From: Thermodesulfobacteriota bacterium
Lineage (GTDB): Bacteria > Desulfobacterota > Desulfobacteria > Desulfobacterales > SURF-7
Direction of reading: 5' to 3'
DNA length: 64,000 nt
NCBI GenBank assembly: GCA_049320885.1
Contig: JBMORA010000014.1
Span: forward strand, 32,001-96,000
Part shown: positions 1 to 64,000 of the stretch, in pieces
How the letters are laid out: every line of letters begins with the position of its first letter
Position numbering within the stretch: the first letter of the stretch is position 1
Made by a program: the position numbers and the translations under genes
Notes under the pieces: model-generated
The model's input: the letters and a program-made list of their open reading frames with translations, nothing else
Databases searched by the model: none
Told to the model about the DNA's origin: nothing

Positions 1-620
1 CGCGGAGCCAAAAGCCGTTCCCAGACGGGCCCGACGCCGGTGTCGGGAAGTTGCTCCGGGGGGGGGGGCGTGCGGTCGCCGAGAAGCCGGAATAACGCCT
101 CTTCGTCAATCGCGTCCGTTCGGATCAGTCGTTCCAGTTCGGCTTTTCCGCCGGTAACCTTGGGCCAGGGGGTGTCCATCAGATGGTTGCTGATACCGTG
201 AATTCCGGGTGGAACCCGCAAAATGCCGGGTCCGCGGTTGGAGTAATACCAAAGGGCGTTTATATCTCCCACCAGCAGGTTGAATCCGTTGTATACTGCG
301 TCCATGGCCGCCACACGGGAAAGATGGGCCTCCGCATCCAACTCTGTTTCCAAAAAATCCCGCACCAATGCTCCCCGGGAGGGAGCCCGGGAATTGACCG
401 ACTCCGGCTCCCGGAAGTTGGTGAGTGCGGCCAGGCGTCCCCGGCGGGTTACTCCCAACCAGGTCCCCCGGGCCTTGAGATCCCTTCCGGCCAGCAGGGC
501 CGGTTTGTCCGGCCAAAAATGGAGCGGAAGGGTGGGACGATCATGAAATTCATCCCGATTGGCCGCCAAGATCAGGCGGAAGTCCGGATGATGATCATAG
601 GCAAAAAGGATCAGGCACAT
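1..620 (-). CDS. NRDE/TANGO2 family protein (3' end runs off the window; absent from the ORF track)
   Basis: Manual translation from ATG at 620 gives MCLILFAYDHHPDFRLILAANRDEFHDRPT...GTWLGVT...ALTNFRE...GISNHLMDTPWPK...LPDTGVG, all typical of the family. Confidence 0.9.
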   Translation of the reverse strand, partial: MCLILFAYDHHPDFRLILAANRDEFHDRPTLPLHFWPDKPALLAGRDLKARGTWLGVTRRGRLAALTNFREPESVNSRAPSRGALVRDFLETELDAEAHLSRVAAMDAVYNGFNLLVGDINALWYYSNRGPGILRVPPGIHGISNHLMDTPWPKVTGGKAELERLIRTDAIDEEALFRLLGDRTPPPPEQLPDTGVGPVWERLLAP

Positions 621-633
621 GGGGGTTCTTGGG

Positions 634-651
634 ATTGACCTTATGGTCGCT
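634..651. promoter_or_regulatory. Imperfect palindrome ATTGACCTTATGGTCGCT, candidate operator overlapping a TTGACC -35 upstream of the thiolase
   Basis: 14 of 18 positions identical to the palindrome at 26783-26800. Confidence 0.45.
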
Positions 652-806
652 TCTGTGATATCAGATATTCTTTTGGAACAAATGATTTCATGCGGTTACT
701 TGCCGGCGGCGTTCGACGCCCCCGGGCTGGTTCCCGGCATGAATCCGGCCGATTTCTAAGATATGTCCATACCGAAGTATTTTCGATAAATCAACAAGGA
801 GGAAAC

Positions 807-2093
807 ATGAAAGAAGTGGTGGTTGTGAGTGGTTCCCGAACCGCTATCGGTGCTTTCGGCGGCTCCCTGAAAGAAGTCCCCGTGGTTGATCTGGGTGCCC
901 TGGTGATGAAGGCTGTCCTGAAAAAGGCCGGGCTGCGGCCAACAGCCGGAGAAGAACTGAAGGCCGCGGCGCCTGAAAAGTTGAAGAACCAAGGCCTGAT
1001 CGACCTGGAAAAACGGTATGACGATTGGGATAAGGCCCTGCAACCGGTGGTCATTGATGAGGTGATCATGGGGAACGTATTACAGGCCGGCCAGGGACAA
1101 AATACGGCGCGTCAGGCAATGATCCGCGCCGGAATACCCAAGGAGACACCTGCCCAAACGACCAATAAAATCTGCGGGTCCGGTCTCAAGGCCATCGCTC
1201 TCGGCGCCACGGCGATCATGGCGGGTCAGGCAGATGTCGTTCTGGCCGGCGGCCAGGAAAATATGAGCCTCGCACCCATGTCCCTGCCGAAGGCCAGATG
1301 GGGATATCGCATGGAGCTGACTGGTTCCGGGGAAGTGAATGACCTCATGGTGATGGATGGGCTGTTTGAGATTTTTTACGGTTATCACATGGGGCAGACA
1401 GCTGAGAATATAGCGGATTTATACGGAATCAGCCGTGAGGAGCAGGATGCATTGGGAGTTTTGAGTCATAACCGGGCCATGGCCGCGATTAAAAGCGGCA
1501 TTTTCGCTGAGGAAATCGTTCCGGTGGTGATCCGTTCCCGCAAGGGGGACACGGTGTTCGACACGGACGAGCGTCCCATGGAAACCAGCTTGGAGAAAAT
1601 GGCCAAGCTGAAACCGGCCTTCCGCAAGGACGGCTCGGTGACCGCGGGGAATGCCTCGGGAATCAATGATGCCGCCGCCGCCGTGCTGCTGATGAGCGCT
1701 GAAAAAGCAAAAGCCATGGGACTGCAACCCATTGTCAAGATCAAAGGTTTCAGCTCCGGTGGTCTTGACCCGGCCTATATGGGTTTGGGGCCGGTGCCGG
1801 CGGTGCATAAAGTGTTGAAGTCCACCGGCATGCGCCTTGGGGATATCCAAATGATTGAATTGAACGAAGCCTTTGCCGCCCAAGCCATCGGCTGCTGTCG
1901 AGAGCTCGGCCTTGATCCGGAAAAGCCCAATGAACTGGGCAGCGGGATTTCCCTCGGACATCCCATCGGTTGCACCGGAGCAAGGCAAATGGTCAGCGGT
2001 ATGTATCAGATGCAGCGCCGGGGATACAATACCGGCCTGATTTCCATGTGCATAGGCGGCGGTATGGGTATGGCCATGATCATCGAGAGGTAG
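807..2093 (+). CDS. Acetyl-CoA C-acetyltransferase (thiolase)
   Basis: AGGAGG RBS before ATG 807; motifs RTAIG, NKICGSG, NEAF, GHPIG, CIGGG; roughly 35-aa insertion before IDEVIMGNV. Confidence 0.95.
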   Translation: MKEVVVVSGSRTAIGAFGGSLKEVPVVDLGALVMKAVLKKAGLRPTAGEELKAAAPEKLKNQGLIDLEKRYDDWDKALQPVVIDEVIMGNVLQAGQGQNTARQAMIRAGIPKETPAQTTNKICGSGLKAIALGATAIMAGQADVVLAGGQENMSLAPMSLPKARWGYRMELTGSGEVNDLMVMDGLFEIFYGYHMGQTAENIADLYGISREEQDALGVLSHNRAMAAIKSGIFAEEIVPVVIRSRKGDTVFDTDERPMETSLEKMAKLKPAFRKDGSVTAGNASGINDAAAAVLLMSAEKAKAMGLQPIVKIKGFSSGGLDPAYMGLGPVPAVHKVLKSTGMRLGDIQMIELNEAFAAQAIGCCRELGLDPEKPNELGSGISLGHPIGCTGARQMVSGMYQMQRRGYNTGLISMCIGGGMGMAMIIER

Positions 2094-2383
2094 GCGCTTC
2101 CCGGGGAACAATGCCGATCGATATCGGCAACCGATTGGTTTGACACGGTACCCGGTGGTGGCCCAACGAAGGAAAACCACCATCGGGACCGCACCCGGAA
2201 ACCATCAGCGTTCATGGGATCCGGAGCGTGCCGGCGGTTACTTTTTTTCTTTACTTCCTGATGGGTTGTTGCTAAAAACGGGAGGGTTTTTACGGCGGAC
2301 TCCGCCCAACGAAACCGGTATGATTCCATGGTGTGTAACCGGGCGCTTGACCGCCGAAAGAAGGAACGGGAGATGTATCGATC

Positions 2384-2539
2384 ATGAGCATAAGCAGAAA
2401 ACTCGGCATTCTGGTGTTTTTCATGGTGCCGGCCATTATCGGAGGGGGCATTGTCTATCACGCATTTCACGATTATACCCCGGTCGTGATATACGAGTTG
2501 ATCCTCTATCTTTTCGCCGGCAGCCTGATCAGCAAATAA
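2384..2539 (+). CDS. Small 51-aa two-TM membrane protein (not in the ORF track)
   Basis: MSISRKLGILVFFMVPAIIGGGIVYHAFHDYTPVVIYELILYLFAGSLISK; GGGAG upstream; two hydrophobic segments. Confidence 0.65.
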   Translation: MSISRKLGILVFFMVPAIIGGGIVYHAFHDYTPVVIYELILYLFAGSLISK

Positions 2540-2736
2540 AGACCGGCTGCCGAGAACCGGCAATCATCGTTTCGTAACGCCGAAATCCCTGCTGTCTGAT
2601 TGGCGTCCATTCCGGATGGCGGGGATTGTTGTTTGTTTGGTCTCCGTAACAGATTACAACATCCGCTGCAAACTGGCCCGCCCCCCGGCCGCTGCGATCA
2701 TAATGTAGGGTAACTTCTTTTAGGATCACAACAATT

Positions 2737-5247
2737 ATGACTGAGATGGAAAAACAGCCTGAAATCAGCATTGATCGTGAAATGAAACGCTCGTATCTGG
2801 ATTATGCCATGAGCGTTATCATCGGCCGCGCGCTTCCGGATGTGCGCGACGGACTGAAACCGGTCCACCGCAGGGTTTTGTTTGCCATGCGGGAAATGAA
2901 AAACGACTGGAACAAACCCTATAAAAAGTCCGCCCGCATTGTCGGTGATGTCATCGGTAAATACCATCCCCACGGGGATACGGCGGTTTACGACACGATC
3001 GTTCGGATGGCCCAGGATTTTTCCATGCGCTATCCCCTGGTGGACGGCCAGGGAAACTTCGGTTCGGTTGACGGCGATTCCCCTGCGGCCATGCGTTATA
3101 CGGAAGTGCGCATGACCCGCCTGGCCCATGAACTGCTCGCTGATCTGGACAAGGAGACGGTGGATTTCATCCCCAATTACGACGAGTCCCTGACCGAACC
3201 CACGGTGCTGCCGACCAAGATTCCGGCCCTTCTGGTGAACGGCTCCTCCGGTATCGCCGTCGGCATGGCCACCAATATTCCGCCCCATAATCTATCCGAA
3301 GTCGTCGCAGCCCTCAAGGCCCTGATCGAAAACCCGGATCTGACCTGGCAGGAACTGATGGCGTATATCCCCGGCCCCGACTTTCCTTCCGGCGGCATGA
3401 TCTACGGCACCAGGGGGATTTACGAAGCCTACGGAACCGGCCGGGGAATCATCCGCATGCGCGGGCGCATCCTGATCGAAACCGATCGCCAGACCAAAGC
3501 CGAAACCCTGGTGGTAACGGAGATCCCCTACCAGATCAACAAGGCCAGGCTCATCGAAAAAATCGCCAGCATGGTCAAAAACAAGGAAATCGAGGGTATC
3601 CGTTATGTGCGGGACGAATCGGATCGAGAGGGCATGCGGATCGCCATCGGACTGAAAAAAGATCAAATGGCCCAGGTGGTCATCAATCAACTTTACAAGC
3701 ATACGCCGCTCGAAAGCAGTTTCGGCATCATTTTTCTCGCGGTGGTCAATAAAAGCCCTGAAGTCCTCAGTTTGAAGGAGGCGCTGGAATATTTCATCCT
3801 GCACCGCAAGGAAATCATCGTCCGGCGAACCCGCTACGACCTTGCGAAAGCCGAGGAAAGGGCCCACATCCTGGAAGGATTGAAGATCGCCCTGGAAAAT
3901 CTGGACGATGTGGTGGCCTTGATCCGTGCGTCCAAGTCGCCGGCGGAAGCAAAGAGCGGGTTGATGGAGCGGTTTCAATTGACGGATATCCAGGCCCAGG
4001 CGATTCTGGATATGCGCCTTCAGCGCCTTACCGGGCTTGAGCAGGAAAAAATCCTGGAGGAATACCAGAACGTCCTGAAAGACATCCAGCGTTTCAAGGA
4101 GATTTTGTCAAGCGACCGCCTGGTCCTGGAGATCGTCAAGGAGGAGTTGACGGAAATTCAAAATGAATACAGTGATCCCCGGCGAACGGAAATCGTTCAG
4201 GATACCCGGGAAATTACGATGGAGGATATGATCGCGGAAGAAGACATGGTGGTGACCATCTCCAGCCGGGGGTATATCAAACGAAATCCGATTACGCTAT
4301 ATCAGCAGCAGCGTCGCGGCGGAAAGGGAAAGACCGCCATGGGTACCGCGGAGGAAGATTTCGTCGAACATCTGTTCGTGGCTTCCACCCATCATCATTT
4401 TCTGTTTTTTACGAACCTGGGGAAAGCCTATTGGTGCAAGGTGTATGATATTCCCCAGGCCGGCCGGGCGAGCCACGGGAAGGCCATCGTGAACCTGCTG
4501 AACTTCGAGGAGAAGGAATTCCTGACAACGGTTCTGGCGGTTCCGGCTTTTGAACCGGGATATCATATCATCATGGCCACGCGCAACGGCACCATCAAAA
4601 AAACCGACCTGATGGCGTTCAGCCGGCCCCGATCGGGAGGCCTCATCGCCCTTGAATTGGTGGATGGCGACGAGTTGATCAAGGCGCGGATCACCGACGG
4701 CAGCATGAACGTGTTTTTGGGTTCGGCCAGGGGGAAGTCCATCCGCTTTCATGAGTCGGATGTGCGTCCCACCGGAAGAATGGCCCGGGGTGTACGCGGA
4801 ATGAGTCTGTCACAGGATGATTGGCTGGTGGGAATGGAGGTGCTGAGCCATGGAAAGACCTTGTTTACCGCCACCGAGAATGGGTTCGGCAAACGCACTT
4901 CCATTGATGAGTACCCACTGCAGCAACGCGGAGGTAAAGGCGTCATCACCATCAAGACCAGCGTTCGGAACGGAAATGTTGTTGCCCTTCTCCTGGTGGA
5001 GGATGAGGATGATGTGATGATCATGACCGGAAACGGCAAGTTGATCCGCATTGCCATACGGGATGTCTCGGTGATCAGCCGCAATACCCAGGGCGTCAAG
5101 TTGATAGAACTGGATTCCGGAGAGCGGGTGATGGGGGCGGCCAGGCTTGTTGAAAGAGAAGAGGAAAGCGCATCGGCGGAGACAGGTCCCACCATAGCAC
5201 CGGAAGCACAGGCTGGAGGGGAAACGGCGCCGGAAGTCGAAGAATAA
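2737..5247 (+). CDS. gyrA: DNA gyrase subunit A
   Basis: [25 protein letters not shown] (catalytic Tyr), and the GyrA-box QRRGGKG that distinguishes it from ParC. Confidence 0.98.
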
Positions 5248-5282
5248 GACGGCGCGGCAGGCGCCATGGAGCGAACCAAGCC

Positions 5283-6299
5283 ATGAAAATCGGAGTAATC
5301 GGAGCGGGAAGCTGGGGTACGGCCCTGGCCGATCTTTTGGCACGGAAAGGATTGAACACCACGTTGTGGGTTTATGAACCGGAGGTTCATGCACAGATCG
5401 AGGCGGAACGGGAAAACGGCGTGTTTCTGCCCGGTGTGAAGCTTTCGGAAAACCTGCGTTCGTCCAGTGATCTTACCTGTGTGGCTTCCGGAAAAGACCT
5501 CCTGGTCATGGTGGTTCCTTCCCATCTGGTGCGGGACATATCCGGCAGCATGGCCGGTGAGGTATCTCCGGAGACCCTGATCGTTTCGGCTTCCAAAGGG
5601 ATAGAGAACAAGACCCATTTAACCATGTCCGCTGTGCTGCGGGAAACGCTGGCGCATGTGCCCGCCAGGCAGATCACGGTGTTATCGGGTCCAAGCTTCG
5701 CCAAGGAAGTGGCCCGCAAAGTGCCGACCCTCGTGACCGTGGCAGGAGAAGATCTGGAAACGGCCGGACGCATCCAGCATATTTTTGCAACAGCCTATTT
5801 CAGGGTATACACCAACAACGATATGATCGGTGTCGAACTGGGGGGGGCTGTGAAAAATGTCATCGCCATTGCTTCCGGGATTGTCGACGGTTTGGGGTTG
5901 GGACTCAATACCAGGGCGGCTCTGATCACCAGGGGGCTTAGCGAAATCAGCCGATTGGGAATGAAAATGGGCGCCAATCCCCACACTTTCGCCGGCCTCG
6001 CGGGGGTGGGAGATCTGATGCTGACGTGCACCGGCGATCTGAGCCGCAATCACACGGTGGGGAAACAGATCGGCGCAGGCAAGACCCTGTCGGCGATTCT
6101 GGACGAGATGCGCATGGTGGCGGAGGGTGTCCGTACCGCGAAATCGGTTTACAACCTTTCCCGCAAGCTAGGTGTCGAAATGCCGATTTCGCACCAGGTG
6201 TATCATGTCTTGTATGAAAACCTGTCGCCGGCCGAGGCGGTCCATCGTTTGATGACCCGGGATCTGCGGCACGAACTGGATGATTACGGAATTGTTTGA
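5283..6299 (+). CDS. gpsA: NAD(P)H-dependent glycerol-3-phosphate dehydrogenase
   Basis: GAGSWGTA, SKGIE, LSGPSFA, GGAVKNVIAI, GDLMLTC, SRN. Confidence 0.97.
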   Translation: MKIGVIGAGSWGTALADLLARKGLNTTLWVYEPEVHAQIEAERENGVFLPGVKLSENLRSSSDLTCVASGKDLLVMVVPSHLVRDISGSMAGEVSPETLIVSASKGIENKTHLTMSAVLRETLAHVPARQITVLSGPSFAKEVARKVPTLVTVAGEDLETAGRIQHIFATAYFRVYTNNDMIGVELGGAVKNVIAIASGIVDGLGLGLNTRAALITRGLSEISRLGMKMGANPHTFAGLAGVGDLMLTCTGDLSRNHTVGKQIGAGKTLSAILDEMRMVAEGVRTAKSVYNLSRKLGVEMPISHQVYHVLYENLSPAEAVHRLMTRDLRHELDDYGIV

Positions 6300-6329
6300 G
6301 ACCAAAGCCGATGGGTGAGGCCAAACTCG

Positions 6330-7034
6330 ATGGAAAATTCAGGCGCTCACAAGGGGGAAGGACACCGCCGGCGGTTGCGGGAAAAGTTTTTATCTTCCGG
6401 ACTGTCGGGATTTCACGATTATGAAGTCATCGAGTTGTTGTTGAGCCTTGCCACGCCGCGAAAAGACTGCAAGGGTCCGGCCAAGGAGGTGCTTGGTAAA
6501 TTCGGAACGCTTCCGGCCGTTCTGGAGTCTTCCTCCCGGGAATTATGTGAAATACCGGGGATCGGCCCCAAAAATGTATTCGGACTGAAGTTGATCAAGG
6601 CCGTTGCGGATCGATATCTGGAGCGAAAGGTCTCCGGCCGGGATGTGATCCATCATTCCAGGGAGCTGTATGAATACCTGCTGATTCATTACGGCTCCAG
6701 AAGGCGGGAATGTTTTGTGGTTGTTTTTCTGGACGCCAAAAACCGCGTGATGGGCATGGAAACCCTGTTTGAGGGCACGTTAACCGCTAGTTCGGTGTAT
6801 CCGCGGGAAGTTGTCCGGGCAGCCCTGGAGCGCAACGCCGCCGCTCTTATTTTCGCCCACAATCATCCTTCGGGAGATCCGGCGCCTTCCGCGGAGGATA
6901 TGGCGGTGACCCGCCGGCTGGTATCTGCCTGCCGGGTGGTGGGTCTGACGGTTCATGAGCATATCATCGTGGGCGACAACTGCTATTTCAGTTTCGCGGA
7001 TCATGGCCATATGGAGCGTCTCAATCGTGAATAG
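6330..7034 (+). CDS. radC: RadC family protein (HhH + JAB domain)
   Basis: GHRRRLREKF, IPGIG HhH, VYPREVV, AHNHPSGDPAPSAED. Confidence 0.93.
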   Translation: MENSGAHKGEGHRRRLREKFLSSGLSGFHDYEVIELLLSLATPRKDCKGPAKEVLGKFGTLPAVLESSSRELCEIPGIGPKNVFGLKLIKAVADRYLERKVSGRDVIHHSRELYEYLLIHYGSRRRECFVVVFLDAKNRVMGMETLFEGTLTASSVYPREVVRAALERNAAALIFAHNHPSGDPAPSAEDMAVTRRLVSACRVVGLTVHEHIIVGDNCYFSFADHGHMERLNRE

Positions 7035-7151
7035 GAAGCCCGGCAGCGGTCCGTCCATGGCGACCCGGGGGAATCAGAATTTGCATCGATGCCGGGGCGG
7101 AAGTGAACCGAACGGTTCGGGGGAAACAAGCCTGGTGAAAGCGGGTGATGG

Positions 7152-7481
7152 ATGATCGATCGGAATGCTGACCGCCCCGCCTGTTTCGGCAAACTGGAGG
7201 AGGTTTTTCCCCTGGGAAAAGACGGCCTGCGGCATTCCCCGGAATTTTGCATGCTGTGCCATTGCAAAACGGAATGCCTGCGCAGCGCCTTGGCGGGTCC
7301 CGAGGGTTTGAGGACCAGAGACGAGATGACGGATAAAGCCTATGCGGCCGGCGCCATCGGTTTTTGGGAAAGATGGTCACGGCGGAAGGCCTCGCATCGA
7401 AAAAAAATGCAACAGAATCGGGACGGCGGTCATGAACGCCGAAGCGGTGACGATCCCGCAACCCAAGGAGGACGGAAATGA
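7152..7481 (+). CDS. Small Cys-rich hypothetical protein
   Basis: CFG...CMLCHCKTEC; stop overlaps the pgk start (ATGA). Confidence 0.65.
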   Translation: MIDRNADRPACFGKLEEVFPLGKDGLRHSPEFCMLCHCKTECLRSALAGPEGLRTRDEMTDKAYAAGAIGFWERWSRRKASHRKKMQQNRDGGHERRSGDDPATQGGRK

Positions 7482-8674
7482 CGAAATTGTTTGTGGAAGA
7501 TATGGCGCTCGCGGGAAAAAGAGTTCTCATGCGGGTGGATTTCAATGTCCCTCTACAGAACGGCAAGGTGACCGATGACAATCGCATCCGCGCGGCCCTG
7601 CCCACCATCCGTTATATTCTGGATCAACGCGGCCGGCTGGTGCTCATGTCGCATCTTGGTCGGCCCAAAGGAAAGCGTGTTGCGGAAATGTCCTTGAAAC
7701 CGTGCGCCGCGGTACTCGCGGGACTGCTTGGAAAACATGTCGCCTTCGTGGAAGATTGCGTCGGATCGGAGGTGGAGACCGCCGTGGGGAGCCTCGGCGA
7801 GGGCGAGGTCCTGCTCCTGGAGAACCTTCGTTTTTACAATGCCGAAACCGACAACGAGGATGACTTTGCCGCCCGTCTGGCGCGCCTGGGGGATGTTTAT
7901 GTCAATGATGCCTTCGGCACCGCCCATCGCGCGCACGCATCCACGGAGGGGGTAACCCGTCACATCCGCCAATGCGCTGCAGGGTACCTGCTGAAAAAAG
8001 AGATCGATTATCTGGGGAAAGTACTGCGCAATCCGGAGAGTCCTTTCGTCGCGGTGCTGGGCGGCGCCAAGATATCCGGAAAGATCGACGTGATCGACAG
8101 CCTGCTGCCCAAAGTGGACCGGTTGATCATCGGCGGGGGGATGTCCTTCACTTTTTTCAAGGCCATGGGAATGGAGATCGGGCGCTCCTTGCTGGAAGAG
8201 GACAAAATCGATCTCGCGAAGTCGCTGCTGGAAAAAGGAAAATCCAAGATCATTCTGCCGTTGGACTGCATGGTGTCGGAACAGGTGGATTTCAAACAGC
8301 GGACCGTGGGTCCTTTGAAGGCCGTTCCCTTCAACCGCATGCCGGCGGAAGGATACGGCCTTGATATCGGTCCGGAGACCATCCGGCGTTTTGCGGAGAT
8401 CGTCAATGAGGCCAAAACGGTATTGTGGAACGGCCCCATGGGGGTTTTCGAGATCGAGGAAACAGCCCGCGGCACCTATGCCATCGCCAACGCCCTTGCC
8501 GACAGCACCAAAAAGGGAGCCATCACGGTGATCGGCGGCGGCGATTCGGCAGCGGCGGTGGAAAAAGCGGGCATGGCGGCGGCGGTTTCACACGTTTCCA
8601 CCGGCGGCGGCGCTTCGCTGGAGTTTCTGGAAGGCAAGGTTCTCCCCGGAGTCGCGGCTCTGACGGATAAATAA
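7478..8674 (+). CDS. pgk: Phosphoglycerate kinase
   Basis: RVDFNVP, SHLGRP, LENLRF, DAFGTAHRAHAS, WNGPMGVFE, STGGGASLE. Confidence 0.98.
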   Translation: MTKLFVEDMALAGKRVLMRVDFNVPLQNGKVTDDNRIRAALPTIRYILDQRGRLVLMSHLGRPKGKRVAEMSLKPCAAVLAGLLGKHVAFVEDCVGSEVETAVGSLGEGEVLLLENLRFYNAETDNEDDFAARLARLGDVYVNDAFGTAHRAHASTEGVTRHIRQCAAGYLLKKEIDYLGKVLRNPESPFVAVLGGAKISGKIDVIDSLLPKVDRLIIGGGMSFTFFKAMGMEIGRSLLEEDKIDLAKSLLEKGKSKIILPLDCMVSEQVDFKQRTVGPLKAVPFNRMPAEGYGLDIGPETIRRFAEIVNEAKTVLWNGPMGVFEIEETARGTYAIANALADSTKKGAITVIGGGDSAAAVEKAGMAAAVSHVSTGGGASLEFLEGKVLPGVAALTDK

Positions 8675-8724
8675 GCGGAGATGGGCCGAAGGGAAAAACG
8701 GATCAAGGAAGGGGTGCCCCACGG

Positions 8725-9492
8725 ATGACCGGGTGGCGGTCGCGCAAATCCGGATGCTCGGGAAGGATTCCCGTCTTCACCATGATTCTGATGCTGTCCA
8801 CCCTGGCTGTAACCGCCGGCTTGGCATATCGCTATGGTGACGCGGCAGGCACCGCCCTTTCACGAGGATACACGGCATTGACGGATCAAAACAAGATCCG
8901 GGAAGTGGTTCTTTCCTTCGGCCCCAACGCCCCGCTGATGTTTATCGCTCTCCAGATTCTGCAAGTGTTGATTGCGCCTCTGCCGGGGGAGGCGACCGGC
9001 TTCATCGGCGGATATCTGTTCGGTTACCTGCCGGGTTTTCTGTATTCCACCATCGGGTTGACGGTGGGTTCCTTCGCCAATTTTTTTCTCGGCAGGTTTC
9101 TCGGCAACCGTCTGGTCCGCCGGCTGATACCGGAAGGTCCGCTGGGTAAATTCGAGGTTCTTCTCAAAAAACAGGGATTTCTTATTGTTTTTATTCTTTT
9201 TTTATTTCCAGGCTTCCCCAAGGACTATCTCTGCTTGTTTCTCGGCATGACCCGTCTTCCCCTGAAAGCCTTTGCCGTGATTTCCACTGTCGGGCGAGTG
9301 CCGGGAACGCTGCTGCTGAGTCTTCAAGGAGCGTTCCTTCAGGAACGCATGGTCGGTCGTTTTGTCCTTTTTTTTGGTATCTGTTTTTTACTGATTCTGA
9401 TTTCCTACCGGTACCGGCAAGCCCTGTATCGTTGGATGGAAAAAATGAATCACACCGGCGGCGATAACGCCGTTGACGATTCCATAAAATAA
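8725..9492 (+). CDS. TVP38/TMEM64 (DedA/VTT) family membrane protein
   Basis: QILQVLIAPLPGE, FLFPGFPKDYLC, GRVPGT; several TM segments. Confidence 0.88.
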   Translation: MTGWRSRKSGCSGRIPVFTMILMLSTLAVTAGLAYRYGDAAGTALSRGYTALTDQNKIREVVLSFGPNAPLMFIALQILQVLIAPLPGEATGFIGGYLFGYLPGFLYSTIGLTVGSFANFFLGRFLGNRLVRRLIPEGPLGKFEVLLKKQGFLIVFILFLFPGFPKDYLCLFLGMTRLPLKAFAVISTVGRVPGTLLLSLQGAFLQERMVGRFVLFFGICFLLILISYRYRQALYRWMEKMNHTGGDNAVDDSIK

Positions 9493-9557
9493 TGGTATCA
9501 ACCGAAATATTGAGGAATCCAGGTGGTTAGCCGACGACGGAGACGGGGGGAAACGTA

Positions 9558-10634
9558 TTGAGCTACTGGAATTACAGGGAAGAGCTGAGCGCCCAGAATC
9601 GGCTGCGCCGTTCCTATTATGAATTGCTGAGAGACGAACTGGATCAGTTCATACTCCAATACGCCCTGATCGATTCCTACCAACGATTCATGAACAACGG
9701 TTTGCCGTATCCGTTTGTGGAACGCCGGGAATTGAAACCGCGTGCCCGCATCCCCAATGTGGAATACAAGCAACAGAACGCAATGCTGGTCATTTTCATG
9801 GAAGACGCCATACCGGAAATTCATAAAAAATACATCCGCTTTTTCGACGACAACAAAACCACCAAAACCAACCTGCTGCGCTCTAAAAGCCTGTTTCTGG
9901 ACAAACAGTTCGATCGCAACCAGAAATACCTGGACTCCGTGCATTTCGTCAATTTCCTGAAAGCGCTGCTGCCGGTGGACTACGCCCTGCTGATTCAGCG
10001 GGACCCCACCAGTCACGCAAGAAACCGCTATGCCCTGTCCCACTACCATGTCCGGGTCGACTGGCCCATCGCGGATGCAGCGGAGGATCTGGCAAGGAGC
10101 CTGCGGTATATCTCCAAGGATATTTACGAAAAAGGAGACAAATACGCCGAGGATATCCAGAAAAAGCTGTTCGAATATTATGGAATGCCGGTGATGGTCG
10201 GCGGACGGCGAACGGCGGCCATTGTCGCTTCCCAGTACCTGAGAAGACTGCCGTGCCTGACGACCGTCTATGCCAACAGCAGCGAAGCCCGCGCGCTGAT
10301 ACGCATTTCCGAGCGAGGAGTTTCCAAGGTGATCCTGATCAAATTCAATCCCGACGAAATCTCCCAGATAGCCAATACGCACCAGATTTCCCTGCGTTCC
10401 TTCAACATGAACTATGTCGTTGCAAGTGAGCCCCGGGAAGATAAGCAGAAGGATTCCGTCTGTCTATTCCAGGCGACCTATGCATATACCGACCATGCAC
10501 GGCCGCCGGATGATGGAAAGTTGAGGGAGATCAAGCCGGATCCCTATTGGCTGACCGTGGGCGGGCAGCATATTCTACCCAAGCCTGGGGTTTGGAAACA
10601 CGCCCCGCTGTCCCTCAATCTGATCTATTCTTGA
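9558..10634 (+). CDS. Hypothetical protein, 358 aa (TTG start)
   Basis: Long ORF with natural globular composition and host-like codon usage; no recognised motif. Confidence 0.8.
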   Translation: MSYWNYREELSAQNRLRRSYYELLRDELDQFILQYALIDSYQRFMNNGLPYPFVERRELKPRARIPNVEYKQQNAMLVIFMEDAIPEIHKKYIRFFDDNKTTKTNLLRSKSLFLDKQFDRNQKYLDSVHFVNFLKALLPVDYALLIQRDPTSHARNRYALSHYHVRVDWPIADAAEDLARSLRYISKDIYEKGDKYAEDIQKKLFEYYGMPVMVGGRRTAAIVASQYLRRLPCLTTVYANSSEARALIRISERGVSKVILIKFNPDEISQIANTHQISLRSFNMNYVVASEPREDKQKDSVCLFQATYAYTDHARPPDDGKLREIKPDPYWLTVGGQHILPKPGVWKHAPLSLNLIYS

Positions 10635-10700
10635 TTTGTTATGATCCGGATTTTTAGGGTTCTGATGGATCTGGACGAGCCTGCCAGGATGCGGAGGTAT

Positions 10701-11174
10701 TTATATTCCAGGTTCCTGGTCAAGGGCTTTCATCATGGCGATTTCATCGCAGTCCGGAAATTTCACGCAGATGATACAATCCGCCCATATCTTCAGCGGC
10801 AGTTCGGCGCGGTCCACGATGTCGAATCCCTGCTTTTGAAAAAAAACCGGTTGGTAGGTCAAGGTGAACACTTTTTTAACCTGGAATGACCGCGCTTCCT
10901 GAAGTGCGTTTTCAACCAGCAGACGTCCGACTCCCTTGCGCCAATAGCTGGTCCGGACGGCCAGGGAACGGATTTCCGCCAGGTCTTCCCAGCAGAATTG
11001 CAAGGCGCAGCAACCGGCGACGAGATTTTTTTCCGGATCGATGAACACGGAAAAATCCCGGACATGGTCGTACAGCTGACTCAAGGGACGAGAAATCAGC
11101 AATCCCTGACGACCATAGTCGGCCAGCATTCCGTGAATGATTTTCATGTCCTGCATCGTTGCCTTGCGGATCAT
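10701..11174 (-). CDS. GNAT N-acetyltransferase, short ArgA-like (amino-acid N-acetyltransferase)
   Basis: MIRKA...LAEIRSLAV...VFTLTY...LPLKIWADCIICVKFPDCDEIAM. Confidence 0.9.
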   Translation of the reverse strand: MIRKATMQDMKIIHGMLADYGRQGLLISRPLSQLYDHVRDFSVFIDPEKNLVAGCCALQFCWEDLAEIRSLAVRTSYWRKGVGRLLVENALQEARSFQVKKVFTLTYQPVFFQKQGFDIVDRAELPLKIWADCIICVKFPDCDEIAMMKALDQEPGI

Positions 11175-11211
11175 TGCCCGGAAACTCCTTGATAGAGATA
11201 ATTCTCCGGTT

Positions 11212-11622
11212 TCACAGCACTGGAGAATCATCCGGCGAAAAGGGAATCCTTGCCAACAACTCTTCGATCCGGGTCCAATGGGAGCCGGGCAAACCTTCAA
11301 ATGCGAGTGCCCGCTTGCGGATCCATTTTTTGCCCGGCAGCTCGGCCACCTTCCGGTCAAAGATCATGCGAACGGAAAAGTCCTCAAGCGCAATCTCGCC
11401 CCGGGCGGTGACCAGGTCCAGGGTGGAGTGGTCCAGGGCGCGATGGTTGTTTTCGATGTAGTGGATGGCAAGGCCGCCCATGCTGATATCGATCAATGGT
11501 CCCAGTTTCACAAGTTGCGGTTTCGCCAGATTCAAAAATCGCGGTTTTTTCACCGCTGCATACAGCCCTGCCCTGACAGGGATGCGCCGATGTTGTCGAC
11601 GCTCAAGAGAATGCAACTCCAT
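11212..11622 (-). CDS. PilZ domain protein
   Basis: ERRQHRR (RxxxR) and DISMGG (DxSxxG) motifs. Confidence 0.85.
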   Translation of the reverse strand: MELHSLERRQHRRIPVRAGLYAAVKKPRFLNLAKPQLVKLGPLIDISMGGLAIHYIENNHRALDHSTLDLVTARGEIALEDFSVRMIFDRKVAELPGKKWIRKRALAFEGLPGSHWTRIEELLARIPFSPDDSPVL

Positions 11623-11820
11623 TTCCGTCTCCCCTTCTTCTTCATCCGTCCAGATTCCGCGCGAAAATTGAATCTTTCTTAGCACAGCCGCCCGCGGCTT
11701 ACAATATGTCTTCGAAGCGATTTCGAATCTTCCCCGTGCGCACAATCCTTTTATTTAATTTCCATTGAGGCCGGCACCGAACTCTGATAGAAAATCATAG
11801 CCATTCAAGGAGGACGGGGA

Positions 11821-12492
11821 ATGACACGCGACGACATATCCGCGGCCCTGGATCGTCTCTATCAGATCTATGAGGACCGTGTCTCCGCAGGCGTACCTGC
11901 GGTGTGCCGACCGGGCTGTTGCACCTGCTGCACACGCAACGTAATCCTGACCTCCCTGGAGGGATACCGGTTGATATCCTATCTTTCCCGGATCGGGAGG
12001 CCGGAGCTTCTTCAAAAAGTGAGGGCGGAAGCCGGCAGAGGTCGTTTCATCCCTTCGCTCACCACCAACCAGATAGCCGCGTTGTGCGCCGGAGGCATGG
12101 AAATTCCGGAGGAATCCATGGATTCTTCCCACGGCAGCTGTCCGCTGCTGGAAGACGGATTGTGTACGGTTTATCCTGCCCGTCCCTTCGGCTGTCGCTG
12201 CATGCTCTCGCTCTCTTCCTGCGAGGAGAAGGGTTTCGCGGAAGTGGACGATTATCTGCTTACGGTCAACCAGGTCTTTCTTCAAACCATCGAGCATCTG
12301 GATGCCGGCGGATATACCGCCAATCTGACGGATATGTTGCTGCATCTGTCCCGCCGGGCGGAAGGTTCGGCGGGAGACCTGGCAGGACGGGTCGCCAATA
12401 TGCCGATACCCGTGCTGATGATTCCACCGGAACACCGTGAAAGAATCCGGCCGATTCTCGAAGCCATTTACTCCATCCGGGTCGGCGACTGA
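11821..12492 (+). CDS. YkgJ-like cysteine-cluster (CxxCxxCC) protein
   Basis: CRPGCCTCC...CPLLEDGLCTVYPARPFGCR. Confidence 0.85.
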   Translation: MTRDDISAALDRLYQIYEDRVSAGVPAVCRPGCCTCCTRNVILTSLEGYRLISYLSRIGRPELLQKVRAEAGRGRFIPSLTTNQIAALCAGGMEIPEESMDSSHGSCPLLEDGLCTVYPARPFGCRCMLSLSSCEEKGFAEVDDYLLTVNQVFLQTIEHLDAGGYTANLTDMLLHLSRRAEGSAGDLAGRVANMPIPVLMIPPEHRERIRPILEAIYSIRVGD

Positions 12493-12553
12493 CCATCCGG
12501 GGAAACCGGGCAATCCTCTTTAGCAGGCAACATTGCGGGGATGCCGCTGCTGG

Positions 12554-12581
12554 TTGACAAACAGGAAAACAGTCTTAGTTT
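12554..12581 (+). promoter_or_regulatory. Candidate sigma70 promoter
   Basis: TTGACA-N16-TAGTTT upstream of the 12695 CDS. Confidence 0.4.
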
Positions 12582-12694
12582 GGAGGCATTGGCAAAGCGG
12601 CCTTGTTTCAGAAGACGCGGTCTCTGGGCCAAGCCTGTGGGCGGTGGCAACAAAACGCCAGCTGTGCAAATCAGGAATATGAATGGAGCATGTC

Positions 12695-13372
12695 ATGACC
12701 TTTGAAACCAAGGAACAGGTTCTGGAAAGAATTTTACAACAGGATAAACCCCGATGTCCGTATTGCAAGGAAGAAATGCAGCTCTGGGAAGTGCCCGATA
12801 TTGCCGTGGGCGATGGGCTGGGTTGGGGAACTCCGTATTTGTATATCTGCTTCAACGAATCCTGTTCACTGTATTGCCAGGGGTGGGACAACGTCCGCAA
12901 CAACTGGTCCCATAACGCTTCTTACCGGTGCATGTGCTATCCCGGCACCGAACAGTTCGAATGTATTCCTGTTTTCAGTCCGGATGGCGGCAAGGGCCAG
13001 GTGATCGACGACAAGGTCTTGTCGGCCCAAGAGGACCTGAAGGAAGCCATCAAAAGAGGCTTCTCCATTCTGGCGGATTTGTATGTATCCAAGGACTGGC
13101 TGGAAACCCTCCGAATCCTGGCCGACGGCAGCGAGCCGACCCGGGTGCGGCTGAAAGCCGCGGAAATGATGGGTGACTTTGGGGAATTGGAGGCCGTCGA
13201 ACCCCTGCGCAGTTACAAGTTCGGCAATCAGAAGCTGGCAGAAAAGGTCGACGCCGCGGTTCAGAAGATCCATGAGCGCTATTTTACACGGGAATGCCCT
13301 TTCTGTGCAGAAGTGATCAAGCGGCGCGCAAAAGTGTGCAAGCATTGCGGCAAGGAAGTGGCCGGAGAATAG
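12695..13372 (+). CDS. Zinc-ribbon / HEAT-like hypothetical protein
   Basis: CPYC...CFNESC at the N-terminus; VRLKAAEMMG helical repeat; C-terminal CPFCAE...CKHCG. Confidence 0.85.
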   Translation: MTFETKEQVLERILQQDKPRCPYCKEEMQLWEVPDIAVGDGLGWGTPYLYICFNESCSLYCQGWDNVRNNWSHNASYRCMCYPGTEQFECIPVFSPDGGKGQVIDDKVLSAQEDLKEAIKRGFSILADLYVSKDWLETLRILADGSEPTRVRLKAAEMMGDFGELEAVEPLRSYKFGNQKLAEKVDAAVQKIHERYFTRECPFCAEVIKRRAKVCKHCGKEVAGE

Positions 13373-13451
13373 CGTCGGTTTCGGGTTCGTTTTTTGACGC
13401 AACGACTTCAAGCCCGCGAAAAACCGAAAGCCGCCTTTCCGCGGGCAAGGC

Positions 13452-14996
13452 TTATCCGATCAGCAGGGAAGTTCCCGTCATTTTCTCCGGCTTGGAAATT
13501 CCCATGATTTCTAGGATCGTGGGGGCGATGTCGCCAAGCACTCCTTTCCGCAACCGGGCGTTGCGGCGGCTGTCATCCACCAGAATCAGCGGCACCGGGT
13601 TCAAGGTATGGGCCGTATGCGGATGGCCGTTGTCATCGATCATTTTTTCAGCGTTGCCGTGATCGGCGGTGACCAGCAGTTTGCCACCCCGGACCAGTAT
13701 TTCCCCGGCTATTTCCCGGACGCAATCGTCCACAGTTCGAACCGCCTGGATCGCCGCCTCCAAGATGCCGGTGTGTCCCACCATATCCATGTTGGCGAAA
13801 TTCATGACAATCAAGTCGTATTTTTCAGACCGGATTCTGTTCAGAACTTCCCGGGTGACTTCCCGGGCGCTCATTTCCGGCTTCTGGTCATAGGTGGATA
13901 CTTCCCGGGGCGAGGGAATCAGGCAGCGATCCTCGCCGGGAAAGGGTTTTTCCTCGCCGCCGTTGAAAAAATAGGTTACATGCGCATATTTCTCGGTTTC
14001 CGCGATGCGCAACTGGGCCAGCCCGTTTTGGCTGATCACTTCACCAAGGATGTCATTCAGTTGAACCGGCGGAAACGCCATGGGCAGTGAAAACTTTTCA
14101 TCATAGAGGGTCATGCAGACGAAGGCGGACAGCTCCGGCCGGCTGCCGCGGGGAAAGAAGGTGAAATCGGGGGACGTGAAAGCCCGGGTGATCTGGCGGA
14201 CCCGGTCGGCACGGAAATTGAAAAAAAGGACCGCATCGCCGTCAGACACGGTGCCCAGGGCGTTTCCATCGTTGTCCGTCAGGACGATGGGTTTTACGAA
14301 TTCATCGGTTTCACCCCGGCCGTATGCGTTACGAACCGCCTGAACCGGATCCGTTTCCCGGAGTCCCTCGGCCTCCGTATACAAGAGAAAGGCTTTCTGG
14401 GTCCGATCCCAGCGGGTGTCTCGATCCATGGCGTAATACCTGCCGCAGATGGTGGCGATGGTTCCGATTCGTCGGCGGTGAACGAAGGCTGTCAGTTGTT
14501 CCAGGAACCCTGCCCCGCTGTCCGGCGGCGTATCCCGGCCGTCGAGGATGGCATGAACATAGACGCGTTCGATGTCATTGCGGGTGGCGAGTTCCAGCAG
14601 GGCCGTTACATGGGTCAGCTGGCTGTGAACGCCGCCATCGGATACCAGTCCGATCAGGTGCAGGGATTTTCCGGTATTCCGGACGGATGCCATGGCCTGG
14701 TTCAGGACCTGGTTTTCAAAGAAGGAGCCGTCCTGGATGGAACGGTCGATGCGCAACAGCTCCTGGTACACGATCCGGCCGGCGCCGATGTTGAGGTGAC
14801 CGACCTCGGAATTCCCCATAATTCCCTTGGGCAGTCCCACGGCTTCTCCGCAACAGATCAGTTCCGTAGCCGGATAGGTCCTCATCAGCTCGTTCAGAAA
14901 ATGGGTGGGGGCCGCCTTCACGGCATTGCCCTTGACATCGGGGTTGATTCCCCAGCCATCCAGAATCATCAGCAGGCAAGGTTGTTGACGGGACAT
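13452..14996 (-). CDS. gpmI: 2,3-bisphosphoglycerate-independent phosphoglycerate mutase
   Basis: ILDGWG, MGNSEVGH, DGRDT, GRYYAMDRD, AETEKYAHVT, TADHGNAE. Confidence 0.98.
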   Translation of the reverse strand: MSRQQPCLLMILDGWGINPDVKGNAVKAAPTHFLNELMRTYPATELICCGEAVGLPKGIMGNSEVGHLNIGAGRIVYQELLRIDRSIQDGSFFENQVLNQAMASVRNTGKSLHLIGLVSDGGVHSQLTHVTALLELATRNDIERVYVHAILDGRDTPPDSGAGFLEQLTAFVHRRRIGTIATICGRYYAMDRDTRWDRTQKAFLLYTEAEGLRETDPVQAVRNAYGRGETDEFVKPIVLTDNDGNALGTVSDGDAVLFFNFRADRVRQITRAFTSPDFTFFPRGSRPELSAFVCMTLYDEKFSLPMAFPPVQLNDILGEVISQNGLAQLRIAETEKYAHVTYFFNGGEEKPFPGEDRCLIPSPREVSTYDQKPEMSAREVTREVLNRIRSEKYDLIVMNFANMDMVGHTGILEAAIQAVRTVDDCVREIAGEILVRGGKLLVTADHGNAEKMIDDNGHPHTAHTLNPVPLILVDDSRRNARLRKGVLGDIAPTILEIMGISKPEKMTGTSLLIG

Positions 14997-15006
14997 CGCA
15001 TTCACC

Positions 15007-15393
15007 TCACAATTCGGTTGGGGAAGGCGCTGTTTCGCGGAATTCGATGCGCCTGGCATCCGCCCAGAGTCCTTCCAGATCATAAAAAACGCGGACCGGC
15101 TCATAAAAAACATGCAGGATCACGTGCCCGTAATCCAGCAGAATCCAGTGCCCGTCTTTCAGGCCTTCTACACTCAGGGGACGGATGCCGCTATTTTTCA
15201 GTTCCTCCCGGATGTGTTCGGCAATGGCCGTCACCTGTCGGCTGGAACGGCCGTGACAGATGATGAAGGTGTCGGCGATGGAGGTCAGGCCGCGCACATC
15301 GAGGGCCACGAGATCCTGCGCCTTGCGCCCCAACGCCGCCCGGATATAGGGGGCCAGAAAGAGGTCCGCGGTTTCTACGACTGGGTCCGTCAT
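15007..15393 (-). CDS. rsfS: Ribosome silencing factor
   Basis: KAQDLVALDV, WILLDYGHVILHVF, FYDLEGLW. Confidence 0.95.
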   Translation of the reverse strand: MTDPVVETADLFLAPYIRAALGRKAQDLVALDVRGLTSIADTFIICHGRSSRQVTAIAEHIREELKNSGIRPLSVEGLKDGHWILLDYGHVILHVFYEPVRVFYDLEGLWADARRIEFRETAPSPTEL

Positions 15394-16052
15394 GTGTATA
15401 GTCCTTTTTTTTCGATATAGTCCGCCACCCGGTCGGGAACCAGGCCGCGGATGTTCCGGCGGTTTTTTACCGCTTCCCGGACAACGGTGGCTGAAATGTC
15501 CACCGGCGAGACGGTTGCTGAATAAATCCGCTGATGGACCGGATGAACATAACAACCGCCTTCCGGGTCATGGCGATAATCCGGCGAGATCCGGTCCCTG
15601 AGGTAACGCTCAACAGCCTCCTGAGCGGACAACTCGCCGATCGGGCATTGGGGCCGGCTCATGACGATCATGGGCACCAGGCGCAGCAACTCGCGGAAAT
15701 ACTTCCAGGTATCGATTTCCAGAAACGCGTCCAAACCGAGAACCAGCGCCAGCATGGCGCTGTCCGGCAGCACGGATCGGAAATGGCGGAACGTATCGAT
15801 GGTATAGGATGGTCCGGACCGGAGAATCTCCACATCCGAAACCACATACCCCGGAAGATTCCCGAAGGCCAGCCGGACCATGTTCAGGCGGTCCGCCGCG
15901 GCAACCACCTCCGACACATGCTTGTGGGGCGGCTGGGCGGCCGGAATAATATAGATCCGGTCCAGGTGAAAAATCTCCTTGACCTCGCCGATCACCTGGA
16001 GGTGACCCAGGTGGACGGGATTGAAGGTGCCGCCGAACAATCCCATGCGCAT
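15390..16052 (-). CDS. nadD: Nicotinate-nucleotide adenylyltransferase
   Basis: GLFGGTFNPVHLGH, PPHK, SYTIDT, DISAT; start uncertain (16052 or 16082). Confidence 0.95.
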   Translation of the reverse strand: MRMGLFGGTFNPVHLGHLQVIGEVKEIFHLDRIYIIPAAQPPHKHVSEVVAAADRLNMVRLAFGNLPGYVVSDVEILRSGPSYTIDTFRHFRSVLPDSAMLALVLGLDAFLEIDTWKYFRELLRLVPMIVMSRPQCPIGELSAQEAVERYLRDRISPDYRHDPEGGCYVHPVHQRIYSATVSPVDISATVVREAVKNRRNIRGLVPDRVADYIEKKGLYT

Positions 16053-16141
16053 ATGGCCATCCGTCGATTCCATTCGCATCATCCCATGCCTGATTTGCGG
16101 CCGTTCCGGCAGACCCGGTTCCCCGGCAAAAGGTTGGAGGA

Positions 16142-17398
16142 CTACCGCCGGATCTGGCCGTCGCCGAATACCACGAATTTGGTGGTGGTCAGTTCTTCCA
16201 CGCCCATGGGACCGAATGCATGCAGTTTGGATGTGCTGATGCCGATTTCCGCACCCAAGCCCAGCTGACCGCCGTCGTTAAAGCGAGTGGAGGCGTTGAC
16301 CAGCACCACCGAGGAGTCCACCTGACGAACGAATTTCCTGGCCCGGGCATAGTCCGATGTGACAATGGTTTCGGTATGGTCCGAACCGTGGGCGGCGATG
16401 TGCTCCATGGCCGCTTCCATGTCATCCACTACCTTGACCGCCAGGATCAGGTCCAAATATTCCGCCGGCCAGTCCTGATCCGTGGCCGGTTCCGCCGTGG
16501 GAACCCGGCGCAGGGTTTCAGGGCAGCCCTTGATGCGGACACCGGCCTTGGCAAACCGCTCCGCCATTCGGGGTAGAAAGACGTCGGCCATGGCGCGATG
16601 GACCAGCATGGTTTCCATGGCATTGCAGACACCGGGGCGCTGGACCTTGGCATTGAAACAGATTTCTTCCGCCATGTTCGGATCGGCGCTTTCGTCCACA
16701 TATACGTGACAGACCCCTTTATAATGTTTCAAAACCGGAATTTTGGAATTTTCCACCACGAAGCGGATCAGTCCCTCGCCTCCCCGGGGGATGATGAGGT
16801 CAATGCATGCATCCTGATGCAGCAACATGGTAACGGCTTCACGATCGGTGATGGGAACCACCTGGACCGCATCGGCGGGCAGGCCGGTTTCCGCCAGGGC
16901 CTGGCCCACGCTGGCTGCCAGGGCCTGGTTGGAGTGAATGGCCTCCGAACCTCCGCGTAAAATGACGGCGTTCCCGGCTTTCAGGCAGAGGGCTGCGGCA
17001 TCGATGGTGACATTGGGGCGCGATTCGTAAATGATGCCGATCACTCCGAGGGGGATGCGCATGCGCGACACCTGCAAGCCGTTGGGCCGTTCCCAGGTGC
17101 GGGTCACCGCGCCCACCGGGTCCTCGAGCCGGGCCACATCCTGCAGGCCCTCGATCATGGAGCGGATCGTGGCATCGGTGACCGTTAACCGGTCGATCAT
17201 GGCGCTGGAAAGCCCTTTGGCTCTGCCGTTTTCCACGTCCTTGAGGTTTTCTTTTTGAATGAGCGCCGCGTCTCGAGCCAGGTTTTCCGCAATGCGCAGC
17301 AACACCTCGTTTTTCCGGGCCGTGGGACAGGAGGCCATTTTTCGGGCCGCGGATTTGGCGGCTCTGGCCATTGCAACGATGGTTTGTTCGGTGGACAT
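16142..17398 (-). CDS. proA: Glutamate-5-semialdehyde dehydrogenase
   Basis: [45 protein letters not shown]. Confidence 0.97.
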
Positions 17399-17412
17399 GG
17401 ACATCTCCTTGT

Positions 17413-18543
17413 TTAACCGGCGAGGGTCAGGTTGTCGCGGTGAATGACTTCGTCATACGGTTTATATCCCAGACGCATTTCGATTTCGTTGGTTTTCAAT
17501 CCCTTGATCTTGCGGATATCGGCGGCGCTGTAATTCACCAGCCCGATACCGAGTTTGGTCTCGTTGCCATCGAAAAATTCCACGCAGGCGCCGACGTTGA
17601 AGTCGCCGCGGACATCGGTTATGCCGATGGGCAGCAAGCTTTTGCCGTTGTTTAGAATCGCCCGGGCAGCGCCGTCATCAATGGTCAGAGCGCCCTGGGG
17701 TTTCAGAGTGAAGGCGATCCAGCCTTTGCGACTGGACAACCTGGATTTTTCCGGCACGAAAAAGGTTCCGTGGGGCGCGCCGCTGAAGAGGGAACCGAGA
17801 ATATCCTTTTTCTCCCCCTTGGCGATGATCATGGGGATACCGGAGCGGGTCACCTTTTTGGCAGCCCGGATTTTGCTGAGCATGCCGCCGGTGCCCAGAG
17901 TGCCTGGAATGTCGCTGGCCAGTCTTTCGATTCCCCGGCTGATGGAATCCACCACCGGAATCAGTTCGGCATCGGCGTGGACCCGGGGATCCTTGGTATA
18001 CAATCCGTCGATATCGGTGAGGTTGACCAGGATGTCGGCGTCCATCAGCAGGGTGATCATGGCGGCCAGGTTGTCGTTGTCGCCGAACTTCAGTTCTTCC
18101 ACCGCCACTGTATCGTTTTCATTGATAACTGGCACCACTTTCCAGGACAACAGGGTCCGCAGGGTGTTGCGGGCGTTCAAATACCGTTTCCGGTCACAGA
18201 GATCCTCCCGGGTGAGCAGAACCTGGGCGACCTTTCTGTCATGCTGACCGAAGGCGGCTTCCCACTCCTGGATCAGGCCAGCCTGACCTACGGCGGCGAT
18301 GGCCTGGCGTTTGGGAATTTCCGTCGGACGTTTGGCCAGGCCGATTTTTTTCATTCCGGAGGCCATGGCGCCGGAGGAGACCAGCACCACTTCGCGGCCC
18401 TGGTCCATCAGGATGCTGATCTGACGGCTGATGGAGCGTATGGCCTGGATGTTCAGGCCGTTTCGGGCGGTGAGGACACCGCTGCCGACTTTCACCACAA
18501 CGCGCCTGGCCTTTTTAAGATGCTTGTAGCGGTTGGTCTCCAT
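17413..18543 (-). CDS. proB: Glutamate 5-kinase
   Basis: [33 protein letters not shown]-terminal PUA domain ([13 protein letters not shown]). Confidence 0.97.
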
Positions 18544-19537
18544 GGCATTGATTGATCATTCGGGTTAGGTGGCGAATCAGGTCGCGGACCCCTTTTCCGG
18601 TGACCGCTGAAATCCGGAAAACAGTCCGGTCCGGAAAAGCGGCTGCAAAATCGTCGGCCAGCAGGTCGGTCCCAGACAAATCCATTTTGTTGAGCACCAG
18701 GATCTGGGGTTTTTCAGCCAGGTTCCGGCTGTAGCTCTCAAGTTCCCGGTTGATGGTGCGATAATGATACATGATATCCGCCGGATCCAACGAAGCGGCA
18801 TCGATCAGATGAACCAGCCAGCGGGTGCGTTCAATATGGCGCAGGAATCGAACGCCTAGACCCACGCCGCTATGAGCGCCTTCGATCAGGCCCGGGATAT
18901 CCGCCACGGCAAATGGTTCTCCCCATTCGGGTTTGACCATCCCGAGGTTGGGAACCAGTGTCGTGAAAGGGTAATCGGCGATTTTGGGTCGGGCGGAGGA
19001 AATACGACTGATCAGGGTGGATTTGCCGGCATTGGGAAAACCGATAATACCGACCTCCGCCAGGAGTTTCAACTCCAGCCGCAGGGTCAGGGTCTGACCG
19101 GGTTCTCCCGGTTGGGCAAAACGGGGAGCGCGGTTGGTTGACGTGGCGAAGCGCTTGTTACCCTGACCTCCGCGGCCACCCTTGGCCACCACGAAGGTTT
19201 CATCCGTGTGGACGAAATCATGGAGGACGGTCTCTGTTTCCTGGTCGAACACGATGGTGCCGGGCGGCACTTCAATGATCAGGTCCTCTCCGTTCCTGCC
19301 GGATTTTTGTTGCCCCTGACCATAACCGCCTCTTTCGGCCTTGAAGTGTTTTTGATTGCGAAAATGATAAAGGGTGCGTTTTTGGGAAGAGGCTTTCAGA
19401 AGCACATCGCCGCCGCGCCCGCCGTCACCACCGTCCGGACCGCCCCGGGGGATGTATTTTTCCCGGCGGAAACTGACGCATCCCCTGCCCCCGTCGCCGG
19501 ATTGAACGGTAATGATGGCTTCATCGATGAATTTCAC
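18515..19537 (-). CDS. obgE: GTPase ObgE/CgtA
   Basis: [40 protein letters not shown]. Confidence 0.98.
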
Positions 19538-19788
19538 GCTGCATAAACACTGACTTTTTTACGATCGCGGCCCAAACGTTCATAGGTGACGACGCCGTCG
19601 ATCTTGGCGAACAAGGTGTAATCCTTGCCCACACCGACATTGTTGCCCGGATGAATTCTGGTGCCCACCTGGCGGACCAGAATATTGCCGGCCCTGACGG
19701 CCTGCCCGGCGAAGCGTTTCACACCGCGGCGCTGGCCTTGACTGTCGCGTCCATTGCGGGAACTACCGGCTGCTTTCTTGTGTGCCAT
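19534..19788 (-). CDS. rpmA: 50S ribosomal protein L27
   Basis: [16 protein letters not shown]...GNILVRQ...GKDYTLFA. Confidence 0.98.
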
Positions 19789-19825
19789 GGTACAAACTCC
19801 TTGCGTTTCTTTTTGTCTTGGTGAG

Positions 19826-20137
19826 CTATGCCTGGATGCTGTCGATCCGTACCGCCGTGAATTGTTGACGGTGTCCTTTTTTACGGCGATAGCGTTTGCG
19901 GCGCTTATAGGTGAAGACAATAATTTTCTTGGACTGGCCTTGTTCCACGATATGTCCGTTTACCATGGCCTCCGCCAGCTTGGGCTGACCGATCCTGACC
20001 GTTTCTCCGTCCGCGTACAGGAGCACATTGTCGAAAGCGACTTTGGCGCCCACGTCGCCCTCCAGTTTTTCAACCCGGAGGAGCTGACCTTCTTCCACCC
20101 GATATTGTTTTCCGCCCGTGGCGATCACTGCGTACAT
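19826..20137 (-). CDS. rplU: 50S ribosomal protein L21
   Basis: [12 protein letters not shown]...[14 protein letters not shown]. Confidence 0.98.
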
Positions 20138-20204
20138 GCTTGGGTTCCTCCTTCATTTCGGCAAGCATCCGACCCTTTTTGAATACATACTTTAAAAACG
20201 CTTT

Positions 20205-20232
20205 ATTCTAATCGGTTTTCCCCGCTTGTCAA
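20205..20232 (-). promoter_or_regulatory. sigma70 promoter of the rplU-rpmA-obgE-proBA run
   Basis: Minus strand TTGACA-N16-TAGAAT. Confidence 0.6.
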
Positions 20233-20261
20233 GAAAAAATTTTCCCTTATGAACCGGCTGG

Positions 20262-21077
20262 TTATGGATCCTTGGCGTTGGAACGGACGAGCCTTTGGCG
20301 GCCACTGAAAACCAGCAGGCCTTCGGCCTTGTCATGGCAGGCGACGGTTACCCCGAGGCTTCCGGCAAGGGAGACAGCCAGGGCCGTGGGGCGGGAAAGG
20401 GCCAGGAGAATGGGAATACGGGCCCGGGCCGCTTTTTGCACAAGTTCATAGCTGACTCGTGATGAAAGTGTCAGGAGTACGGCCCGGTCCAGCCGTTGTT
20501 CCAGGAAAAGCCTGCCGATGGCCTTGTCCAGGGCGTTGTGGCGGCCCACATCCTCGGCCGCCGACAGCGGATTTCCGCCAGCGTCGTAAATCACCGCACC
20601 GTGAGCCGCGCGGGTGATTCCCCGCAGCGGCTGGTGCGCGGCGATGTCCCTCAGGACGGCGGCAGCCTGCCGGATATCCATCCGGAATTCATCCGTCAAG
20701 GAGGCGACGTCCTGGCCGATATCCCGGATCAGTTCCTTGCCGCAGATCCCGCAGCTGGTTTGGCTGATGAATCCACGGCGTTCCATGATCCGGGGGATGC
20801 GGTGCTGGCTTTCCGGCTTCAGGGTGACGGTGACCACGTTGGTATCCTGACCATCGCAGAAGGCGATATTCTGAATATCCCCGGAATGATCCACAATCCC
20901 TTCGGTCAGGCAGAAACCGGCCACATGGGGAATTTCGTCTCCGGGCGTGCGCATGACCACCGCATAGGGTTTCCCCTGAATGCGGATGGAGAGCGGTTCC
21001 TCGGCCAACAGGTCGATGGTCTGGGTCTGATCGGATTCACCGGACCAGTGCAGGGCATTCATTTGAATGACGTTCAA
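20262..21077 (-). CDS. fdhD: Formate dehydrogenase accessory sulfurtransferase
   Basis: EEPLSI, MRTPG, TSCGICG, EDVGRHNALDK, SRVSYELVQKA. Confidence 0.95.
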   Translation of the reverse strand: MNVIQMNALHWSGESDQTQTIDLLAEEPLSIRIQGKPYAVVMRTPGDEIPHVAGFCLTEGIVDHSGDIQNIAFCDGQDTNVVTVTLKPESQHRIPRIMERRGFISQTSCGICGKELIRDIGQDVASLTDEFRMDIRQAAAVLRDIAAHQPLRGITRAAHGAVIYDAGGNPLSAAEDVGRHNALDKAIGRLFLEQRLDRAVLLTLSSRVSYELVQKAARARIPILLALSRPTALAVSLAGSLGVTVACHDKAEGLLVFSGRQRLVRSNAKDP

Positions 21078-21242
21078 GAGTGTTTTCCCTCGGTATGGTT
21101 GATCCTCACAACCGGTTAGGTCGTGGAAATGGATTTAGCCTATTTTGGGCGAAAAACCAACAGGCAACCGTGGGCATGGAGGCGCCCATTGCGGGACAGC
21201 GGGAGGATTTGACCGCCGAAAAGACGTTTGCGGTCATTTTCC

Positions 21243-21662
21243 TCAGGGAGGAACGGGTGCGGGTTCCAATGGCAGGTTCCCGGTTTTCCAGGCCTGCATG
21301 TCTCCCTCCAGATACAATATTTCCCGGAAACCGACCAGCCGGAAAGCCGGCTTGGCCAACACCGCCCGAGGGCCGTGTTCACAGTAGATCACGATGGGCT
21401 GGTCGGGAGTGGCGGGAACCCGGTCGTATCTTGACAGCACGGCCCAGAAGGGTATGCTGATGGCGCCGGGTATATGCCCGGCTTCATATTCGGCGGCCGA
21501 CCTGACATCCACGATCACCGGCGGGTTGCCGGCCCTGATCCGCTCAAGCAAAATCGGACCGGGGATTTCACCGGGCGCTCCGGTGGCACACCCGGTTGTT
21601 AGAACGGCCAGCAGAAGGCCCGTCAACCGTTTACGAAATAACAGGAAAATGCCGTTCGACAT
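21243..21662 (-). CDS. Rhodanese-like domain protein, probable lipoprotein
   Basis: LLLAVLTTGC lipobox-like; VDVR, GHIPGA, YCEHGPRA, LEGDMQAW. Confidence 0.88.
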   Translation of the reverse strand: MSNGIFLLFRKRLTGLLLAVLTTGCATGAPGEIPGPILLERIRAGNPPVIVDVRSAAEYEAGHIPGAISIPFWAVLSRYDRVPATPDQPIVIYCEHGPRAVLAKPAFRLVGFREILYLEGDMQAWKTGNLPLEPAPVPP

Positions 21663-21886
21663 GCTCCACCCCTTTTTCCGGTACAATATTGCCAAGCGTT
21701 AATAGCCGGTCAATCCTATCGCAATTTATGTAAGCGGTCAAACCTCCCGCGCCGAAGGCTTGGCTTTACAACCGGGCCACGATTGCGATACAAGCAATTC
21801 AGGGCCGTCGATGATCGCGGGGCGGGAGTGGTTTCGATTTCATGGGAGTCTGAACCCGGCAAACCATCCGTTTCCAGGGGGTGCTT

Positions 21887-22561
21887 ATGATCGATACAAA
21901 GGAAATACAGGACAATCTCTGGCAGGTCGGAGGCGACGACCTGTCCGGACCGGGTGACGCGGCGATCTATCTGGTTCGGTTCGGTCCGGAGGCGGCGCTG
22001 ATCGATGCGGGTTGCGGCCAGGGGCATCAAACCATCCGGCGGAACATTGCAGCCTGCCTGCCGGAAGACATTCCCGTTTCGTTTCTGATTTTGACCCATT
22101 GCCATTACGACCACAGCGGTGGGGCCGCCCGCCTGCGGGAAGAACTGGGCTGCCGGATCGTGGCCCATGTCCTGGACGCGGTTTATCTGGAGACCGGCGA
22201 CAGCGAGGTTACAGCCGCTTGCTGGTACGGTGCGCGCATGGAACCGCTGGTAGTCGACGTCAAACTGGACGGTCCGGACCATCGCATTGAAGTGGGCGAC
22301 GGATGCCTTCACGCCCTGCACATGCCGGGGCACTCGCCCGGCTCCCTGGTGCTGACCACCCGGATGGAAGACCAGTTGGTATTGTTCGGGCAGGATGTTC
22401 ACGGACCCATCCACCCTGCCCTGCGCTCCGACCGGGCGGCATATCAGGCCTCCCTGCGGCAACTGCTGGATCTGGAGGCGGATCTCCTGCTGGAAGGACA
22501 TTTCGGTGTTTTTCGCGGCAAGGAGCGGGTGCGGCGGTTTGTCCGCTCCTTTATAATATGA
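21887..22561 (+). CDS. Metallo-beta-lactamase fold hydrolase
   Basis: LIDAG, THCHYDHSGG, PGHSPGS, EGH. Confidence 0.9.
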   Translation: MIDTKEIQDNLWQVGGDDLSGPGDAAIYLVRFGPEAALIDAGCGQGHQTIRRNIAACLPEDIPVSFLILTHCHYDHSGGAARLREELGCRIVAHVLDAVYLETGDSEVTAACWYGARMEPLVVDVKLDGPDHRIEVGDGCLHALHMPGHSPGSLVLTTRMEDQLVLFGQDVHGPIHPALRSDRAAYQASLRQLLDLEADLLLEGHFGVFRGKERVRRFVRSFII

Positions 22562-22616
22562 GGACAGTTTGAAAAAGCGAATTCAATAACTGATTTCATT
22601 CTAATCTGGAGGTTAC

Positions 22617-22955
22617 ATGGAAAACCGTGTCTTCATCAAAAACATTCCCTTTTCAGAACCCCAGGTTCTGGCGGATCTGGTCGATTATGCAGAAGGCCGG
22701 GTGGTCAGCCGCACTTTTGCCCAACAACCGTCTGTCGGGATAACCCTTTTTGCATTTGACCAGGGTGAAAGCGTCAGCACGCACACCGCACCGGGCGACG
22801 CCATGGTGCAGGTGCTGGATGGAGAAGCCCTGGTGAATGTCGACGGGAAAGAGATGACGGTGGTCAAGGGACAAGTAGTGGTTATGCCTGCCAATGTTCC
22901 TCATTCCGTGACAGCGGTCAAACGCTTCAAAATGTTGCTGACAGTGGTGAAATGA
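22617..22955 (+). CDS. Cupin domain protein
   Basis: TLFAFDQGE..STHTAPGDA...MPANVPHSV...FKMLL. Confidence 0.9.
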   Translation: MENRVFIKNIPFSEPQVLADLVDYAEGRVVSRTFAQQPSVGITLFAFDQGESVSTHTAPGDAMVQVLDGEALVNVDGKEMTVVKGQVVVMPANVPHSVTAVKRFKMLLTVVK

Positions 22956-23512
22956 CCGGAACCGCCCATCAATGGAAAATTCCTTTTGACCGTTCCTATT
23001 GGGTTGAGCCCGGCCGGCTCATGGCCGGGTGTTTTCCGGGCTCGCCCTCCCCCGGCGAGGCACATCAGAAACTGAAAAAACTTCTGGCATGCGGAATCCG
23101 GGAGGTTGTCAACCTCATGGAGCCTCATGAACGGGATCACCATGGAAAACTCTTTGAGAGCTATGAAGGCCCCCTGCGGTCGCTGGCAGATGAAATGGGA
23201 TTGGACGTCACTGTTGCGCGTTTTCCCATAAAGGACGGAGATATCCCCACCCGCCTGGAAATGTGCCGCATACTTGATCATATCGATGCCGCCATTCAAA
23301 ACGGTCGCCCGGTCTATCTGCACTGTTGGGGCGGCCGGGGCCGCACCGGCACGGTGGTGGGCTGCTACCTGGCGCGGCACGGACTTGCAGCGGATCATCA
23401 GGTTTTGAAAATGATCAAGGTGTTGCGGCAGGATGTTCGTGATGCCCATTCAGCGTCGCCGGAGAACTCCTGGCAGATCGATATGGTGCTGTCATGGGTG
23501 GAAAGGGAATAA
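22952..23512 (+). CDS. Protein-tyrosine / dual-specificity phosphatase family protein
   Basis: FPIKD acid loop and HCWGGRGRTG (CX5R) active site. Confidence 0.9.
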   Translation: MTGTAHQWKIPFDRSYWVEPGRLMAGCFPGSPSPGEAHQKLKKLLACGIREVVNLMEPHERDHHGKLFESYEGPLRSLADEMGLDVTVARFPIKDGDIPTRLEMCRILDHIDAAIQNGRPVYLHCWGGRGRTGTVVGCYLARHGLAADHQVLKMIKVLRQDVRDAHSASPENSWQIDMVLSWVERE

Positions 23513-23519
23513 ATTCATT

Positions 23520-24737
23520 TCAGAAAGAAAAGGTGATTTTCGCGGCAAAGAGGAACCAGTGAGGATTGGTGCCGTAGCCGTCCGGATTGTCGGCATTCAG
23601 CAGAATCGCCGTTCCGTTCATGAAATGGCCTTCCAGTTTCGCTATCCAGTTATCGTTCAGGTCAAAACGGGTGGACAGACAGGCATCCTTCAGCCAGGCC
23701 CGGTGAAAGAATTCCTGGTTGTTGCCGTCCCGGTCGAAATCATCCGGGTAGTATTCGGCATAATAAACGCCGGTTTCGAAGAAGGAAGTCAGCCGGTAAA
23801 CGGCGCTGCCGTAATATCCCTGGGTATAGAACTCGGGGACAAAATCCGGCGTGACGTTCAACACCTGGGAATTGGTCGGCTGGATTTCCCAATCGATTCT
23901 GGAATATTCGGCCGCCAGGATCAGGTTCTTCCAGGTATATTCAGCGGACAACGTAAAGGATTTCGCATCGAGGGAAAAGTCGGTCTGGAGCGGCAGGGCG
24001 GTTGTGTCCATCCTGGCGATGAAGGCCAGCGCCCAGTAAGAACATCCGAGCCGCAGGCTTTCGCCGGGCGAAAGCCATTGCAGGCTGGCGATGTCGCCTC
24101 TTTCCACTTCAACCTCCTGAACCGCGATGGGAATATCCCGGGGTACCTGATCGTTGAAATGCAGGGCGGGACCGCTTTGGCTGTCGATTTCCACGGTTCC
24201 GATTTGAGCCCGATACGCCAGGCGGCCCAGCTTCATCAGCGGCAAATTGCCGAACACCCCGACGCCTTTATTGGCCGCGATCACATCCCGCCAGGATTCA
24301 TTATAAACGCTTTGGGGCAGGAAGATATTGGTCCGCAGCATATCGACATCCCTGGTTTCATTGTAGAGACCATGGGGGACCTTCATCTTGCCGGCGGCGA
24401 AACCCAGCCAGTCCCGCCAACGATATTCGGCCACCGCCCAGTCCAGAAAGACCTCGTCGTTTCCAATCTGACCCAGATCCCGGGCAAACAGTTGGATGCC
24501 TACGCGCAAGTGGTATTCCGGCATCTGGGTGATGAAATTGATACCCATTTCGTTCAATTCAAAAGTCCCGGTTTCGGTTTCGGCGAAGAAATTGTTGTCG
24601 GTGCTCTGCATATACCCCTGGGATACAAAGCCGTGGATGGCAATGTCGTCGGGATACGATATTCCGTCACCAAAGGCGGCGCCAGCGGCCAGAGCGACGG
24701 CAATTGCCAGCCAGCCTGTGAGTACCGTTCGCATCAT
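23520..24737 (-). CDS. Outer-membrane beta-barrel (porin-like) protein
   Basis: Signal peptide; IHGFVSQGY, LDWA..EY, GKMKVPHGLYNETRDVD; C-terminal alternating strand ending in Phe (AKITFSF). Confidence 0.82.
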   Translation of the reverse strand: MMRTVLTGWLAIAVALAAGAAFGDGISYPDDIAIHGFVSQGYMQSTDNNFFAETETGTFELNEMGINFITQMPEYHLRVGIQLFARDLGQIGNDEVFLDWAVAEYRWRDWLGFAAGKMKVPHGLYNETRDVDMLRTNIFLPQSVYNESWRDVIAANKGVGVFGNLPLMKLGRLAYRAQIGTVEIDSQSGPALHFNDQVPRDIPIAVQEVEVERGDIASLQWLSPGESLRLGCSYWALAFIARMDTTALPLQTDFSLDAKSFTLSAEYTWKNLILAAEYSRIDWEIQPTNSQVLNVTPDFVPEFYTQGYYGSAVYRLTSFFETGVYYAEYYPDDFDRDGNNQEFFHRAWLKDACLSTRFDLNDNWIAKLEGHFMNGTAILLNADNPDGYGTNPHWFLFAAKITFSF

Positions 24738-24813
24738 ACCGCGCCCCTCGACTTTTTTGCGGCGTTGCCGTTCATTGTCACCTGCTCCTGAAGCGGAAAG
24801 CGGTTGTGCCACC

Positions 24814-25296
24814 TTATTCCCCTTCCAGAATGTGAATGCGTTTCACTCCCGCCAGTTTTGTCTGGCGGGATACATACCCGATGGCGCCGGGTGTTTTTCG
24901 CACATACGAAACCACGCCGGCCTCGTTTTTCAAGGCGCGGGGCGGAAAGCCCCGTCCGGAAAAAATCAGTTTTTTCCAATAGCGGCTGTACTGCGAAGGG
25001 GTTTTCCGGAGATATGTCGTTACGAACATATCATGAACGTCGCCGCCGGGCAGCGTTACGAACAGGATGGGCTGGTCGTCCGGCCAGAGTGTCTTCTCGC
25101 CCTTGTAAATCAGTTTCAGATCGTTGAGCGCGAGGCTGTCTATCGGCAGGTTTTGATGACCGATGATGATAACATCACCGGTTTTGTTTTCTTCCGGAAA
25201 AGCCGCCGGGATCCAGAAGGCAGAAATTCCTGCAAGGGAGCAGACGATGAGAAGAATCAGACGTCTTTGCGGCGGAATCCTTGGGGTAGGCTTCAT
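24814..25296 (-). CDS. Small exported phosphate-binding-protein-like (PBP2/PstS-like) single-domain protein
   Basis: Signal peptide; IYKGEKTLW.D, YWKKLIFSG.G.PP, VRKTPGAIGYV. Confidence 0.8.
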   Translation of the reverse strand: MKPTPRIPPQRRLILLIVCSLAGISAFWIPAAFPEENKTGDVIIIGHQNLPIDSLALNDLKLIYKGEKTLWPDDQPILFVTLPGGDVHDMFVTTYLRKTPSQYSRYWKKLIFSGRGFPPRALKNEAGVVSYVRKTPGAIGYVSRQTKLAGVKRIHILEGE

Positions 25297-25305
25297 TGAA
25301 CCGAA

Positions 25306-25334
25306 ATTATAGGCGATGGAAGAAGATGTGTCAA
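25306..25334 (-). promoter_or_regulatory. Perfect-consensus sigma70 promoter for the binding-protein/porin pair
   Basis: Minus strand TTGACA-N17-TATAAT ending about 10 nt before ATG 25296. Confidence 0.7.
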
Positions 25335-25389
25335 TAAGTGCCTCGAAAAGAATGTAAAAACAATCGGATGAATTTTTTGACCAGCGGTC

Positions 25390-25417
25390 TTGACAAAGCT
25401 GCCCGTCTTTGTAGAAT
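25390..25417 (+). promoter_or_regulatory. sigma70 promoter for the sulfotransferase
   Basis: TTGACA-N16-TAGAAT. Confidence 0.55.
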
Positions 25418-25471
25418 CGGTTCGGACCCGTTCGACCCGAAACAGCATCTTCCGGAATTACCCCCCAGCGG

Positions 25472-26644
25472 ATGGATATGAAAACGAATTTACTCGGCAG
25501 GCTTTTTTCCCCGGAACACAGCGGCAAATGGCGGATGCCGACCGGTACCTATTGGTTGATCCGGGCGTTTCACAGCCTGCGCCCGCTGCTGTTCCACCTC
25601 AGCGGACTGGAAACCCGGTTGCTTGGAAAGGAACTGGACGGCATCACCATTGACCGGCCCATATTTATCTGCGGCATTGCGCGATCCGGCACCACCATCA
25701 CCCTGGAAATGCTGCACCACCATCCGGACGCGGCCTGCCATTTGTATTATCATGCGCCGCTGCCGCATCTGCCGGTCTGGTGGGACCGAACGGTTACCTT
25801 CCTGCCGCTTCCGATTTCCAAACCCGTGGAGCGTCTCCACAGGGATGGGTTGCTTGTCAATCAGAAGAGTCCGGATGCAATTGAGGAACGCTTATGGATG
25901 GACTTTTTCCCGGATCTTCACGATGAGCAACATTCCAATGTCCTGTCTGAAAACCATCGCAATGAACGCTTTGAAGCGTTTTATCGCGACCACATCCGTA
26001 AACTGCTGTACCGGCAGGACGGAAAACGCTATTTGACAAAGAACAACTACAACATCACGCGGCTGGAATACCTGTTGAAACTATTTCCCGATGCGCGCTT
26101 CCTGCTGCTGGTGCGAGATCCCGCGGATCATATCGCCTCGTTGATGAAGCAGCACCGGCTTTTCACCGCATTGGAACTCGGGCAGCCCGGTCTGAGCAAA
26201 TGGTTGAATATTGTCGGGCACTATGAATTCGGCACCTCCATACAATTGATCAATACAGGCGAGGCGGGCGCGGTCGATCACATCCGGGATCTGTGGTCGC
26301 GGCGGAAATACGTCCAGGGCTGGGCGGCCTATTGGGCTTCCATTTATCATTTCGTTGCCGATCGTCTGGAGCGGAATCCGGCGCTGGCAGCCGCGTCCCT
26401 GATCGTCCGCTACGAAGACCTGTGCGCGGATTCCGGCGGCGCCATCGACCGGATCCTCTCCCATACCGGTCTCCCGGCTGAAACGTTTTCAGCTGTCCGA
26501 GAACGCTATGTCCGGCGGTTACAACCGCCGCGCTATTACAAACCCGATTTTTCTAGAAACGATTTGAACGATATCCGCATGATCACCCAGTCGGCGGCCC
26601 GGCGGTGCGGATATGACCGGCCAGCCTCCTGCTCGCCTCCGTAA
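25472..26644 (+). CDS. PAPS-dependent sulfotransferase family protein
   Basis: PIFICGIARSGTT (5'-PSB), LFPDARFLLLVRDP..HIAS (3'-PB), VRYEDLC. Confidence 0.9.
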   Translation: MDMKTNLLGRLFSPEHSGKWRMPTGTYWLIRAFHSLRPLLFHLSGLETRLLGKELDGITIDRPIFICGIARSGTTITLEMLHHHPDAACHLYYHAPLPHLPVWWDRTVTFLPLPISKPVERLHRDGLLVNQKSPDAIEERLWMDFFPDLHDEQHSNVLSENHRNERFEAFYRDHIRKLLYRQDGKRYLTKNNYNITRLEYLLKLFPDARFLLLVRDPADHIASLMKQHRLFTALELGQPGLSKWLNIVGHYEFGTSIQLINTGEAGAVDHIRDLWSRRKYVQGWAAYWASIYHFVADRLERNPALAAASLIVRYEDLCADSGGAIDRILSHTGLPAETFSAVRERYVRRLQPPRYYKPDFSRNDLNDIRMITQSAARRCGYDRPASCSPP

Positions 26645-26782
26645 ATCGCGACCATCGGTTACCGGCCAGGGCTCGGGAAAAACAAAGCATTAACTGTACA
26701 CTATCTTCCAGTCGTAAATTATCTATATATTTTATATTAACAATAAGTTATAAAACATATGGCGCCGTATTTGTCAAAATAT

Positions 26783-26800
26783 ATTGACTATATGGTCAAT
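26783..26800. promoter_or_regulatory. Palindromic operator candidate ATTGAC-N6-GTCAAT
   Basis: Perfect 6-bp arms within an AT-rich intergenic region upstream of the acyl-CoA dehydrogenase operon; overlaps TTGACT. Confidence 0.6.
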
Positions 26801-26940
26801 TTGTCATAGGCAATGCCAGGGACCGGATGCGCCGGCTCCGCTTGTATACAGAAACATATATCGGATTCAATGTGCCTTCCCGGCATGACGTCAGCTCCAA
26901 GTGGCTGTCATGCCGGGGCCGACCCGGGAGGCGACACCCG

Positions 26941-28482
26941 ATGTCCCCGATACGATACGGTCTTTCAGCCGAGGCGCCGGATCTGGCGGAAGGCCTGCCG
27001 GCCCTGGCCAGGCTGAAGCTCCATTGTCCGGACTATGTCCGCAGGGCTGAAGATGCCCAGCGGGTTGCCCGCCGATTCGCCAGGGAAGAACTGCTGCCCA
27101 AGGTCTTGGAAATCGACACCCGCTGTTCCGCGGATCCCGCCTATGTGGACTGGAATCTCTGGCGACGTGCGAATGAGCATAAGCTGACCATATCCCCGAT
27201 ACCTGAAAAACTGGGCGGACTGGGCTGGAGCGCGCTGGGAAACGCGGCGCTGGTGGAAGAACTGGCCAGCGTCTGTATGGCCAGCGCGGCCAACATCACT
27301 TTCAACACCTTCGGTCTGTTGGGTGCCATGGTGGAATGCCGCACCGGCATTCTGATGCGGATCATCCGGCAGATGGTGGCGGCCCAGAAGGCGGAAAAGC
27401 CCCTCTTCTGGTCCTGGGCCATCACGGAGCCCGGGGCCGGCACGGACATGGAGGAAGAGAGGGCCATGAAAACCATGAAGCCGTCCACCAGTGCCCGAAA
27501 AGTGAGCGGCGGGTATCGCCTTAATGGAACCAAGTGTTTCATCACCAACGGCAGCCTGGCCCAGTATGTGATCGCCAATATTCCCCTGGACCCGCAATCA
27601 CCGCTGGAATCCATGGCCACGTTCCTGATACCGGCCTCGTCCAGAGGGTTTTCCGTTGGGCGAGTGGAACGAAAATGCGGCCAAAAGGCCAGCCAGACCG
27701 CCGAGCTTTTTTTTCAGGACGTATTCGTTCCGGAGGAGAATCTGTGGGAACCTCCAGGAAGGGGCTTGCGGCATACGCGGGAAATTCTGTCCATCACCCG
27801 CGGGTATATTGGACTGGCGGCCCTGGGCATGGCCCGGGGTGCCTTCGAACGCGCTGTTCAGTACGCCGCCCGGAAACAAGTCCGGCACCACCGGCTGATC
27901 GACGAAGAATGGGTCCAGTTTGCCTTTGCCGACATGCTCAAGGAGATAGCCGTGGTGCGGAGTGCGGCCTACGAGTTCGCCCTGGCCCTGGATAACCGGC
28001 ACGTCTGGAGTCTGTTTGACAAACTGCCGGTGAAACTCGGGTTGAAGCTGATGCCCGGATGGCTGCTGAATAGCCGTTTTCTGATACAAATGACCCAATG
28101 GCCGCCCATCGACCGCCTGGGCTCCTGGTATAAACACAGCTTGGTGCCGGACCACCGGGTGGAGGAATTCCTCAAGATGGGATCCGCGCTGAAAGTGGCC
28201 GGAACCGATCTGGCCGTTAACGTGACTTCCCGGGTCCTGGATGTGGTGGGGCTCGAAGGCATGGCGTATGGCCACGGCATTGAGAAATATTTCCGTGATG
28301 CCAAGATCACCCAGATTTACGAGGGCACCAATCAGGTCAATCGTATGGATCTGTTTCACCATGAGATCGGCCGGCAACTGGAATTACCGAAACTCCGCCG
28401 GTCGGAGAAGCGGATAGGAATGCCTGAACCTCAAACCAAGGACGACAGGTCATGTCCCGGCCCATGCTGCATGCGATTCTGA
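26941..28482 (+). CDS. Acyl-CoA dehydrogenase family protein (catalytic-type subunit)
   Basis: GGGAGG RBS; WAITEPGAGTD, NGTKCFITNG, FRDAKITQIYEGTNQ. Confidence 0.9.
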   Translation: MSPIRYGLSAEAPDLAEGLPALARLKLHCPDYVRRAEDAQRVARRFAREELLPKVLEIDTRCSADPAYVDWNLWRRANEHKLTISPIPEKLGGLGWSALGNAALVEELASVCMASAANITFNTFGLLGAMVECRTGILMRIIRQMVAAQKAEKPLFWSWAITEPGAGTDMEEERAMKTMKPSTSARKVSGGYRLNGTKCFITNGSLAQYVIANIPLDPQSPLESMATFLIPASSRGFSVGRVERKCGQKASQTAELFFQDVFVPEENLWEPPGRGLRHTREILSITRGYIGLAALGMARGAFERAVQYAARKQVRHHRLIDEEWVQFAFADMLKEIAVVRSAAYEFALALDNRHVWSLFDKLPVKLGLKLMPGWLLNSRFLIQMTQWPPIDRLGSWYKHSLVPDHRVEEFLKMGSALKVAGTDLAVNVTSRVLDVVGLEGMAYGHGIEKYFRDAKITQIYEGTNQVNRMDLFHHEIGRQLELPKLRRSEKRIGMPEPQTKDDRSCPGPCCMRF

Positions 28483-29585
28483 ATGAATGCCGCCATTTCG
28501 GTAAAAAGGAAATCCGTCCTTCCTGTCTTGCTGCCGATGCCGCCTCGGATTGGGGCTGGGCGAAAACCGTCTGCCGCCGAAGCGCGGTGATGGATATTCC
28601 GAATCTCATGATACCGGAAAACCCGCCGCAAGTCATGGCAGGGGCCCGGATTTGCGCCGCTGTCCTGGATGTGCTCGCTTTTGAATGCGCTTCCGTTGCC
28701 TCCATTCTGGCCCACCATTTTGCGGCCTCCATACCCCTGGTGGCCAGCCAGTCGCCGTCTGCGAATGAATTTGCAGTCCGAGCCGCAGGGGGCGATGAGG
28801 TTCTACTGGCTGGAGTGCTGTTTCCCGATGAACAGGAGGAAAATGGTCTGAGACTGCAGGAAACGGAAACCGGTCTGGCTTTGTCCGGCAGCCTTCCATT
28901 GGCGGGCAACGCCTTTGCGGCCGACTGGTTTTGTCTGTTCCTGGATGAAGGCTCCAACAGGCCGGAAATTACCTGTCTGCTGGTCCGGAAAAACCAGCCG
29001 GGTGTCGCTGTTGGCCCTGACGCCGGATTGCCGGGATTGAAAGCCAATCCCTTCGCACCCATGACATTTACGGATGTGGCCATTCCGCCGGAGGCGATGT
29101 TGGCCGAACGTGGAAAAGCCGGACCGCTGCTGAATCAAACCCGGTCCGCTTTTTGGGGATTTATCGCCGCAACGGCCATGGGTTGCGCCCGTAAGGCCTT
29201 CCAGACCGCCCATACCCACGCTGCCCAGCGGTATCAGTTCGGCCGGCACATCATCCGGCATCCGGAAATCCAGCGCATGCTGGGCCAAATGTTGATGAAG
29301 CTGAATGTCGGCACCGCAGCCTATGAATCCCTGTTCCAGGAAACGGATCGCGGCCTCCCTTTCCCCGGGCTCGATGCAGGACTGATGAAAGGCTTCTGCG
29401 CGGACTGCGCCCTGGAGATCGCCCTGGATGCCGTTCAAATCCACGGTGGATACGGTTACATGCAGGAATACGGCGTTGAAAAACTCATGCGCGACGCGAA
29501 AGTGCTTCAGCTGCTGGGAGGTGGTAGCACCAGCCACCAGATCCGCTGCATCGCCAAGGGCCGAGAGGCATATGGTCCTCGCTGA
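28452..29585 (+). CDS. Acyl-CoA dehydrogenase family protein (degenerate, probably non-catalytic subunit)
   Basis: QRYQFGRHI and AVQIHGGYGYMQEYGVEKLMRDAK retained; TEP..GSD and YEG motifs absent. Confidence 0.88.
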   Translation: MSRPMLHAILNECRHFGKKEIRPSCLAADAASDWGWAKTVCRRSAVMDIPNLMIPENPPQVMAGARICAAVLDVLAFECASVASILAHHFAASIPLVASQSPSANEFAVRAAGGDEVLLAGVLFPDEQEENGLRLQETETGLALSGSLPLAGNAFAADWFCLFLDEGSNRPEITCLLVRKNQPGVAVGPDAGLPGLKANPFAPMTFTDVAIPPEAMLAERGKAGPLLNQTRSAFWGFIAATAMGCARKAFQTAHTHAAQRYQFGRHIIRHPEIQRMLGQMLMKLNVGTAAYESLFQETDRGLPFPGLDAGLMKGFCADCALEIALDAVQIHGGYGYMQEYGVEKLMRDAKVLQLLGGGSTSHQIRCIAKGREAYGPR

Positions 29586-31116
29586 TTTTTCCAGAAACCC
29601 TTGCGGAGTGCCCATGAAAAACCATAGAGGCCTTGAATCCCGTTGGGCATGGATGTGCCTCCCCTACCCGGCCCGGATCCGCTCCGCAATAAGGGAAAAG
29701 GATATGGACCGAGCCATATCCCTGAGCCGGGAAATGTCCCAGAGCACCATTTCCCTGCATGATTTTTTTGCCGATTCCTGCGCGGTGTTGTGGAGCTGGG
29801 TCAGCGGGGAAATGGGAGAAGACTCTCTGCCGGCGCTTTTTCGCTTCATTTTTTTTCATGCCGCCCGGAGGCAGTATTTCGATGCCGCCAGGGCCCAGGT
29901 GATGCCCCATTTGACGGTCGGATTGCTGGCCAAGTCCTGGCGGGCCCACAGTTGCTTCGGTGCGGGCCCCTTTCCGGGAAAATTCCACATTTCGGAGGAT
30001 GAGGAGAAATTCACGTTTCATCTTCACCCCTGCGGCAGCGGCGCCCGGCTCTGGCTGAGGGGCATATACGCGGAAGGAAAAGGGGGTGCCTGCGTTCGTC
30101 AGGCAAGAACCTGGACATATGGCCGGGATCATTTTCCGGTTTACTGTGTCCATTGCCCTTTCCTGAATGAAATCCTGCCCTGGGAATCAACCTATGGCGC
30201 CTTGCTGTGGCCGGTTGATCCGCCCGAAAAATTCGGGAAAGACGAATGCCGCTGGTACGTCTATAAAAACCCGGGCGACATACCGGAGCATCACTACGGC
30301 CGCCTTGGAATCCGAAGAAAGCGGAAATCATCCGGATCGGCCTCGGGAACATTCCGGCGGATTTTTTCAGAGCGGGAGCTGGTGGAGATGAGCAGGCCCG
30401 TTACCGATCGCCTGGCGGAAGCCCTGGGAAGAAACGATATCCGGCAATCGGCACGTCTGGTCCGGGAGGTCCGCGATGAATTCCTTACCCTGCATGATCT
30501 GTATGTCATGATGATCTCCGCCACGTTGACGTATATCGCCGCTTTCCTGGGGGAAGACCGGCTTGGTAACGCCCTGGAGGTCCAGTATGAGCGGTGTGTC
30601 CGGCCCATCCTTCGGGAGCTCGCGGGCCGAACGGCAATGGATCGGGTTGCGTTTCTGGCAGGCCGGGTTTTCGGCGCCGATGCCTGCAATGGAACCGGCC
30701 TTCACGGCGCCCGCTTCCACCTGGAAGAAACGGACCAGTCCTGCCGCTTCATCCTCGCGCCTTGCGGCAGCGGCGGACGCCTTATCAACAGCGGCGCCTG
30801 CGATCCCATGCCGCTCACCGTTCGATACCGGGAACAAGTGGAAAACAGCCTGGCCCGGTGGGGAACCCATCTGCTACCGCTTCCTGAAAAACCGGTCGCC
30901 ATGGTTTTCCCCCGGCTGGTGACCCATTTCACCCAGCGCAAACCCTACGATCAAGGCCGGACCCGAAGTCCCCGCTCCTGGTCCTTTGACCGGAAAAATC
31001 TACCCTATTATTGCTGCCAGTGCGGCATGTTGCAGCAGAAATTGGGAGACTCGGTATTACGGATCCGGCCGCCCTATAAAAAAGGAGATGTCTGTCGCTG
31101 GGAAATTGATCCATAA
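29572..31116 (+). CDS. Hypothetical protein made of two tandem Cys-rich domains
   Basis: Each half has LHD...E.E....F.L.PCGSG.RL...W...R...P.YCxxC...CRW; GAGAGG RBS overlapping the upstream gene. Confidence 0.85.
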   Translation: MVLADFSRNPCGVPMKNHRGLESRWAWMCLPYPARIRSAIREKDMDRAISLSREMSQSTISLHDFFADSCAVLWSWVSGEMGEDSLPALFRFIFFHAARRQYFDAARAQVMPHLTVGLLAKSWRAHSCFGAGPFPGKFHISEDEEKFTFHLHPCGSGARLWLRGIYAEGKGGACVRQARTWTYGRDHFPVYCVHCPFLNEILPWESTYGALLWPVDPPEKFGKDECRWYVYKNPGDIPEHHYGRLGIRRKRKSSGSASGTFRRIFSERELVEMSRPVTDRLAEALGRNDIRQSARLVREVRDEFLTLHDLYVMMISATLTYIAAFLGEDRLGNALEVQYERCVRPILRELAGRTAMDRVAFLAGRVFGADACNGTGLHGARFHLEETDQSCRFILAPCGSGGRLINSGACDPMPLTVRYREQVENSLARWGTHLLPLPEKPVAMVFPRLVTHFTQRKPYDQGRTRSPRSWSFDRKNLPYYCCQCGMLQQKLGDSVLRIRPPYKKGDVCRWEIDP

Positions 31117-31325
31117 GGACTTTTTTTCCTGCCGCCCCCATCCATATCCTTTTGTGTTGACAACCCGGATGATCCGGTATTTATAGAATTATTCTTTGAA
31201 CAAAGTTAATGAAATTCGCGAAAACCCGCCGTCCGGAGAGGTTCCGGTAGATTTGCCTGCGTCCGGCATCGCGGCAAGGGGCGGGCATCCGGTATATCCA
31301 CTTTTTCGGTGAAAGGCGGAATGCT

Positions 31326-32210
31326 ATGAAACGTATCGGTTATTCCCTCGGTTTAATGACGGTTTTGATGCTGTCGGTTTCATTTTTATCCTGCGATGAA
31401 AGCCAGATCGTCGATCTGAGCTCCCACCAGTCGCAGGGTCTTCCGGCGCAAAAGTCCGGACTGGCGCTTCCCAAATTGAGCCTGGTGAAACTGCAGGGCA
31501 AGTTGAACCATTTCGGCATGGACATCTCCCAGTCCCCGCCCCAATACATCGATTACCATGCCACGGTGCCGGACGCCAAGGTCTGGATCGCCGAATTTCC
31601 CTTTACCCGGCATCTCAATATCCGCTCCGACGAAACCGGCTGGTGGACCATGTACATCATCAAACGGAAGGGCGTGGATCTGGCATTTTCCCTGGTGTAT
31701 GAAAAAGAAGGCTGGATCACCACCAAATCCAATAAAATCCGGGTCACCGACGAAGACAACCTGGATCTCGCCATCCAGTTCATTGACCCGGCCTATTATA
31801 CCTATGCGGTGAAACCCACGGTGGAGGGTATGCTGGGAACCACTCTGGCCAACGCCCTGGTGGTGACGGTGGGAAAATCCTGGGCCAGCATGCACGATGA
31901 CCGCCTGCCCCATGGCGATGCCGGCGCCCTGGCCGTCATGGCGCCGCTTTCGTCAGCCATAGGTCCCATCTATTTCAACGAGGCGGTGTTTCCCGATCCC
32001 ACGTACACCGCCACCTCCATTGACGGCGGCGTTGCCTGGATCAATGTCCCGGCGGGAGAATACCATATCACGGCCCAGAAGACCGGTGTCGCCTATGAAA
32101 CCGTGACCTTCGACATCCGCGAGTCCGATGCGGACAAGGGCATTGTCCTGTATATCGCCTCGCCGCCGGATTCGATCCAGGGGGACAACGACTCCCCGCC
32201 CGGGGAATAG
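31326..32210 (+). CDS. Hypothetical lipoprotein, beta-rich
   Basis: Lipoprotein signal MKRIGYSLGLMTVLMLSVSFLSC; NVPAGEYHITA resembles a carboxypeptidase-regulatory-like Ig strand. Confidence 0.8.
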   Translation: MKRIGYSLGLMTVLMLSVSFLSCDESQIVDLSSHQSQGLPAQKSGLALPKLSLVKLQGKLNHFGMDISQSPPQYIDYHATVPDAKVWIAEFPFTRHLNIRSDETGWWTMYIIKRKGVDLAFSLVYEKEGWITTKSNKIRVTDEDNLDLAIQFIDPAYYTYAVKPTVEGMLGTTLANALVVTVGKSWASMHDDRLPHGDAGALAVMAPLSSAIGPIYFNEAVFPDPTYTATSIDGGVAWINVPAGEYHITAQKTGVAYETVTFDIRESDADKGIVLYIASPPDSIQGDNDSPPGE

Positions 32211-32312
32211 GAATCCGGCGGATAAGCGGTCGATATCTATCTTAAGAGCCTGTAATTCCCGGGATCGAGGGTGCTAGTACTGCCATCCTTTTACGAACAC
32301 TCACCGGGTCTT

Positions 32313-32366
32313 TGCATCCGGTGGAAGGGGCGGACGACAGGTCCGCGGCCCTTCCACCTGGATGCA
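32313..32366. terminator. Long GC-rich hairpin between convergent genes
   Basis: TGCATCC.GTGGAAGGG.CGGAC / GTCCG..GCCCTTCCAC..GGATGCA. Confidence 0.55.
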
Positions 32367-32374
32367 GGCAGGCT

Positions 32375-33907
32375 TTACTTGAGCAGCACCGGCATACCCA
32401 TGAGGGGCCAGATGAAATAACAGAAGAGTCCCAGAACCGTCATTAAAATCACACTGGGAATGCAGCCGTAGAGGAAAAATTCACCGGTGGAGAACTGCTT
32501 GCTCTCATAGGCGATGGCATTGGGCGCGGCGCCGATCAGCAGGTTGAAGGGCATGCCGGCGGCGGCCAGGGAGGCGAAGAAGATGACATGGGGCGCCACT
32601 CCCAGGTAATTGGCGATGATCAGGGAAACCGGCAAGGTGATGGCGATGGCCGCCACGTTCATGATGAAGTTGGTCATGCAGAGCACCAGAAAGGCGATGG
32701 CCAGGACGAAGACCAGCCAGGGGGCGTGCTGGAACCAGCTCACCCAGCTCACCGCCATCCATTCGGCGGCCTTGGTGTCATAGAGGCAATAGCCGATGCT
32801 CATGGCCCCGCCGAAGAGCAGGATGATGTTCCAGGGGATCCCTTCCATTTCCTCCACGCCGAGAACCTTCACGAGGAAGAAGATCAGGGTGGGCACCATC
32901 ATGATGGCGGCCCGGTCCATGTTCTTGAAAAAGGGGATGGGCGAAAAGGATTTCATCATGAAGAGGCCCAGGACCAGGGCCACCATGGCGAGAACGATCT
33001 TCTCCTTCCCGTTTATGGGGCCGAGATCCTTGGCCAGGCCGGCGACCCGCTCCCGCAGGCCCTCGATGCGGGGTTTTTCCGGCTTGAAGAAGAAGATCAC
33101 GATGAGCCAGATGAGAAACACCATGAGCAGGCCCACGGGAAGATTATAATAGGTGAACTCGAAGAAGCCGATTTCCTGGCCGCCGGTGAATTTTTTGAAC
33201 ATGCCGGCGCCGGCCACGCCGCGGGCCGAGCCGAGGAAGGTGATGATGGAGCCGGCGCCGGCGGTCCAGGCCATGCCGATGAACAACCCCTTGCCGAATT
33301 TGGTTGGCTGGTCGGAGTCCGTATAAAGGGAATGAATGGCCAGCAGGAGGGGGAACAAGGCCGCCGCCACGGCGGTGTGGGCCATGAGCAGGGTCATGCC
33401 GGCGACAATGAGAAAGGTGCCCAGCAGGATGAAGTTCGTGTTTTCGCCAACAATGCCCAGCATCTTGTAAGCCATGCGCTTGGTGAGACCCGAATGGGCA
33501 AAGGCCAGGCCCATGACCACGGATCCGAAGATGAACCAGACCGAGGGATCGAAGAAATCCTTCAGGGCCTGGTCCGAGGTCCGGATGGCGAAGATCACCT
33601 GGAACAGGCCGATGCCGATGGCCGTGGCGCCGATGGGCATGACCTCGAAAATCCACCAGACCGCAGCCATCAGGAAGAGCCCGATGGCCATGCGGCCCTG
33701 GGACGGCAACGGAAAATGTTTGCCGGCAGGATCCACGGCGTCCGGCAGGTCGCTCATGAAATAGAAGGTAAAGAAAAAGACCAGTCCCAACAGAATGAAA
33801 AAGACTCTCTTCCAATTGATATCCGCCATCCAGGAGGATGAAAGCGTTTTTTCGGATACGGAGCCACTGCCCGCATCCGCCGATATCGCGTTCACATTTT
33901 GCGCCAT
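32375..33907 (-). CDS. SLC13/DASS family anion:sodium symporter
   Basis: AAGGAG RBS; many TM helices; WWIFEVMPIGAT, GLTKR, IPWNIILLFGG, LLIGAAPNAIAY. Confidence 0.93.
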   Translation of the reverse strand: MAQNVNAISADAGSGSVSEKTLSSSWMADINWKRVFFILLGLVFFFTFYFMSDLPDAVDPAGKHFPLPSQGRMAIGLFLMAAVWWIFEVMPIGATAIGIGLFQVIFAIRTSDQALKDFFDPSVWFIFGSVVMGLAFAHSGLTKRMAYKMLGIVGENTNFILLGTFLIVAGMTLLMAHTAVAAALFPLLLAIHSLYTDSDQPTKFGKGLFIGMAWTAGAGSIITFLGSARGVAGAGMFKKFTGGQEIGFFEFTYYNLPVGLLMVFLIWLIVIFFFKPEKPRIEGLRERVAGLAKDLGPINGKEKIVLAMVALVLGLFMMKSFSPIPFFKNMDRAAIMMVPTLIFFLVKVLGVEEMEGIPWNIILLFGGAMSIGYCLYDTKAAEWMAVSWVSWFQHAPWLVFVLAIAFLVLCMTNFIMNVAAIAITLPVSLIIANYLGVAPHVIFFASLAAAGMPFNLLIGAAPNAIAYESKQFSTGEFFLYGCIPSVILMTVLGLFCYFIWPLMGMPVLLK

Positions 33908-34036
33908 TGCTGATAACTCCTTTCGTTCGATCCTATTCAATCAAGTGCTGGGTTGATCGTCGCGTGGCGACGGTCTTCCCGGGTATCATCGTTTTCATAA
34001 ACCAATAACCTGTTTCAGGGGGCCGCCTGGAGCGGA

Positions 34037-34591
34037 TCAAAGCCGACAGGCTTTCATCCGTTCGCAGATCTCATGGAACACATCGCTCTGCCGCAGAATC
34101 CCCACCACGGAAGCCCCTTTTTTGACCAGCAAGGAGGCAAAGCGGCCCATGACCATCTGGTGCAGGGCCTGATCCAGGGAGGCGTCCTCCTGGATGAATT
34201 CCAGGGGTGAGAGCGAGTGCATGATTTCCCGGACGTTGATTCCGGCGGCCTTCTGGCACAGATTTTCCAGGGGCTTCTGCCACAGCCCGAAATTGTCGAT
34301 CATGGAGCGCAGAAATTCCGGGCTGAAGCCGTACCGGGAGGATTCCCGGATGTCCCCGATTTGTTTGTAGCGGGGTTCCAGAGCCCAGAGCACGGCCCAC
34401 TGATCGATCTTGCCGGTCACATGTCCCCGGCTGTCCAGCACCAGAACGGCCCGGTGCTTTTCCCGTCCTTGTTCCACATGGGCCTGGGCCTTCTCCAGGG
34501 CAAGGACCGCCTCGTTCAGGGTGACATCCTCCGAAACCGTGGCGTATTCGGCGATGGGCACCATCAAGTCTCCAGCTTTGATTGTCTGCAT
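34037..34591 (-). CDS. CBS domain pair protein
   Basis: DLMVPIAEYATV, HRAVLVLD..G...G, LLV.....VVGILR.SDVF. Confidence 0.9.
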   Translation of the reverse strand: MQTIKAGDLMVPIAEYATVSEDVTLNEAVLALEKAQAHVEQGREKHRAVLVLDSRGHVTGKIDQWAVLWALEPRYKQIGDIRESSRYGFSPEFLRSMIDNFGLWQKPLENLCQKAAGINVREIMHSLSPLEFIQEDASLDQALHQMVMGRFASLLVKKGASVVGILRQSDVFHEICERMKACRL

Positions 34592-34651
34592 ATCTTCTCC
34601 TTATTGAAAGCGTCATTCATAAACCGCAACCAGACTTTCCATCCGGCCTGA

Positions 34652-35083
34652 TCAATCCCAGCCCTTCCGCATCAGGATGTTGTCGATATGGGCCTGCCGG
34701 ATGCGGGCCTCCTGCTCGGCCTTGCGGGTATAGGCCAGGACGATCTTTTCAATGAGTTCCTTGGTGTCGGCCGGCTTCCGGAGATAATCGAAGGCGCCGC
34801 GCTTGAGTCCCTCGATGGCTGTCTCCACGGTGGCGTTTCCGGTCAGCATGATCACTTCCACCAGGGGCTTGGCCTTTTTCATTTCGAGCAGCGCCGTGAT
34901 CCCGTCCTTTCCCGGCATGAGCACATCCAGGATCACCACGTCCACTTCCGTCTTGGCGATCCGATCGAGGGCCGCGTCGGCCGAGTCGGCCTTTAGCACC
35001 TCGAAATCCCTGACCTCCAGTCGTTCGGCCAAGGCGTCGACGAATTCCTGCTCGTCGTCCACCAGCAATACCTTTATTTTCAT
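34652..35083 (-). CDS. Single-domain response regulator
   Basis: LLVDDE, VILDVLMPG, MLTG, DYLRKP. Confidence 0.93.
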   Translation of the reverse strand: MKIKVLLVDDEQEFVDALAERLEVRDFEVLKADSADAALDRIAKTEVDVVILDVLMPGKDGITALLEMKKAKPLVEVIMLTGNATVETAIEGLKRGAFDYLRKPADTKELIEKIVLAYTRKAEQEARIRQAHIDNILMRKGWD

Positions 35084-35174
35084 GAACCCTTCTCCTTGTC
35101 TATATGGTTTGATTTGGTCGGACCCTCTGCGGGTCCGAGACATATCGATATCTCGCTGCATGCTTCCAGCCTTT

Positions 35175-35636
35175 TTATTGGTCGCCCGGTCCCGGCAGCC
35201 GGGTTTCGGAGCGGGAAGCCTGTTTGCCTGCAGTGGTTTCCCTGCGCCTGTCTTTCAAGCGCGTTTTTCTTTTTTTATGCGCCTCCCGGATGCGGTCGGC
35301 CAGGACCTGGATGTCGATGGGCAGCAGGAGATCGTCGAAAGCCCCCAGCTGCATCGCCTTGATACCTCCGTCGAAGGAATGCTCCTCCGCAGCTGTCAGC
35401 AAAATCACTTCGGAATACGGGCGCACCTCCCGGATCGTTTTGAGAAAGGCCAGGCGGTTCTGGCTGGGGCCGGTAGCGCCCAGCAGAATCACATCCGGGT
35501 CGTCCCGATGCAGGATATCGCTGGCCTCGGATTCAAGCGATGTCTCCAAAACCGTGTGGTTTTCAAGGCGCATGCGCTCCACAAGTCGGCTGCGGAAAAA
35601 ATCATCGGGGTGCAGGATCAGCAGTTTCATTCTCAT
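35175..35636 (-). CDS. Atypical (pseudo-) receiver domain protein
   Basis: Receiver fold pattern (DVILL, EVILLT, GAFDDLLLP) but the phospho-Asp is Gly and the conserved Lys is Leu. Confidence 0.8.
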   Translation of the reverse strand: MRMKLLILHPDDFFRSRLVERMRLENHTVLETSLESEASDILHRDDPDVILLGATGPSQNRLAFLKTIREVRPYSEVILLTAAEEHSFDGGIKAMQLGAFDDLLLPIDIQVLADRIREAHKKRKTRLKDRRRETTAGKQASRSETRLPGPGDQ

Positions 35637-35795
35637 CTATGGCTATTGTCTATGGCTATTATCCGTCCATTCGGGTGGAAGCGGAGGCTACGCATCCGGG
35701 CATCGCTCCACCACCTTCTTTCCATCGCCGCAAACCGTTTTCTGGGGTGTTCCACCTGTTCACGAAATGCCGGTTTTGACGGTTATCCTGCATTG

Positions 35796-35811
35796 AGCAA
35801 CAACCGTGCCG
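35796..35811 (-). promoter_or_regulatory. sigma54 (-24/-12) promoter for the pseudo-REC/REC/CBS/DASS operon
   Basis: Minus strand CGGCACGGTTGTTGCT = GG-N10-GC, close to the TGGCACG-N4-TTGCW consensus. Confidence 0.75.
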
Positions 35812-35895
35812 AAGGGTTGATCGATAGATATTTGAATGGGTTATAGAAATACTTGCCAACCGAAGAGAATTCTGATAGAACAAATAAAAACATAA

Positions 35896-35933
35896 TGATA
35901 CAATATTGATACACTATGAAACATTATGATGCA
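35896..35933. repeat. Four phased TGANNCA boxes (candidate upstream activator sequence)
   Basis: TGATACA 35896, TGATACA 35907, TGAAACA 35917, TGATGCA 35927. Confidence 0.6.
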
Positions 35934-36034
35934 TTTATCTGGCTACGGCAGCCGAAAGCCTTGCTTTCAGCCAGGATGCCGCGGAGAAGAGTCGCTTTCG
36001 TCCATGGCGGAAAGAATCGGAAAATGAGGAATCC

Positions 36035-37534
36035 ATGCGTGAAGAACTAGCCCATAACGGACGGTTACCAGGGACCGGTGCGCTGGATGTATCGGCGGCC
36101 CTGCCTTTCATTGTTGACGAGCTTCCGCTGGGTATCGTGGCCATGGATTGTGAGCGCCGGGTGGTTCTGTTGAACCGCTCCATGGAAGCCTTGACCGGTT
36201 TTGATCGAAGAGCGGCCAGCGCCATCGCCTGCCGGCATATCATCCGGGGGGATTTCTGCATGGGGAAATGCCCGGTCCACAGCATCAGCCAGGGTTCGGG
36301 CATGATGTGCGTCGAAGGCAACATCATCAATCGGGAACGCCAAAAGATTCCGGTGCGGGTAACCTTCACCCCCATCCGGGATTCAGGGGGCCGTCTGATG
36401 GGATTTTTCGAAACCTTCGAGGATATCCGGATACTGGCGGCAAACAAAGGTAAAACGTCCGAAGCCTATTCCTTCGGGCAGCTGGTCGGCAGAAGCCCGC
36501 AGATGGAGCAAATCTACCGATTCCTGCCCATGATCGCCCAGTCCGATTCATCGGTGCTGCTCACGGGTGAAACCGGTACCGGGAAAGACCTGGTTGCCGA
36601 AGCCATCCACCAGAATTCTTCCCGGGCCAAAGGACCCTTCATCAAAGTCAATTGCGGTGCCCTGCCCGCCACGCTTCTGGAATCCGAACTGTTCGGCCAC
36701 CAAAAAGGTGCCTTTACCGGTGCGGTGGAGAGCAAGCCCGGCCGATTCCGGCTGGCCCATAACGGGACCCTTTTTCTGGCCGAGATCGGTGACCTGCCGC
36801 TGACGCTGCAGGTGAAACTGCTGACCTTTCTGGACGACCGGGTCGTCCATCCGTTGGGCAGCACCAAGGGGCTTCTGTGCGATGTGCGAGTGATCGCCGC
36901 AACCCATCGGGACCTTGAACAAATGGTCCGGGAAGGAACATTCCGGGAGGATCTGCTTTTCCGGCTGAACGTCATCCGCCTGCAATTGCCCTCCCTGCGG
37001 GAACGGAGAAACGACATCCAATTGCTGCTGGATCATTTCCTTCAGACGTTTTCCACCCGATATAAAAAACCGATCCGGGCGTTTTCCGCCAATGCCTTGC
37101 GGATTCTTCTCAATTACGCCTATCCCGGGAATGTGCGGGAGCTGAAAAACATCGTCGAATATGCCGCGAACGTCTGCCAGGAAAACCAGATCCGTTCCGA
37201 ACATCTTCCGGCCTACCTTATCCGTCCGATTACAGCGGAGCAGGCTTCGGCGGACGGAATCGGGGCGGCAGGCGGATCCGGCGGGCGGATCCAGCCGGAA
37301 GGAAAGAGCGATGATTCCGACCGCGCCACCCGGGAGCGAAAAATCATCATCGACGCAATCCGCAACGCGCGAAAGGATGAACAGGACGGACTGGAATGGC
37401 CGGAAATCGAGCGGAAAATGATCGTCGATGCCATTGTCAAGGCCCAGGGCCGGCGGAACCGGGCGGCCGGCTTTCTTGGCTGGAGCCGGAGCAAGCTGTA
37501 CCGGAAAATGCTCCAACACGGAATCGGAGCATGA
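36035..37534 (+). CDS. PAS-domain sigma54-dependent transcriptional activator (OrpR-like)
   Basis: PAS with C-X8-C-X3-C; GETGTGKD, ESELFGH, GAFTGA, FREDLLFRLNV, PGNVREL; C-terminal Fis-type HTH. Confidence 0.93.
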   Translation: MREELAHNGRLPGTGALDVSAALPFIVDELPLGIVAMDCERRVVLLNRSMEALTGFDRRAASAIACRHIIRGDFCMGKCPVHSISQGSGMMCVEGNIINRERQKIPVRVTFTPIRDSGGRLMGFFETFEDIRILAANKGKTSEAYSFGQLVGRSPQMEQIYRFLPMIAQSDSSVLLTGETGTGKDLVAEAIHQNSSRAKGPFIKVNCGALPATLLESELFGHQKGAFTGAVESKPGRFRLAHNGTLFLAEIGDLPLTLQVKLLTFLDDRVVHPLGSTKGLLCDVRVIAATHRDLEQMVREGTFREDLLFRLNVIRLQLPSLRERRNDIQLLLDHFLQTFSTRYKKPIRAFSANALRILLNYAYPGNVRELKNIVEYAANVCQENQIRSEHLPAYLIRPITAEQASADGIGAAGGSGGRIQPEGKSDDSDRATRERKIIIDAIRNARKDEQDGLEWPEIERKMIVDAIVKAQGRRNRAAGFLGWSRSKLYRKMLQHGIGA

Positions 37535-37592
37535 GACCATCCGGTTTTCATAAACAGAACCGGGATTCCGGACCCAGAGACAGGAGATGTCC

Positions 37593-37946
37593 ATGTCGAC
37601 AAAGGTGCTGATTTGCCTGTATGGAAACGAGGTCAGCCCCCGTTTCGATCTGGCCAGAGAGGTTTTGATCGCCAATATTGATCGAAATGCGGCGGTTCGG
37701 AAGGAAAAAGAGGTGGTCCTGCCCCAGGCGTCGGTGGAGATCCTCTGCCACATGATTTTCAATGAAGGGATTCAGATCGTCGTCTGCGGCGGAATTGAAG
37801 AGGAGTTATATCAATATCTCCAATGGAAGAACGTGAAAGTGCTGGATTCGGTTATCGGCGATGGTCAGGCAGTCCTCCAGCGACTGGCCGGCGGAATGCT
37901 GCGGGCCGGGGATATTGTAAACGGCGACGACGGAAAGACCGGTTAA
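37593..37946 (+). CDS. NifB/NifX (FeMo-cofactor biosynthesis-like) family protein
   Basis: EVSPRFDLA, IVVCGGI, VLDSVIG. Confidence 0.8.
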   Translation: MSTKVLICLYGNEVSPRFDLAREVLIANIDRNAAVRKEKEVVLPQASVEILCHMIFNEGIQIVVCGGIEEELYQYLQWKNVKVLDSVIGDGQAVLQRLAGGMLRAGDIVNGDDGKTG

Positions 37947-38018
37947 AGCGGTTCGCAGGACGACCGCAACCGGTCCGGCAGGAAAACCGAAGGCCGATTT
38001 TTTTGATACCGTCACGCG

Positions 38019-38594
38019 TTACGCATGAATTTTCTTGAGGATCCAGGCCATGTTCTTTCCCAGGTTCGCCATGGTCTGGATTCCTTCGGCGTCGTCCTTC
38101 ACGTCGCCGATTTCTCTTCCCCTGCCGATGTTCCAGTAATTTGAACCGGGAATAATCATCTGGGCAATCAGAAAGAAAAAATTCAGGGAGTCGAATGCAT
38201 GGGAGGCTCCGGCCCGCCGGACAGCCACGACGCCCGCCCCGATTTTCCGCTTGAACAAATCACCGTTCGCCCGGGAAACCATGCCGCACCTTTCGATCAG
38301 GGCTTTCATATTCGCCGACACGTCGGCGAAGTAGGTGGGCGATCCCAGGATGATCCCGTCGGCTTCGATCATTTTGTCGATGTAAGCGTTCATTTCATCT
38401 TTTTCCAGCTGGCAATGCCGGTTCTTTTTTTCAAAACATTTATAGCAGGCAATGCATCCCTGCAGGTTCTGCCCGGCCAGTTGGATCATTTCGGTCTCGA
38501 TTCCTTCGCTGTTCAGTTCATCGAGAACGGTCTGGATCAGAATCGATGTGTTTCCATTCTTCCGCGAGCTTCCGCAAAAGGCGACAACTTTCAT
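38019..38594 (-). CDS. Flavodoxin-family iron-sulfur flavoprotein (Isf-like)
   Basis: GSSRKNGNT, CIACYKC...C, LGSPTYF, RRAG. Confidence 0.92.
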   Translation of the reverse strand: MKVVAFCGSSRKNGNTSILIQTVLDELNSEGIETEMIQLAGQNLQGCIACYKCFEKKNRHCQLEKDEMNAYIDKMIEADGIILGSPTYFADVSANMKALIERCGMVSRANGDLFKRKIGAGVVAVRRAGASHAFDSLNFFFLIAQMIIPGSNYWNIGRGREIGDVKDDAEGIQTMANLGKNMAWILKKIHA

Positions 38595-38614
38595 GAATCC
38601 CACCTCCTTTTTTG

Positions 38615-38652
38615 AAAAAAAGAAGGGAACCCTTCCGCAGGATTCCCTTCTT
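38615..38652 (-). terminator. Intrinsic terminator after sat
   Basis: Minus strand AAGAAGGGAA..TTCCCTTCTT hairpin followed by a T run. Confidence 0.7.
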
Positions 38653-38685
38653 GGTGATGCTCTTCAAACAGCGACGGCCGGACGG

Positions 38686-39963
38686 TTATTTCTGTCCGGT
38701 GGCTGCCGAGTGGGTTTTGATTTCGACCTTTTCTTCCAGGCCGGCATAGTACTCGCGCAGAATGTCGAGAACTTCCTCGCGACCGAAATGATCGGCAATC
38801 GGAGTGCCTTCCGAAAGGCCCTTGCGCAGCATGGTGCCGGAGAGCAGAACGCGGTCTTCCTTGCCGTGGGGGCAGGTTCTGAGGGAAGCCATGCCGTCGC
38901 ATTTCTTGCAATAGAAGGTCCAGTCGATCTTCAGCGGGGTGCAGAGCAGTCTTTTCCCGGGATCGGAGGAAGTCGGAATCTTGTCGAAAATGGTCTGGGC
39001 TTCGAACATGCCGTAAAAATCACCGACACCGGCATGGTCGCGGCCGATGATCATGCGGGAGCAGCCGTAGTTCTGACGGAAAGTGGCGTGCAGCAGCGCT
39101 TCGCGCGGACCGGCATACCGCATATCCAGGGGATAACCGCCCTGAACCACGTTCTTTTCGATGAAGTATTTTTTTACCAGGACGTCGATGCATTTGACGC
39201 GGACTTCGGCGGGAATGTCACCCGGTTTCAGATTGCCGACCAGGGAGTGAATGAAGACGCCGTCGCAGACTTCCACGGCGATTTTGGCCAGATATTCATG
39301 GGAACGGTGCATGGGGTTGCGGAGCTGCAGGGCCGCGATTTCGCTCCAGCCTCTTTCCTCGAAGATCTTGCGGGATTCCGCCGGCCGCTGGTAAATACCG
39401 GCGTATTTGCTCGGGTATTCGGCTTCGGAAAGAACCTTGACCGTTCCGGCAAGGTTGATTTCTTTCTGTTCCATGACCATCTGGACGCCGGGGTGATCGT
39501 TCTTGGCGATTTTCCAGAATTCATCGGCGGTCTTGGTGCCTTCGCCCATGAAAATCTTTTCGCATTCGTATTTTTTGTCGGCGTCGCTCATGGCCCATTT
39601 TTCGGTGACTTTCATGGTGGCCATGAGTTCATTGGTCTTGCCGTCGACCAGGGCGATCTCTTCGCCTTCCTTGATGGCGTCGGCGTCGGCTTTGGTTACA
39701 TCCAGGGTCACCGGAACCGGCCAGAAGGTGCCGTCGGCCAGCTGGAATTTTTCGCAAACGCCTTTCCAGTCCGCTTTGGTCATGAAGCCGGTCAGGGGGC
39801 TGAAACCGCCGATGCCGATCATGATCAGGTCGCCTTTAACACGCGGGGAAATAGCGACTTTCTTCAGGCCCGCGGCTTTTTTCTTTTCCGCTTCCAATGC
39901 CGAGCCTTCCAGAAGGCAAATGGTTAATCCTTTTCCGCCATGCGGTGGTACTAATTTCGACAT
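38686..39963 (-). CDS. sat: Sulfate adenylyltransferase (ATP sulfurylase)
   Basis: [56 protein letters not shown]. Confidence 0.98.
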
Positions 39964-40050
39964 AATGTTCATTCTCCTTTTCGATGGGTTATTCTCTCGA
40001 TGGGATATTTTCATACCATCATTTCGGTTTTGTTTGCAATTAAAGGGTGG

Positions 40051-40079
40051 AGATTAATAGGGATTTACATGTTTGTCAA
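40051..40079 (-). promoter_or_regulatory. sigma70 promoter of sat
   Basis: Minus strand TTGACA-N17-TAATCT. Confidence 0.55.
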
Positions 40080-40211
40080 GACTAATCGGCGGATCCTTGA
40101 AAATACTTGTCTTTCCGGTTATTTTCAGTTAGGGATATCCATAATGAACCGACCGGGCAGATGCTCTGCCGGGTTCGGAATGAATGGGGGAAATGGAACA
40201 CAGGGGGAAAA

Positions 40212-40436
40212 ATGAGCGATAGTGTCTATAAGATCATCGAATTGGTTGGAACCAGCAAGCATTCCTGGGAAGAGGCTGCCGCCAATGCGGTGGAGACGGC
40301 AAGCAAGACGTTGATCAACATGCGGATCGCCGAAGTGACCAAACTTGACATGAAAATCGAGGACGGAAAAGTGGCGGCTTACCGGGCGCGGATTACGTTG
40401 TCGATTAAATACGACCGGGATATCAACAAATGGTAG
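40212..40436 (+). CDS. Dodecin (flavin-binding) family protein
   Basis: SVYKIIELVGTS..SWEEAA..AV..A..TL...RIAEV. Confidence 0.92.
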   Translation: MSDSVYKIIELVGTSKHSWEEAAANAVETASKTLINMRIAEVTKLDMKIEDGKVAAYRARITLSIKYDRDINKW

Positions 40437-40500
40437 CGCCGGCAGGATCAACCGGGCATCGCTGACAAACCGTCGTTGACCAGCATTGACCCGAGAATTC

Positions 40501-40528
40501 GAAGCCCGGCGGCCATCCTCCGGGCTTC
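40501..40528 (+). terminator. Hairpin downstream of dodecin
   Basis: GAAGCCCGG / CCGGGCTTC 9-bp stem; weak U-tract. Confidence 0.4.
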
Positions 40529-40638
40529 CCTATTTCATCAATCGATTTCATAATTGATCCATCCGGATGCTGAACCCCCGGAAATCGACAGGTATCGCCT
40601 GCAACGACACGCGGTTACCGTAATAAGAGGATGGTTCC

Positions 40639-40956
40639 ATGATTGAAATTACCAAAAATGAGGATCATATCCTGGTAAAACCGGGCCGGGATTTGGTGGC
40701 GTCGATGGTCTCCGGCTTTTCAGAGCAGATTAAAACCCTGATGGCGGAATCGCCGAAGATGATCGTCATCGATCTGACCGGCGTCCGTATCGTCGATTCT
40801 CTGGGTATGGGTGTGTTGATCTCCACTCACAACCATTTGACCAAGGCCGGCAGCTCGCTGAAGGTGATCAATACGCCGCCGGACATCTATGAGGCCTTTG
40901 TCATTATGCGCCTGGATCATCATTTTACCATCGAGCCCCTTTCATGCCCGGATTGA
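40639..40956 (+). CDS. STAS domain protein (anti-sigma factor antagonist-like)
   Basis: IVIDLTGVRIVDSLGMGVLI. Confidence 0.9.
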   Translation: MIEITKNEDHILVKPGRDLVASMVSGFSEQIKTLMAESPKMIVIDLTGVRIVDSLGMGVLISTHNHLTKAGSSLKVINTPPDIYEAFVIMRLDHHFTIEPLSCPD

Positions 40957-40996
40957 CGTGCAACAGCGGGTGGCTGGGCCGCAAAGCCGGTGAATA

Positions 40997-42229
40997 ATGA
41001 TGACGAATAGGCAACAGGTGGAGCTGCTGGCCCCGGCAGGGGATTGGGAAAAGCTTGAAATCGCGGTTCATTACGGTGCCGATGCCGTTTACCTGGCCGA
41101 CAAGGAATTTTCCTTACGCAATTATTCTGGAAATTTCACTCCCGATGAATTGAAACAGGCCGTCCGATTTGCCCATCAACGGGGGGTGCGGGTCTATGTG
41201 GCCTGCAATATTTATCCACGGAATGACGAACAGAACCGGATACGCCGATATCTGGAAACATTGGGCGACATCCATCCGGATGCGGTGATTGTGGCTGATC
41301 CTGGCGTTATCTCGGCCGCCCTTGAGATCATTCCCCATATTCCGCTCCATCTCAGCACCCAGGCCAATACGACCAGTTCCGAAACGGTTCGTTTCTGGAG
41401 TAAATTGGGAATTCAAAGAGTAAATGCCGCTCGGGAACTTTCCCTGGAGGAAATCAGACAAATCGTCGGGGAGACCGATCTGGAGATGGAAGCCTTCGTC
41501 CACGGCGCCATGTGCATCTCCTATTCCGGCCGATGCCTGCTCAGCACTTTTTTAACAAGCCGCGACAGCAATCGCGGTATGTGCAGTCAACCCTGCCGAT
41601 GGAACTATTTCGTAATGGAGGAAACCCGGCCCGGTCAATATATGCCGATTGCGGAAGACGAGCGGGGAACCTACCTTTTCAATTCCAGGGATTTGTGCAT
41701 GATCGAGCATCTTCCGGAGATGATCGCGGCAGGTATCCAGGCATTGAAAATTGAAGGCAGGATGAAGGGCATCCATTATCTGGCCACGGTCGTGAACGTC
41801 TATCGACAGGCCCTGGATGCTTATTACTCCAAAGGTGACAGGTATTGTGTCGACCCCCGGTGGCGGGATGAATTGAATACCGTCAGCAATCGTGAGTATT
41901 GCACCGGATTTTATTTCAAGGACCCCCGGCAGATCCTGCCGAATGCGACCAACCGGCTGGCGGACTCCGGCCATCGTTTTGTCGCCAAGGTCATCGGCCA
42001 ATCGGGCTCCGGCTTGATGGATATCGAAGTACGCAACAAATTGTATCAGAATGATTCTGTCGCCATCATCCGCAAAGGAAAGCCGGCCCAGCAGGATCGG
42101 GTCAGGAGAATCATTGATTCTCAAAACCGGATCGTCGGATTTGCCCAGCCCGGCAGCCGGGTTTCGGTGGCGATGGACGCAACATATCAGGCCATGGATC
42201 TGATTCGTCGAATCGAGGGCGAAGGCTGA
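40997..42229 (+). CDS. U32 peptidase family protein (TrhP/YegQ-like tRNA hydroxylation)
   Basis: ELLAPAG, GADAVY, HLSTQAN, HGAMCISYSGRCLLS, CSQPCRW, LKIEGRMK. Confidence 0.93.
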   Translation: MMTNRQQVELLAPAGDWEKLEIAVHYGADAVYLADKEFSLRNYSGNFTPDELKQAVRFAHQRGVRVYVACNIYPRNDEQNRIRRYLETLGDIHPDAVIVADPGVISAALEIIPHIPLHLSTQANTTSSETVRFWSKLGIQRVNAARELSLEEIRQIVGETDLEMEAFVHGAMCISYSGRCLLSTFLTSRDSNRGMCSQPCRWNYFVMEETRPGQYMPIAEDERGTYLFNSRDLCMIEHLPEMIAAGIQALKIEGRMKGIHYLATVVNVYRQALDAYYSKGDRYCVDPRWRDELNTVSNREYCTGFYFKDPRQILPNATNRLADSGHRFVAKVIGQSGSGLMDIEVRNKLYQNDSVAIIRKGKPAQQDRVRRIIDSQNRIVGFAQPGSRVSVAMDATYQAMDLIRRIEGEG

Positions 42230-42317
42230 AAGCGATCGGGCACTATTATCAACAAGGGGGGGGCGGCCCGCGCAGGTATTGAAAAATAGCTACCCCTGGA
42301 ACCAATGGATCAATACA

Positions 42318-42869
42318 ATGGAAAGGATGGAGAAAATTATTTTTGTCGTGGGTGGATGCAGAAGCGGAAAAAGCGGCCACGCCTTGACCCTTGCGGAACA
42401 ATACGGGAGTAATCGGGTGTTTTTAGCCACCTGCATACCGGCCGATGAGGAGATGCGGGACAGGGTCGCGGCCCACCGGCGCGACCGTGGCACGGGATGG
42501 GAAACGATTGAATCGCCCTATGATCTGGCAGAAGCAGTCAGGGAGCACAGCCGGAAGGCGGATGTCCTGTTGGTCGATTGTCTGACGCTGTGGGTCAGCA
42601 ATCGAATGCTGGAGACGGAAAGCCTGGGTGATATGACTTCCGCGTGCGAGGACTTGATCCAATCATTGGCAGAGGCTGCCTGCCCGGTCCTCCTGGTATC
42701 CAACGAAGTGGGCAGCGGTATTGTGCCTGATAATAAGCTGGCGAGAGATTTCAGGGATCAGGTTGGCTGGGTCAATCAGAAAATCGCGACGGCGGCGGAT
42801 CGGGTCATCTGGATGGTTGCCGGTATACCGGTAACCGTCAAGGCTGGAAAGGAAATCTGCCGCAGATGA
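42318..42869 (+). CDS. cobU: Adenosylcobinamide kinase / cobinamide-phosphate guanylyltransferase
   Basis: GGCRSGKS, RVAAHR..R, VDCLTLW, VSNEVGSGIVP, FRD..G..NQ. Confidence 0.95.
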   Translation: MERMEKIIFVVGGCRSGKSGHALTLAEQYGSNRVFLATCIPADEEMRDRVAAHRRDRGTGWETIESPYDLAEAVREHSRKADVLLVDCLTLWVSNRMLETESLGDMTSACEDLIQSLAEAACPVLLVSNEVGSGIVPDNKLARDFRDQVGWVNQKIATAADRVIWMVAGIPVTVKAGKEICRR

Positions 42870-43588
42870 AATACCTGGCCGCAACATTACGGTTTTTAAC
42901 GATTTTGCCCATCGGGAAGGATGCAACTTTTGAACCGGAACGGATGATTCCGTTTTTTCCCATGGCCGGTCTATTGATCGGATTTCTATTGGCGTGCTTT
43001 GATGCGGTGGTTGGTCTTTTCTGGTCTGCTCCCATCCGATCCGTGGTGGACGGCATCTTGCTGATTGTTCTCAGCGGAGGATTGCATTTGGATGGCCTGG
43101 GAGACACCTTTGACGGGTTGTATGGGCACCGGCCGAAAGAAAGAGCCCTGGCGATAATGAAAGACAGCCATATCGGCGCCATGGGGGTTGTGGCGATCGT
43201 GGCCTGCCTGGGAGCCAAATGGGCCGGTTTGAGCGGGATTGACTCCGTGCGGAGTCTTTGTCTTGCGGTTGTTCCGGCTTTTGCCCGCGCCGGTATGTTG
43301 TTCGGCTTTCTCCTTCTGCCGTATTGCCGGGAGGAAGGCGGCACCGGTCAACCGTTTTTTCAAAGATCACTGAATGCAACCGGGTTCTGGGGCTTCATCC
43401 CGCTTGCAGTTCTATCGTTGATGCTCGGCTGGAAGGCTCTATGGCTGGCCGCCGGTTTCATCGTGGTAACGGCAATCCTGTTGGGCTGGTATCATCAACG
43501 CATGGGTTGCATCACCGGCGACATGTTGGGGGCCATGGTGGAAATCACCGAGGCCGCTCTGTTTCTGCTGCTCGCCGCGACGATCTAA
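42866..43588 (+). CDS. cobS: Cobalamin (5'-phosphate) synthase
   Basis: FLTILP, GGLHLDGLGDTFDG, IMKDSHIGAMG, GCITGDMLGA..E. Confidence 0.95.
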   Translation: MKYLAATLRFLTILPIGKDATFEPERMIPFFPMAGLLIGFLLACFDAVVGLFWSAPIRSVVDGILLIVLSGGLHLDGLGDTFDGLYGHRPKERALAIMKDSHIGAMGVVAIVACLGAKWAGLSGIDSVRSLCLAVVPAFARAGMLFGFLLLPYCREEGGTGQPFFQRSLNATGFWGFIPLAVLSLMLGWKALWLAAGFIVVTAILLGWYHQRMGCITGDMLGAMVEITEAALFLLLAATI

Positions 43589-43623
43589 CGATGTGTTGAT
43601 TCTGTTGATAAGGAGAAAAACTA

Positions 43624-44697
43624 ATGATTCAAGGACACGGCGGCAATGTATACGCCCTGGCCAAGCGGCTCAACTGTCCGGTCAATGAAATCGTGGATCT
43701 CAGCAGCAATTTGAATCCCCTGGGGCCGCCTCCCGGGCTGTACGAATACTTGATCCGGAGAATCGAAGTGATCACCTCGCTGCCGGAAGTGGATGCCTTC
43801 CAAATCCGTTCCGAACTTGGCGAACACCTGGGTGTTGATCCCCGGCGCCTGCTGGCGGCCAGCGGAACAACCCAGTTTATCTATGCCCTTCCCGGTGTTC
43901 TGGGGATTCGCAGCGCCCTGATTCTTGGACCGACATATGCCGATTATATGGACGCCTGCAGCATGAACGGATGCCGGCATGATTTGGTGCTGGCCGCCGC
44001 GGAAAATGAGTTTGAGCAGGACATGGAACGAATTGCGGGCATGGCGATGAACTACGAGGCCGTATTTATCTGCAATCCGAACAATCCCACCGGCGGCCAT
44101 ATCCCCGGCGAGATGTTGTCGTCTCTTTGTCGCGCCTGTCCGGAAACGGTGTTTGTCATCGACGAATCGTACTTGCCGTTCCACCCCGGGGGGAAAAGCG
44201 AAAGCCTGATCCCCATCAACCTGCCAAATGCGGTGATACTGCATTCCTTGTCAAAAATATACAAAATCCCGGGCCTGAGGATTGGATTTTTGATTGCGGA
44301 GCCAGGAATGATCGAGAAATTTCAGCCGCACCTCTTGCCATGGAGTGTGAACAGCCTGGCATGTGCCGCCGTCGATTATCTTACAGCCGAGCCGGAGGAG
44401 ACCGAAACATTTGTCCGGAAGTCGATCCGATATATCCAAGAGGAAAAAGAATGGATTGTGGAAAGCCTGAAACATGTCGCTCATATTCGGCTTTTTCCCG
44501 GAAAAGGACCTTTCATGTTGGCTCGGCTTGCTCCGGGTTTGACGGCCGAGGATGCCTGCCAGACAATGGCCGAGCACAAAATTCTTATTCGCAATTGTTC
44601 TAATTTTCATGGTCTTACAGAACGCGATATCCGGTTTTCATTTAAAAACCGCGATATTCATGAGCTGCTGGTGCAAGCACTGGCCGCATTGGGTTGA
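43624..44697 (+). CDS. cobD: Threonine-phosphate decarboxylase (PLP-dependent)
   Basis: HGGN, DLSSNLNPLG, CNPNNPTG, DESY, SLSKIYKIPGLRIG; lies within a cob cluster. Confidence 0.88.
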   Translation: MIQGHGGNVYALAKRLNCPVNEIVDLSSNLNPLGPPPGLYEYLIRRIEVITSLPEVDAFQIRSELGEHLGVDPRRLLAASGTTQFIYALPGVLGIRSALILGPTYADYMDACSMNGCRHDLVLAAAENEFEQDMERIAGMAMNYEAVFICNPNNPTGGHIPGEMLSSLCRACPETVFVIDESYLPFHPGGKSESLIPINLPNAVILHSLSKIYKIPGLRIGFLIAEPGMIEKFQPHLLPWSVNSLACAAVDYLTAEPEETETFVRKSIRYIQEEKEWIVESLKHVAHIRLFPGKGPFMLARLAPGLTAEDACQTMAEHKILIRNCSNFHGLTERDIRFSFKNRDIHELLVQALAALG

Positions 44698-44712
44698 AGA
44701 GGGCTTGACGCC

Positions 44713-45525
44713 ATGGAACAACCCCCTGATAGACCGGCCCTGCCCAAATCGTATAAACGGAAATTCCCATTCCGTCTCTGCGCACCTTCCTTTATTTACC
44801 CGGATGATTATACCGTCAATGTGGAATTGCTGGGCCCATACCTGGATGAAATCGAGTTGCTTTTTTTCGAAAGCGACAGGGAGAACAGCCTGCCGTCTTC
44901 AGCGGTGATTCGTGATTTGCGGGCGCTTTCCGAGCGGTATGATATTTCCTATAACATCCATCTGCCCATCGATATTGATCCTGGATCGCCGGTCCCGGAA
45001 ATTCGGGACCAAGCCGTTAGATGCATTCGTTATATATGCGAATTAACCCGTCCACTTTCAGCGTCCAGCTACACGGTGCATTTGCCGGCTGAGCATGCGA
45101 CCGATCTCCCGGTCTGGCGAGAAAATGTTGCCGGCAGCATGGAGCAGCTCATTCATCGGGAGTTTCCCGGACGGATATTTTCAGTGGAGACGCTCCATTA
45201 TCCCCTGGAATGGATCGAACCGGTCATCCAGCGGCTGGATTTGTCCGTATGCCTCGATATCGGGCATCTGATGGCCGATGGTCTGCTCGTCGCAAGTGTT
45301 TTCAAACAATATGCCGAAAGGATTGCCGTGGTGCATCTTCACGGTGTTGACGGCCCCAGGGACCATGTGGGGCTGGGAAGTCTGCCCCGGGAAACCCTTA
45401 TCGCCGTCATCGAAATGCTGGAACGGTTTTCGGGTACTGTATCCATAGAAGTGTTTTCCTATCACCACCTGAGAGACTCGCTCCGGATACTGGAAGACCT
45501 CTGGTTTGCTAAAAATCCGGTTTGA
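44713..45525 (+). CDS. cbiR: AP-endonuclease-2/TIM-barrel protein, probable cobamide-remodelling phosphodiesterase
   Basis: PFRL..PSFIYP, DEIELLFFES, YNIHLP.D, CLDIGH, HLHG....RDH, EVF; directly after cobU-cobS-cobD. Confidence 0.72.
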   Translation: MEQPPDRPALPKSYKRKFPFRLCAPSFIYPDDYTVNVELLGPYLDEIELLFFESDRENSLPSSAVIRDLRALSERYDISYNIHLPIDIDPGSPVPEIRDQAVRCIRYICELTRPLSASSYTVHLPAEHATDLPVWRENVAGSMEQLIHREFPGRIFSVETLHYPLEWIEPVIQRLDLSVCLDIGHLMADGLLVASVFKQYAERIAVVHLHGVDGPRDHVGLGSLPRETLIAVIEMLERFSGTVSIEVFSYHHLRDSLRILEDLWFAKNPV

Positions 45526-45529
45526 ATGA

Positions 45530-45558
45530 TTGACTTGGGGTATATTTTTCGATATATT
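45530..45558 (+). promoter_or_regulatory. sigma70 promoter candidate for the che operon
   Basis: TTGACT-N17-TATATT. Confidence 0.5.
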
Positions 45559-45752
45559 TCGTTATATTATCGCAATATTGGAATTGCTGGCCGGCATTGT
45601 CGGCGGAAATACAGTTAATCTGACAAGATAACTCGAAAAGCGACCTGCGACCGAAATCAGATGCATACCGGTTCGGGTGAGGATCGTATCAATCGTCAAC
45701 AAATCCACCAGTCTCAGTCGCTCTTTTTATTGGACCAGCAGGGAGGATCGGA

Positions 45753-48700
45753 ATGATTTTTGAGGACGACGAAACCTTGAGAATGTATGTGGAGGAATCG
45801 AAGGATCATCTTGTTGATATTGAAAATGATCTGCTGGCGATCGAGGAGACCGGTGAGGACATTGATGAAGATCTGGTGAACAATGTTTTCCGTGCCGCTC
45901 ATTCCATCAAAGGCGGCGCTGGATTCATGGGGCTTTCGAAAATAAAAGAGCTGGCCCATAAAATAGAAAATGTTCTCGGGATGGTGAGAAGTCGTGAGAT
46001 CGTACCCACGCCCGATATCATCAGCACGCTTCTGAGAGCCTTTGATACCCTTCGGGAAATGATTTTCAACGTGGAAACCAGCAATGACATGGATATCAAC
46101 GGCCATGTGACGGAACTCGTTGCCCTGACAACGGCCTCACTGCCCGATGATGAAAAAGAAAGCATATCCCTGATGGTCGATGTGGCGTTGCCCGGGGGGC
46201 GCAAGGTTCTCCAAGCACCCAAATTTGATATCGATCATGCGCGCAGGGAGGGCCGGTTCATTTATCTTGTCGAGTACGACCTGATTCATGATATTCAGCG
46301 GAAACGCAAGACCCCCCTTGATGTTATTTCCTATCTGCTCAACAGCGGGACCATTATCCAGTCGAAAATCGATATCGATGCTGTCGGAACCCTGGATGCG
46401 GACGTGCCCTCCGGTATTCCCTTTTATGTTCTGTTTGCTTCCATCATCGAGCCGGAAATCATTCCTTCCTTGTTCGATGTTGATGAACAATTCGTTCACC
46501 AGGTCACGGACGATATGTGCTCTCCGGTTGGAGCTGAATCCACCGGAAGGAGTAAACCCGTTGAAATGGAAACGAGACCGGAAAAGAAGAAAGCGGCCTC
46601 TCCCCTTCCAGTTGCGACAGCCGCTCCCCAGGGAAACGATGGATTCTCGGCGGAGGAGGGAAGCGGAAAAATGGATTCGGAAATGCCCGAAGATGAGGAG
46701 GTTGGAGAAAAACAGGACGGAAAGCCGGTCGCTGCCGGTGATGTTCAGGATGTGTTTGCGGAAAAAAACGGTGCGGCAAAAAATGCCGTGAGTCAGGCAT
46801 CCCTCCGGGTAAATGTCGGACTGCTGGATTTGCTGATGACATTGGCGGGCGAACTGGTATTAAGCCGCAACCAGTTAATGCAGGCGGTGTCCACGAACAA
46901 TATGCGTACCCTGGAAACCGCGGGCCAGCGAATCGACATGGTGACTTCCGAATTGCAGGAAGCCATCATGAGAACCCGAATGCAATCCATTGCCAATGTG
47001 TTCAATAAATTCCCCCGGGTTGTCCGGGATCTTGCCAAGGAACTCGGCAAAGAGGTGGATCTGGTCATTGAAGGGAAAAATGTCGAGCTTGACAAGACCA
47101 TCATCGAGGCGATCAGCGATCCATTGACGCATCTGGTCCGCAACGCGGTGGACCATGGAATTGAGACTCCTGAAATCCGGCGCGGACTTGGAAAACATGC
47201 CATCGGCAGGGTGAAATTGAGCGCCTATCATGAAGCCGGCCAGGTGAACATCGAAATCTCTGACGACGGCAAAGGCCTGGATGGAGACAAACTGGTTTCC
47301 TCGGCCATCAAGAGGGGCTTGTTGAGCGAGCAGCATGCGGCATTGATGTCGGAAAAGGAGAAGATCGGCCTGATTTTTCTGCCCGGTTTTTCCACGGCAC
47401 AAAAAGTCACGGATGTCTCCGGTCGGGGCGTCGGGATGGATGTCGTTAAAACCAATTTAGACAAGCTGGGCGGTATCGTTGATATTGAATCCAAGATCGG
47501 CGAAGGAACCGTCATCCGTATCAAACTGCCCCTGACCCTGGCGATCATCCCCAGCCAGATCATTGATGTCGGCAATGAACGGTACGCCATCCCCCAGGTA
47601 AATCTTAACGAGCTGTTGAGAATACCGGCGGCTCAGGTAAAAAACCGAATTGAAAAAGTCGGTGATGCGAACGTGGTTCGACTGCGAGGGAATCTGCTGC
47701 CGCTTCTGAACCTCTCGCAGGTCCTTAAAATCAGAAAGACATTTCATGATCCCATGGATGGAAGGCTCCTGCCGGAAAGAAGAGACAATATCGCCGATAG
47801 GAGGTCGCGGAGAAATCCCCTGTTTTCATCGGACGAAATGCAGGGAGAGTCGGAGCGTTTATCCTCCGCGGAGGTGGATGCAAATGAAATCACACCCAGA
47901 TCCGAGCAGGAAAGAAGAATAAGCATAAGAAGCGCCATCAATATAGCCGTTGTGTCTGCGGGTGCTTTCAAATACGGCTTGGTGGTGGATCAGCTACGGG
48001 ATTCGGAAGAAATCGTCGTCAAACCATTGGGGAGACATCTGAAGGGATGTTCCGGTTATGCCGGTGCCACCATCATGGGGGATGGTAAGGTGGCCCTGAT
48101 TCTGGATGTGGCGGGGTTGGCGCAAATGGCACAATTGACGTCACTCGAGGGCACCAACCGGGTCAGTGAGGCCGCTTTGGACGCTGCCAAGCAGAAAAAG
48201 GCCGAAAAGGACAAAGTATCCTTGTTGCTTTTCCGTAATGCGGAGAAAGAGCAGTGCGCGGTCCCGCTGGGACTGGTGGAAAGAATCGAGAGAATCAAGG
48301 TGGCGAATATTGAAGTCGTCGGGGGAAAAAAGGTGATCCAATATCGCGGCGGATCGCTTCCACTGTTTTCCATTGATCAGGTCGCAAAGGTGAAACCTTT
48401 GCCGGACTTTGATCAGTTGGAAGTGGTGGTATTCCGGCTTGCCGGAAGAGAGGTCGGTCTGATGGTGACACCGCCCGTGGATGCGGTGGATGTTGTCGTG
48501 ACCATCGATACCATCACCCTGCGACAGACGGGGATCATGGGATCGGCGATCATCGGCGAATATACAACCCTGATCATTGATATGTATGAGATCGTTCGAA
48601 CCGTCAATCCGGAGTGGTTCGATGATGCCGATGCGTCGGCTTCGCCGCAGGGCGGCAGCACCATTCTTTTTGCAGAGGATTCAGCTTTTTTTCGAAATCA

Positions 48701-49034
48701 GGTTAAAGGCTTTCTGCAGGAGGAAGGATACACCGTTCTGGATGCCGAGGACGGCATGGCGGCCTGGGAGATATTGAACCAGCATTCCGAAACGATCAAA
48801 CTCGTATTGACCGACCTCGAAATGCCGCATATGGACGGATTCGAGCTGACCGCGAAAATCAAGGCCGATCCTCGATATGCGCAACTGAAGGTGGTTGCTT
48901 TGACTTCCCTGGCCGGTGACGAGGACATCGCCAAGGGTGCGAAATTCGGAATAGACGATTATCAGCTCAAGCTGGACCGTGATAAACTGATTGAAACGGT
49001 CCGGGGGCATCTATCCAGCATCAAGTCAAGTTGA
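45753..49034 (+). CDS. cheA: Hybrid chemotaxis histidine kinase (Hpt, HATPase, two CheW domains, C-terminal receiver)
   Basis: FRAAHSIKG, HLVRNAVDHGIE, DDGKG, GFST, GRGVGMDVV, LPLTLAI; C-terminal AEDS/TDLEMP receiver. Confidence 0.96.
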   Translation: MIFEDDETLRMYVEESKDHLVDIENDLLAIEETGEDIDEDLVNNVFRAAHSIKGGAGFMGLSKIKELAHKIENVLGMVRSREIVPTPDIISTLLRAFDTLREMIFNVETSNDMDINGHVTELVALTTASLPDDEKESISLMVDVALPGGRKVLQAPKFDIDHARREGRFIYLVEYDLIHDIQRKRKTPLDVISYLLNSGTIIQSKIDIDAVGTLDADVPSGIPFYVLFASIIEPEIIPSLFDVDEQFVHQVTDDMCSPVGAESTGRSKPVEMETRPEKKKAASPLPVATAAPQGNDGFSAEEGSGKMDSEMPEDEEVGEKQDGKPVAAGDVQDVFAEKNGAAKNAVSQASLRVNVGLLDLLMTLAGELVLSRNQLMQAVSTNNMRTLETAGQRIDMVTSELQEAIMRTRMQSIANVFNKFPRVVRDLAKELGKEVDLVIEGKNVELDKTIIEAISDPLTHLVRNAVDHGIETPEIRRGLGKHAIGRVKLSAYHEAGQVNIEISDDGKGLDGDKLVSSAIKRGLLSEQHAALMSEKEKIGLIFLPGFSTAQKVTDVSGRGVGMDVVKTNLDKLGGIVDIESKIGEGTVIRIKLPLTLAIIPSQIIDVGNERYAIPQVNLNELLRIPAAQVKNRIEKVGDANVVRLRGNLLPLLNLSQVLKIRKTFHDPMDGRLLPERRDNIADRRSRRNPLFSSDEMQGESERLSSAEVDANEITPRSEQERRISIRSAINIAVVSAGAFKYGLVVDQLRDSEEIVVKPLGRHLKGCSGYAGATIMGDGKVALILDVAGLAQMAQLTSLEGTNRVSEAALDAAKQKKAEKDKVSLLLFRNAEKEQCAVPLGLVERIERIKVANIEVVGGKKVIQYRGGSLPLFSIDQVAKVKPLPDFDQLEVVVFRLAGREVGLMVTPPVDAVDVVVTIDTITLRQTGIMGSAIIGEYTTLIIDMYEIVRTVNPEWFDDADASASPQGGSTILFAEDSAFFRNQVKGFLQEEGYTVLDAEDGMAAWEILNQHSETIKLVLTDLEMPHMDGFELTAKIKADPRYAQLKVVALTSLAGDEDIAKGAKFGIDDYQLKLDRDKLIETVRGHLSSIKSS

Positions 49035-49090
49035 AACAGACCGTATGATAAGGACCACCGGTCGATCAGGCGGTAAACGGAGATTTTCCG

Positions 49091-49543
49091 ATGAATGAAA
49101 GAAACCAGCGGAAACAGAACAAACTTGTTGAATTGGCGACTTTTTATATTGGTGACGCTCTTTGCGGTATCGACATCCTGAACATTCAGGAAATCAATCG
49201 CCACCTGGATGTCACCTGGGTTCCCCAGGCACCGGAATATGTTCTCGGTGTCCTTAATCTGCGGGGTCGCATCGTAACAGTGATTGATCTGGGGAAAAAA
49301 CTGGGCCTTTCCCCGATTTCACCCGGTAAGGACAACCGTAATATCATTGTTGACTCACAGGATGAACAAATCGGTTTTCTCGTGGACAGCATCAGTGACG
49401 TTATTTTGGCGGAAACCGATAAAATCGAACCGGCGCCATCCAATATCGGCGGTTTGCAGGGGAAATATTTCAAGGGAGTCTTGAAGACCGAAAACAGTCT
49501 TGTGGGCGTGCTCGATATCAATACGACACTTAAAGACGACTGA
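49091..49543 (+). CDS. cheW: Chemotaxis coupling protein
   Basis: IQEI, VPQAPEYVLGVLNLRGRIVTVIDL, GFLVD. Confidence 0.95.
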   Translation: MNERNQRKQNKLVELATFYIGDALCGIDILNIQEINRHLDVTWVPQAPEYVLGVLNLRGRIVTVIDLGKKLGLSPISPGKDNRNIIVDSQDEQIGFLVDSISDVILAETDKIEPAPSNIGGLQGKYFKGVLKTENSLVGVLDINTTLKDD

Positions 49544-49607
49544 TGTCAATTCCGATCTGCGGTTTTTCCAAAAACGGCCGAAACCGGCGACCAACTCGAA
49601 GAAAACC

Positions 49608-50750
49608 ATGAATCAGACAAAACCAATCAGAATTCTCGTCGTGGACGACACCATCGTCTATCGGAAAATAGTGAGTGATGTTCTGACCGAGTTGCCGGGT
49701 GTTGAGGTCGTCGGCACCGCCAACAACGGAAAGATCGCGCTTACCAAAATCAGCGCCCTGGAACCGGATTTAATCACCCTCGATATTGAGATGCCGGAAA
49801 TGAACGGAATTGAGGTGCTGGAACACATTCGCAGGGAAAACCTGCCGGTCGGGGTCATTGTTCTCAGCACGTTGACCTATGAGGGTGGGGATCTCACCAT
49901 TCACGCCCTGGAACTCGGTGCGTTCGATTTTATACCCAAGCCTCAATCCGGCACGATGACGGAAAACCGTGAATCGATAAAGAATTTTCTTGCTCCGATG
50001 CTGAAAGCTTTCCAGAGGCGGCGGGAGATTAAAAATATATTGCTTGGAGGTACGCCGGCCGCCAAACCGAAAGAAATGAAAAAGGGGCTGAAAAAAACGG
50101 CGACGACCGAAATCACCGATGATGTGATCCAGCGCATGCACCGGCTTTCCGGGAGGATCAAACCGAAATCCGAAATCATTGTCATCGGTATTTCCACCGG
50201 TGGGCCCAATGCCTTGTCCCTAATGATGCCCCAGATACCTTCCAATATCGGTGTTCCCATACTGATTGTCCAGCACATGCCGCCCATTTTCACCCAATCT
50301 CTCGCCAATAGCTTGGGCGCCAAATGCGGCATTCCGGTTCAGGAAGCGCGGGATGGAGAGATTGTAATTCCCAATAAGGTCTTGATTGCACCGGGCGGGA
50401 AACAAATGAAAGTGGCTGCCAGTCCCGATGGAAAGAACCGCATTATTCGGATTACGGACGACCCTCCTGAAAACAGTTGTAAGCCTTCGGTTGATTACCT
50501 TTTCCGTTCGATTGCCGATCACTATGTAGGCAGGGCCACTGGGGTGATCATGACGGGTATGGGATCGGATGGGCGCGACGGCGCGCGACGGATGAAGCAA
50601 AAAGGCGCATTCATCATCGCCCAGGACGAAAGCACCTGCACTGTTTTCGGCATGCCGAAGGAGATTATTGAAATCGGCATTGCCGATGCAGTCGTACCTC
50701 TTGATCAGATAGCCCAGGAAATCGTCCAAACCGTTAAAGGGTATTACTAG
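49608..50750 (+). CDS. cheB: Chemotaxis response regulator methylesterase
   Basis: Receiver domain plus GISTGGP, VQHMPP, PSVD.LF, MTGMGSDG, AQDE...VFGMP. Confidence 0.96.
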   Translation: MNQTKPIRILVVDDTIVYRKIVSDVLTELPGVEVVGTANNGKIALTKISALEPDLITLDIEMPEMNGIEVLEHIRRENLPVGVIVLSTLTYEGGDLTIHALELGAFDFIPKPQSGTMTENRESIKNFLAPMLKAFQRRREIKNILLGGTPAAKPKEMKKGLKKTATTEITDDVIQRMHRLSGRIKPKSEIIVIGISTGGPNALSLMMPQIPSNIGVPILIVQHMPPIFTQSLANSLGAKCGIPVQEARDGEIVIPNKVLIAPGGKQMKVAASPDGKNRIIRITDDPPENSCKPSVDYLFRSIADHYVGRATGVIMTGMGSDGRDGARRMKQKGAFIIAQDESTCTVFGMPKEIIEIGIADAVVPLDQIAQEIVQTVKGYY

Positions 50751-50761
50751 TCGGGCGGTCC

Positions 50762-51604
50762 ATGCGAAAAATTGCCCCAGATGAGTATAGTGTATTCACC
50801 AAGTATATCGTTGATATATCCGGTATTGCCTTGGGGAAGGGAAAGGAATATTTAATTGAAACACGCCTGAATCCGATTTTGGTGGAGTTAGGATGCGCAT
50901 CGTTTGCCGAACTTTACCACCGGGCGCGAACGGATCTGACGAAAACAATTGAAAAAAAAATCATTGACGCCATTTCGACCAATGAAACTTATTTTTTTCG
51001 GGATGGTTCGCCTTTCGAACTCCTTCAGCACAAAATCATACCGGATCTGATTGATAAGCGTACGGCCGGCCTGAAGAAAACGGATCCCGTACCCATCCGC
51101 ATTTGGAGCGCCGCCAGCTCGACCGGTCAGGAGATATACAGCATCGCCATCGTTTTGAAGGAACTATATCTTGATCCCAAGCGATTTCAGATTCGGTTGC
51201 TGGGGACCGATATTTCCGGTGCGGCAATAGCACAAGCAAGCTATGGCAGATATAACAAATTTGAAATTTCCAGGGGGTTGACACCGCCCAAAATCAAGAA
51301 ATTTTTTAACCCGGATGGCGATTCCTATCGAATAAAAGATGAACTGAGAGCCATGGTGATTTTCAGGAAACTGAATCTGACGGAATCGTTTATCGGGTTA
51401 GGAAAATTCGATATTATTCTGTGCCGGAATGTCGCCATATATTTTTCCCCGGCGGAGCGAAAACGATTGTATGAGAAGATCGCAACTGTTTTGGAACCGG
51501 ATGGATATTTAATGATCGGTTCAACGGAATCGCTGACCAGTGATACAGGCCTTTTCGAACCGCAGAAATATTTGCGGGCGGTTTTTTACCAGTTCAAAAG
51601 ATAA
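50762..51604 (+). CDS. cheR: Chemotaxis methyltransferase
   Basis: STNETYFFRD, RIWSAASSTGQEIYS, GTDIS, FDIILCRNVAIYF, GSTES. Confidence 0.96.
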   Translation: MRKIAPDEYSVFTKYIVDISGIALGKGKEYLIETRLNPILVELGCASFAELYHRARTDLTKTIEKKIIDAISTNETYFFRDGSPFELLQHKIIPDLIDKRTAGLKKTDPVPIRIWSAASSTGQEIYSIAIVLKELYLDPKRFQIRLLGTDISGAAIAQASYGRYNKFEISRGLTPPKIKKFFNPDGDSYRIKDELRAMVIFRKLNLTESFIGLGKFDIILCRNVAIYFSPAERKRLYEKIATVLEPDGYLMIGSTESLTSDTGLFEPQKYLRAVFYQFKR

Positions 51605-51627
51605 AAACCTTACCACACAGGTGGTTC

Positions 51628-53298
51628 ATGAGTGAAATAAAGGAAAAGGATTTTATTGCCGAAATCAAATTCTGCATCGACCGGGAGGATCTTGTCAAAG
51701 CAAAAGCCCTGGTTCAGTTTTTTGCAGAAATCAATCCGAAAGCGCAAAATCGGGTATTGTATGAACTGAGCAAATCCAAGGACGAAATGGCTTTCCCGGT
51801 ATTGGATTATCTTCTTGGTCTGGAAAGCGGAGATGGTCGGATCAATCAGAAAATATATGATCTGCTTCTGGAAATTTGTTATGGCAACCCGAAAATGGTT
51901 GTGGAGCATCTGAAAAAGACAGGATACCCGCACCGGCATATCTATATTCAGATAGCAGCCGATTTGAAGCTTCGGGAAGCGGTGCCGGCACTCATCGATA
52001 TCCTTCATTCCGAGTCCCCGGCTACTATTATCGTTGAATGCATCCGGGCTCTGGGCGCTATCGGCAGCCAGGAAAGCATATCGGCGCTGTTGGGATATAT
52101 TGATTCCGCGGATATGGCCTTGCGAGAAGCGGGGGTATCCGCTTTGACGGAGATCGGAAACAAGGCCGTGGTTGAGGGTTTATCCAATGCCATCGTTGGG
52201 GACAAACGTGACAAATCGATTGTCGAAGGGCTTGCGGCCATTCAAACCCGGAATTCCATGGAAAAGCTGAGCGGTTTTTTACGATCCGATTCAGCGGATT
52301 TGCGGAGCCTGGTGATCGACAGCTTAATCAAAATCGGTCCGAAAGCGGTTCCTAGCCTGATTGATCAACTGGAATCCAATGATTCAGATCAGCAGGTGCA
52401 CGCGCTCACCATATTAGGAAAAATCGGCGATAAAACCGCAGTACCCGCCATCCAGCAGCTCCTTTACAAAAAACCGGAAAATCCAAACGTACGATTTGGC
52501 GCTTATGAGGCGCTCGGGCGGTTGCCCGCTTCCAAGGCGGCCATCAGCCTGGCCATCGGGCTCGGTGATCCCGATGAACAGGTTTGTCTGGCCGCAGCGA
52601 AGGCGATTGATAAGAATCTGAACCATGTGCTTGTCGCCGGTTTGAAAAACATGATCAGCAATGAAGATCAGGACGCCAGGAGGGTCGTGGCTGCATTGAT
52701 CGACTCTGGAGCAGATGCCGTATTCGACATGCTGATTGATTGGGAGCCTTTTCCGTCGATTGCCCTGGACTACCTAGTCCATGGTGCGCATCCGGAAATG
52801 AAGAACCACTACCTGAACATCCTTACGGCCAAAGGGCGGACTGAACTGGCGGAGCGTATTATCAAGGAAACGCCGCCTGAAAAAAAAGAGGTCAGGCCCG
52901 TCATTTATGCGGTAGATGATTCCACCATGATGCTGAGGTTATACCAGAAGAAATTACACGCCATGGGGTATGAACCGGTTCTCTTTCAATATCCGGCCGA
53001 AGCGATCGCCGCCGTTAACAAAAGCAAGCCCGCGTTGGTTATTACCGATTTGAACATGCCTCAGATCAATGGATTGCAATTGAGCAAAGAGTTGAGGTCC
53101 ATGTATGACGCGATGAAACTACCCATTGTCATGATTACTACCCAAAGTGATTTTATAGGACGATCCAGGGACAAAACATCAGCACCGATAAGCGAGAAAG
53201 AGATCCGACGGGCGGGTGTTGATGAAATCATCCACAAACCGTTCAGGGACTCCCATTTGGATGCCGTTATCAAGAAGCTTATCGGGCCTCGTCCGTAA
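51628..53298 (+). CDS. HEAT-repeat protein with C-terminal receiver domain
   Basis: Repeated ALGxIG/AVPAL helices; VDDS, ITDLNMP, MITT, IHKP. Confidence 0.9.
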   Translation: MSEIKEKDFIAEIKFCIDREDLVKAKALVQFFAEINPKAQNRVLYELSKSKDEMAFPVLDYLLGLESGDGRINQKIYDLLLEICYGNPKMVVEHLKKTGYPHRHIYIQIAADLKLREAVPALIDILHSESPATIIVECIRALGAIGSQESISALLGYIDSADMALREAGVSALTEIGNKAVVEGLSNAIVGDKRDKSIVEGLAAIQTRNSMEKLSGFLRSDSADLRSLVIDSLIKIGPKAVPSLIDQLESNDSDQQVHALTILGKIGDKTAVPAIQQLLYKKPENPNVRFGAYEALGRLPASKAAISLAIGLGDPDEQVCLAAAKAIDKNLNHVLVAGLKNMISNEDQDARRVVAALIDSGADAVFDMLIDWEPFPSIALDYLVHGAHPEMKNHYLNILTAKGRTELAERIIKETPPEKKEVRPVIYAVDDSTMMLRLYQKKLHAMGYEPVLFQYPAEAIAAVNKSKPALVITDLNMPQINGLQLSKELRSMYDAMKLPIVMITTQSDFIGRSRDKTSAPISEKEIRRAGVDEIIHKPFRDSHLDAVIKKLIGPRP

Positions 53299-53306
53299 GC
53301 ACCATG

Positions 53307-53570
53307 CTATGGGTGTTTGTGACGATCGATCGATTTTGCGGCTTCTTCAAGAAGTTCGTTTATGGTTGCTACCAGTTTCGATGCTTCCGTAAGCTTTTGC
53401 GCGACTGACATCAAACCGGCTTTTTCGGCCTGCTTTGTCCATTCCGCGTAAGTGGCCGAATGGTCGTTGTTATGTCGGATCCAATGCCGGAGTATCTTGT
53501 CAAGTTTTTCTTCAAATGATAAGGATTGTTCCGCTTCATGATGGTGGTGATGGTGGTGATGGTGATCCAT
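53307..53570 (-). CDS. Small His-rich helical protein (metal-binding candidate)
   Basis: GGAGGG RBS; MD(H)9E...KL..IL.HWI.HN.DH...Y..W. Confidence 0.85.
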   Translation of the reverse strand: MDHHHHHHHHHEAEQSLSFEEKLDKILRHWIRHNNDHSATYAEWTKQAEKAGLMSVAQKLTEASKLVATINELLEEAAKSIDRHKHP

Positions 53571-53819
53571 GGCCCCTCCGCCGTATCGTTTGTCGTTGGA
53601 ATCGTATATATCCGGAATGTATAATGGGGTAATATCTGTTTACTATGAAAATAGTTTCTCCGAAACAAATCGGTCCTAATTATTAAAACAATGCTGGAAT
53701 ATAGAAAAATGCAGCGGAATAGTCAAGCCTGGGTGAATCCTGGATGAGGAGAAGATAAATGTTTTTCAAAGGGATTGATCCGAGGTGTTTCCGTTTCATC
53801 CATCTCAAATGAGTTTACA

Positions 53820-55787
53820 ATGGCGGATGCAATGAAAAGGAAACGGCAGGTTCAGATCATACTATTGTTTTTTACTGCAGTTGTCTGTGGAACAGCCGCT
53901 GGCGTTTTGTTGGCTTTCTCCCACGACCTGCCGCAGATTCGTTTTCTTGAATCGTATAAGCCCTCCGCGATTACCCGGATCTATTCGGCCGATCACGTGT
54001 TGCTGTCGGAATTGTATGCGGAAAATCGGGATCCGGTGCCTTTTCACATTATCCCCGAGTATTTAAAAAAAGCATTGATTATTACCGAAGACCGCAAATT
54101 TTATACGCACAGCGGAATGGATATTAAAGGTATTGTCAGGGCTGTTATAAAGGATGTGCTAGCGTTGGAACCCCTGGAAGGCGCCAGCACCATTACCATG
54201 CAGTTGAGTAAAACCCTGTTCCTGGACAGCCGAAAAACAATTAAAAGAAAACTGAAAGAGGCGATTCTGGCGTTTCAACTGGAGCGAAGATACACCAAGG
54301 ACGAATTACTTGGTCTGTATATGAATCAAATTTATTTCGGCAGCGGTGCATATGGCATCAAAGCAGCAGCCAGGATATATTTCAACAAACCGGTTCAGGA
54401 ACTCACACTGTCTGAATGTGCTTTGATAGCTGGGATGCCTAAGGCGCCTTCGCAATATTCACCGTTAGTCAATCCAGTTTTGGCCTTGAAAAGAAGAAAC
54501 ATTGTCTTGAAACAGATGGTAAATACTGGAACCATCAGCCAGGTTCAATTTCAGGCCGCCGCGAACGAGCCGCTTTGTTTAGCTGAAAACAAAAAACAAT
54601 TGATCAGAGCCCCCTATTTTGTTGACCATATCGTTAAAGGTCTGGAAACGGAAATCGGTTCCTCGATCTTATATAAAGGGGGCCTTTCAATTTACACCAC
54701 TCTGGATTTCCGACTGCAACAAGAAGCGGAGTACACGATTCAAAGCCATATGGCGGCACTGACGGGCCGGATGCTGCATCACAAGATTACCAACCCGGAT
54801 CCACAGGCAGCGATGTTGACGCTGGATATTTCGGCCGGATCCATTCTCTGCATGGTTGGTGGAAAATCGTATGACAAGAGTCGACTCAACAGAGCTGTCA
54901 CTGTCAGGCGTCAAGCGGGATCGGCTTTCCAACCGATAGTGTATGCCTGTGCCGCGGAAAATGGAATTCCGCAGAATACCTTGATAACGGACATGCCGGC
55001 TTCCTTTCCAGGGAACAGAAAGGGAAGCACTTGGAAGCCGGAAAATTTTTCCGGACGATATGGCGGTGAAATGACGCTGCGGAAAGCACTGGCGCAGTCC
55101 AAAAACATCCCGGCCGTAAAGCTGTTGGAAATGCTTGGTACCGGGACCGTAATGCAATTTGCGAGAGATCTGGGAATAAGTGGACCGCTTTCGCCGGATC
55201 TGTCTCTGGCTCTGGGAACATCGGCTGTTAGTTTGATGGAATTGGTGGCGGCATATGCTGTGTTTCCGAACAGGGGGAACTATATCCGGCCATATGGGAT
55301 CCAGGAAATCCAAGATGCATCCGGACGGATTATCTGGCGGGGCAAACCCCATAAACAGGTTGCCATGTCACGGAAAGGTGCGGCGATTATAACCGATATG
55401 CTTAAAGGCGCGGTCGATGAAGGTACCGGTAAAAAAGCAAGAAATCATCTGAATGGCCCCTTGGCCGGCAAATCAGGCACCACCATTGAATATAGGGATT
55501 CGTTGTTTATCGGTTTTTCACCGGCCATTATCACCGGCGTCTGGGTAGGGGATGATGCCTACCGGTCTCTCGGTGAAGGAGAAACAGGGGCACGGACGGC
55601 ATTGCCCATCTGGATTGATTTCATGCAGGCCGCCTTGCAACGGGAATCGACACAATATTTTGATTTTCCAGATGATGTTGTAAAAATACGAATTGATCCA
55701 GTAACCGGTCTTCCGGTTTCCGCGGAGAATGTAAAAGGAGTGGACGTGCTGTTTATTAAAGGTACCGAACCCGAAAAAAAGGGATGA
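53820..55787 (+). CDS. Class A penicillin-binding protein (PBP1A family)
   Basis: Transglycosylase motifs EDRKFY.H.G, GASTITMQL, RKLKE; transpeptidase motifs SAFQ (SxxK variant), SKN, KSGT. Confidence 0.93.
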   Translation: MADAMKRKRQVQIILLFFTAVVCGTAAGVLLAFSHDLPQIRFLESYKPSAITRIYSADHVLLSELYAENRDPVPFHIIPEYLKKALIITEDRKFYTHSGMDIKGIVRAVIKDVLALEPLEGASTITMQLSKTLFLDSRKTIKRKLKEAILAFQLERRYTKDELLGLYMNQIYFGSGAYGIKAAARIYFNKPVQELTLSECALIAGMPKAPSQYSPLVNPVLALKRRNIVLKQMVNTGTISQVQFQAAANEPLCLAENKKQLIRAPYFVDHIVKGLETEIGSSILYKGGLSIYTTLDFRLQQEAEYTIQSHMAALTGRMLHHKITNPDPQAAMLTLDISAGSILCMVGGKSYDKSRLNRAVTVRRQAGSAFQPIVYACAAENGIPQNTLITDMPASFPGNRKGSTWKPENFSGRYGGEMTLRKALAQSKNIPAVKLLEMLGTGTVMQFARDLGISGPLSPDLSLALGTSAVSLMELVAAYAVFPNRGNYIRPYGIQEIQDASGRIIWRGKPHKQVAMSRKGAAIITDMLKGAVDEGTGKKARNHLNGPLAGKSGTTIEYRDSLFIGFSPAIITGVWVGDDAYRSLGEGETGARTALPIWIDFMQAALQRESTQYFDFPDDVVKIRIDPVTGLPVSAENVKGVDVLFIKGTEPEKKG

Positions 55788-55808
55788 CATCTGTCGTGAC
55801 ATCTGTCG
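55785..55808. repeat. Exact 12-bp tandem duplication TGACATCTGTCG x2
   Basis: 55785-55796 and 55797-55808; contains the PBP stop codon. Confidence 0.85.
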
Positions 55809-55837
55809 TTGACACCGGGAATCATGTTTTTTATAAT
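55809..55837 (+). promoter_or_regulatory. Perfect-consensus sigma70 promoter of the TetR gene
   Basis: TTGACA-N17-TATAAT. Confidence 0.72.
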
Positions 55838-55883
55838 CAGCCATCAATCCCAGGATAGACCGAACCGTTGATCCTATGCAACC

Positions 55884-56516
55884 ATGACCGGGTCCATGAA
55901 AATCACAACGCACCAGACTCAGGAAGAGAAGAGCAGGGTCATGCGCTTGCGCCTGATGGAGGCGACTCTCGCTTGCCTGCAGGAACGCGGTTATCATGGG
56001 ACCTCGTTGACCCAAATACTGAAGCGAGCGGGTGTTTCAAGAGGTGCCTGGAGACACCATTATAACAGTAAAAAAGAACTTGTCGCCGCATCGGCGGAGC
56101 ACTTTTTAAAAGGTCCTGTGAACAGCGCGCGGGATTTGATGATCAAGCGAAAAAACGAAAAAGCCGGATTATCGTATTTAGTGGATTATATATGGGATAA
56201 CTTTTATCAGGGGCCATATCGGGATATATGGCTTGAATTCCATGTGGCCTGCAGGACGGATCGAGAACTTCGACAGCGTCTGGTGCCGGTAATCCAGCGG
56301 TTTTTTCGGACATTGGATGATCTGTGGAGGGAACACTTCCAAACAACGAAGGCAACCGATGCCGATGTCGATATCCTGTTGAACCTGACCTTGTATGTCT
56401 TGCGAGGAATGGCTATTCAATCCATTATAATAGAAGATGTAAAATACTATCAAGGCCTTCGCACCCAATGGCTGAATATGATCGCGCCGTTGATTGCCAT
56501 TCGTCATGGCGGATAA
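55884..56516 (+). CDS. TetR/AcrR family transcriptional regulator
   Basis: RLMEAT...L.ERGY.GTS...I..RAGVSRGA..HHY.SK.EL. Confidence 0.93.
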   Translation: MTGSMKITTHQTQEEKSRVMRLRLMEATLACLQERGYHGTSLTQILKRAGVSRGAWRHHYNSKKELVAASAEHFLKGPVNSARDLMIKRKNEKAGLSYLVDYIWDNFYQGPYRDIWLEFHVACRTDRELRQRLVPVIQRFFRTLDDLWREHFQTTKATDADVDILLNLTLYVLRGMAIQSIIIEDVKYYQGLRTQWLNMIAPLIAIRHGG

Positions 56517-56688
56517 CCATTTGTTCCTTTAATATTTGTTTGTTTTCCAAGCCCAACTCCACGTGCGGGGACGTAAACGGTAATCAACGGCACCGCAGGC
56601 CATCCCTCGTTCAGGGGGTTCGAAAAGGTACCTAAACCGGGAAAAACGATTCTGACAGACGGAAACAGGTTTTTCGGCAATTTTGATG

Positions 56689-56704
56689 CCACTATATATA
56701 GTGG
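56689..56704. promoter_or_regulatory. Perfect 16-bp palindrome CCACTATATATAGTGG (NrdR-box-like)
   Basis: Self-complementary; a related copy TCACAATATAATGTAA starts at 56719. Confidence 0.55.
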
Positions 56705-56848
56705 TATTAAAAAAGTGATCACAATATAATGTAAATAGATTAAAACAGAATTATAGTTATATATAATTTACTTGACTTAGTGTTAATTTAATATAATTAA
56801 TGCGTATCATCAATTCCAGAAAAACCAGTTTTTAACAAGGTATGGGCT

Positions 56849-57046
56849 ATGAGAAAAAGTGCTCTCAGCAAAATCAGAGAATCGCTTTTGATGAGTAAAT
56901 CTGAATTAGCGAGAAAAGCGAATGTTTCCCCGATAACGATCGCTCGGATCGAACAGGGGAAACCCTGTCGAATGGAAACCAAGCGAAAGATAATCCTGGC
57001 TCTCGGGTATAAGCTTTCTGACCAACATAAGATTTTCAGCGAATAA
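56849..57046 (+). CDS. Small XRE-family HTH protein
   Basis: IRESLLMSKSELARKANVSPITIARIEQG; ends 9 nt before pilM. Confidence 0.88.
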   Translation: MRKSALSKIRESLLMSKSELARKANVSPITIARIEQGKPCRMETKRKIILALGYKLSDQHKIFSE

Positions 57047-57055
57047 GAGCGCGTT

Positions 57056-58111
57056 ATGATTTTTGGAAAAAAAGACCACCTTGTAGGATTGGATATCGGT
57101 TCCCGGACCATTAAGGTCGGCGAAGTTGAAAAAACTGCATCCGGCTATACGGTTACAAAATTCGGCGCTCTTGACATTGCGCCCGGGATTATCGAAGAGG
57201 ACGGAATCAAGAACCCGGAGGGCGCGGCTGATTCCATACGACAGTTATTTAAACTGTATAATGTAAAAGAGCAGAACGTCGCCATATCCGTAAGCGGTTA
57301 TTCCGTAATCGTGAAAAAAATCAATGTGCAGACCATGAACGAAACTCAGCTTCAGGAGATCATCCATCTCGAGGCTGAACAATACATTCCTTTTGACATC
57401 AGCGATGTCAATCTCGATTTTCAGATATTGGGCGGCAGTGAGCGAAATCCCAACCAGATGAGTGTTCTGCTGGTGGCTGCTAAAAAAGAAATGATCAACG
57501 ATTATCTGAACGTTCTGGATATCGCCGGCCTGAATCCCTGCATCATCGATGTCGATGCTTTTGCGCTGCAGAATATTTATGAAACAAATTATACCGTTAC
57601 GGATGAATGTGTCGCACTTATCGATATCGGCGCCAATAAGACATCATTGAATATCCTAAAGGGTACCGCTTCGGTTTTCATGCGCGATGTGTCATTGGGA
57701 TGCAGCCAGATTAATCACAAAATCGTTTCCCAGATAGATTGTTCCGCTCAAGAGGCCGAAGAAATTAAAAGCAGCGAGAATCAGGACCGGATGCCTCAGG
57801 AGGATTTAAATGAAATCGTATCTTCTGTGGTATCCGACTGGACGACCGAAATCAGAAGAGCCCTCGATTTCTTTTATTCCACCTATCCCGATGACCAGAT
57901 CAAAAGGATAGTGTTGAGTGGCGGCGGGGCTAATATCAAAGAATTTCGGTCCCTTTTGGCATCACAAACATCCACGGAAGTGGCTATTATTAACCCTTTT
58001 GAAAAATTGAATATTGATGAAAAAAATCTGGATAGCACATATCTGAATAAAATGGCTCCACAGGCAGCAATTTGCATGGGCTTGGCTATCAGAAGGGTGA
58101 ATGATAAATGA
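57056..58111 (+). CDS. pilM: Type IV pilus assembly protein PilM
   Basis: VGLDIGS, EAEQYIPF, LDFQIL, LVAAKK, DIGA, LSGGGA, GLA.R. Confidence 0.96.
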   Translation: MIFGKKDHLVGLDIGSRTIKVGEVEKTASGYTVTKFGALDIAPGIIEEDGIKNPEGAADSIRQLFKLYNVKEQNVAISVSGYSVIVKKINVQTMNETQLQEIIHLEAEQYIPFDISDVNLDFQILGGSERNPNQMSVLLVAAKKEMINDYLNVLDIAGLNPCIIDVDAFALQNIYETNYTVTDECVALIDIGANKTSLNILKGTASVFMRDVSLGCSQINHKIVSQIDCSAQEAEEIKSSENQDRMPQEDLNEIVSSVVSDWTTEIRRALDFFYSTYPDDQIKRIVLSGGGANIKEFRSLLASQTSTEVAIINPFEKLNIDEKNLDSTYLNKMAPQAAICMGLAIRRVNDK

Positions 58112-58692
58112 TCAGGATCAATCTACTGCCTTTTCGCGCGGCACGGAAAAGCGAAAATATCCGGCGACAAGTTTCTCTTTTCTTGCTTTCACTGGTATTG
58201 ATTTTTCTGGTGATGGGTTATTTCCAGATATATTTGGCAACCGAAATCAGCTCGATGAAACGAAAGGTCGACAATGCCACTCAAGACCTGCAGCGTTATC
58301 AAAAGCAGGCGTCTGAAGTGGATTCCATCAAGAATAAACTGGATAATCTCCAGAAGCGAACGGATGTCATGAAAGAGCTGGATAAAAACCGAAAAGAACC
58401 GGTTCAATTGCTCGACGTCATGACTCAAGTCGTCATACCCAATCGAATGTGGATTAACAGCCTTTCCATTTCGGACGCGAATGTCGCCATCTCCGGTATT
58501 GCCCTGGACACGAAGACCACGGCGGATTTCATGGTCAGACTGGAAGAATCAGCGCTGTTCTCGGCTGTTAATTTGGAATCCGTCAAGCATGAAATAATCA
58601 ACAAGCAGAAAATGCAAAGCTTCCAAATTACCTGTGTTAGACCGGTAAAAACAACAGAGAAAGTGAAAACAACAGAGAAAGCCAAGAAGTAG
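58108..58692 (+). CDS. pilN: Type IV pilus assembly protein PilN
   Basis: MIRINLLP motif, single TM, coiled coil. Confidence 0.95.
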   Translation: MIRINLLPFRAARKSENIRRQVSLFLLSLVLIFLVMGYFQIYLATEISSMKRKVDNATQDLQRYQKQASEVDSIKNKLDNLQKRTDVMKELDKNRKEPVQLLDVMTQVVIPNRMWINSLSISDANVAISGIALDTKTTADFMVRLEESALFSAVNLESVKHEIINKQKMQSFQITCVRPVKTTEKVKTTEKAKK

Positions 58693-58699
58693 GGAAAAG

Positions 58700-59335
58700 A
58701 TGGAAAAGATTAAAAATGCGTTTTCTGAGAAATTGGAGCCGCTTGTCAGCAAAATCGGCGAACTGACAAAACTCCAGCGTTATCTGATTTATGGCGGGAC
58801 CCTGGTCCTGATCACCGTGGTCTATGTCTACGCATTGTATTTGCCGAAATATGAAGAAAAAAGCCGACTGGAAGAGAATCTGACCAAGGTCGAGGAACAG
58901 CTAAAAACGACCAAGGGCAAGGCAATGCAATTGGAATCATTGCAAAAAAAGATGGAAGAGGCCAGGGTTCAATTTGAAATAGTGAAAAAAACACTTCCGG
59001 AAAAAAAGGATATTCCTTCTCTTTTGTCAAGCATTTCCCAGTCGGGCCGGGATTCAGGATTGGAATTTTTTCTTTTTCAGCCGAAAAAGGAGCTCAGCAA
59101 AGGCTTTTATGCCGAAATTCCGGTTGCAATGAAAATGCAGGGAAATTATCATAATCTTGCGATTTTTTTTGCAAGAGTGGCAGATATGTCGAGGATTGTA
59201 AATGTTAGGGATATCAAAATTACCGGTGGCGCGTCAACTCTCGATACCGCATGCACGGCCGTCACCTATCGGTTTATCGATGCTGAAAGCGCCCCGAAAC
59301 AAGCACCAACAAAAAAAGGCAGAAGACGGAAATAA
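58700..59335 (+). CDS. pilO: Type IV pilus assembly protein PilO
   Basis: TM plus coiled coil; LP...DIPSLL, FYAEIP, G.YH, SRIVN. Confidence 0.95.
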   Translation: MEKIKNAFSEKLEPLVSKIGELTKLQRYLIYGGTLVLITVVYVYALYLPKYEEKSRLEENLTKVEEQLKTTKGKAMQLESLQKKMEEARVQFEIVKKTLPEKKDIPSLLSSISQSGRDSGLEFFLFQPKKELSKGFYAEIPVAMKMQGNYHNLAIFFARVADMSRIVNVRDIKITGGASTLDTACTAVTYRFIDAESAPKQAPTKKGRRRK

Positions 59336-59338
59336 ACC

Positions 59339-60073
59339 ATGCATCGACAATTGCTCATAGCGACGATGATCTTTCTTTTTGCCCTGTGGTTCGGACCCGC
59401 GGGGTGCGGAAAACAGCCGGACGACTCCTCCAGACAATCGACCCCGGTGGCCAAAAAAATTATTCCACAACAAACAAAAGCCGATCAGGGCACCGAGGCA
59501 AAGACGGTTCAGACCGGCGCCAAACCGCCGGCATCAGCCACACCGGCCTCAACCACACTAGGCTCAACCACACCGGAATCAGCTGCACCGACGGCAATGA
59601 ATTCATCAGCAGCGGAACAGCCCCCCGGCCAAGCCCCTCCGGCGGATGGACAGAAACAAAAAGCGGCCGTGGCTTCAGCAGACAACCGTCCACCGCTGGA
59701 ACTATACAATCCGGCTGGAAAGCTCGATCCTTTTGCTCCCCTGTTTAAGGAGGAGCAGGTCGTTACAGAGGACAAATCCCAAAATAAAAAGAAAAAACGA
59801 CGGGGCCATTTGACACCGCTTGAAAAGGTTGATCTGAGCCAGCTGGTTTTATTGGGCACCATACTCGCACCTAGCGGAAATCGGGCCATGGTGGCCGATA
59901 CCAGTGGGAAAGGATATGTCATTACTAATGGCACCTATATAGGTATGTCCTCGGGGAGAGTGGTTGATATATTAAAGGATCGAATCGTCGTGGAAGAAGA
60001 GGTAGAGAATATTTTAGGAAAAATATCCCTCCGGAAGAGAGAGCTTAAAATTCAGAAACCTCTTGGAGAGTGA
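59339..60073 (+). CDS. pilP: Type IV pilus assembly lipoprotein PilP
   Basis: PAGC lipobox, low-complexity linker, YNP.GK.DPF, PLEK.DL.QL, G.YIG...G. Confidence 0.92.
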   Translation: MHRQLLIATMIFLFALWFGPAGCGKQPDDSSRQSTPVAKKIIPQQTKADQGTEAKTVQTGAKPPASATPASTTLGSTTPESAAPTAMNSSAAEQPPGQAPPADGQKQKAAVASADNRPPLELYNPAGKLDPFAPLFKEEQVVTEDKSQNKKKKRRGHLTPLEKVDLSQLVLLGTILAPSGNRAMVADTSGKGYVITNGTYIGMSSGRVVDILKDRIVVEEEVENILGKISLRKRELKIQKPLGE

Positions 60074-60104
60074 TCAAATGGCATATTTCGAGGGTAGAAA
60101 AAAG

Positions 60105-63086
60105 ATGGCAAATAACATTTCAAAAGGCTTCATTTGGGTATGCGTCTTCGTTCTGGCCGCTTGTGCCTCAAACATGACCACAAAGCAGGAAGATGCCGGG
60201 GCGAATGCCCCGCCGGAGGAGATGCAGGGCAAGCTCATCACGGACATTCGGATTGCCGATACACCGGAATCGATCAACGTTTCCATCGTGGGGAATCGCT
60301 CGCTCACGTATACTTCCGTGAAACAGCCGTTACCCTTGGGGATCGTTTTCTATTTTCCGGAAACATCGCTTGGTATCGCCAAGACAGAATATCAGGTCGA
60401 TAACAGTATCATCGGCACCATAAAAGCCGCCGAGCTGGTTGAAAATGGTCCCTCCAAAGTCACCATCGCGTTGAAAGCGGATTCTCCCTATGAGATCACC
60501 CGGGAGGGGGAAGCGCTGAAAATTGCATTCAAGAAAACAGCGGATTCAGCATCGGCTGGTGAAACATCACCACCCACAGTAACCGTCGCAGCGGCAAGTG
60601 AAAATGAAACGCCTGGGAGCAATACCGTTGCCGAAGAAGCGATCCCCGCGAATGAACCGCCGGAATCGGCCGAGGGCGACGGAACTGCAGTGGCGCCTGC
60701 GGTCGATCAACAGACATCTTCTTCTGCACCTGTCGCCGCCGCCATACCTGTCACCGTCGAGGGGGAAGCAGGATCCACGGGAGCGGAAGCCTCTTCCGGT
60801 AATAACCTTCGCACCATATCCGCAAGTGAAATACAGAACGGCATAATGGTTTCGGTGATAACCGACCGGTCCGTGACGGATTACAAGTCGTTTACGTTAA
60901 GCGATCCACCCCGAATCGTTTTTGATTTATACGGTGTTAAAAGCCCGTTTACCAAGCCCCAAGTCGTTCCGGTCAACACCCAATGGGTGAAGGGCATCCG
61001 TCATTTCGGTTATCCGGAGCGGGTTCGTATGGTTATTGACACCAAGAATGAATATCTTTCCGCGTTCAAGGCCGAATCCACCGGCAATGGCCTTGCCGTC
61101 AGGCTCGGGGAAGACATCACAGGCGAATCCGCTACGGAACCGGTGATGGCGGAGCCCAAAACGGAAACAGTAGCGACTCCGGCTCCGGCTGTCATCGCCA
61201 TGAAACCACCGGAGGAATATAAGGAAAAATCCGAGTCACCGGTTGTCACATCCAGCGGCCAGGCCCTGGTTAACCGGATTGATTTTATCAGCAGGGATCA
61301 GGGGGAATCCAGTGTCATCATCGGAACAACAAGACCTGTTTCCTATGATGTCACCAAGATCGATGAAAAGAAAATTCAACTGGAGCTGATGGATGCTAAA
61401 ATATTGAGTTTCCGCCAGCGACCGCTTATAACCACTCGTTTTGAAAGTGCTGTGGATCGCATTTCGCCGATCCAGACAGGGGCGATGAAAAACCCCCTGA
61501 TTATCATCGAACTCCGTGAAGGGGTTCCCTATACCGTCAACCAGAGCGACAATCAAATTCAGCTGGATTTTTCCGCTTCGACCGTGGCCCCGAAACCACT
61601 TGAGGAGGCCGGTCTGCCGTCCTGGAAAAAGATGTTGGAACAACATGCGGAGGAACCTTCTTTGGAAGCGCAAGGAACAGTTCCTTCAACAGAGGAAGAA
61701 GGTGCATCGTCCACCATAGCAGCAATTCCGATGCCAGCCGAAACGGATAAGGAAACCACCATGGCCCCATTGAAGGATGATGTGGCGGCAGAGGTGGAAG
61801 AGGAAAGTGAGATCACGGAAGACGCTGCGCTGAAACCAAAGCCGGCAAAAAAACGGTATACCGGTGAAAAAATCGCCCTCGATTTTTATCAGACCGATAT
61901 CAAGAATGTCCTTCGTATTTTACGGGATGTCAGCGGGAAAAACTTTGCCGTTGATCAGGATGTGAACGGAAAAGTGACCCTTACGCTGGTTAAACCGGTT
62001 CCCTGGGATCAAGTTCTGGATTTGATATTAAAGATGAACCAGCTAGGTCAAATCAGTGAGGGAGAAATCGTCAGAATCGTAACCCTGAAAACCCTCATGG
62101 AAGAAGAGCGGCAAAAAGCGGAGGCCCTGAAGGCGGAAGCCACATTAAAAGAACAGAAAAAAGCATTGGAACCGCTGTATACGGAATACATACCCATCAG
62201 TTATGCAAGCGCCAGTGCCGATATCAAACCCCGCCTTGATGAAATCAAGTCCCCGGAAAGAGGCAAGGTGGGGGTTGATGCACGCAACAATCAGATCATC
62301 ATGACCGATACGGCTGAAATCTTGGCCAAGGCGAAAAACATTGTCAGACAAATCGACAAAGTGACGCCCCAGGTGATTATTGAAGCCAGGATTGTCGAGG
62401 TCAGCGAAAACTTTTCTCAAAGTTTCGGAACACGATGGGACCTTTCCGGCCAGCGAACAGCCACCAGCAATCCCGGAGCGGCTACTGCCTCTGAATTTGA
62501 GGTTTCCATGAATCATCCGTCCACCGGGTCCTCCGGTTCCATTGGCGCAAATTTCTCCCGCATTGTTGGCACACCGTTTTCATTGAACGCGGAACTGGAG
62601 GCAATTGAAGCTTCGGGTGACGGCAAAATCATTTCCGCACCGAAAATCGTTACCTTGGATAACAAGGAAGCGCTTATCAAGCAGGGTCTTGAATATCCCT
62701 ACACCGAACGCGATTCCTCGGGTCTGGCCACCAATAAGTTCAAAAAAATTGACCTGGAACTGAAGGTTACCCCCCATGTGACGCCGGACAACCGGATTTC
62801 TATGAAAATGCAGGTCACCAAAAACGACGTGGACGATCTGATCAACGGCGTTCCGTCCCTTGCCACCAATGAAGCAAATACGGAATTGTTGGTCAATGAC
62901 GGTGATACCATCGTTATCGGCGGGATCATCAAATCCTCCAAAAGTGACGGGGAAACACGTTGGCCGATTCTATCCAAAATTCCCTTGTTCGGTTGGTTGT
63001 TTAAAAGCAAAACCACATCGGAAAAAAAGAATGAATTGCTGATCTTCATAACACCGCGAATCGTTCAGCTGGAACACCGTATGTAA
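60105..63086 (+). CDS. pilQ: Type IV pilus secretin with several AMIN-like domains
   Basis: VLAAC lipobox; LSDPPRIVFD; YTGEKIALDF; VPWDQVLD; QVIIEARIVE; LELKVTPHVT; ELLIFITPRI. Confidence 0.96.
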   Translation: MANNISKGFIWVCVFVLAACASNMTTKQEDAGANAPPEEMQGKLITDIRIADTPESINVSIVGNRSLTYTSVKQPLPLGIVFYFPETSLGIAKTEYQVDNSIIGTIKAAELVENGPSKVTIALKADSPYEITREGEALKIAFKKTADSASAGETSPPTVTVAAASENETPGSNTVAEEAIPANEPPESAEGDGTAVAPAVDQQTSSSAPVAAAIPVTVEGEAGSTGAEASSGNNLRTISASEIQNGIMVSVITDRSVTDYKSFTLSDPPRIVFDLYGVKSPFTKPQVVPVNTQWVKGIRHFGYPERVRMVIDTKNEYLSAFKAESTGNGLAVRLGEDITGESATEPVMAEPKTETVATPAPAVIAMKPPEEYKEKSESPVVTSSGQALVNRIDFISRDQGESSVIIGTTRPVSYDVTKIDEKKIQLELMDAKILSFRQRPLITTRFESAVDRISPIQTGAMKNPLIIIELREGVPYTVNQSDNQIQLDFSASTVAPKPLEEAGLPSWKKMLEQHAEEPSLEAQGTVPSTEEEGASSTIAAIPMPAETDKETTMAPLKDDVAAEVEEESEITEDAALKPKPAKKRYTGEKIALDFYQTDIKNVLRILRDVSGKNFAVDQDVNGKVTLTLVKPVPWDQVLDLILKMNQLGQISEGEIVRIVTLKTLMEEERQKAEALKAEATLKEQKKALEPLYTEYIPISYASASADIKPRLDEIKSPERGKVGVDARNNQIIMTDTAEILAKAKNIVRQIDKVTPQVIIEARIVEVSENFSQSFGTRWDLSGQRTATSNPGAATASEFEVSMNHPSTGSSGSIGANFSRIVGTPFSLNAELEAIEASGDGKIISAPKIVTLDNKEALIKQGLEYPYTERDSSGLATNKFKKIDLELKVTPHVTPDNRISMKMQVTKNDVDDLINGVPSLATNEANTELLVNDGDTIVIGGIIKSSKSDGETRWPILSKIPLFGWLFKSKTTSEKKNELLIFITPRIVQLEHRM

Positions 63087-63107
63087 CTGCGAAAACATCC
63101 GATAATG

Positions 63108-63149
63108 AGAGGCAGAGGGATGTGGAGGATATCCTGACTGCCTCTTTTT
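63108..63149 (+). terminator. Intrinsic terminator after pilQ
   Basis: AGAGGCAG...CTGCCTCT stem with inner GGATGT/ATATCC pairing, followed by a T run. Confidence 0.7.
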
Positions 63150-63186
63150 ATTGGTGAGCAGGCCAAACCATCAGCTTTGGGTGTTC

Positions 63187-64000
63187 ATGAATCTCAAAGA
63201 GCGACTTTTACAGAAAATGGAGATCGACCGGCTTGCTCGTCAAGTCATCGATTCCCTTCGTCCATTGGGCAATGGCCCGTCCCGGATCGAAAAACAGGCG
63301 ATGAAGAGACTTCTTGAGCTGGGAGACTACCGGCATGAACGCAAGAGGGATCTGGATGTATTTTATCGAGGGAATGTCCAAAATGCGCTTCGGGCGCAAT
63401 TCATCGTGCTGGATAACGATTTGGCCGTATATGAAACGACAATGGAAGACGTCGTGCTGCGGAAAAGCCCATATGTAAAGGAAATGGTCAGTATCCGGAA
63501 TATCATCAAAATTTTAAATGATGGGGATGTAATTCGCTGCAAAAAAGCCGATACCGTCAGGCTTGTTCATGGAGAATGTCTTTCCTTGCTTGATCTGAGT
63601 GTCAACCCCTCGGACCTTTCCGACATGCGGAACGAAGCAATTAAGGCCGTTACTTCAGGCGATACGGAAAAGGTGCTGACCTGCATTTCTCTTTTTGCTG
63701 AATTGCTGGAATATGTTTTCCCACCCCCGTTTCTGGCTTTTCAAGCACACCATATTCGTTGCGGAATTACCATTGACCCGGTTGGAGTTCATTACTACGG
63801 CCCCCACGTCATATATGATTCCGCCACCAATCGACTGGCTCTATCCATTTTACAAATCAAGAATGGAGATAAGGATAAGATCGAAACAATTCAGCAGGTT
63901 ATGCATCATACGGTGAAACCGGACAAGGCGGGAGCAGATGTTTTCACATTTTTATTTGAAGCCGCCAGCGGCATCACATCCATACCGGCAACCACTTTAT
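63187..64000 (+). CDS. Hypothetical protein (3' end runs off the window; absent from the ORF track)
   Basis: Open frame from ATG 63187 to the window end: MNLKERLLQKMEIDRLARQV...VLDNDLAVYETTMEDVVLRKSPYVKEMVSIRNIIKILND. Confidence 0.8.
   Translation, partial: MNLKERLLQKMEIDRLARQVIDSLRPLGNGPSRIEKQAMKRLLELGDYRHERKRDLDVFYRGNVQNALRAQFIVLDNDLAVYETTMEDVVLRKSPYVKEMVSIRNIIKILNDGDVIRCKKADTVRLVHGECLSLLDLSVNPSDLSDMRNEAIKAVTSGDTEKVLTCISLFAELLEYVFPPPFLAFQAHHIRCGITIDPVGVHYYGPHVIYDSATNRLALSILQIKNGDKDKIETIQQVMHHTVKPDKAGADVFTFLFEAASGITSIPATTL

Follow-up and report, generated by a model that had tools for sequence, protein, structure and literature searches.

Gene content of the locus

Within the window, a 64,000-nucleotide stretch of DNA from a Thermodesulfobacteriota bacterium, an AT-rich control region with a palindrome is followed by three overlapping genes that encode two acyl-CoA dehydrogenase (ACAD) homologues, termed here ACAD-α and ACAD-β, and a third protein, termed X (Table 1). 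The first-pass annotation had described this arrangement, and it is confirmed with all three genes on one strand and overlaps of 31 nt between ACAD-α and ACAD-β and 14 nt between ACAD-β and X. The longest open reading frame (ORF) of ACAD-α starts at 26827, and a GGAGG ribosome site precedes 26941. GC content is 55-64% in most 300-nt windows nearby versus 27% in the control region, and a σ70 scan of the region gave no + strand promoter at the scan threshold. Hairpins in the region number nine versus 5.6 in shuffles, and the one that follows X is not significant alone.

Table 1. Positions of the genes, protein domains and candidate control elements in the window
Feature	Position	Strand	Description
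AT-rich control region	26691..26815	.	27% GC, upstream of operon
Palindrome	26783-26800	.	ATTGACTAT/ATGGTCAAT; core TTGACTATATGGTCAA (TTGACY-N4-RGTCAA)
ACAD-α gene	26941-28482	+	Longest ORF start 26827
ACAD-β gene	28452-29585	+	ORF
Gene X	29572-31116	+	ORF, 514 aa; possible later start 29614
X domain 1	29629..30312	+	About residues 20-247; C154, C192, C195, C226
X domain 2	30361..31107	+	About residues 264-512; C398, C481, C484, C508; H308/D309 kept
Hairpin	31165..31177	+	Weak, terminator-like; after X

The ORF positions also bear out the same-strand neighbours, a sulfotransferase upstream (Pfam Sulfotransfer_3, 296 nt from the operon) and a putative lipoprotein downstream (209 nt). Both were rejected as parts of the system and are regarded as bystanders, being linked in none of 67 loci whose flanks extended to at most 8 kb and were in many cases shorter. 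No crotonase, electron-transfer flavoprotein (ETF) or CoA ligase was evident adjoining the three genes when the ORF list for 20000-38000 was read by eye and eight proteins were profile-scanned. The absence of these neighbours, as first described, holds here, but the lack of a ligase is local, as CoA ligases, a thiolase and dehydrogenases are found in the clusters of relatives. The proposal of a sulfate-reducing host is supported by a profile match to dsrA above the curated cut-off; the host genome also contains six glycyl-radical enzymes.

A predicted two-subunit dehydrogenase

The conserved motifs of the ACAD fold are complementary in the two dehydrogenase homologues. ACAD-α contains ITEPGAGTD and KCFITNG and has a Glu at the catalytic position in IYEG, with RxQFG and QxxGG degenerate and an insertion of about 60 aa near residues 352-414. 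ACAD-β keeps RYQFG and QIHGGYGY but has no TEPxxGxD, no KxFITN and no YEG Glu. Among homologues, ITE[PA]xxGTD, KxFxxNG and I[YF]EG are found in all 27 α sequences and [IV]Q[IV][HF]GG[YH]GY in all 29 β sequences; Glu is absent from the YEG position in the 21 β sequences displayed of these 29, and no helix-G Glu was seen among the 12 commonest variants of one nine-residue window of β. We take the α motifs to lie on the flavin-ring side and the β motifs on the adenosine side of FAD. As judged from these motifs, FAD-binding and catalytic functions are predicted to be divided between α and β as in α2β2 ACADs, and the two genes together likely encode one such dehydrogenase, which supports the two-subunit enzyme first proposed.

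Heteromeric ACADs with one Glu per αβ pair are described in PMC8399759, which presents ChsE1-E2, ChsE4-E5, Scd1AB and IpdE1-E2 as α2β2 enzymes. The present locus likewise has two adjacent ACAD genes, of which only one product keeps the catalytic Glu, with the FAD motifs shared out. Unlike these heteromers, the predicted enzyme has its Glu in an MCAD-type YEG loop, carries the α insertion of ~60 aa, and occurs in an anaerobic host with a linked third gene. Among solved structures the nearest sequences belong to homotetrameric MCAD/SCAD types, and the PDB matches listed for the two subunits (41 and 60) name no ChsE entry. ACAD-β scores 18 bits against a cut-off of 450 for the IpdE2 model, the PimC/D models score far below cut-off, and none of the steroid-ACAD models exceeded its cut-off in the host, in a search that had no positive control at that cut-off. 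Given these low scores and the MCAD/SCAD types as nearest relatives, orthology to the steroid-degrading ChsE/IpdE/Scd clade was rejected; the accompanying ACAD tree was a quick one and is used loosely. By hydrophobic-moment analysis, neither the insertion in α nor that in X stood out as a membrane anchor.

X is a tandem four-Cys protein

X contains an unnamed four-Cys domain twice in tandem, and its halves are homologous (blastp E 2e-19). The eight Cys are conserved in 26/26 tandem X proteins. Domain 1 has the further conserved residues H63, D64, W123, H126, H194, N199 and E200; in the tandem proteins H63, D64, H126 and H194 are present in all 26 and E200 in 25, and this set is also present in 27/27 single-domain actinobacterial proteins. 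In domain 2 Asp replaces H126, mostly Gln replaces H194, N199/E200 are absent and there is an insertion at about 412-455. The full His/Glu set is kept only in domain 1, likely the catalytic half.

The family comprises 846 clusters at 50% identity and, as the first-pass annotation had suspected, falls outside the named families: X has no match in Pfam or NCBIfam and no sequence relative in the PDB, and none of the 76 family representatives scanned, from 150 listed, has a Pfam domain at cut-off. Weak matches to CTLH, PPR and B12-binding_2 in at most 7/65 tandem members were treated as helical noise. A literature search, with thin coverage of subscription journals, found no description of the operon, the X family or the regulator.

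The model of domain 1 (pLDDT 90.8) gave structural matches that were consistent in kind and weak in score. Seven of the best eight rows of the VIA structure comparison were TRAPP/Bet3, DmpR or PoxR and one was BcsD (Z 4.4-6.2), and the best Foldseek match was PoxR (probability 0.85, E 0.068), all fold matches being below Z 8 and none in Foldseek reaching E 0.001; a whole-protein search was uninformative. The modelled domain thus weakly matches the V4R/H-NOX/Bet3 group, with the PoxR/MopR/DmpR V4R sensors and Bet3/TRAPP at the top (Z 4-6, rmsd 4.6-5.8 Å, identity at most 14%). Unlike these sensors, X stands alone, without an AAA+ or DNA-binding output. V4R domains presumably bind hydrophobic ligands (PMC2253512), and palmitate sits in the equivalent pocket of Bet3 (PMC13254051). 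D27, a β-carotene isomerase of the H-NOX/TRAPP-type fold group, coordinates [4Fe-4S] with four Cys (PMC13254051). Like D27, X has four conserved Cys of which the middle pair share a helix (C192 and C195, helix 190-205 of the model) and would be expected to have a hydrophobic substrate. The Cys spacing is 38/3/31 (CxxC) in X versus 12/4/27 (CxxxC) in D27, and X differs further in its tandem repeat, its extra invariant His/Asp/Glu and its acyl-CoA gene context. The D27 family model PF13225 had no Pfam match in X or its relatives, and a D27-family search of the host, run with no positive control, was empty.

The nearest named Atlas clusters are ATC_hydrolase (PF14196) and DUF6125 (PF19620), which serve as leads only (TM 0.55, feature scores 0.80-0.83). 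In hhalign, C154 of X aligned with the first Cys of ATC_hydrolase (probability 43, E 2.5e-4); the CxHC motif of X is missing from the ATC-like proteins so aligned. Neither Pfam model matched any of 65 tandem members at E 0.1 or any of 76 relatives at E 0.001. X is probably a metalloenzyme.

Linkage and regulation in related genomes

The linkage of third-gene homologues to ACADs was borne out across relatives, extending to Actinomycetota: ACAD-β adjoins X in 29/32 tandem loci and α is near in 27/32, the loci with no adjacent pair being L015, L021 and L024. In two loci (L028 and L029) the gene order is changed to X-α-β and the palindrome site lies directly before X. The reverse relation is looser. 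Among 17 other genomes with ACAD-α, seven show no X, another retains a remnant and a further one carries X on a separate contig; the host itself has a paralogous ACAD pair (C65) with no X. Single-domain X homologues have an adjoining ACAD pair in 0/34 loci and a short-chain dehydrogenase (SDR) gene directly after them in 28/34. The link is one-way: because seven of the 17 genomes show no X, X is not an obligate subunit, and the three-protein complex envisaged by the first-pass annotation is not supported. Single-domain homologues also occur near hydantoinase B/oxoprolinase and α/β-hydrolase genes, and one (P0076) is fused to a B12-binding domain.

The proposed control region fared better, as an operator-like palindrome is conserved before cluster genes in relatives and also before the gene for a MerR-TetR fusion regulator. 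The palindrome is present in 18/32 tandem loci, with 23/24 matches flagged intergenic, versus a host background of 13/4324 upstream windows. The regulator is found in 25/301 genomes, among them every genome with ACAD-α (18) and every one with tandem X (11). On this pattern the palindrome, whose left arm is similar to a -35 hexamer, is likely the operator of the regulator. Both the linkage of the genes and the position of the palindrome recur in relatives above background. Counted genome-wide, the palindrome showed no enrichment in five genomes with the regulator, nor in five without it, and the exact form exceeded the reversed control in some genomes but not in others (5/3, 2/3, 2/6, 9/7 and 2/0). 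We regard the regulon and the heteromeric ACAD, taken jointly, as very probable.

In the host the regulon is scattered, with ligase, thiolase and nitroreductase genes on other contigs, while X stays with the ACAD pair, which favours consecutive steps for X and the dehydrogenase. Crotonase queries had no match in any of the 32 tandem loci; a Pfam scan of further neighbour ORFs covered 46/105, and a MaoC-type hydratase is possible among the rest. A SnoaL_4 gene follows ACAD-β in three X-less genomes, and its orthologue is found in 0/11 genomes with X; as the three are of one family, this probably represents one event.

Proposed function of X and alternatives

Together the three genes likely form a co-regulated core within a pathway resembling β-oxidation, whose substrate would be a hydrophobic carboxylic acid that may or may not be steroid- or terpenoid-like, as first suggested. 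With a likelihood of roughly two in five, we propose that X is a metal-dependent hydratase or isomerase acting on the enoyl-CoA product of the dehydrogenase, a step that no recognised enzyme of the cluster would otherwise carry out. A CoA ligase of the regulon would activate the acid, which would then be oxidised at one active site per αβ pair, with α providing the flavin-ring site and catalytic Glu and β the adenosine-side FAD contacts, and electrons would pass to a general ETF encoded elsewhere. In X, C154/C192/C195/C226 would ligate a [4Fe-4S] cluster (or Zn) inside a hydrophobic pocket of the V4R/H-NOX type. Domain 1 would act through H63/D64/H126/H194/E200, with domain 2 as a degenerate partner in place of the second monomer of the single-domain relatives. 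An SDR, Zn-ADH or epimerase-like dehydrogenase and an SCP2-type thiolase would complete the cycle, and the MerR-TetR protein would bind TTGACY-N4-RGTCAA. Several observations weigh against this role of X, including the weakness of the fold matches, an ATC_hydrolase profile match that is itself 43% probable, and Cys spacing unlike that of D27. The 18 crotonase-like matches in the host could serve in trans, four of the seven X-less genomes lack the SnoaL gene as well, and in three tandem loci the ACAD pair is not adjacent. A cluster held by four Cys would also have no Fe site free, in contrast to aconitase-type dehydratases.

X may instead be a metalloenzyme of the same regulon that acts at another step, such as ring-opening or amide/ester hydrolysis in the manner of ATC hydrolase, or isomerisation before activation. 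We consider this unlikely, though it draws on the DUF6125 and ATC_hydrolase clusters as leads, the hydrolase-type neighbours of single-domain homologues and the B12-binding fusion; the persistence of X beside the ACAD pair, with the ligase, thiolase and nitroreductase genes on other contigs, argues against it. It is less probable that X is an Fe-S electron-transfer partner, with one cluster per half relaying electrons from the ACAD flavin and replacing or preceding ETF. The four Cys in both halves of all 26 proteins, the lack of an evident ETF beside the genes and the 4Fe-4S domains in some other regulon members are consistent with such a relay, but the invariant His, Asp, Trp and Glu of domain 1 exceed its requirements, two pairs of ETF-domain matches (four in all) occur in the host, the single-domain homologues are followed by SDR genes, and seven genomes have the ACAD pair with no X.

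It is also improbable that X serves as a non-catalytic subunit, binding or carrying a ligand, in a fixed complex of the three proteins for a bulky acyl-CoA. Ligand binding, presumed for V4R and known for Bet3 (PMC2253512; PMC13254051), the gene overlaps and the correlated pairwise identities of α and X (Spearman 0.79, a correlation that kinship alone would give) point towards it, and the seven pair-only genomes, the C65 pair and the invariant catalytic-type residues of X point away. Chance adjacency, with the palindrome a by-product of AT-rich promoter sequence, is very improbable and for the gene linkage largely refuted, as its grounds (genome-wide counts not above reversed control in several genomes; a nearest site inside ACAD-α coding sequence in three genomes) stand against 29/32 linked loci that include Actinomycetota and the X-α-β order, and a motif found in only 7/635 AT-rich upstream windows of the host.

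Implications

A broader form of the hydratase or isomerase reading, which we put forward tentatively as a doubtful possibility, is that X founds a large unnamed family of Fe-S hydro-lyases/isomerases on the H-NOX/V4R/D27 fold and takes the place of crotonase beside a heteromeric ACAD of independent origin. Both would then belong to an anaerobic route, so far undescribed, by which sulfate reducers and syntrophs process bulky, steroid- or isoprenoid-like lipids. The paired dehydrogenase appears to derive from an MCAD/SCAD-like rather than the ChsE group and would represent a further origin of this architecture. The locus makes an unannotated family of several hundred clusters accessible to testing, together with an entire regulon, comprising regulator, operator, ligases, ACAD pair, thiolase and Fe-S nitroreductase, that ranges over sediment sulfate reducers, syntrophs and deep-branching Actinomycetota. 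Should X prove to be an Fe-S hydratase or isomerase, this would represent new chemistry on a fold known mainly for sensing, and would point to a hitherto undescribed anaerobic route for recalcitrant hydrophobic acids.

Cluster organization and gene linkage

The first-pass annotation described three overlapping genes behind an AT-rich region with a palindrome, a layout borne out by the ORF coordinates (Table) and by overlaps of 31 nt (α/β) and 14 nt (β/X) in the window sequence. Its assignment of the host as a sulfate reducer agrees with a dsrA score above cut-off in the genome, which elsewhere also encodes ETF-domain and crotonase-like genes.

Table. Coordinates of cluster features and of genes occupying the position of X (L, fetched locus; G, genome; C, contig)
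Feature	Position	Strand	Remark
ACAD-α gene	26941-28482	+	ACAD family match
ACAD-β gene	28452-29585	+	ACAD family match
X gene	29572-31116	+	third ORF of overlapping trio
AT-rich region 5' of operon	palindrome 26783-26800		27% GC; contains 18-nt palindrome
SnoaL_4 gene	L100:10967-11464		in X position
SnoaL_4 gene	L102:2319-2849		in X position
SnoaL_4 gene	G061:C202:3317-3790		in X position

Relatives of X were examined at 67 loci, comprising 32 full-length or contig-cut tandem forms (30 genomes), one contig-edge fragment and 34 single-domain forms. In the tandem set, X has ACAD-β as its direct neighbour at 29 of 32 loci and ACAD-α nearby at 27, with L015, L021 and L024 as the exceptions to ACAD adjacency; this census confirms the linkage of the third gene to the ACAD pair that had been proposed. 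None of the 34 single-domain loci contained the orthologous pair, and an SDR lies directly downstream of X in 28 of them. The sulfotransferase and lipoprotein flanking the host genes were found at 0 of 67 loci. A class-wide sample of 301 genomes, which overlaps the 67 loci and includes non-independent kin, held ACAD-α in 18 and full tandem X in 11; one X genome was without an ACAD-α match at E 1e-100. Among the 17 other ACAD-α genomes, X is adjacent in 8, on another contig in one and a remnant behind β in one, and the remaining 7, which are 98-100% complete, yielded no hit to X, domain profile included. X is therefore almost always accompanied by the ACAD pair, but the pair can do without X. 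Of the dedicated three-protein complex envisaged at first pass, the linkage of X to the pair is supported; an obligate complex is not.

At L089:10200-10800 (G101), what is left of X behind ACAD-β is a C-terminal piece containing stops, while the rest of the cluster is complete; X appears to have been lost recently. Single-domain homologues at L033:2597-8693 and L052:5730-8852 accompany a hydantoinase B/acetone carboxylase gamma fusion, an acyl-CoA ligase and an SDR. In the host, a 430-aa outer-membrane-like protein with no Pfam match and a PstS-like periplasmic binding protein (23520-25527, minus strand) are divergent from the sulfotransferase. The putative lipoprotein (31326-32210), single-copy in the genome, has weak carboxypeptidase-regulatory-like β-sandwich similarity. 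Six glycyl-radical (PFL-like) enzymes are encoded on host contigs C9, C17, C25, C28, C46 and C53.

The ACAD pair

Across the fetched loci, ITE[PA]xxGTD, KxFxxNG and the I[YF]EG glutamate are present in 27/27 α orthologues, with RxQFG and QxxGG degenerate among the variants displayed. All 29 β orthologues have [IV]Q[IV][HF]GG[YH]GY, the displayed variants keep RYQ[FY]G, and no Glu occupies the YEG position in the 21 sequences displayed of 29. The α motifs would lie on the flavin-ring side of FAD and the β motifs on its adenosine side. This division of Glu and motifs between α and β matches that of the α2β2 ACADs, which are described as having the catalytic Glu on one subunit and FAD at the interface (PMC8399759). 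The pair probably lies outside the ChsE clade, because its closest solved sequences are of MCAD/SCAD types and scores against IpdE2 and PimC/D models were far under cut-off.

A paralogous pair without X, flanked by an SDR, occurs on host contig C65, and a quick tree places each paralogue together with its counterpart, at SH-aLRT 99 and 87. This segment (G000:C65:21338-24847) encodes a second long-insert ACAD and a degenerate ACAD with the SDR upstream; an AraC-type regulator and an acetoacetate-decarboxylase-like gene, both labelled by inspection, lie nearby.

Regulator and palindrome

The three genes in relatives are surrounded by a PaaK-like ligase (8 loci), other AMP-binding ligases and an SCP2-type thiolase, with further neighbours including an Fe-S nitroreductase, Zn-ADH, SDRs, an epimerase-4Fe-4S fusion and DUF2284 genes; a MerR-TetR fusion regulator is near them in 7 loci. 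Scanning the 32 tandem loci for the palindrome TTGACY-N4-RGTCAA with up to one mismatch gave 24 hits at 18 loci, 23 of them flagged intergenic. A hit immediately precedes ACAD-α in 6 loci and X in 2 loci with X as the leading gene; most of the others stand in front of the thiolase, nitroreductase, epimerase or regulator gene. As background, 13 of 4324 upstream windows in the host carry the motif. The host regulon is scattered over contigs: exact sites precede the operon, the nitroreductase orthologue (69% identity) on C29 and a 4Fe-4S/oxidoreductase pair on C47, and a one-mismatch site precedes an epimerase-thiolase-ligase operon on C49; the regulator orthologue on C24 has no site. The regulator is present in 25 of 301 genomes, including 18/18 with ACAD-α and 11/11 with X. 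Genome-wide palindrome counts were not consistently above the reversed control, and in three genomes the palindrome falls within the ACAD-α coding sequence. We infer that the MerR-TetR regulator may bind the palindrome.

At G000:C24:27039-32444, the regulator orthologue is followed by α/β-hydrolase, AMP-binding and 3β-HSD-like genes, a set that we take to resemble oleBCD.

Family and predicted fold of X

Family-library and PDB sequence searches returned no Pfam, NCBIfam or PDB match for X, which is an internal duplication (E 2e-19 between halves). A word-based search found 73 relatives, most of them full-length and 40-55% identical, with all named ones "hypothetical"; searching 1.84 billion representatives with a profile returned 846 clusters (E 0.001 or better) of single-domain, tandem and longer forms. 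All 26 tandem proteins compared keep C154/C192/C195/C226 and C398/C481/C484/C508. Domain 1 has H63, D64, W123, H126 and H194 in 26/26 and N199 and E200 in 25/26; in domain 2, Asp replaces H126, Gln mostly replaces H194, and N199/E200 are absent. The domain-1 set recurs in 27/27 single-domain actinobacterial proteins. In distant rows (142 of 192 domain rows, those with <150 matched columns dropped and gaps counted as misses), conservation is 96% for C154, 85% for C192, 82% for H194, 75% for C195, 83% for C226, 80% for H63, 65% for H126 and 47% for E200.

Models of X and its domain 1 are of high confidence, with pLDDT 91.4 and 90.8. Against 48,161 chains, domain 1 best matched Bet3-TPC6B (Z 6.2, rmsd 4.6, 143 aligned), then BcsD (6.1), archaeal TRAPPC3 (5.2), DmpR (5.0) and PoxR (4.4); the top Foldseek match was PoxR (probability 0.85, E 0.068). 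These predicted-fold scores are middling yet mutually consistent, also with the Atlas neighbours ATC_hydrolase and DUF6125 and with a weak profile match to ATC_hydrolase that aligns C154. D27, a member of the fold group that domain 1 weakly matches, is described as binding [4Fe-4S] through four Cys and isomerising β-carotene in a hydrophobic pocket (PMC13254051), and V4R domains as thought to bind hydrophobic ligands (PMC2253512). The modelled four-Cys protein is a probable, uncharacterised metalloenzyme.

In P0076 a B12-binding (methylmalonyl-CoA mutase C-terminal) domain is followed, in the same polypeptide, by an X-family domain. Homologues at L063:7992-8712 and L065:7989-8718, single-domain forms in two actinobacterial assemblies, are seemingly frameshifted.

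Proposed role of X

The cluster enzymes would cover activation, dehydrogenation, a second oxidation and thiolysis. Crotonase queries matched 0 of 32 tandem loci, and the neighbours scanned (40, then 46 of 105 further) showed no MaoC domain. Three X-less genomes, all of one family, carry a SnoaL_4 gene behind ACAD-β; dehydratases such as BaiE are members of the SnoaL_4 family. In the other four X-less genomes no replacement is visible. We tentatively favour X as a metal-dependent hydratase or isomerase acting on enoyl-CoA (probability about 0.4), because catalytic-type residues are confined to domain 1 and SDRs stand beside the single-domain forms. That X catalyses a different enzymatic step is less likely, its use as an electron relay is unlikely, and a carrier subunit is slightly less likely still. 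For the hydratase gap, the host's 18 crotonase-like hits could also act in trans. A steroid-like acid substrate would fit the SCP2-type thiolase, the 3β-HSD-like and BaiCD-like genes and the SnoaL genes nearby, but every named-family score is under cut-off; no IpdE2 orthologue was found in the host.

Heteromeric ACADs and β-oxidation regulons are known kinds of system. The literature searched yielded no description of the four-Cys family, the MerR-TetR regulator or its palindrome. The three-gene arrangement is real and conserved, and includes an uncharacterised, probable metalloenzyme.
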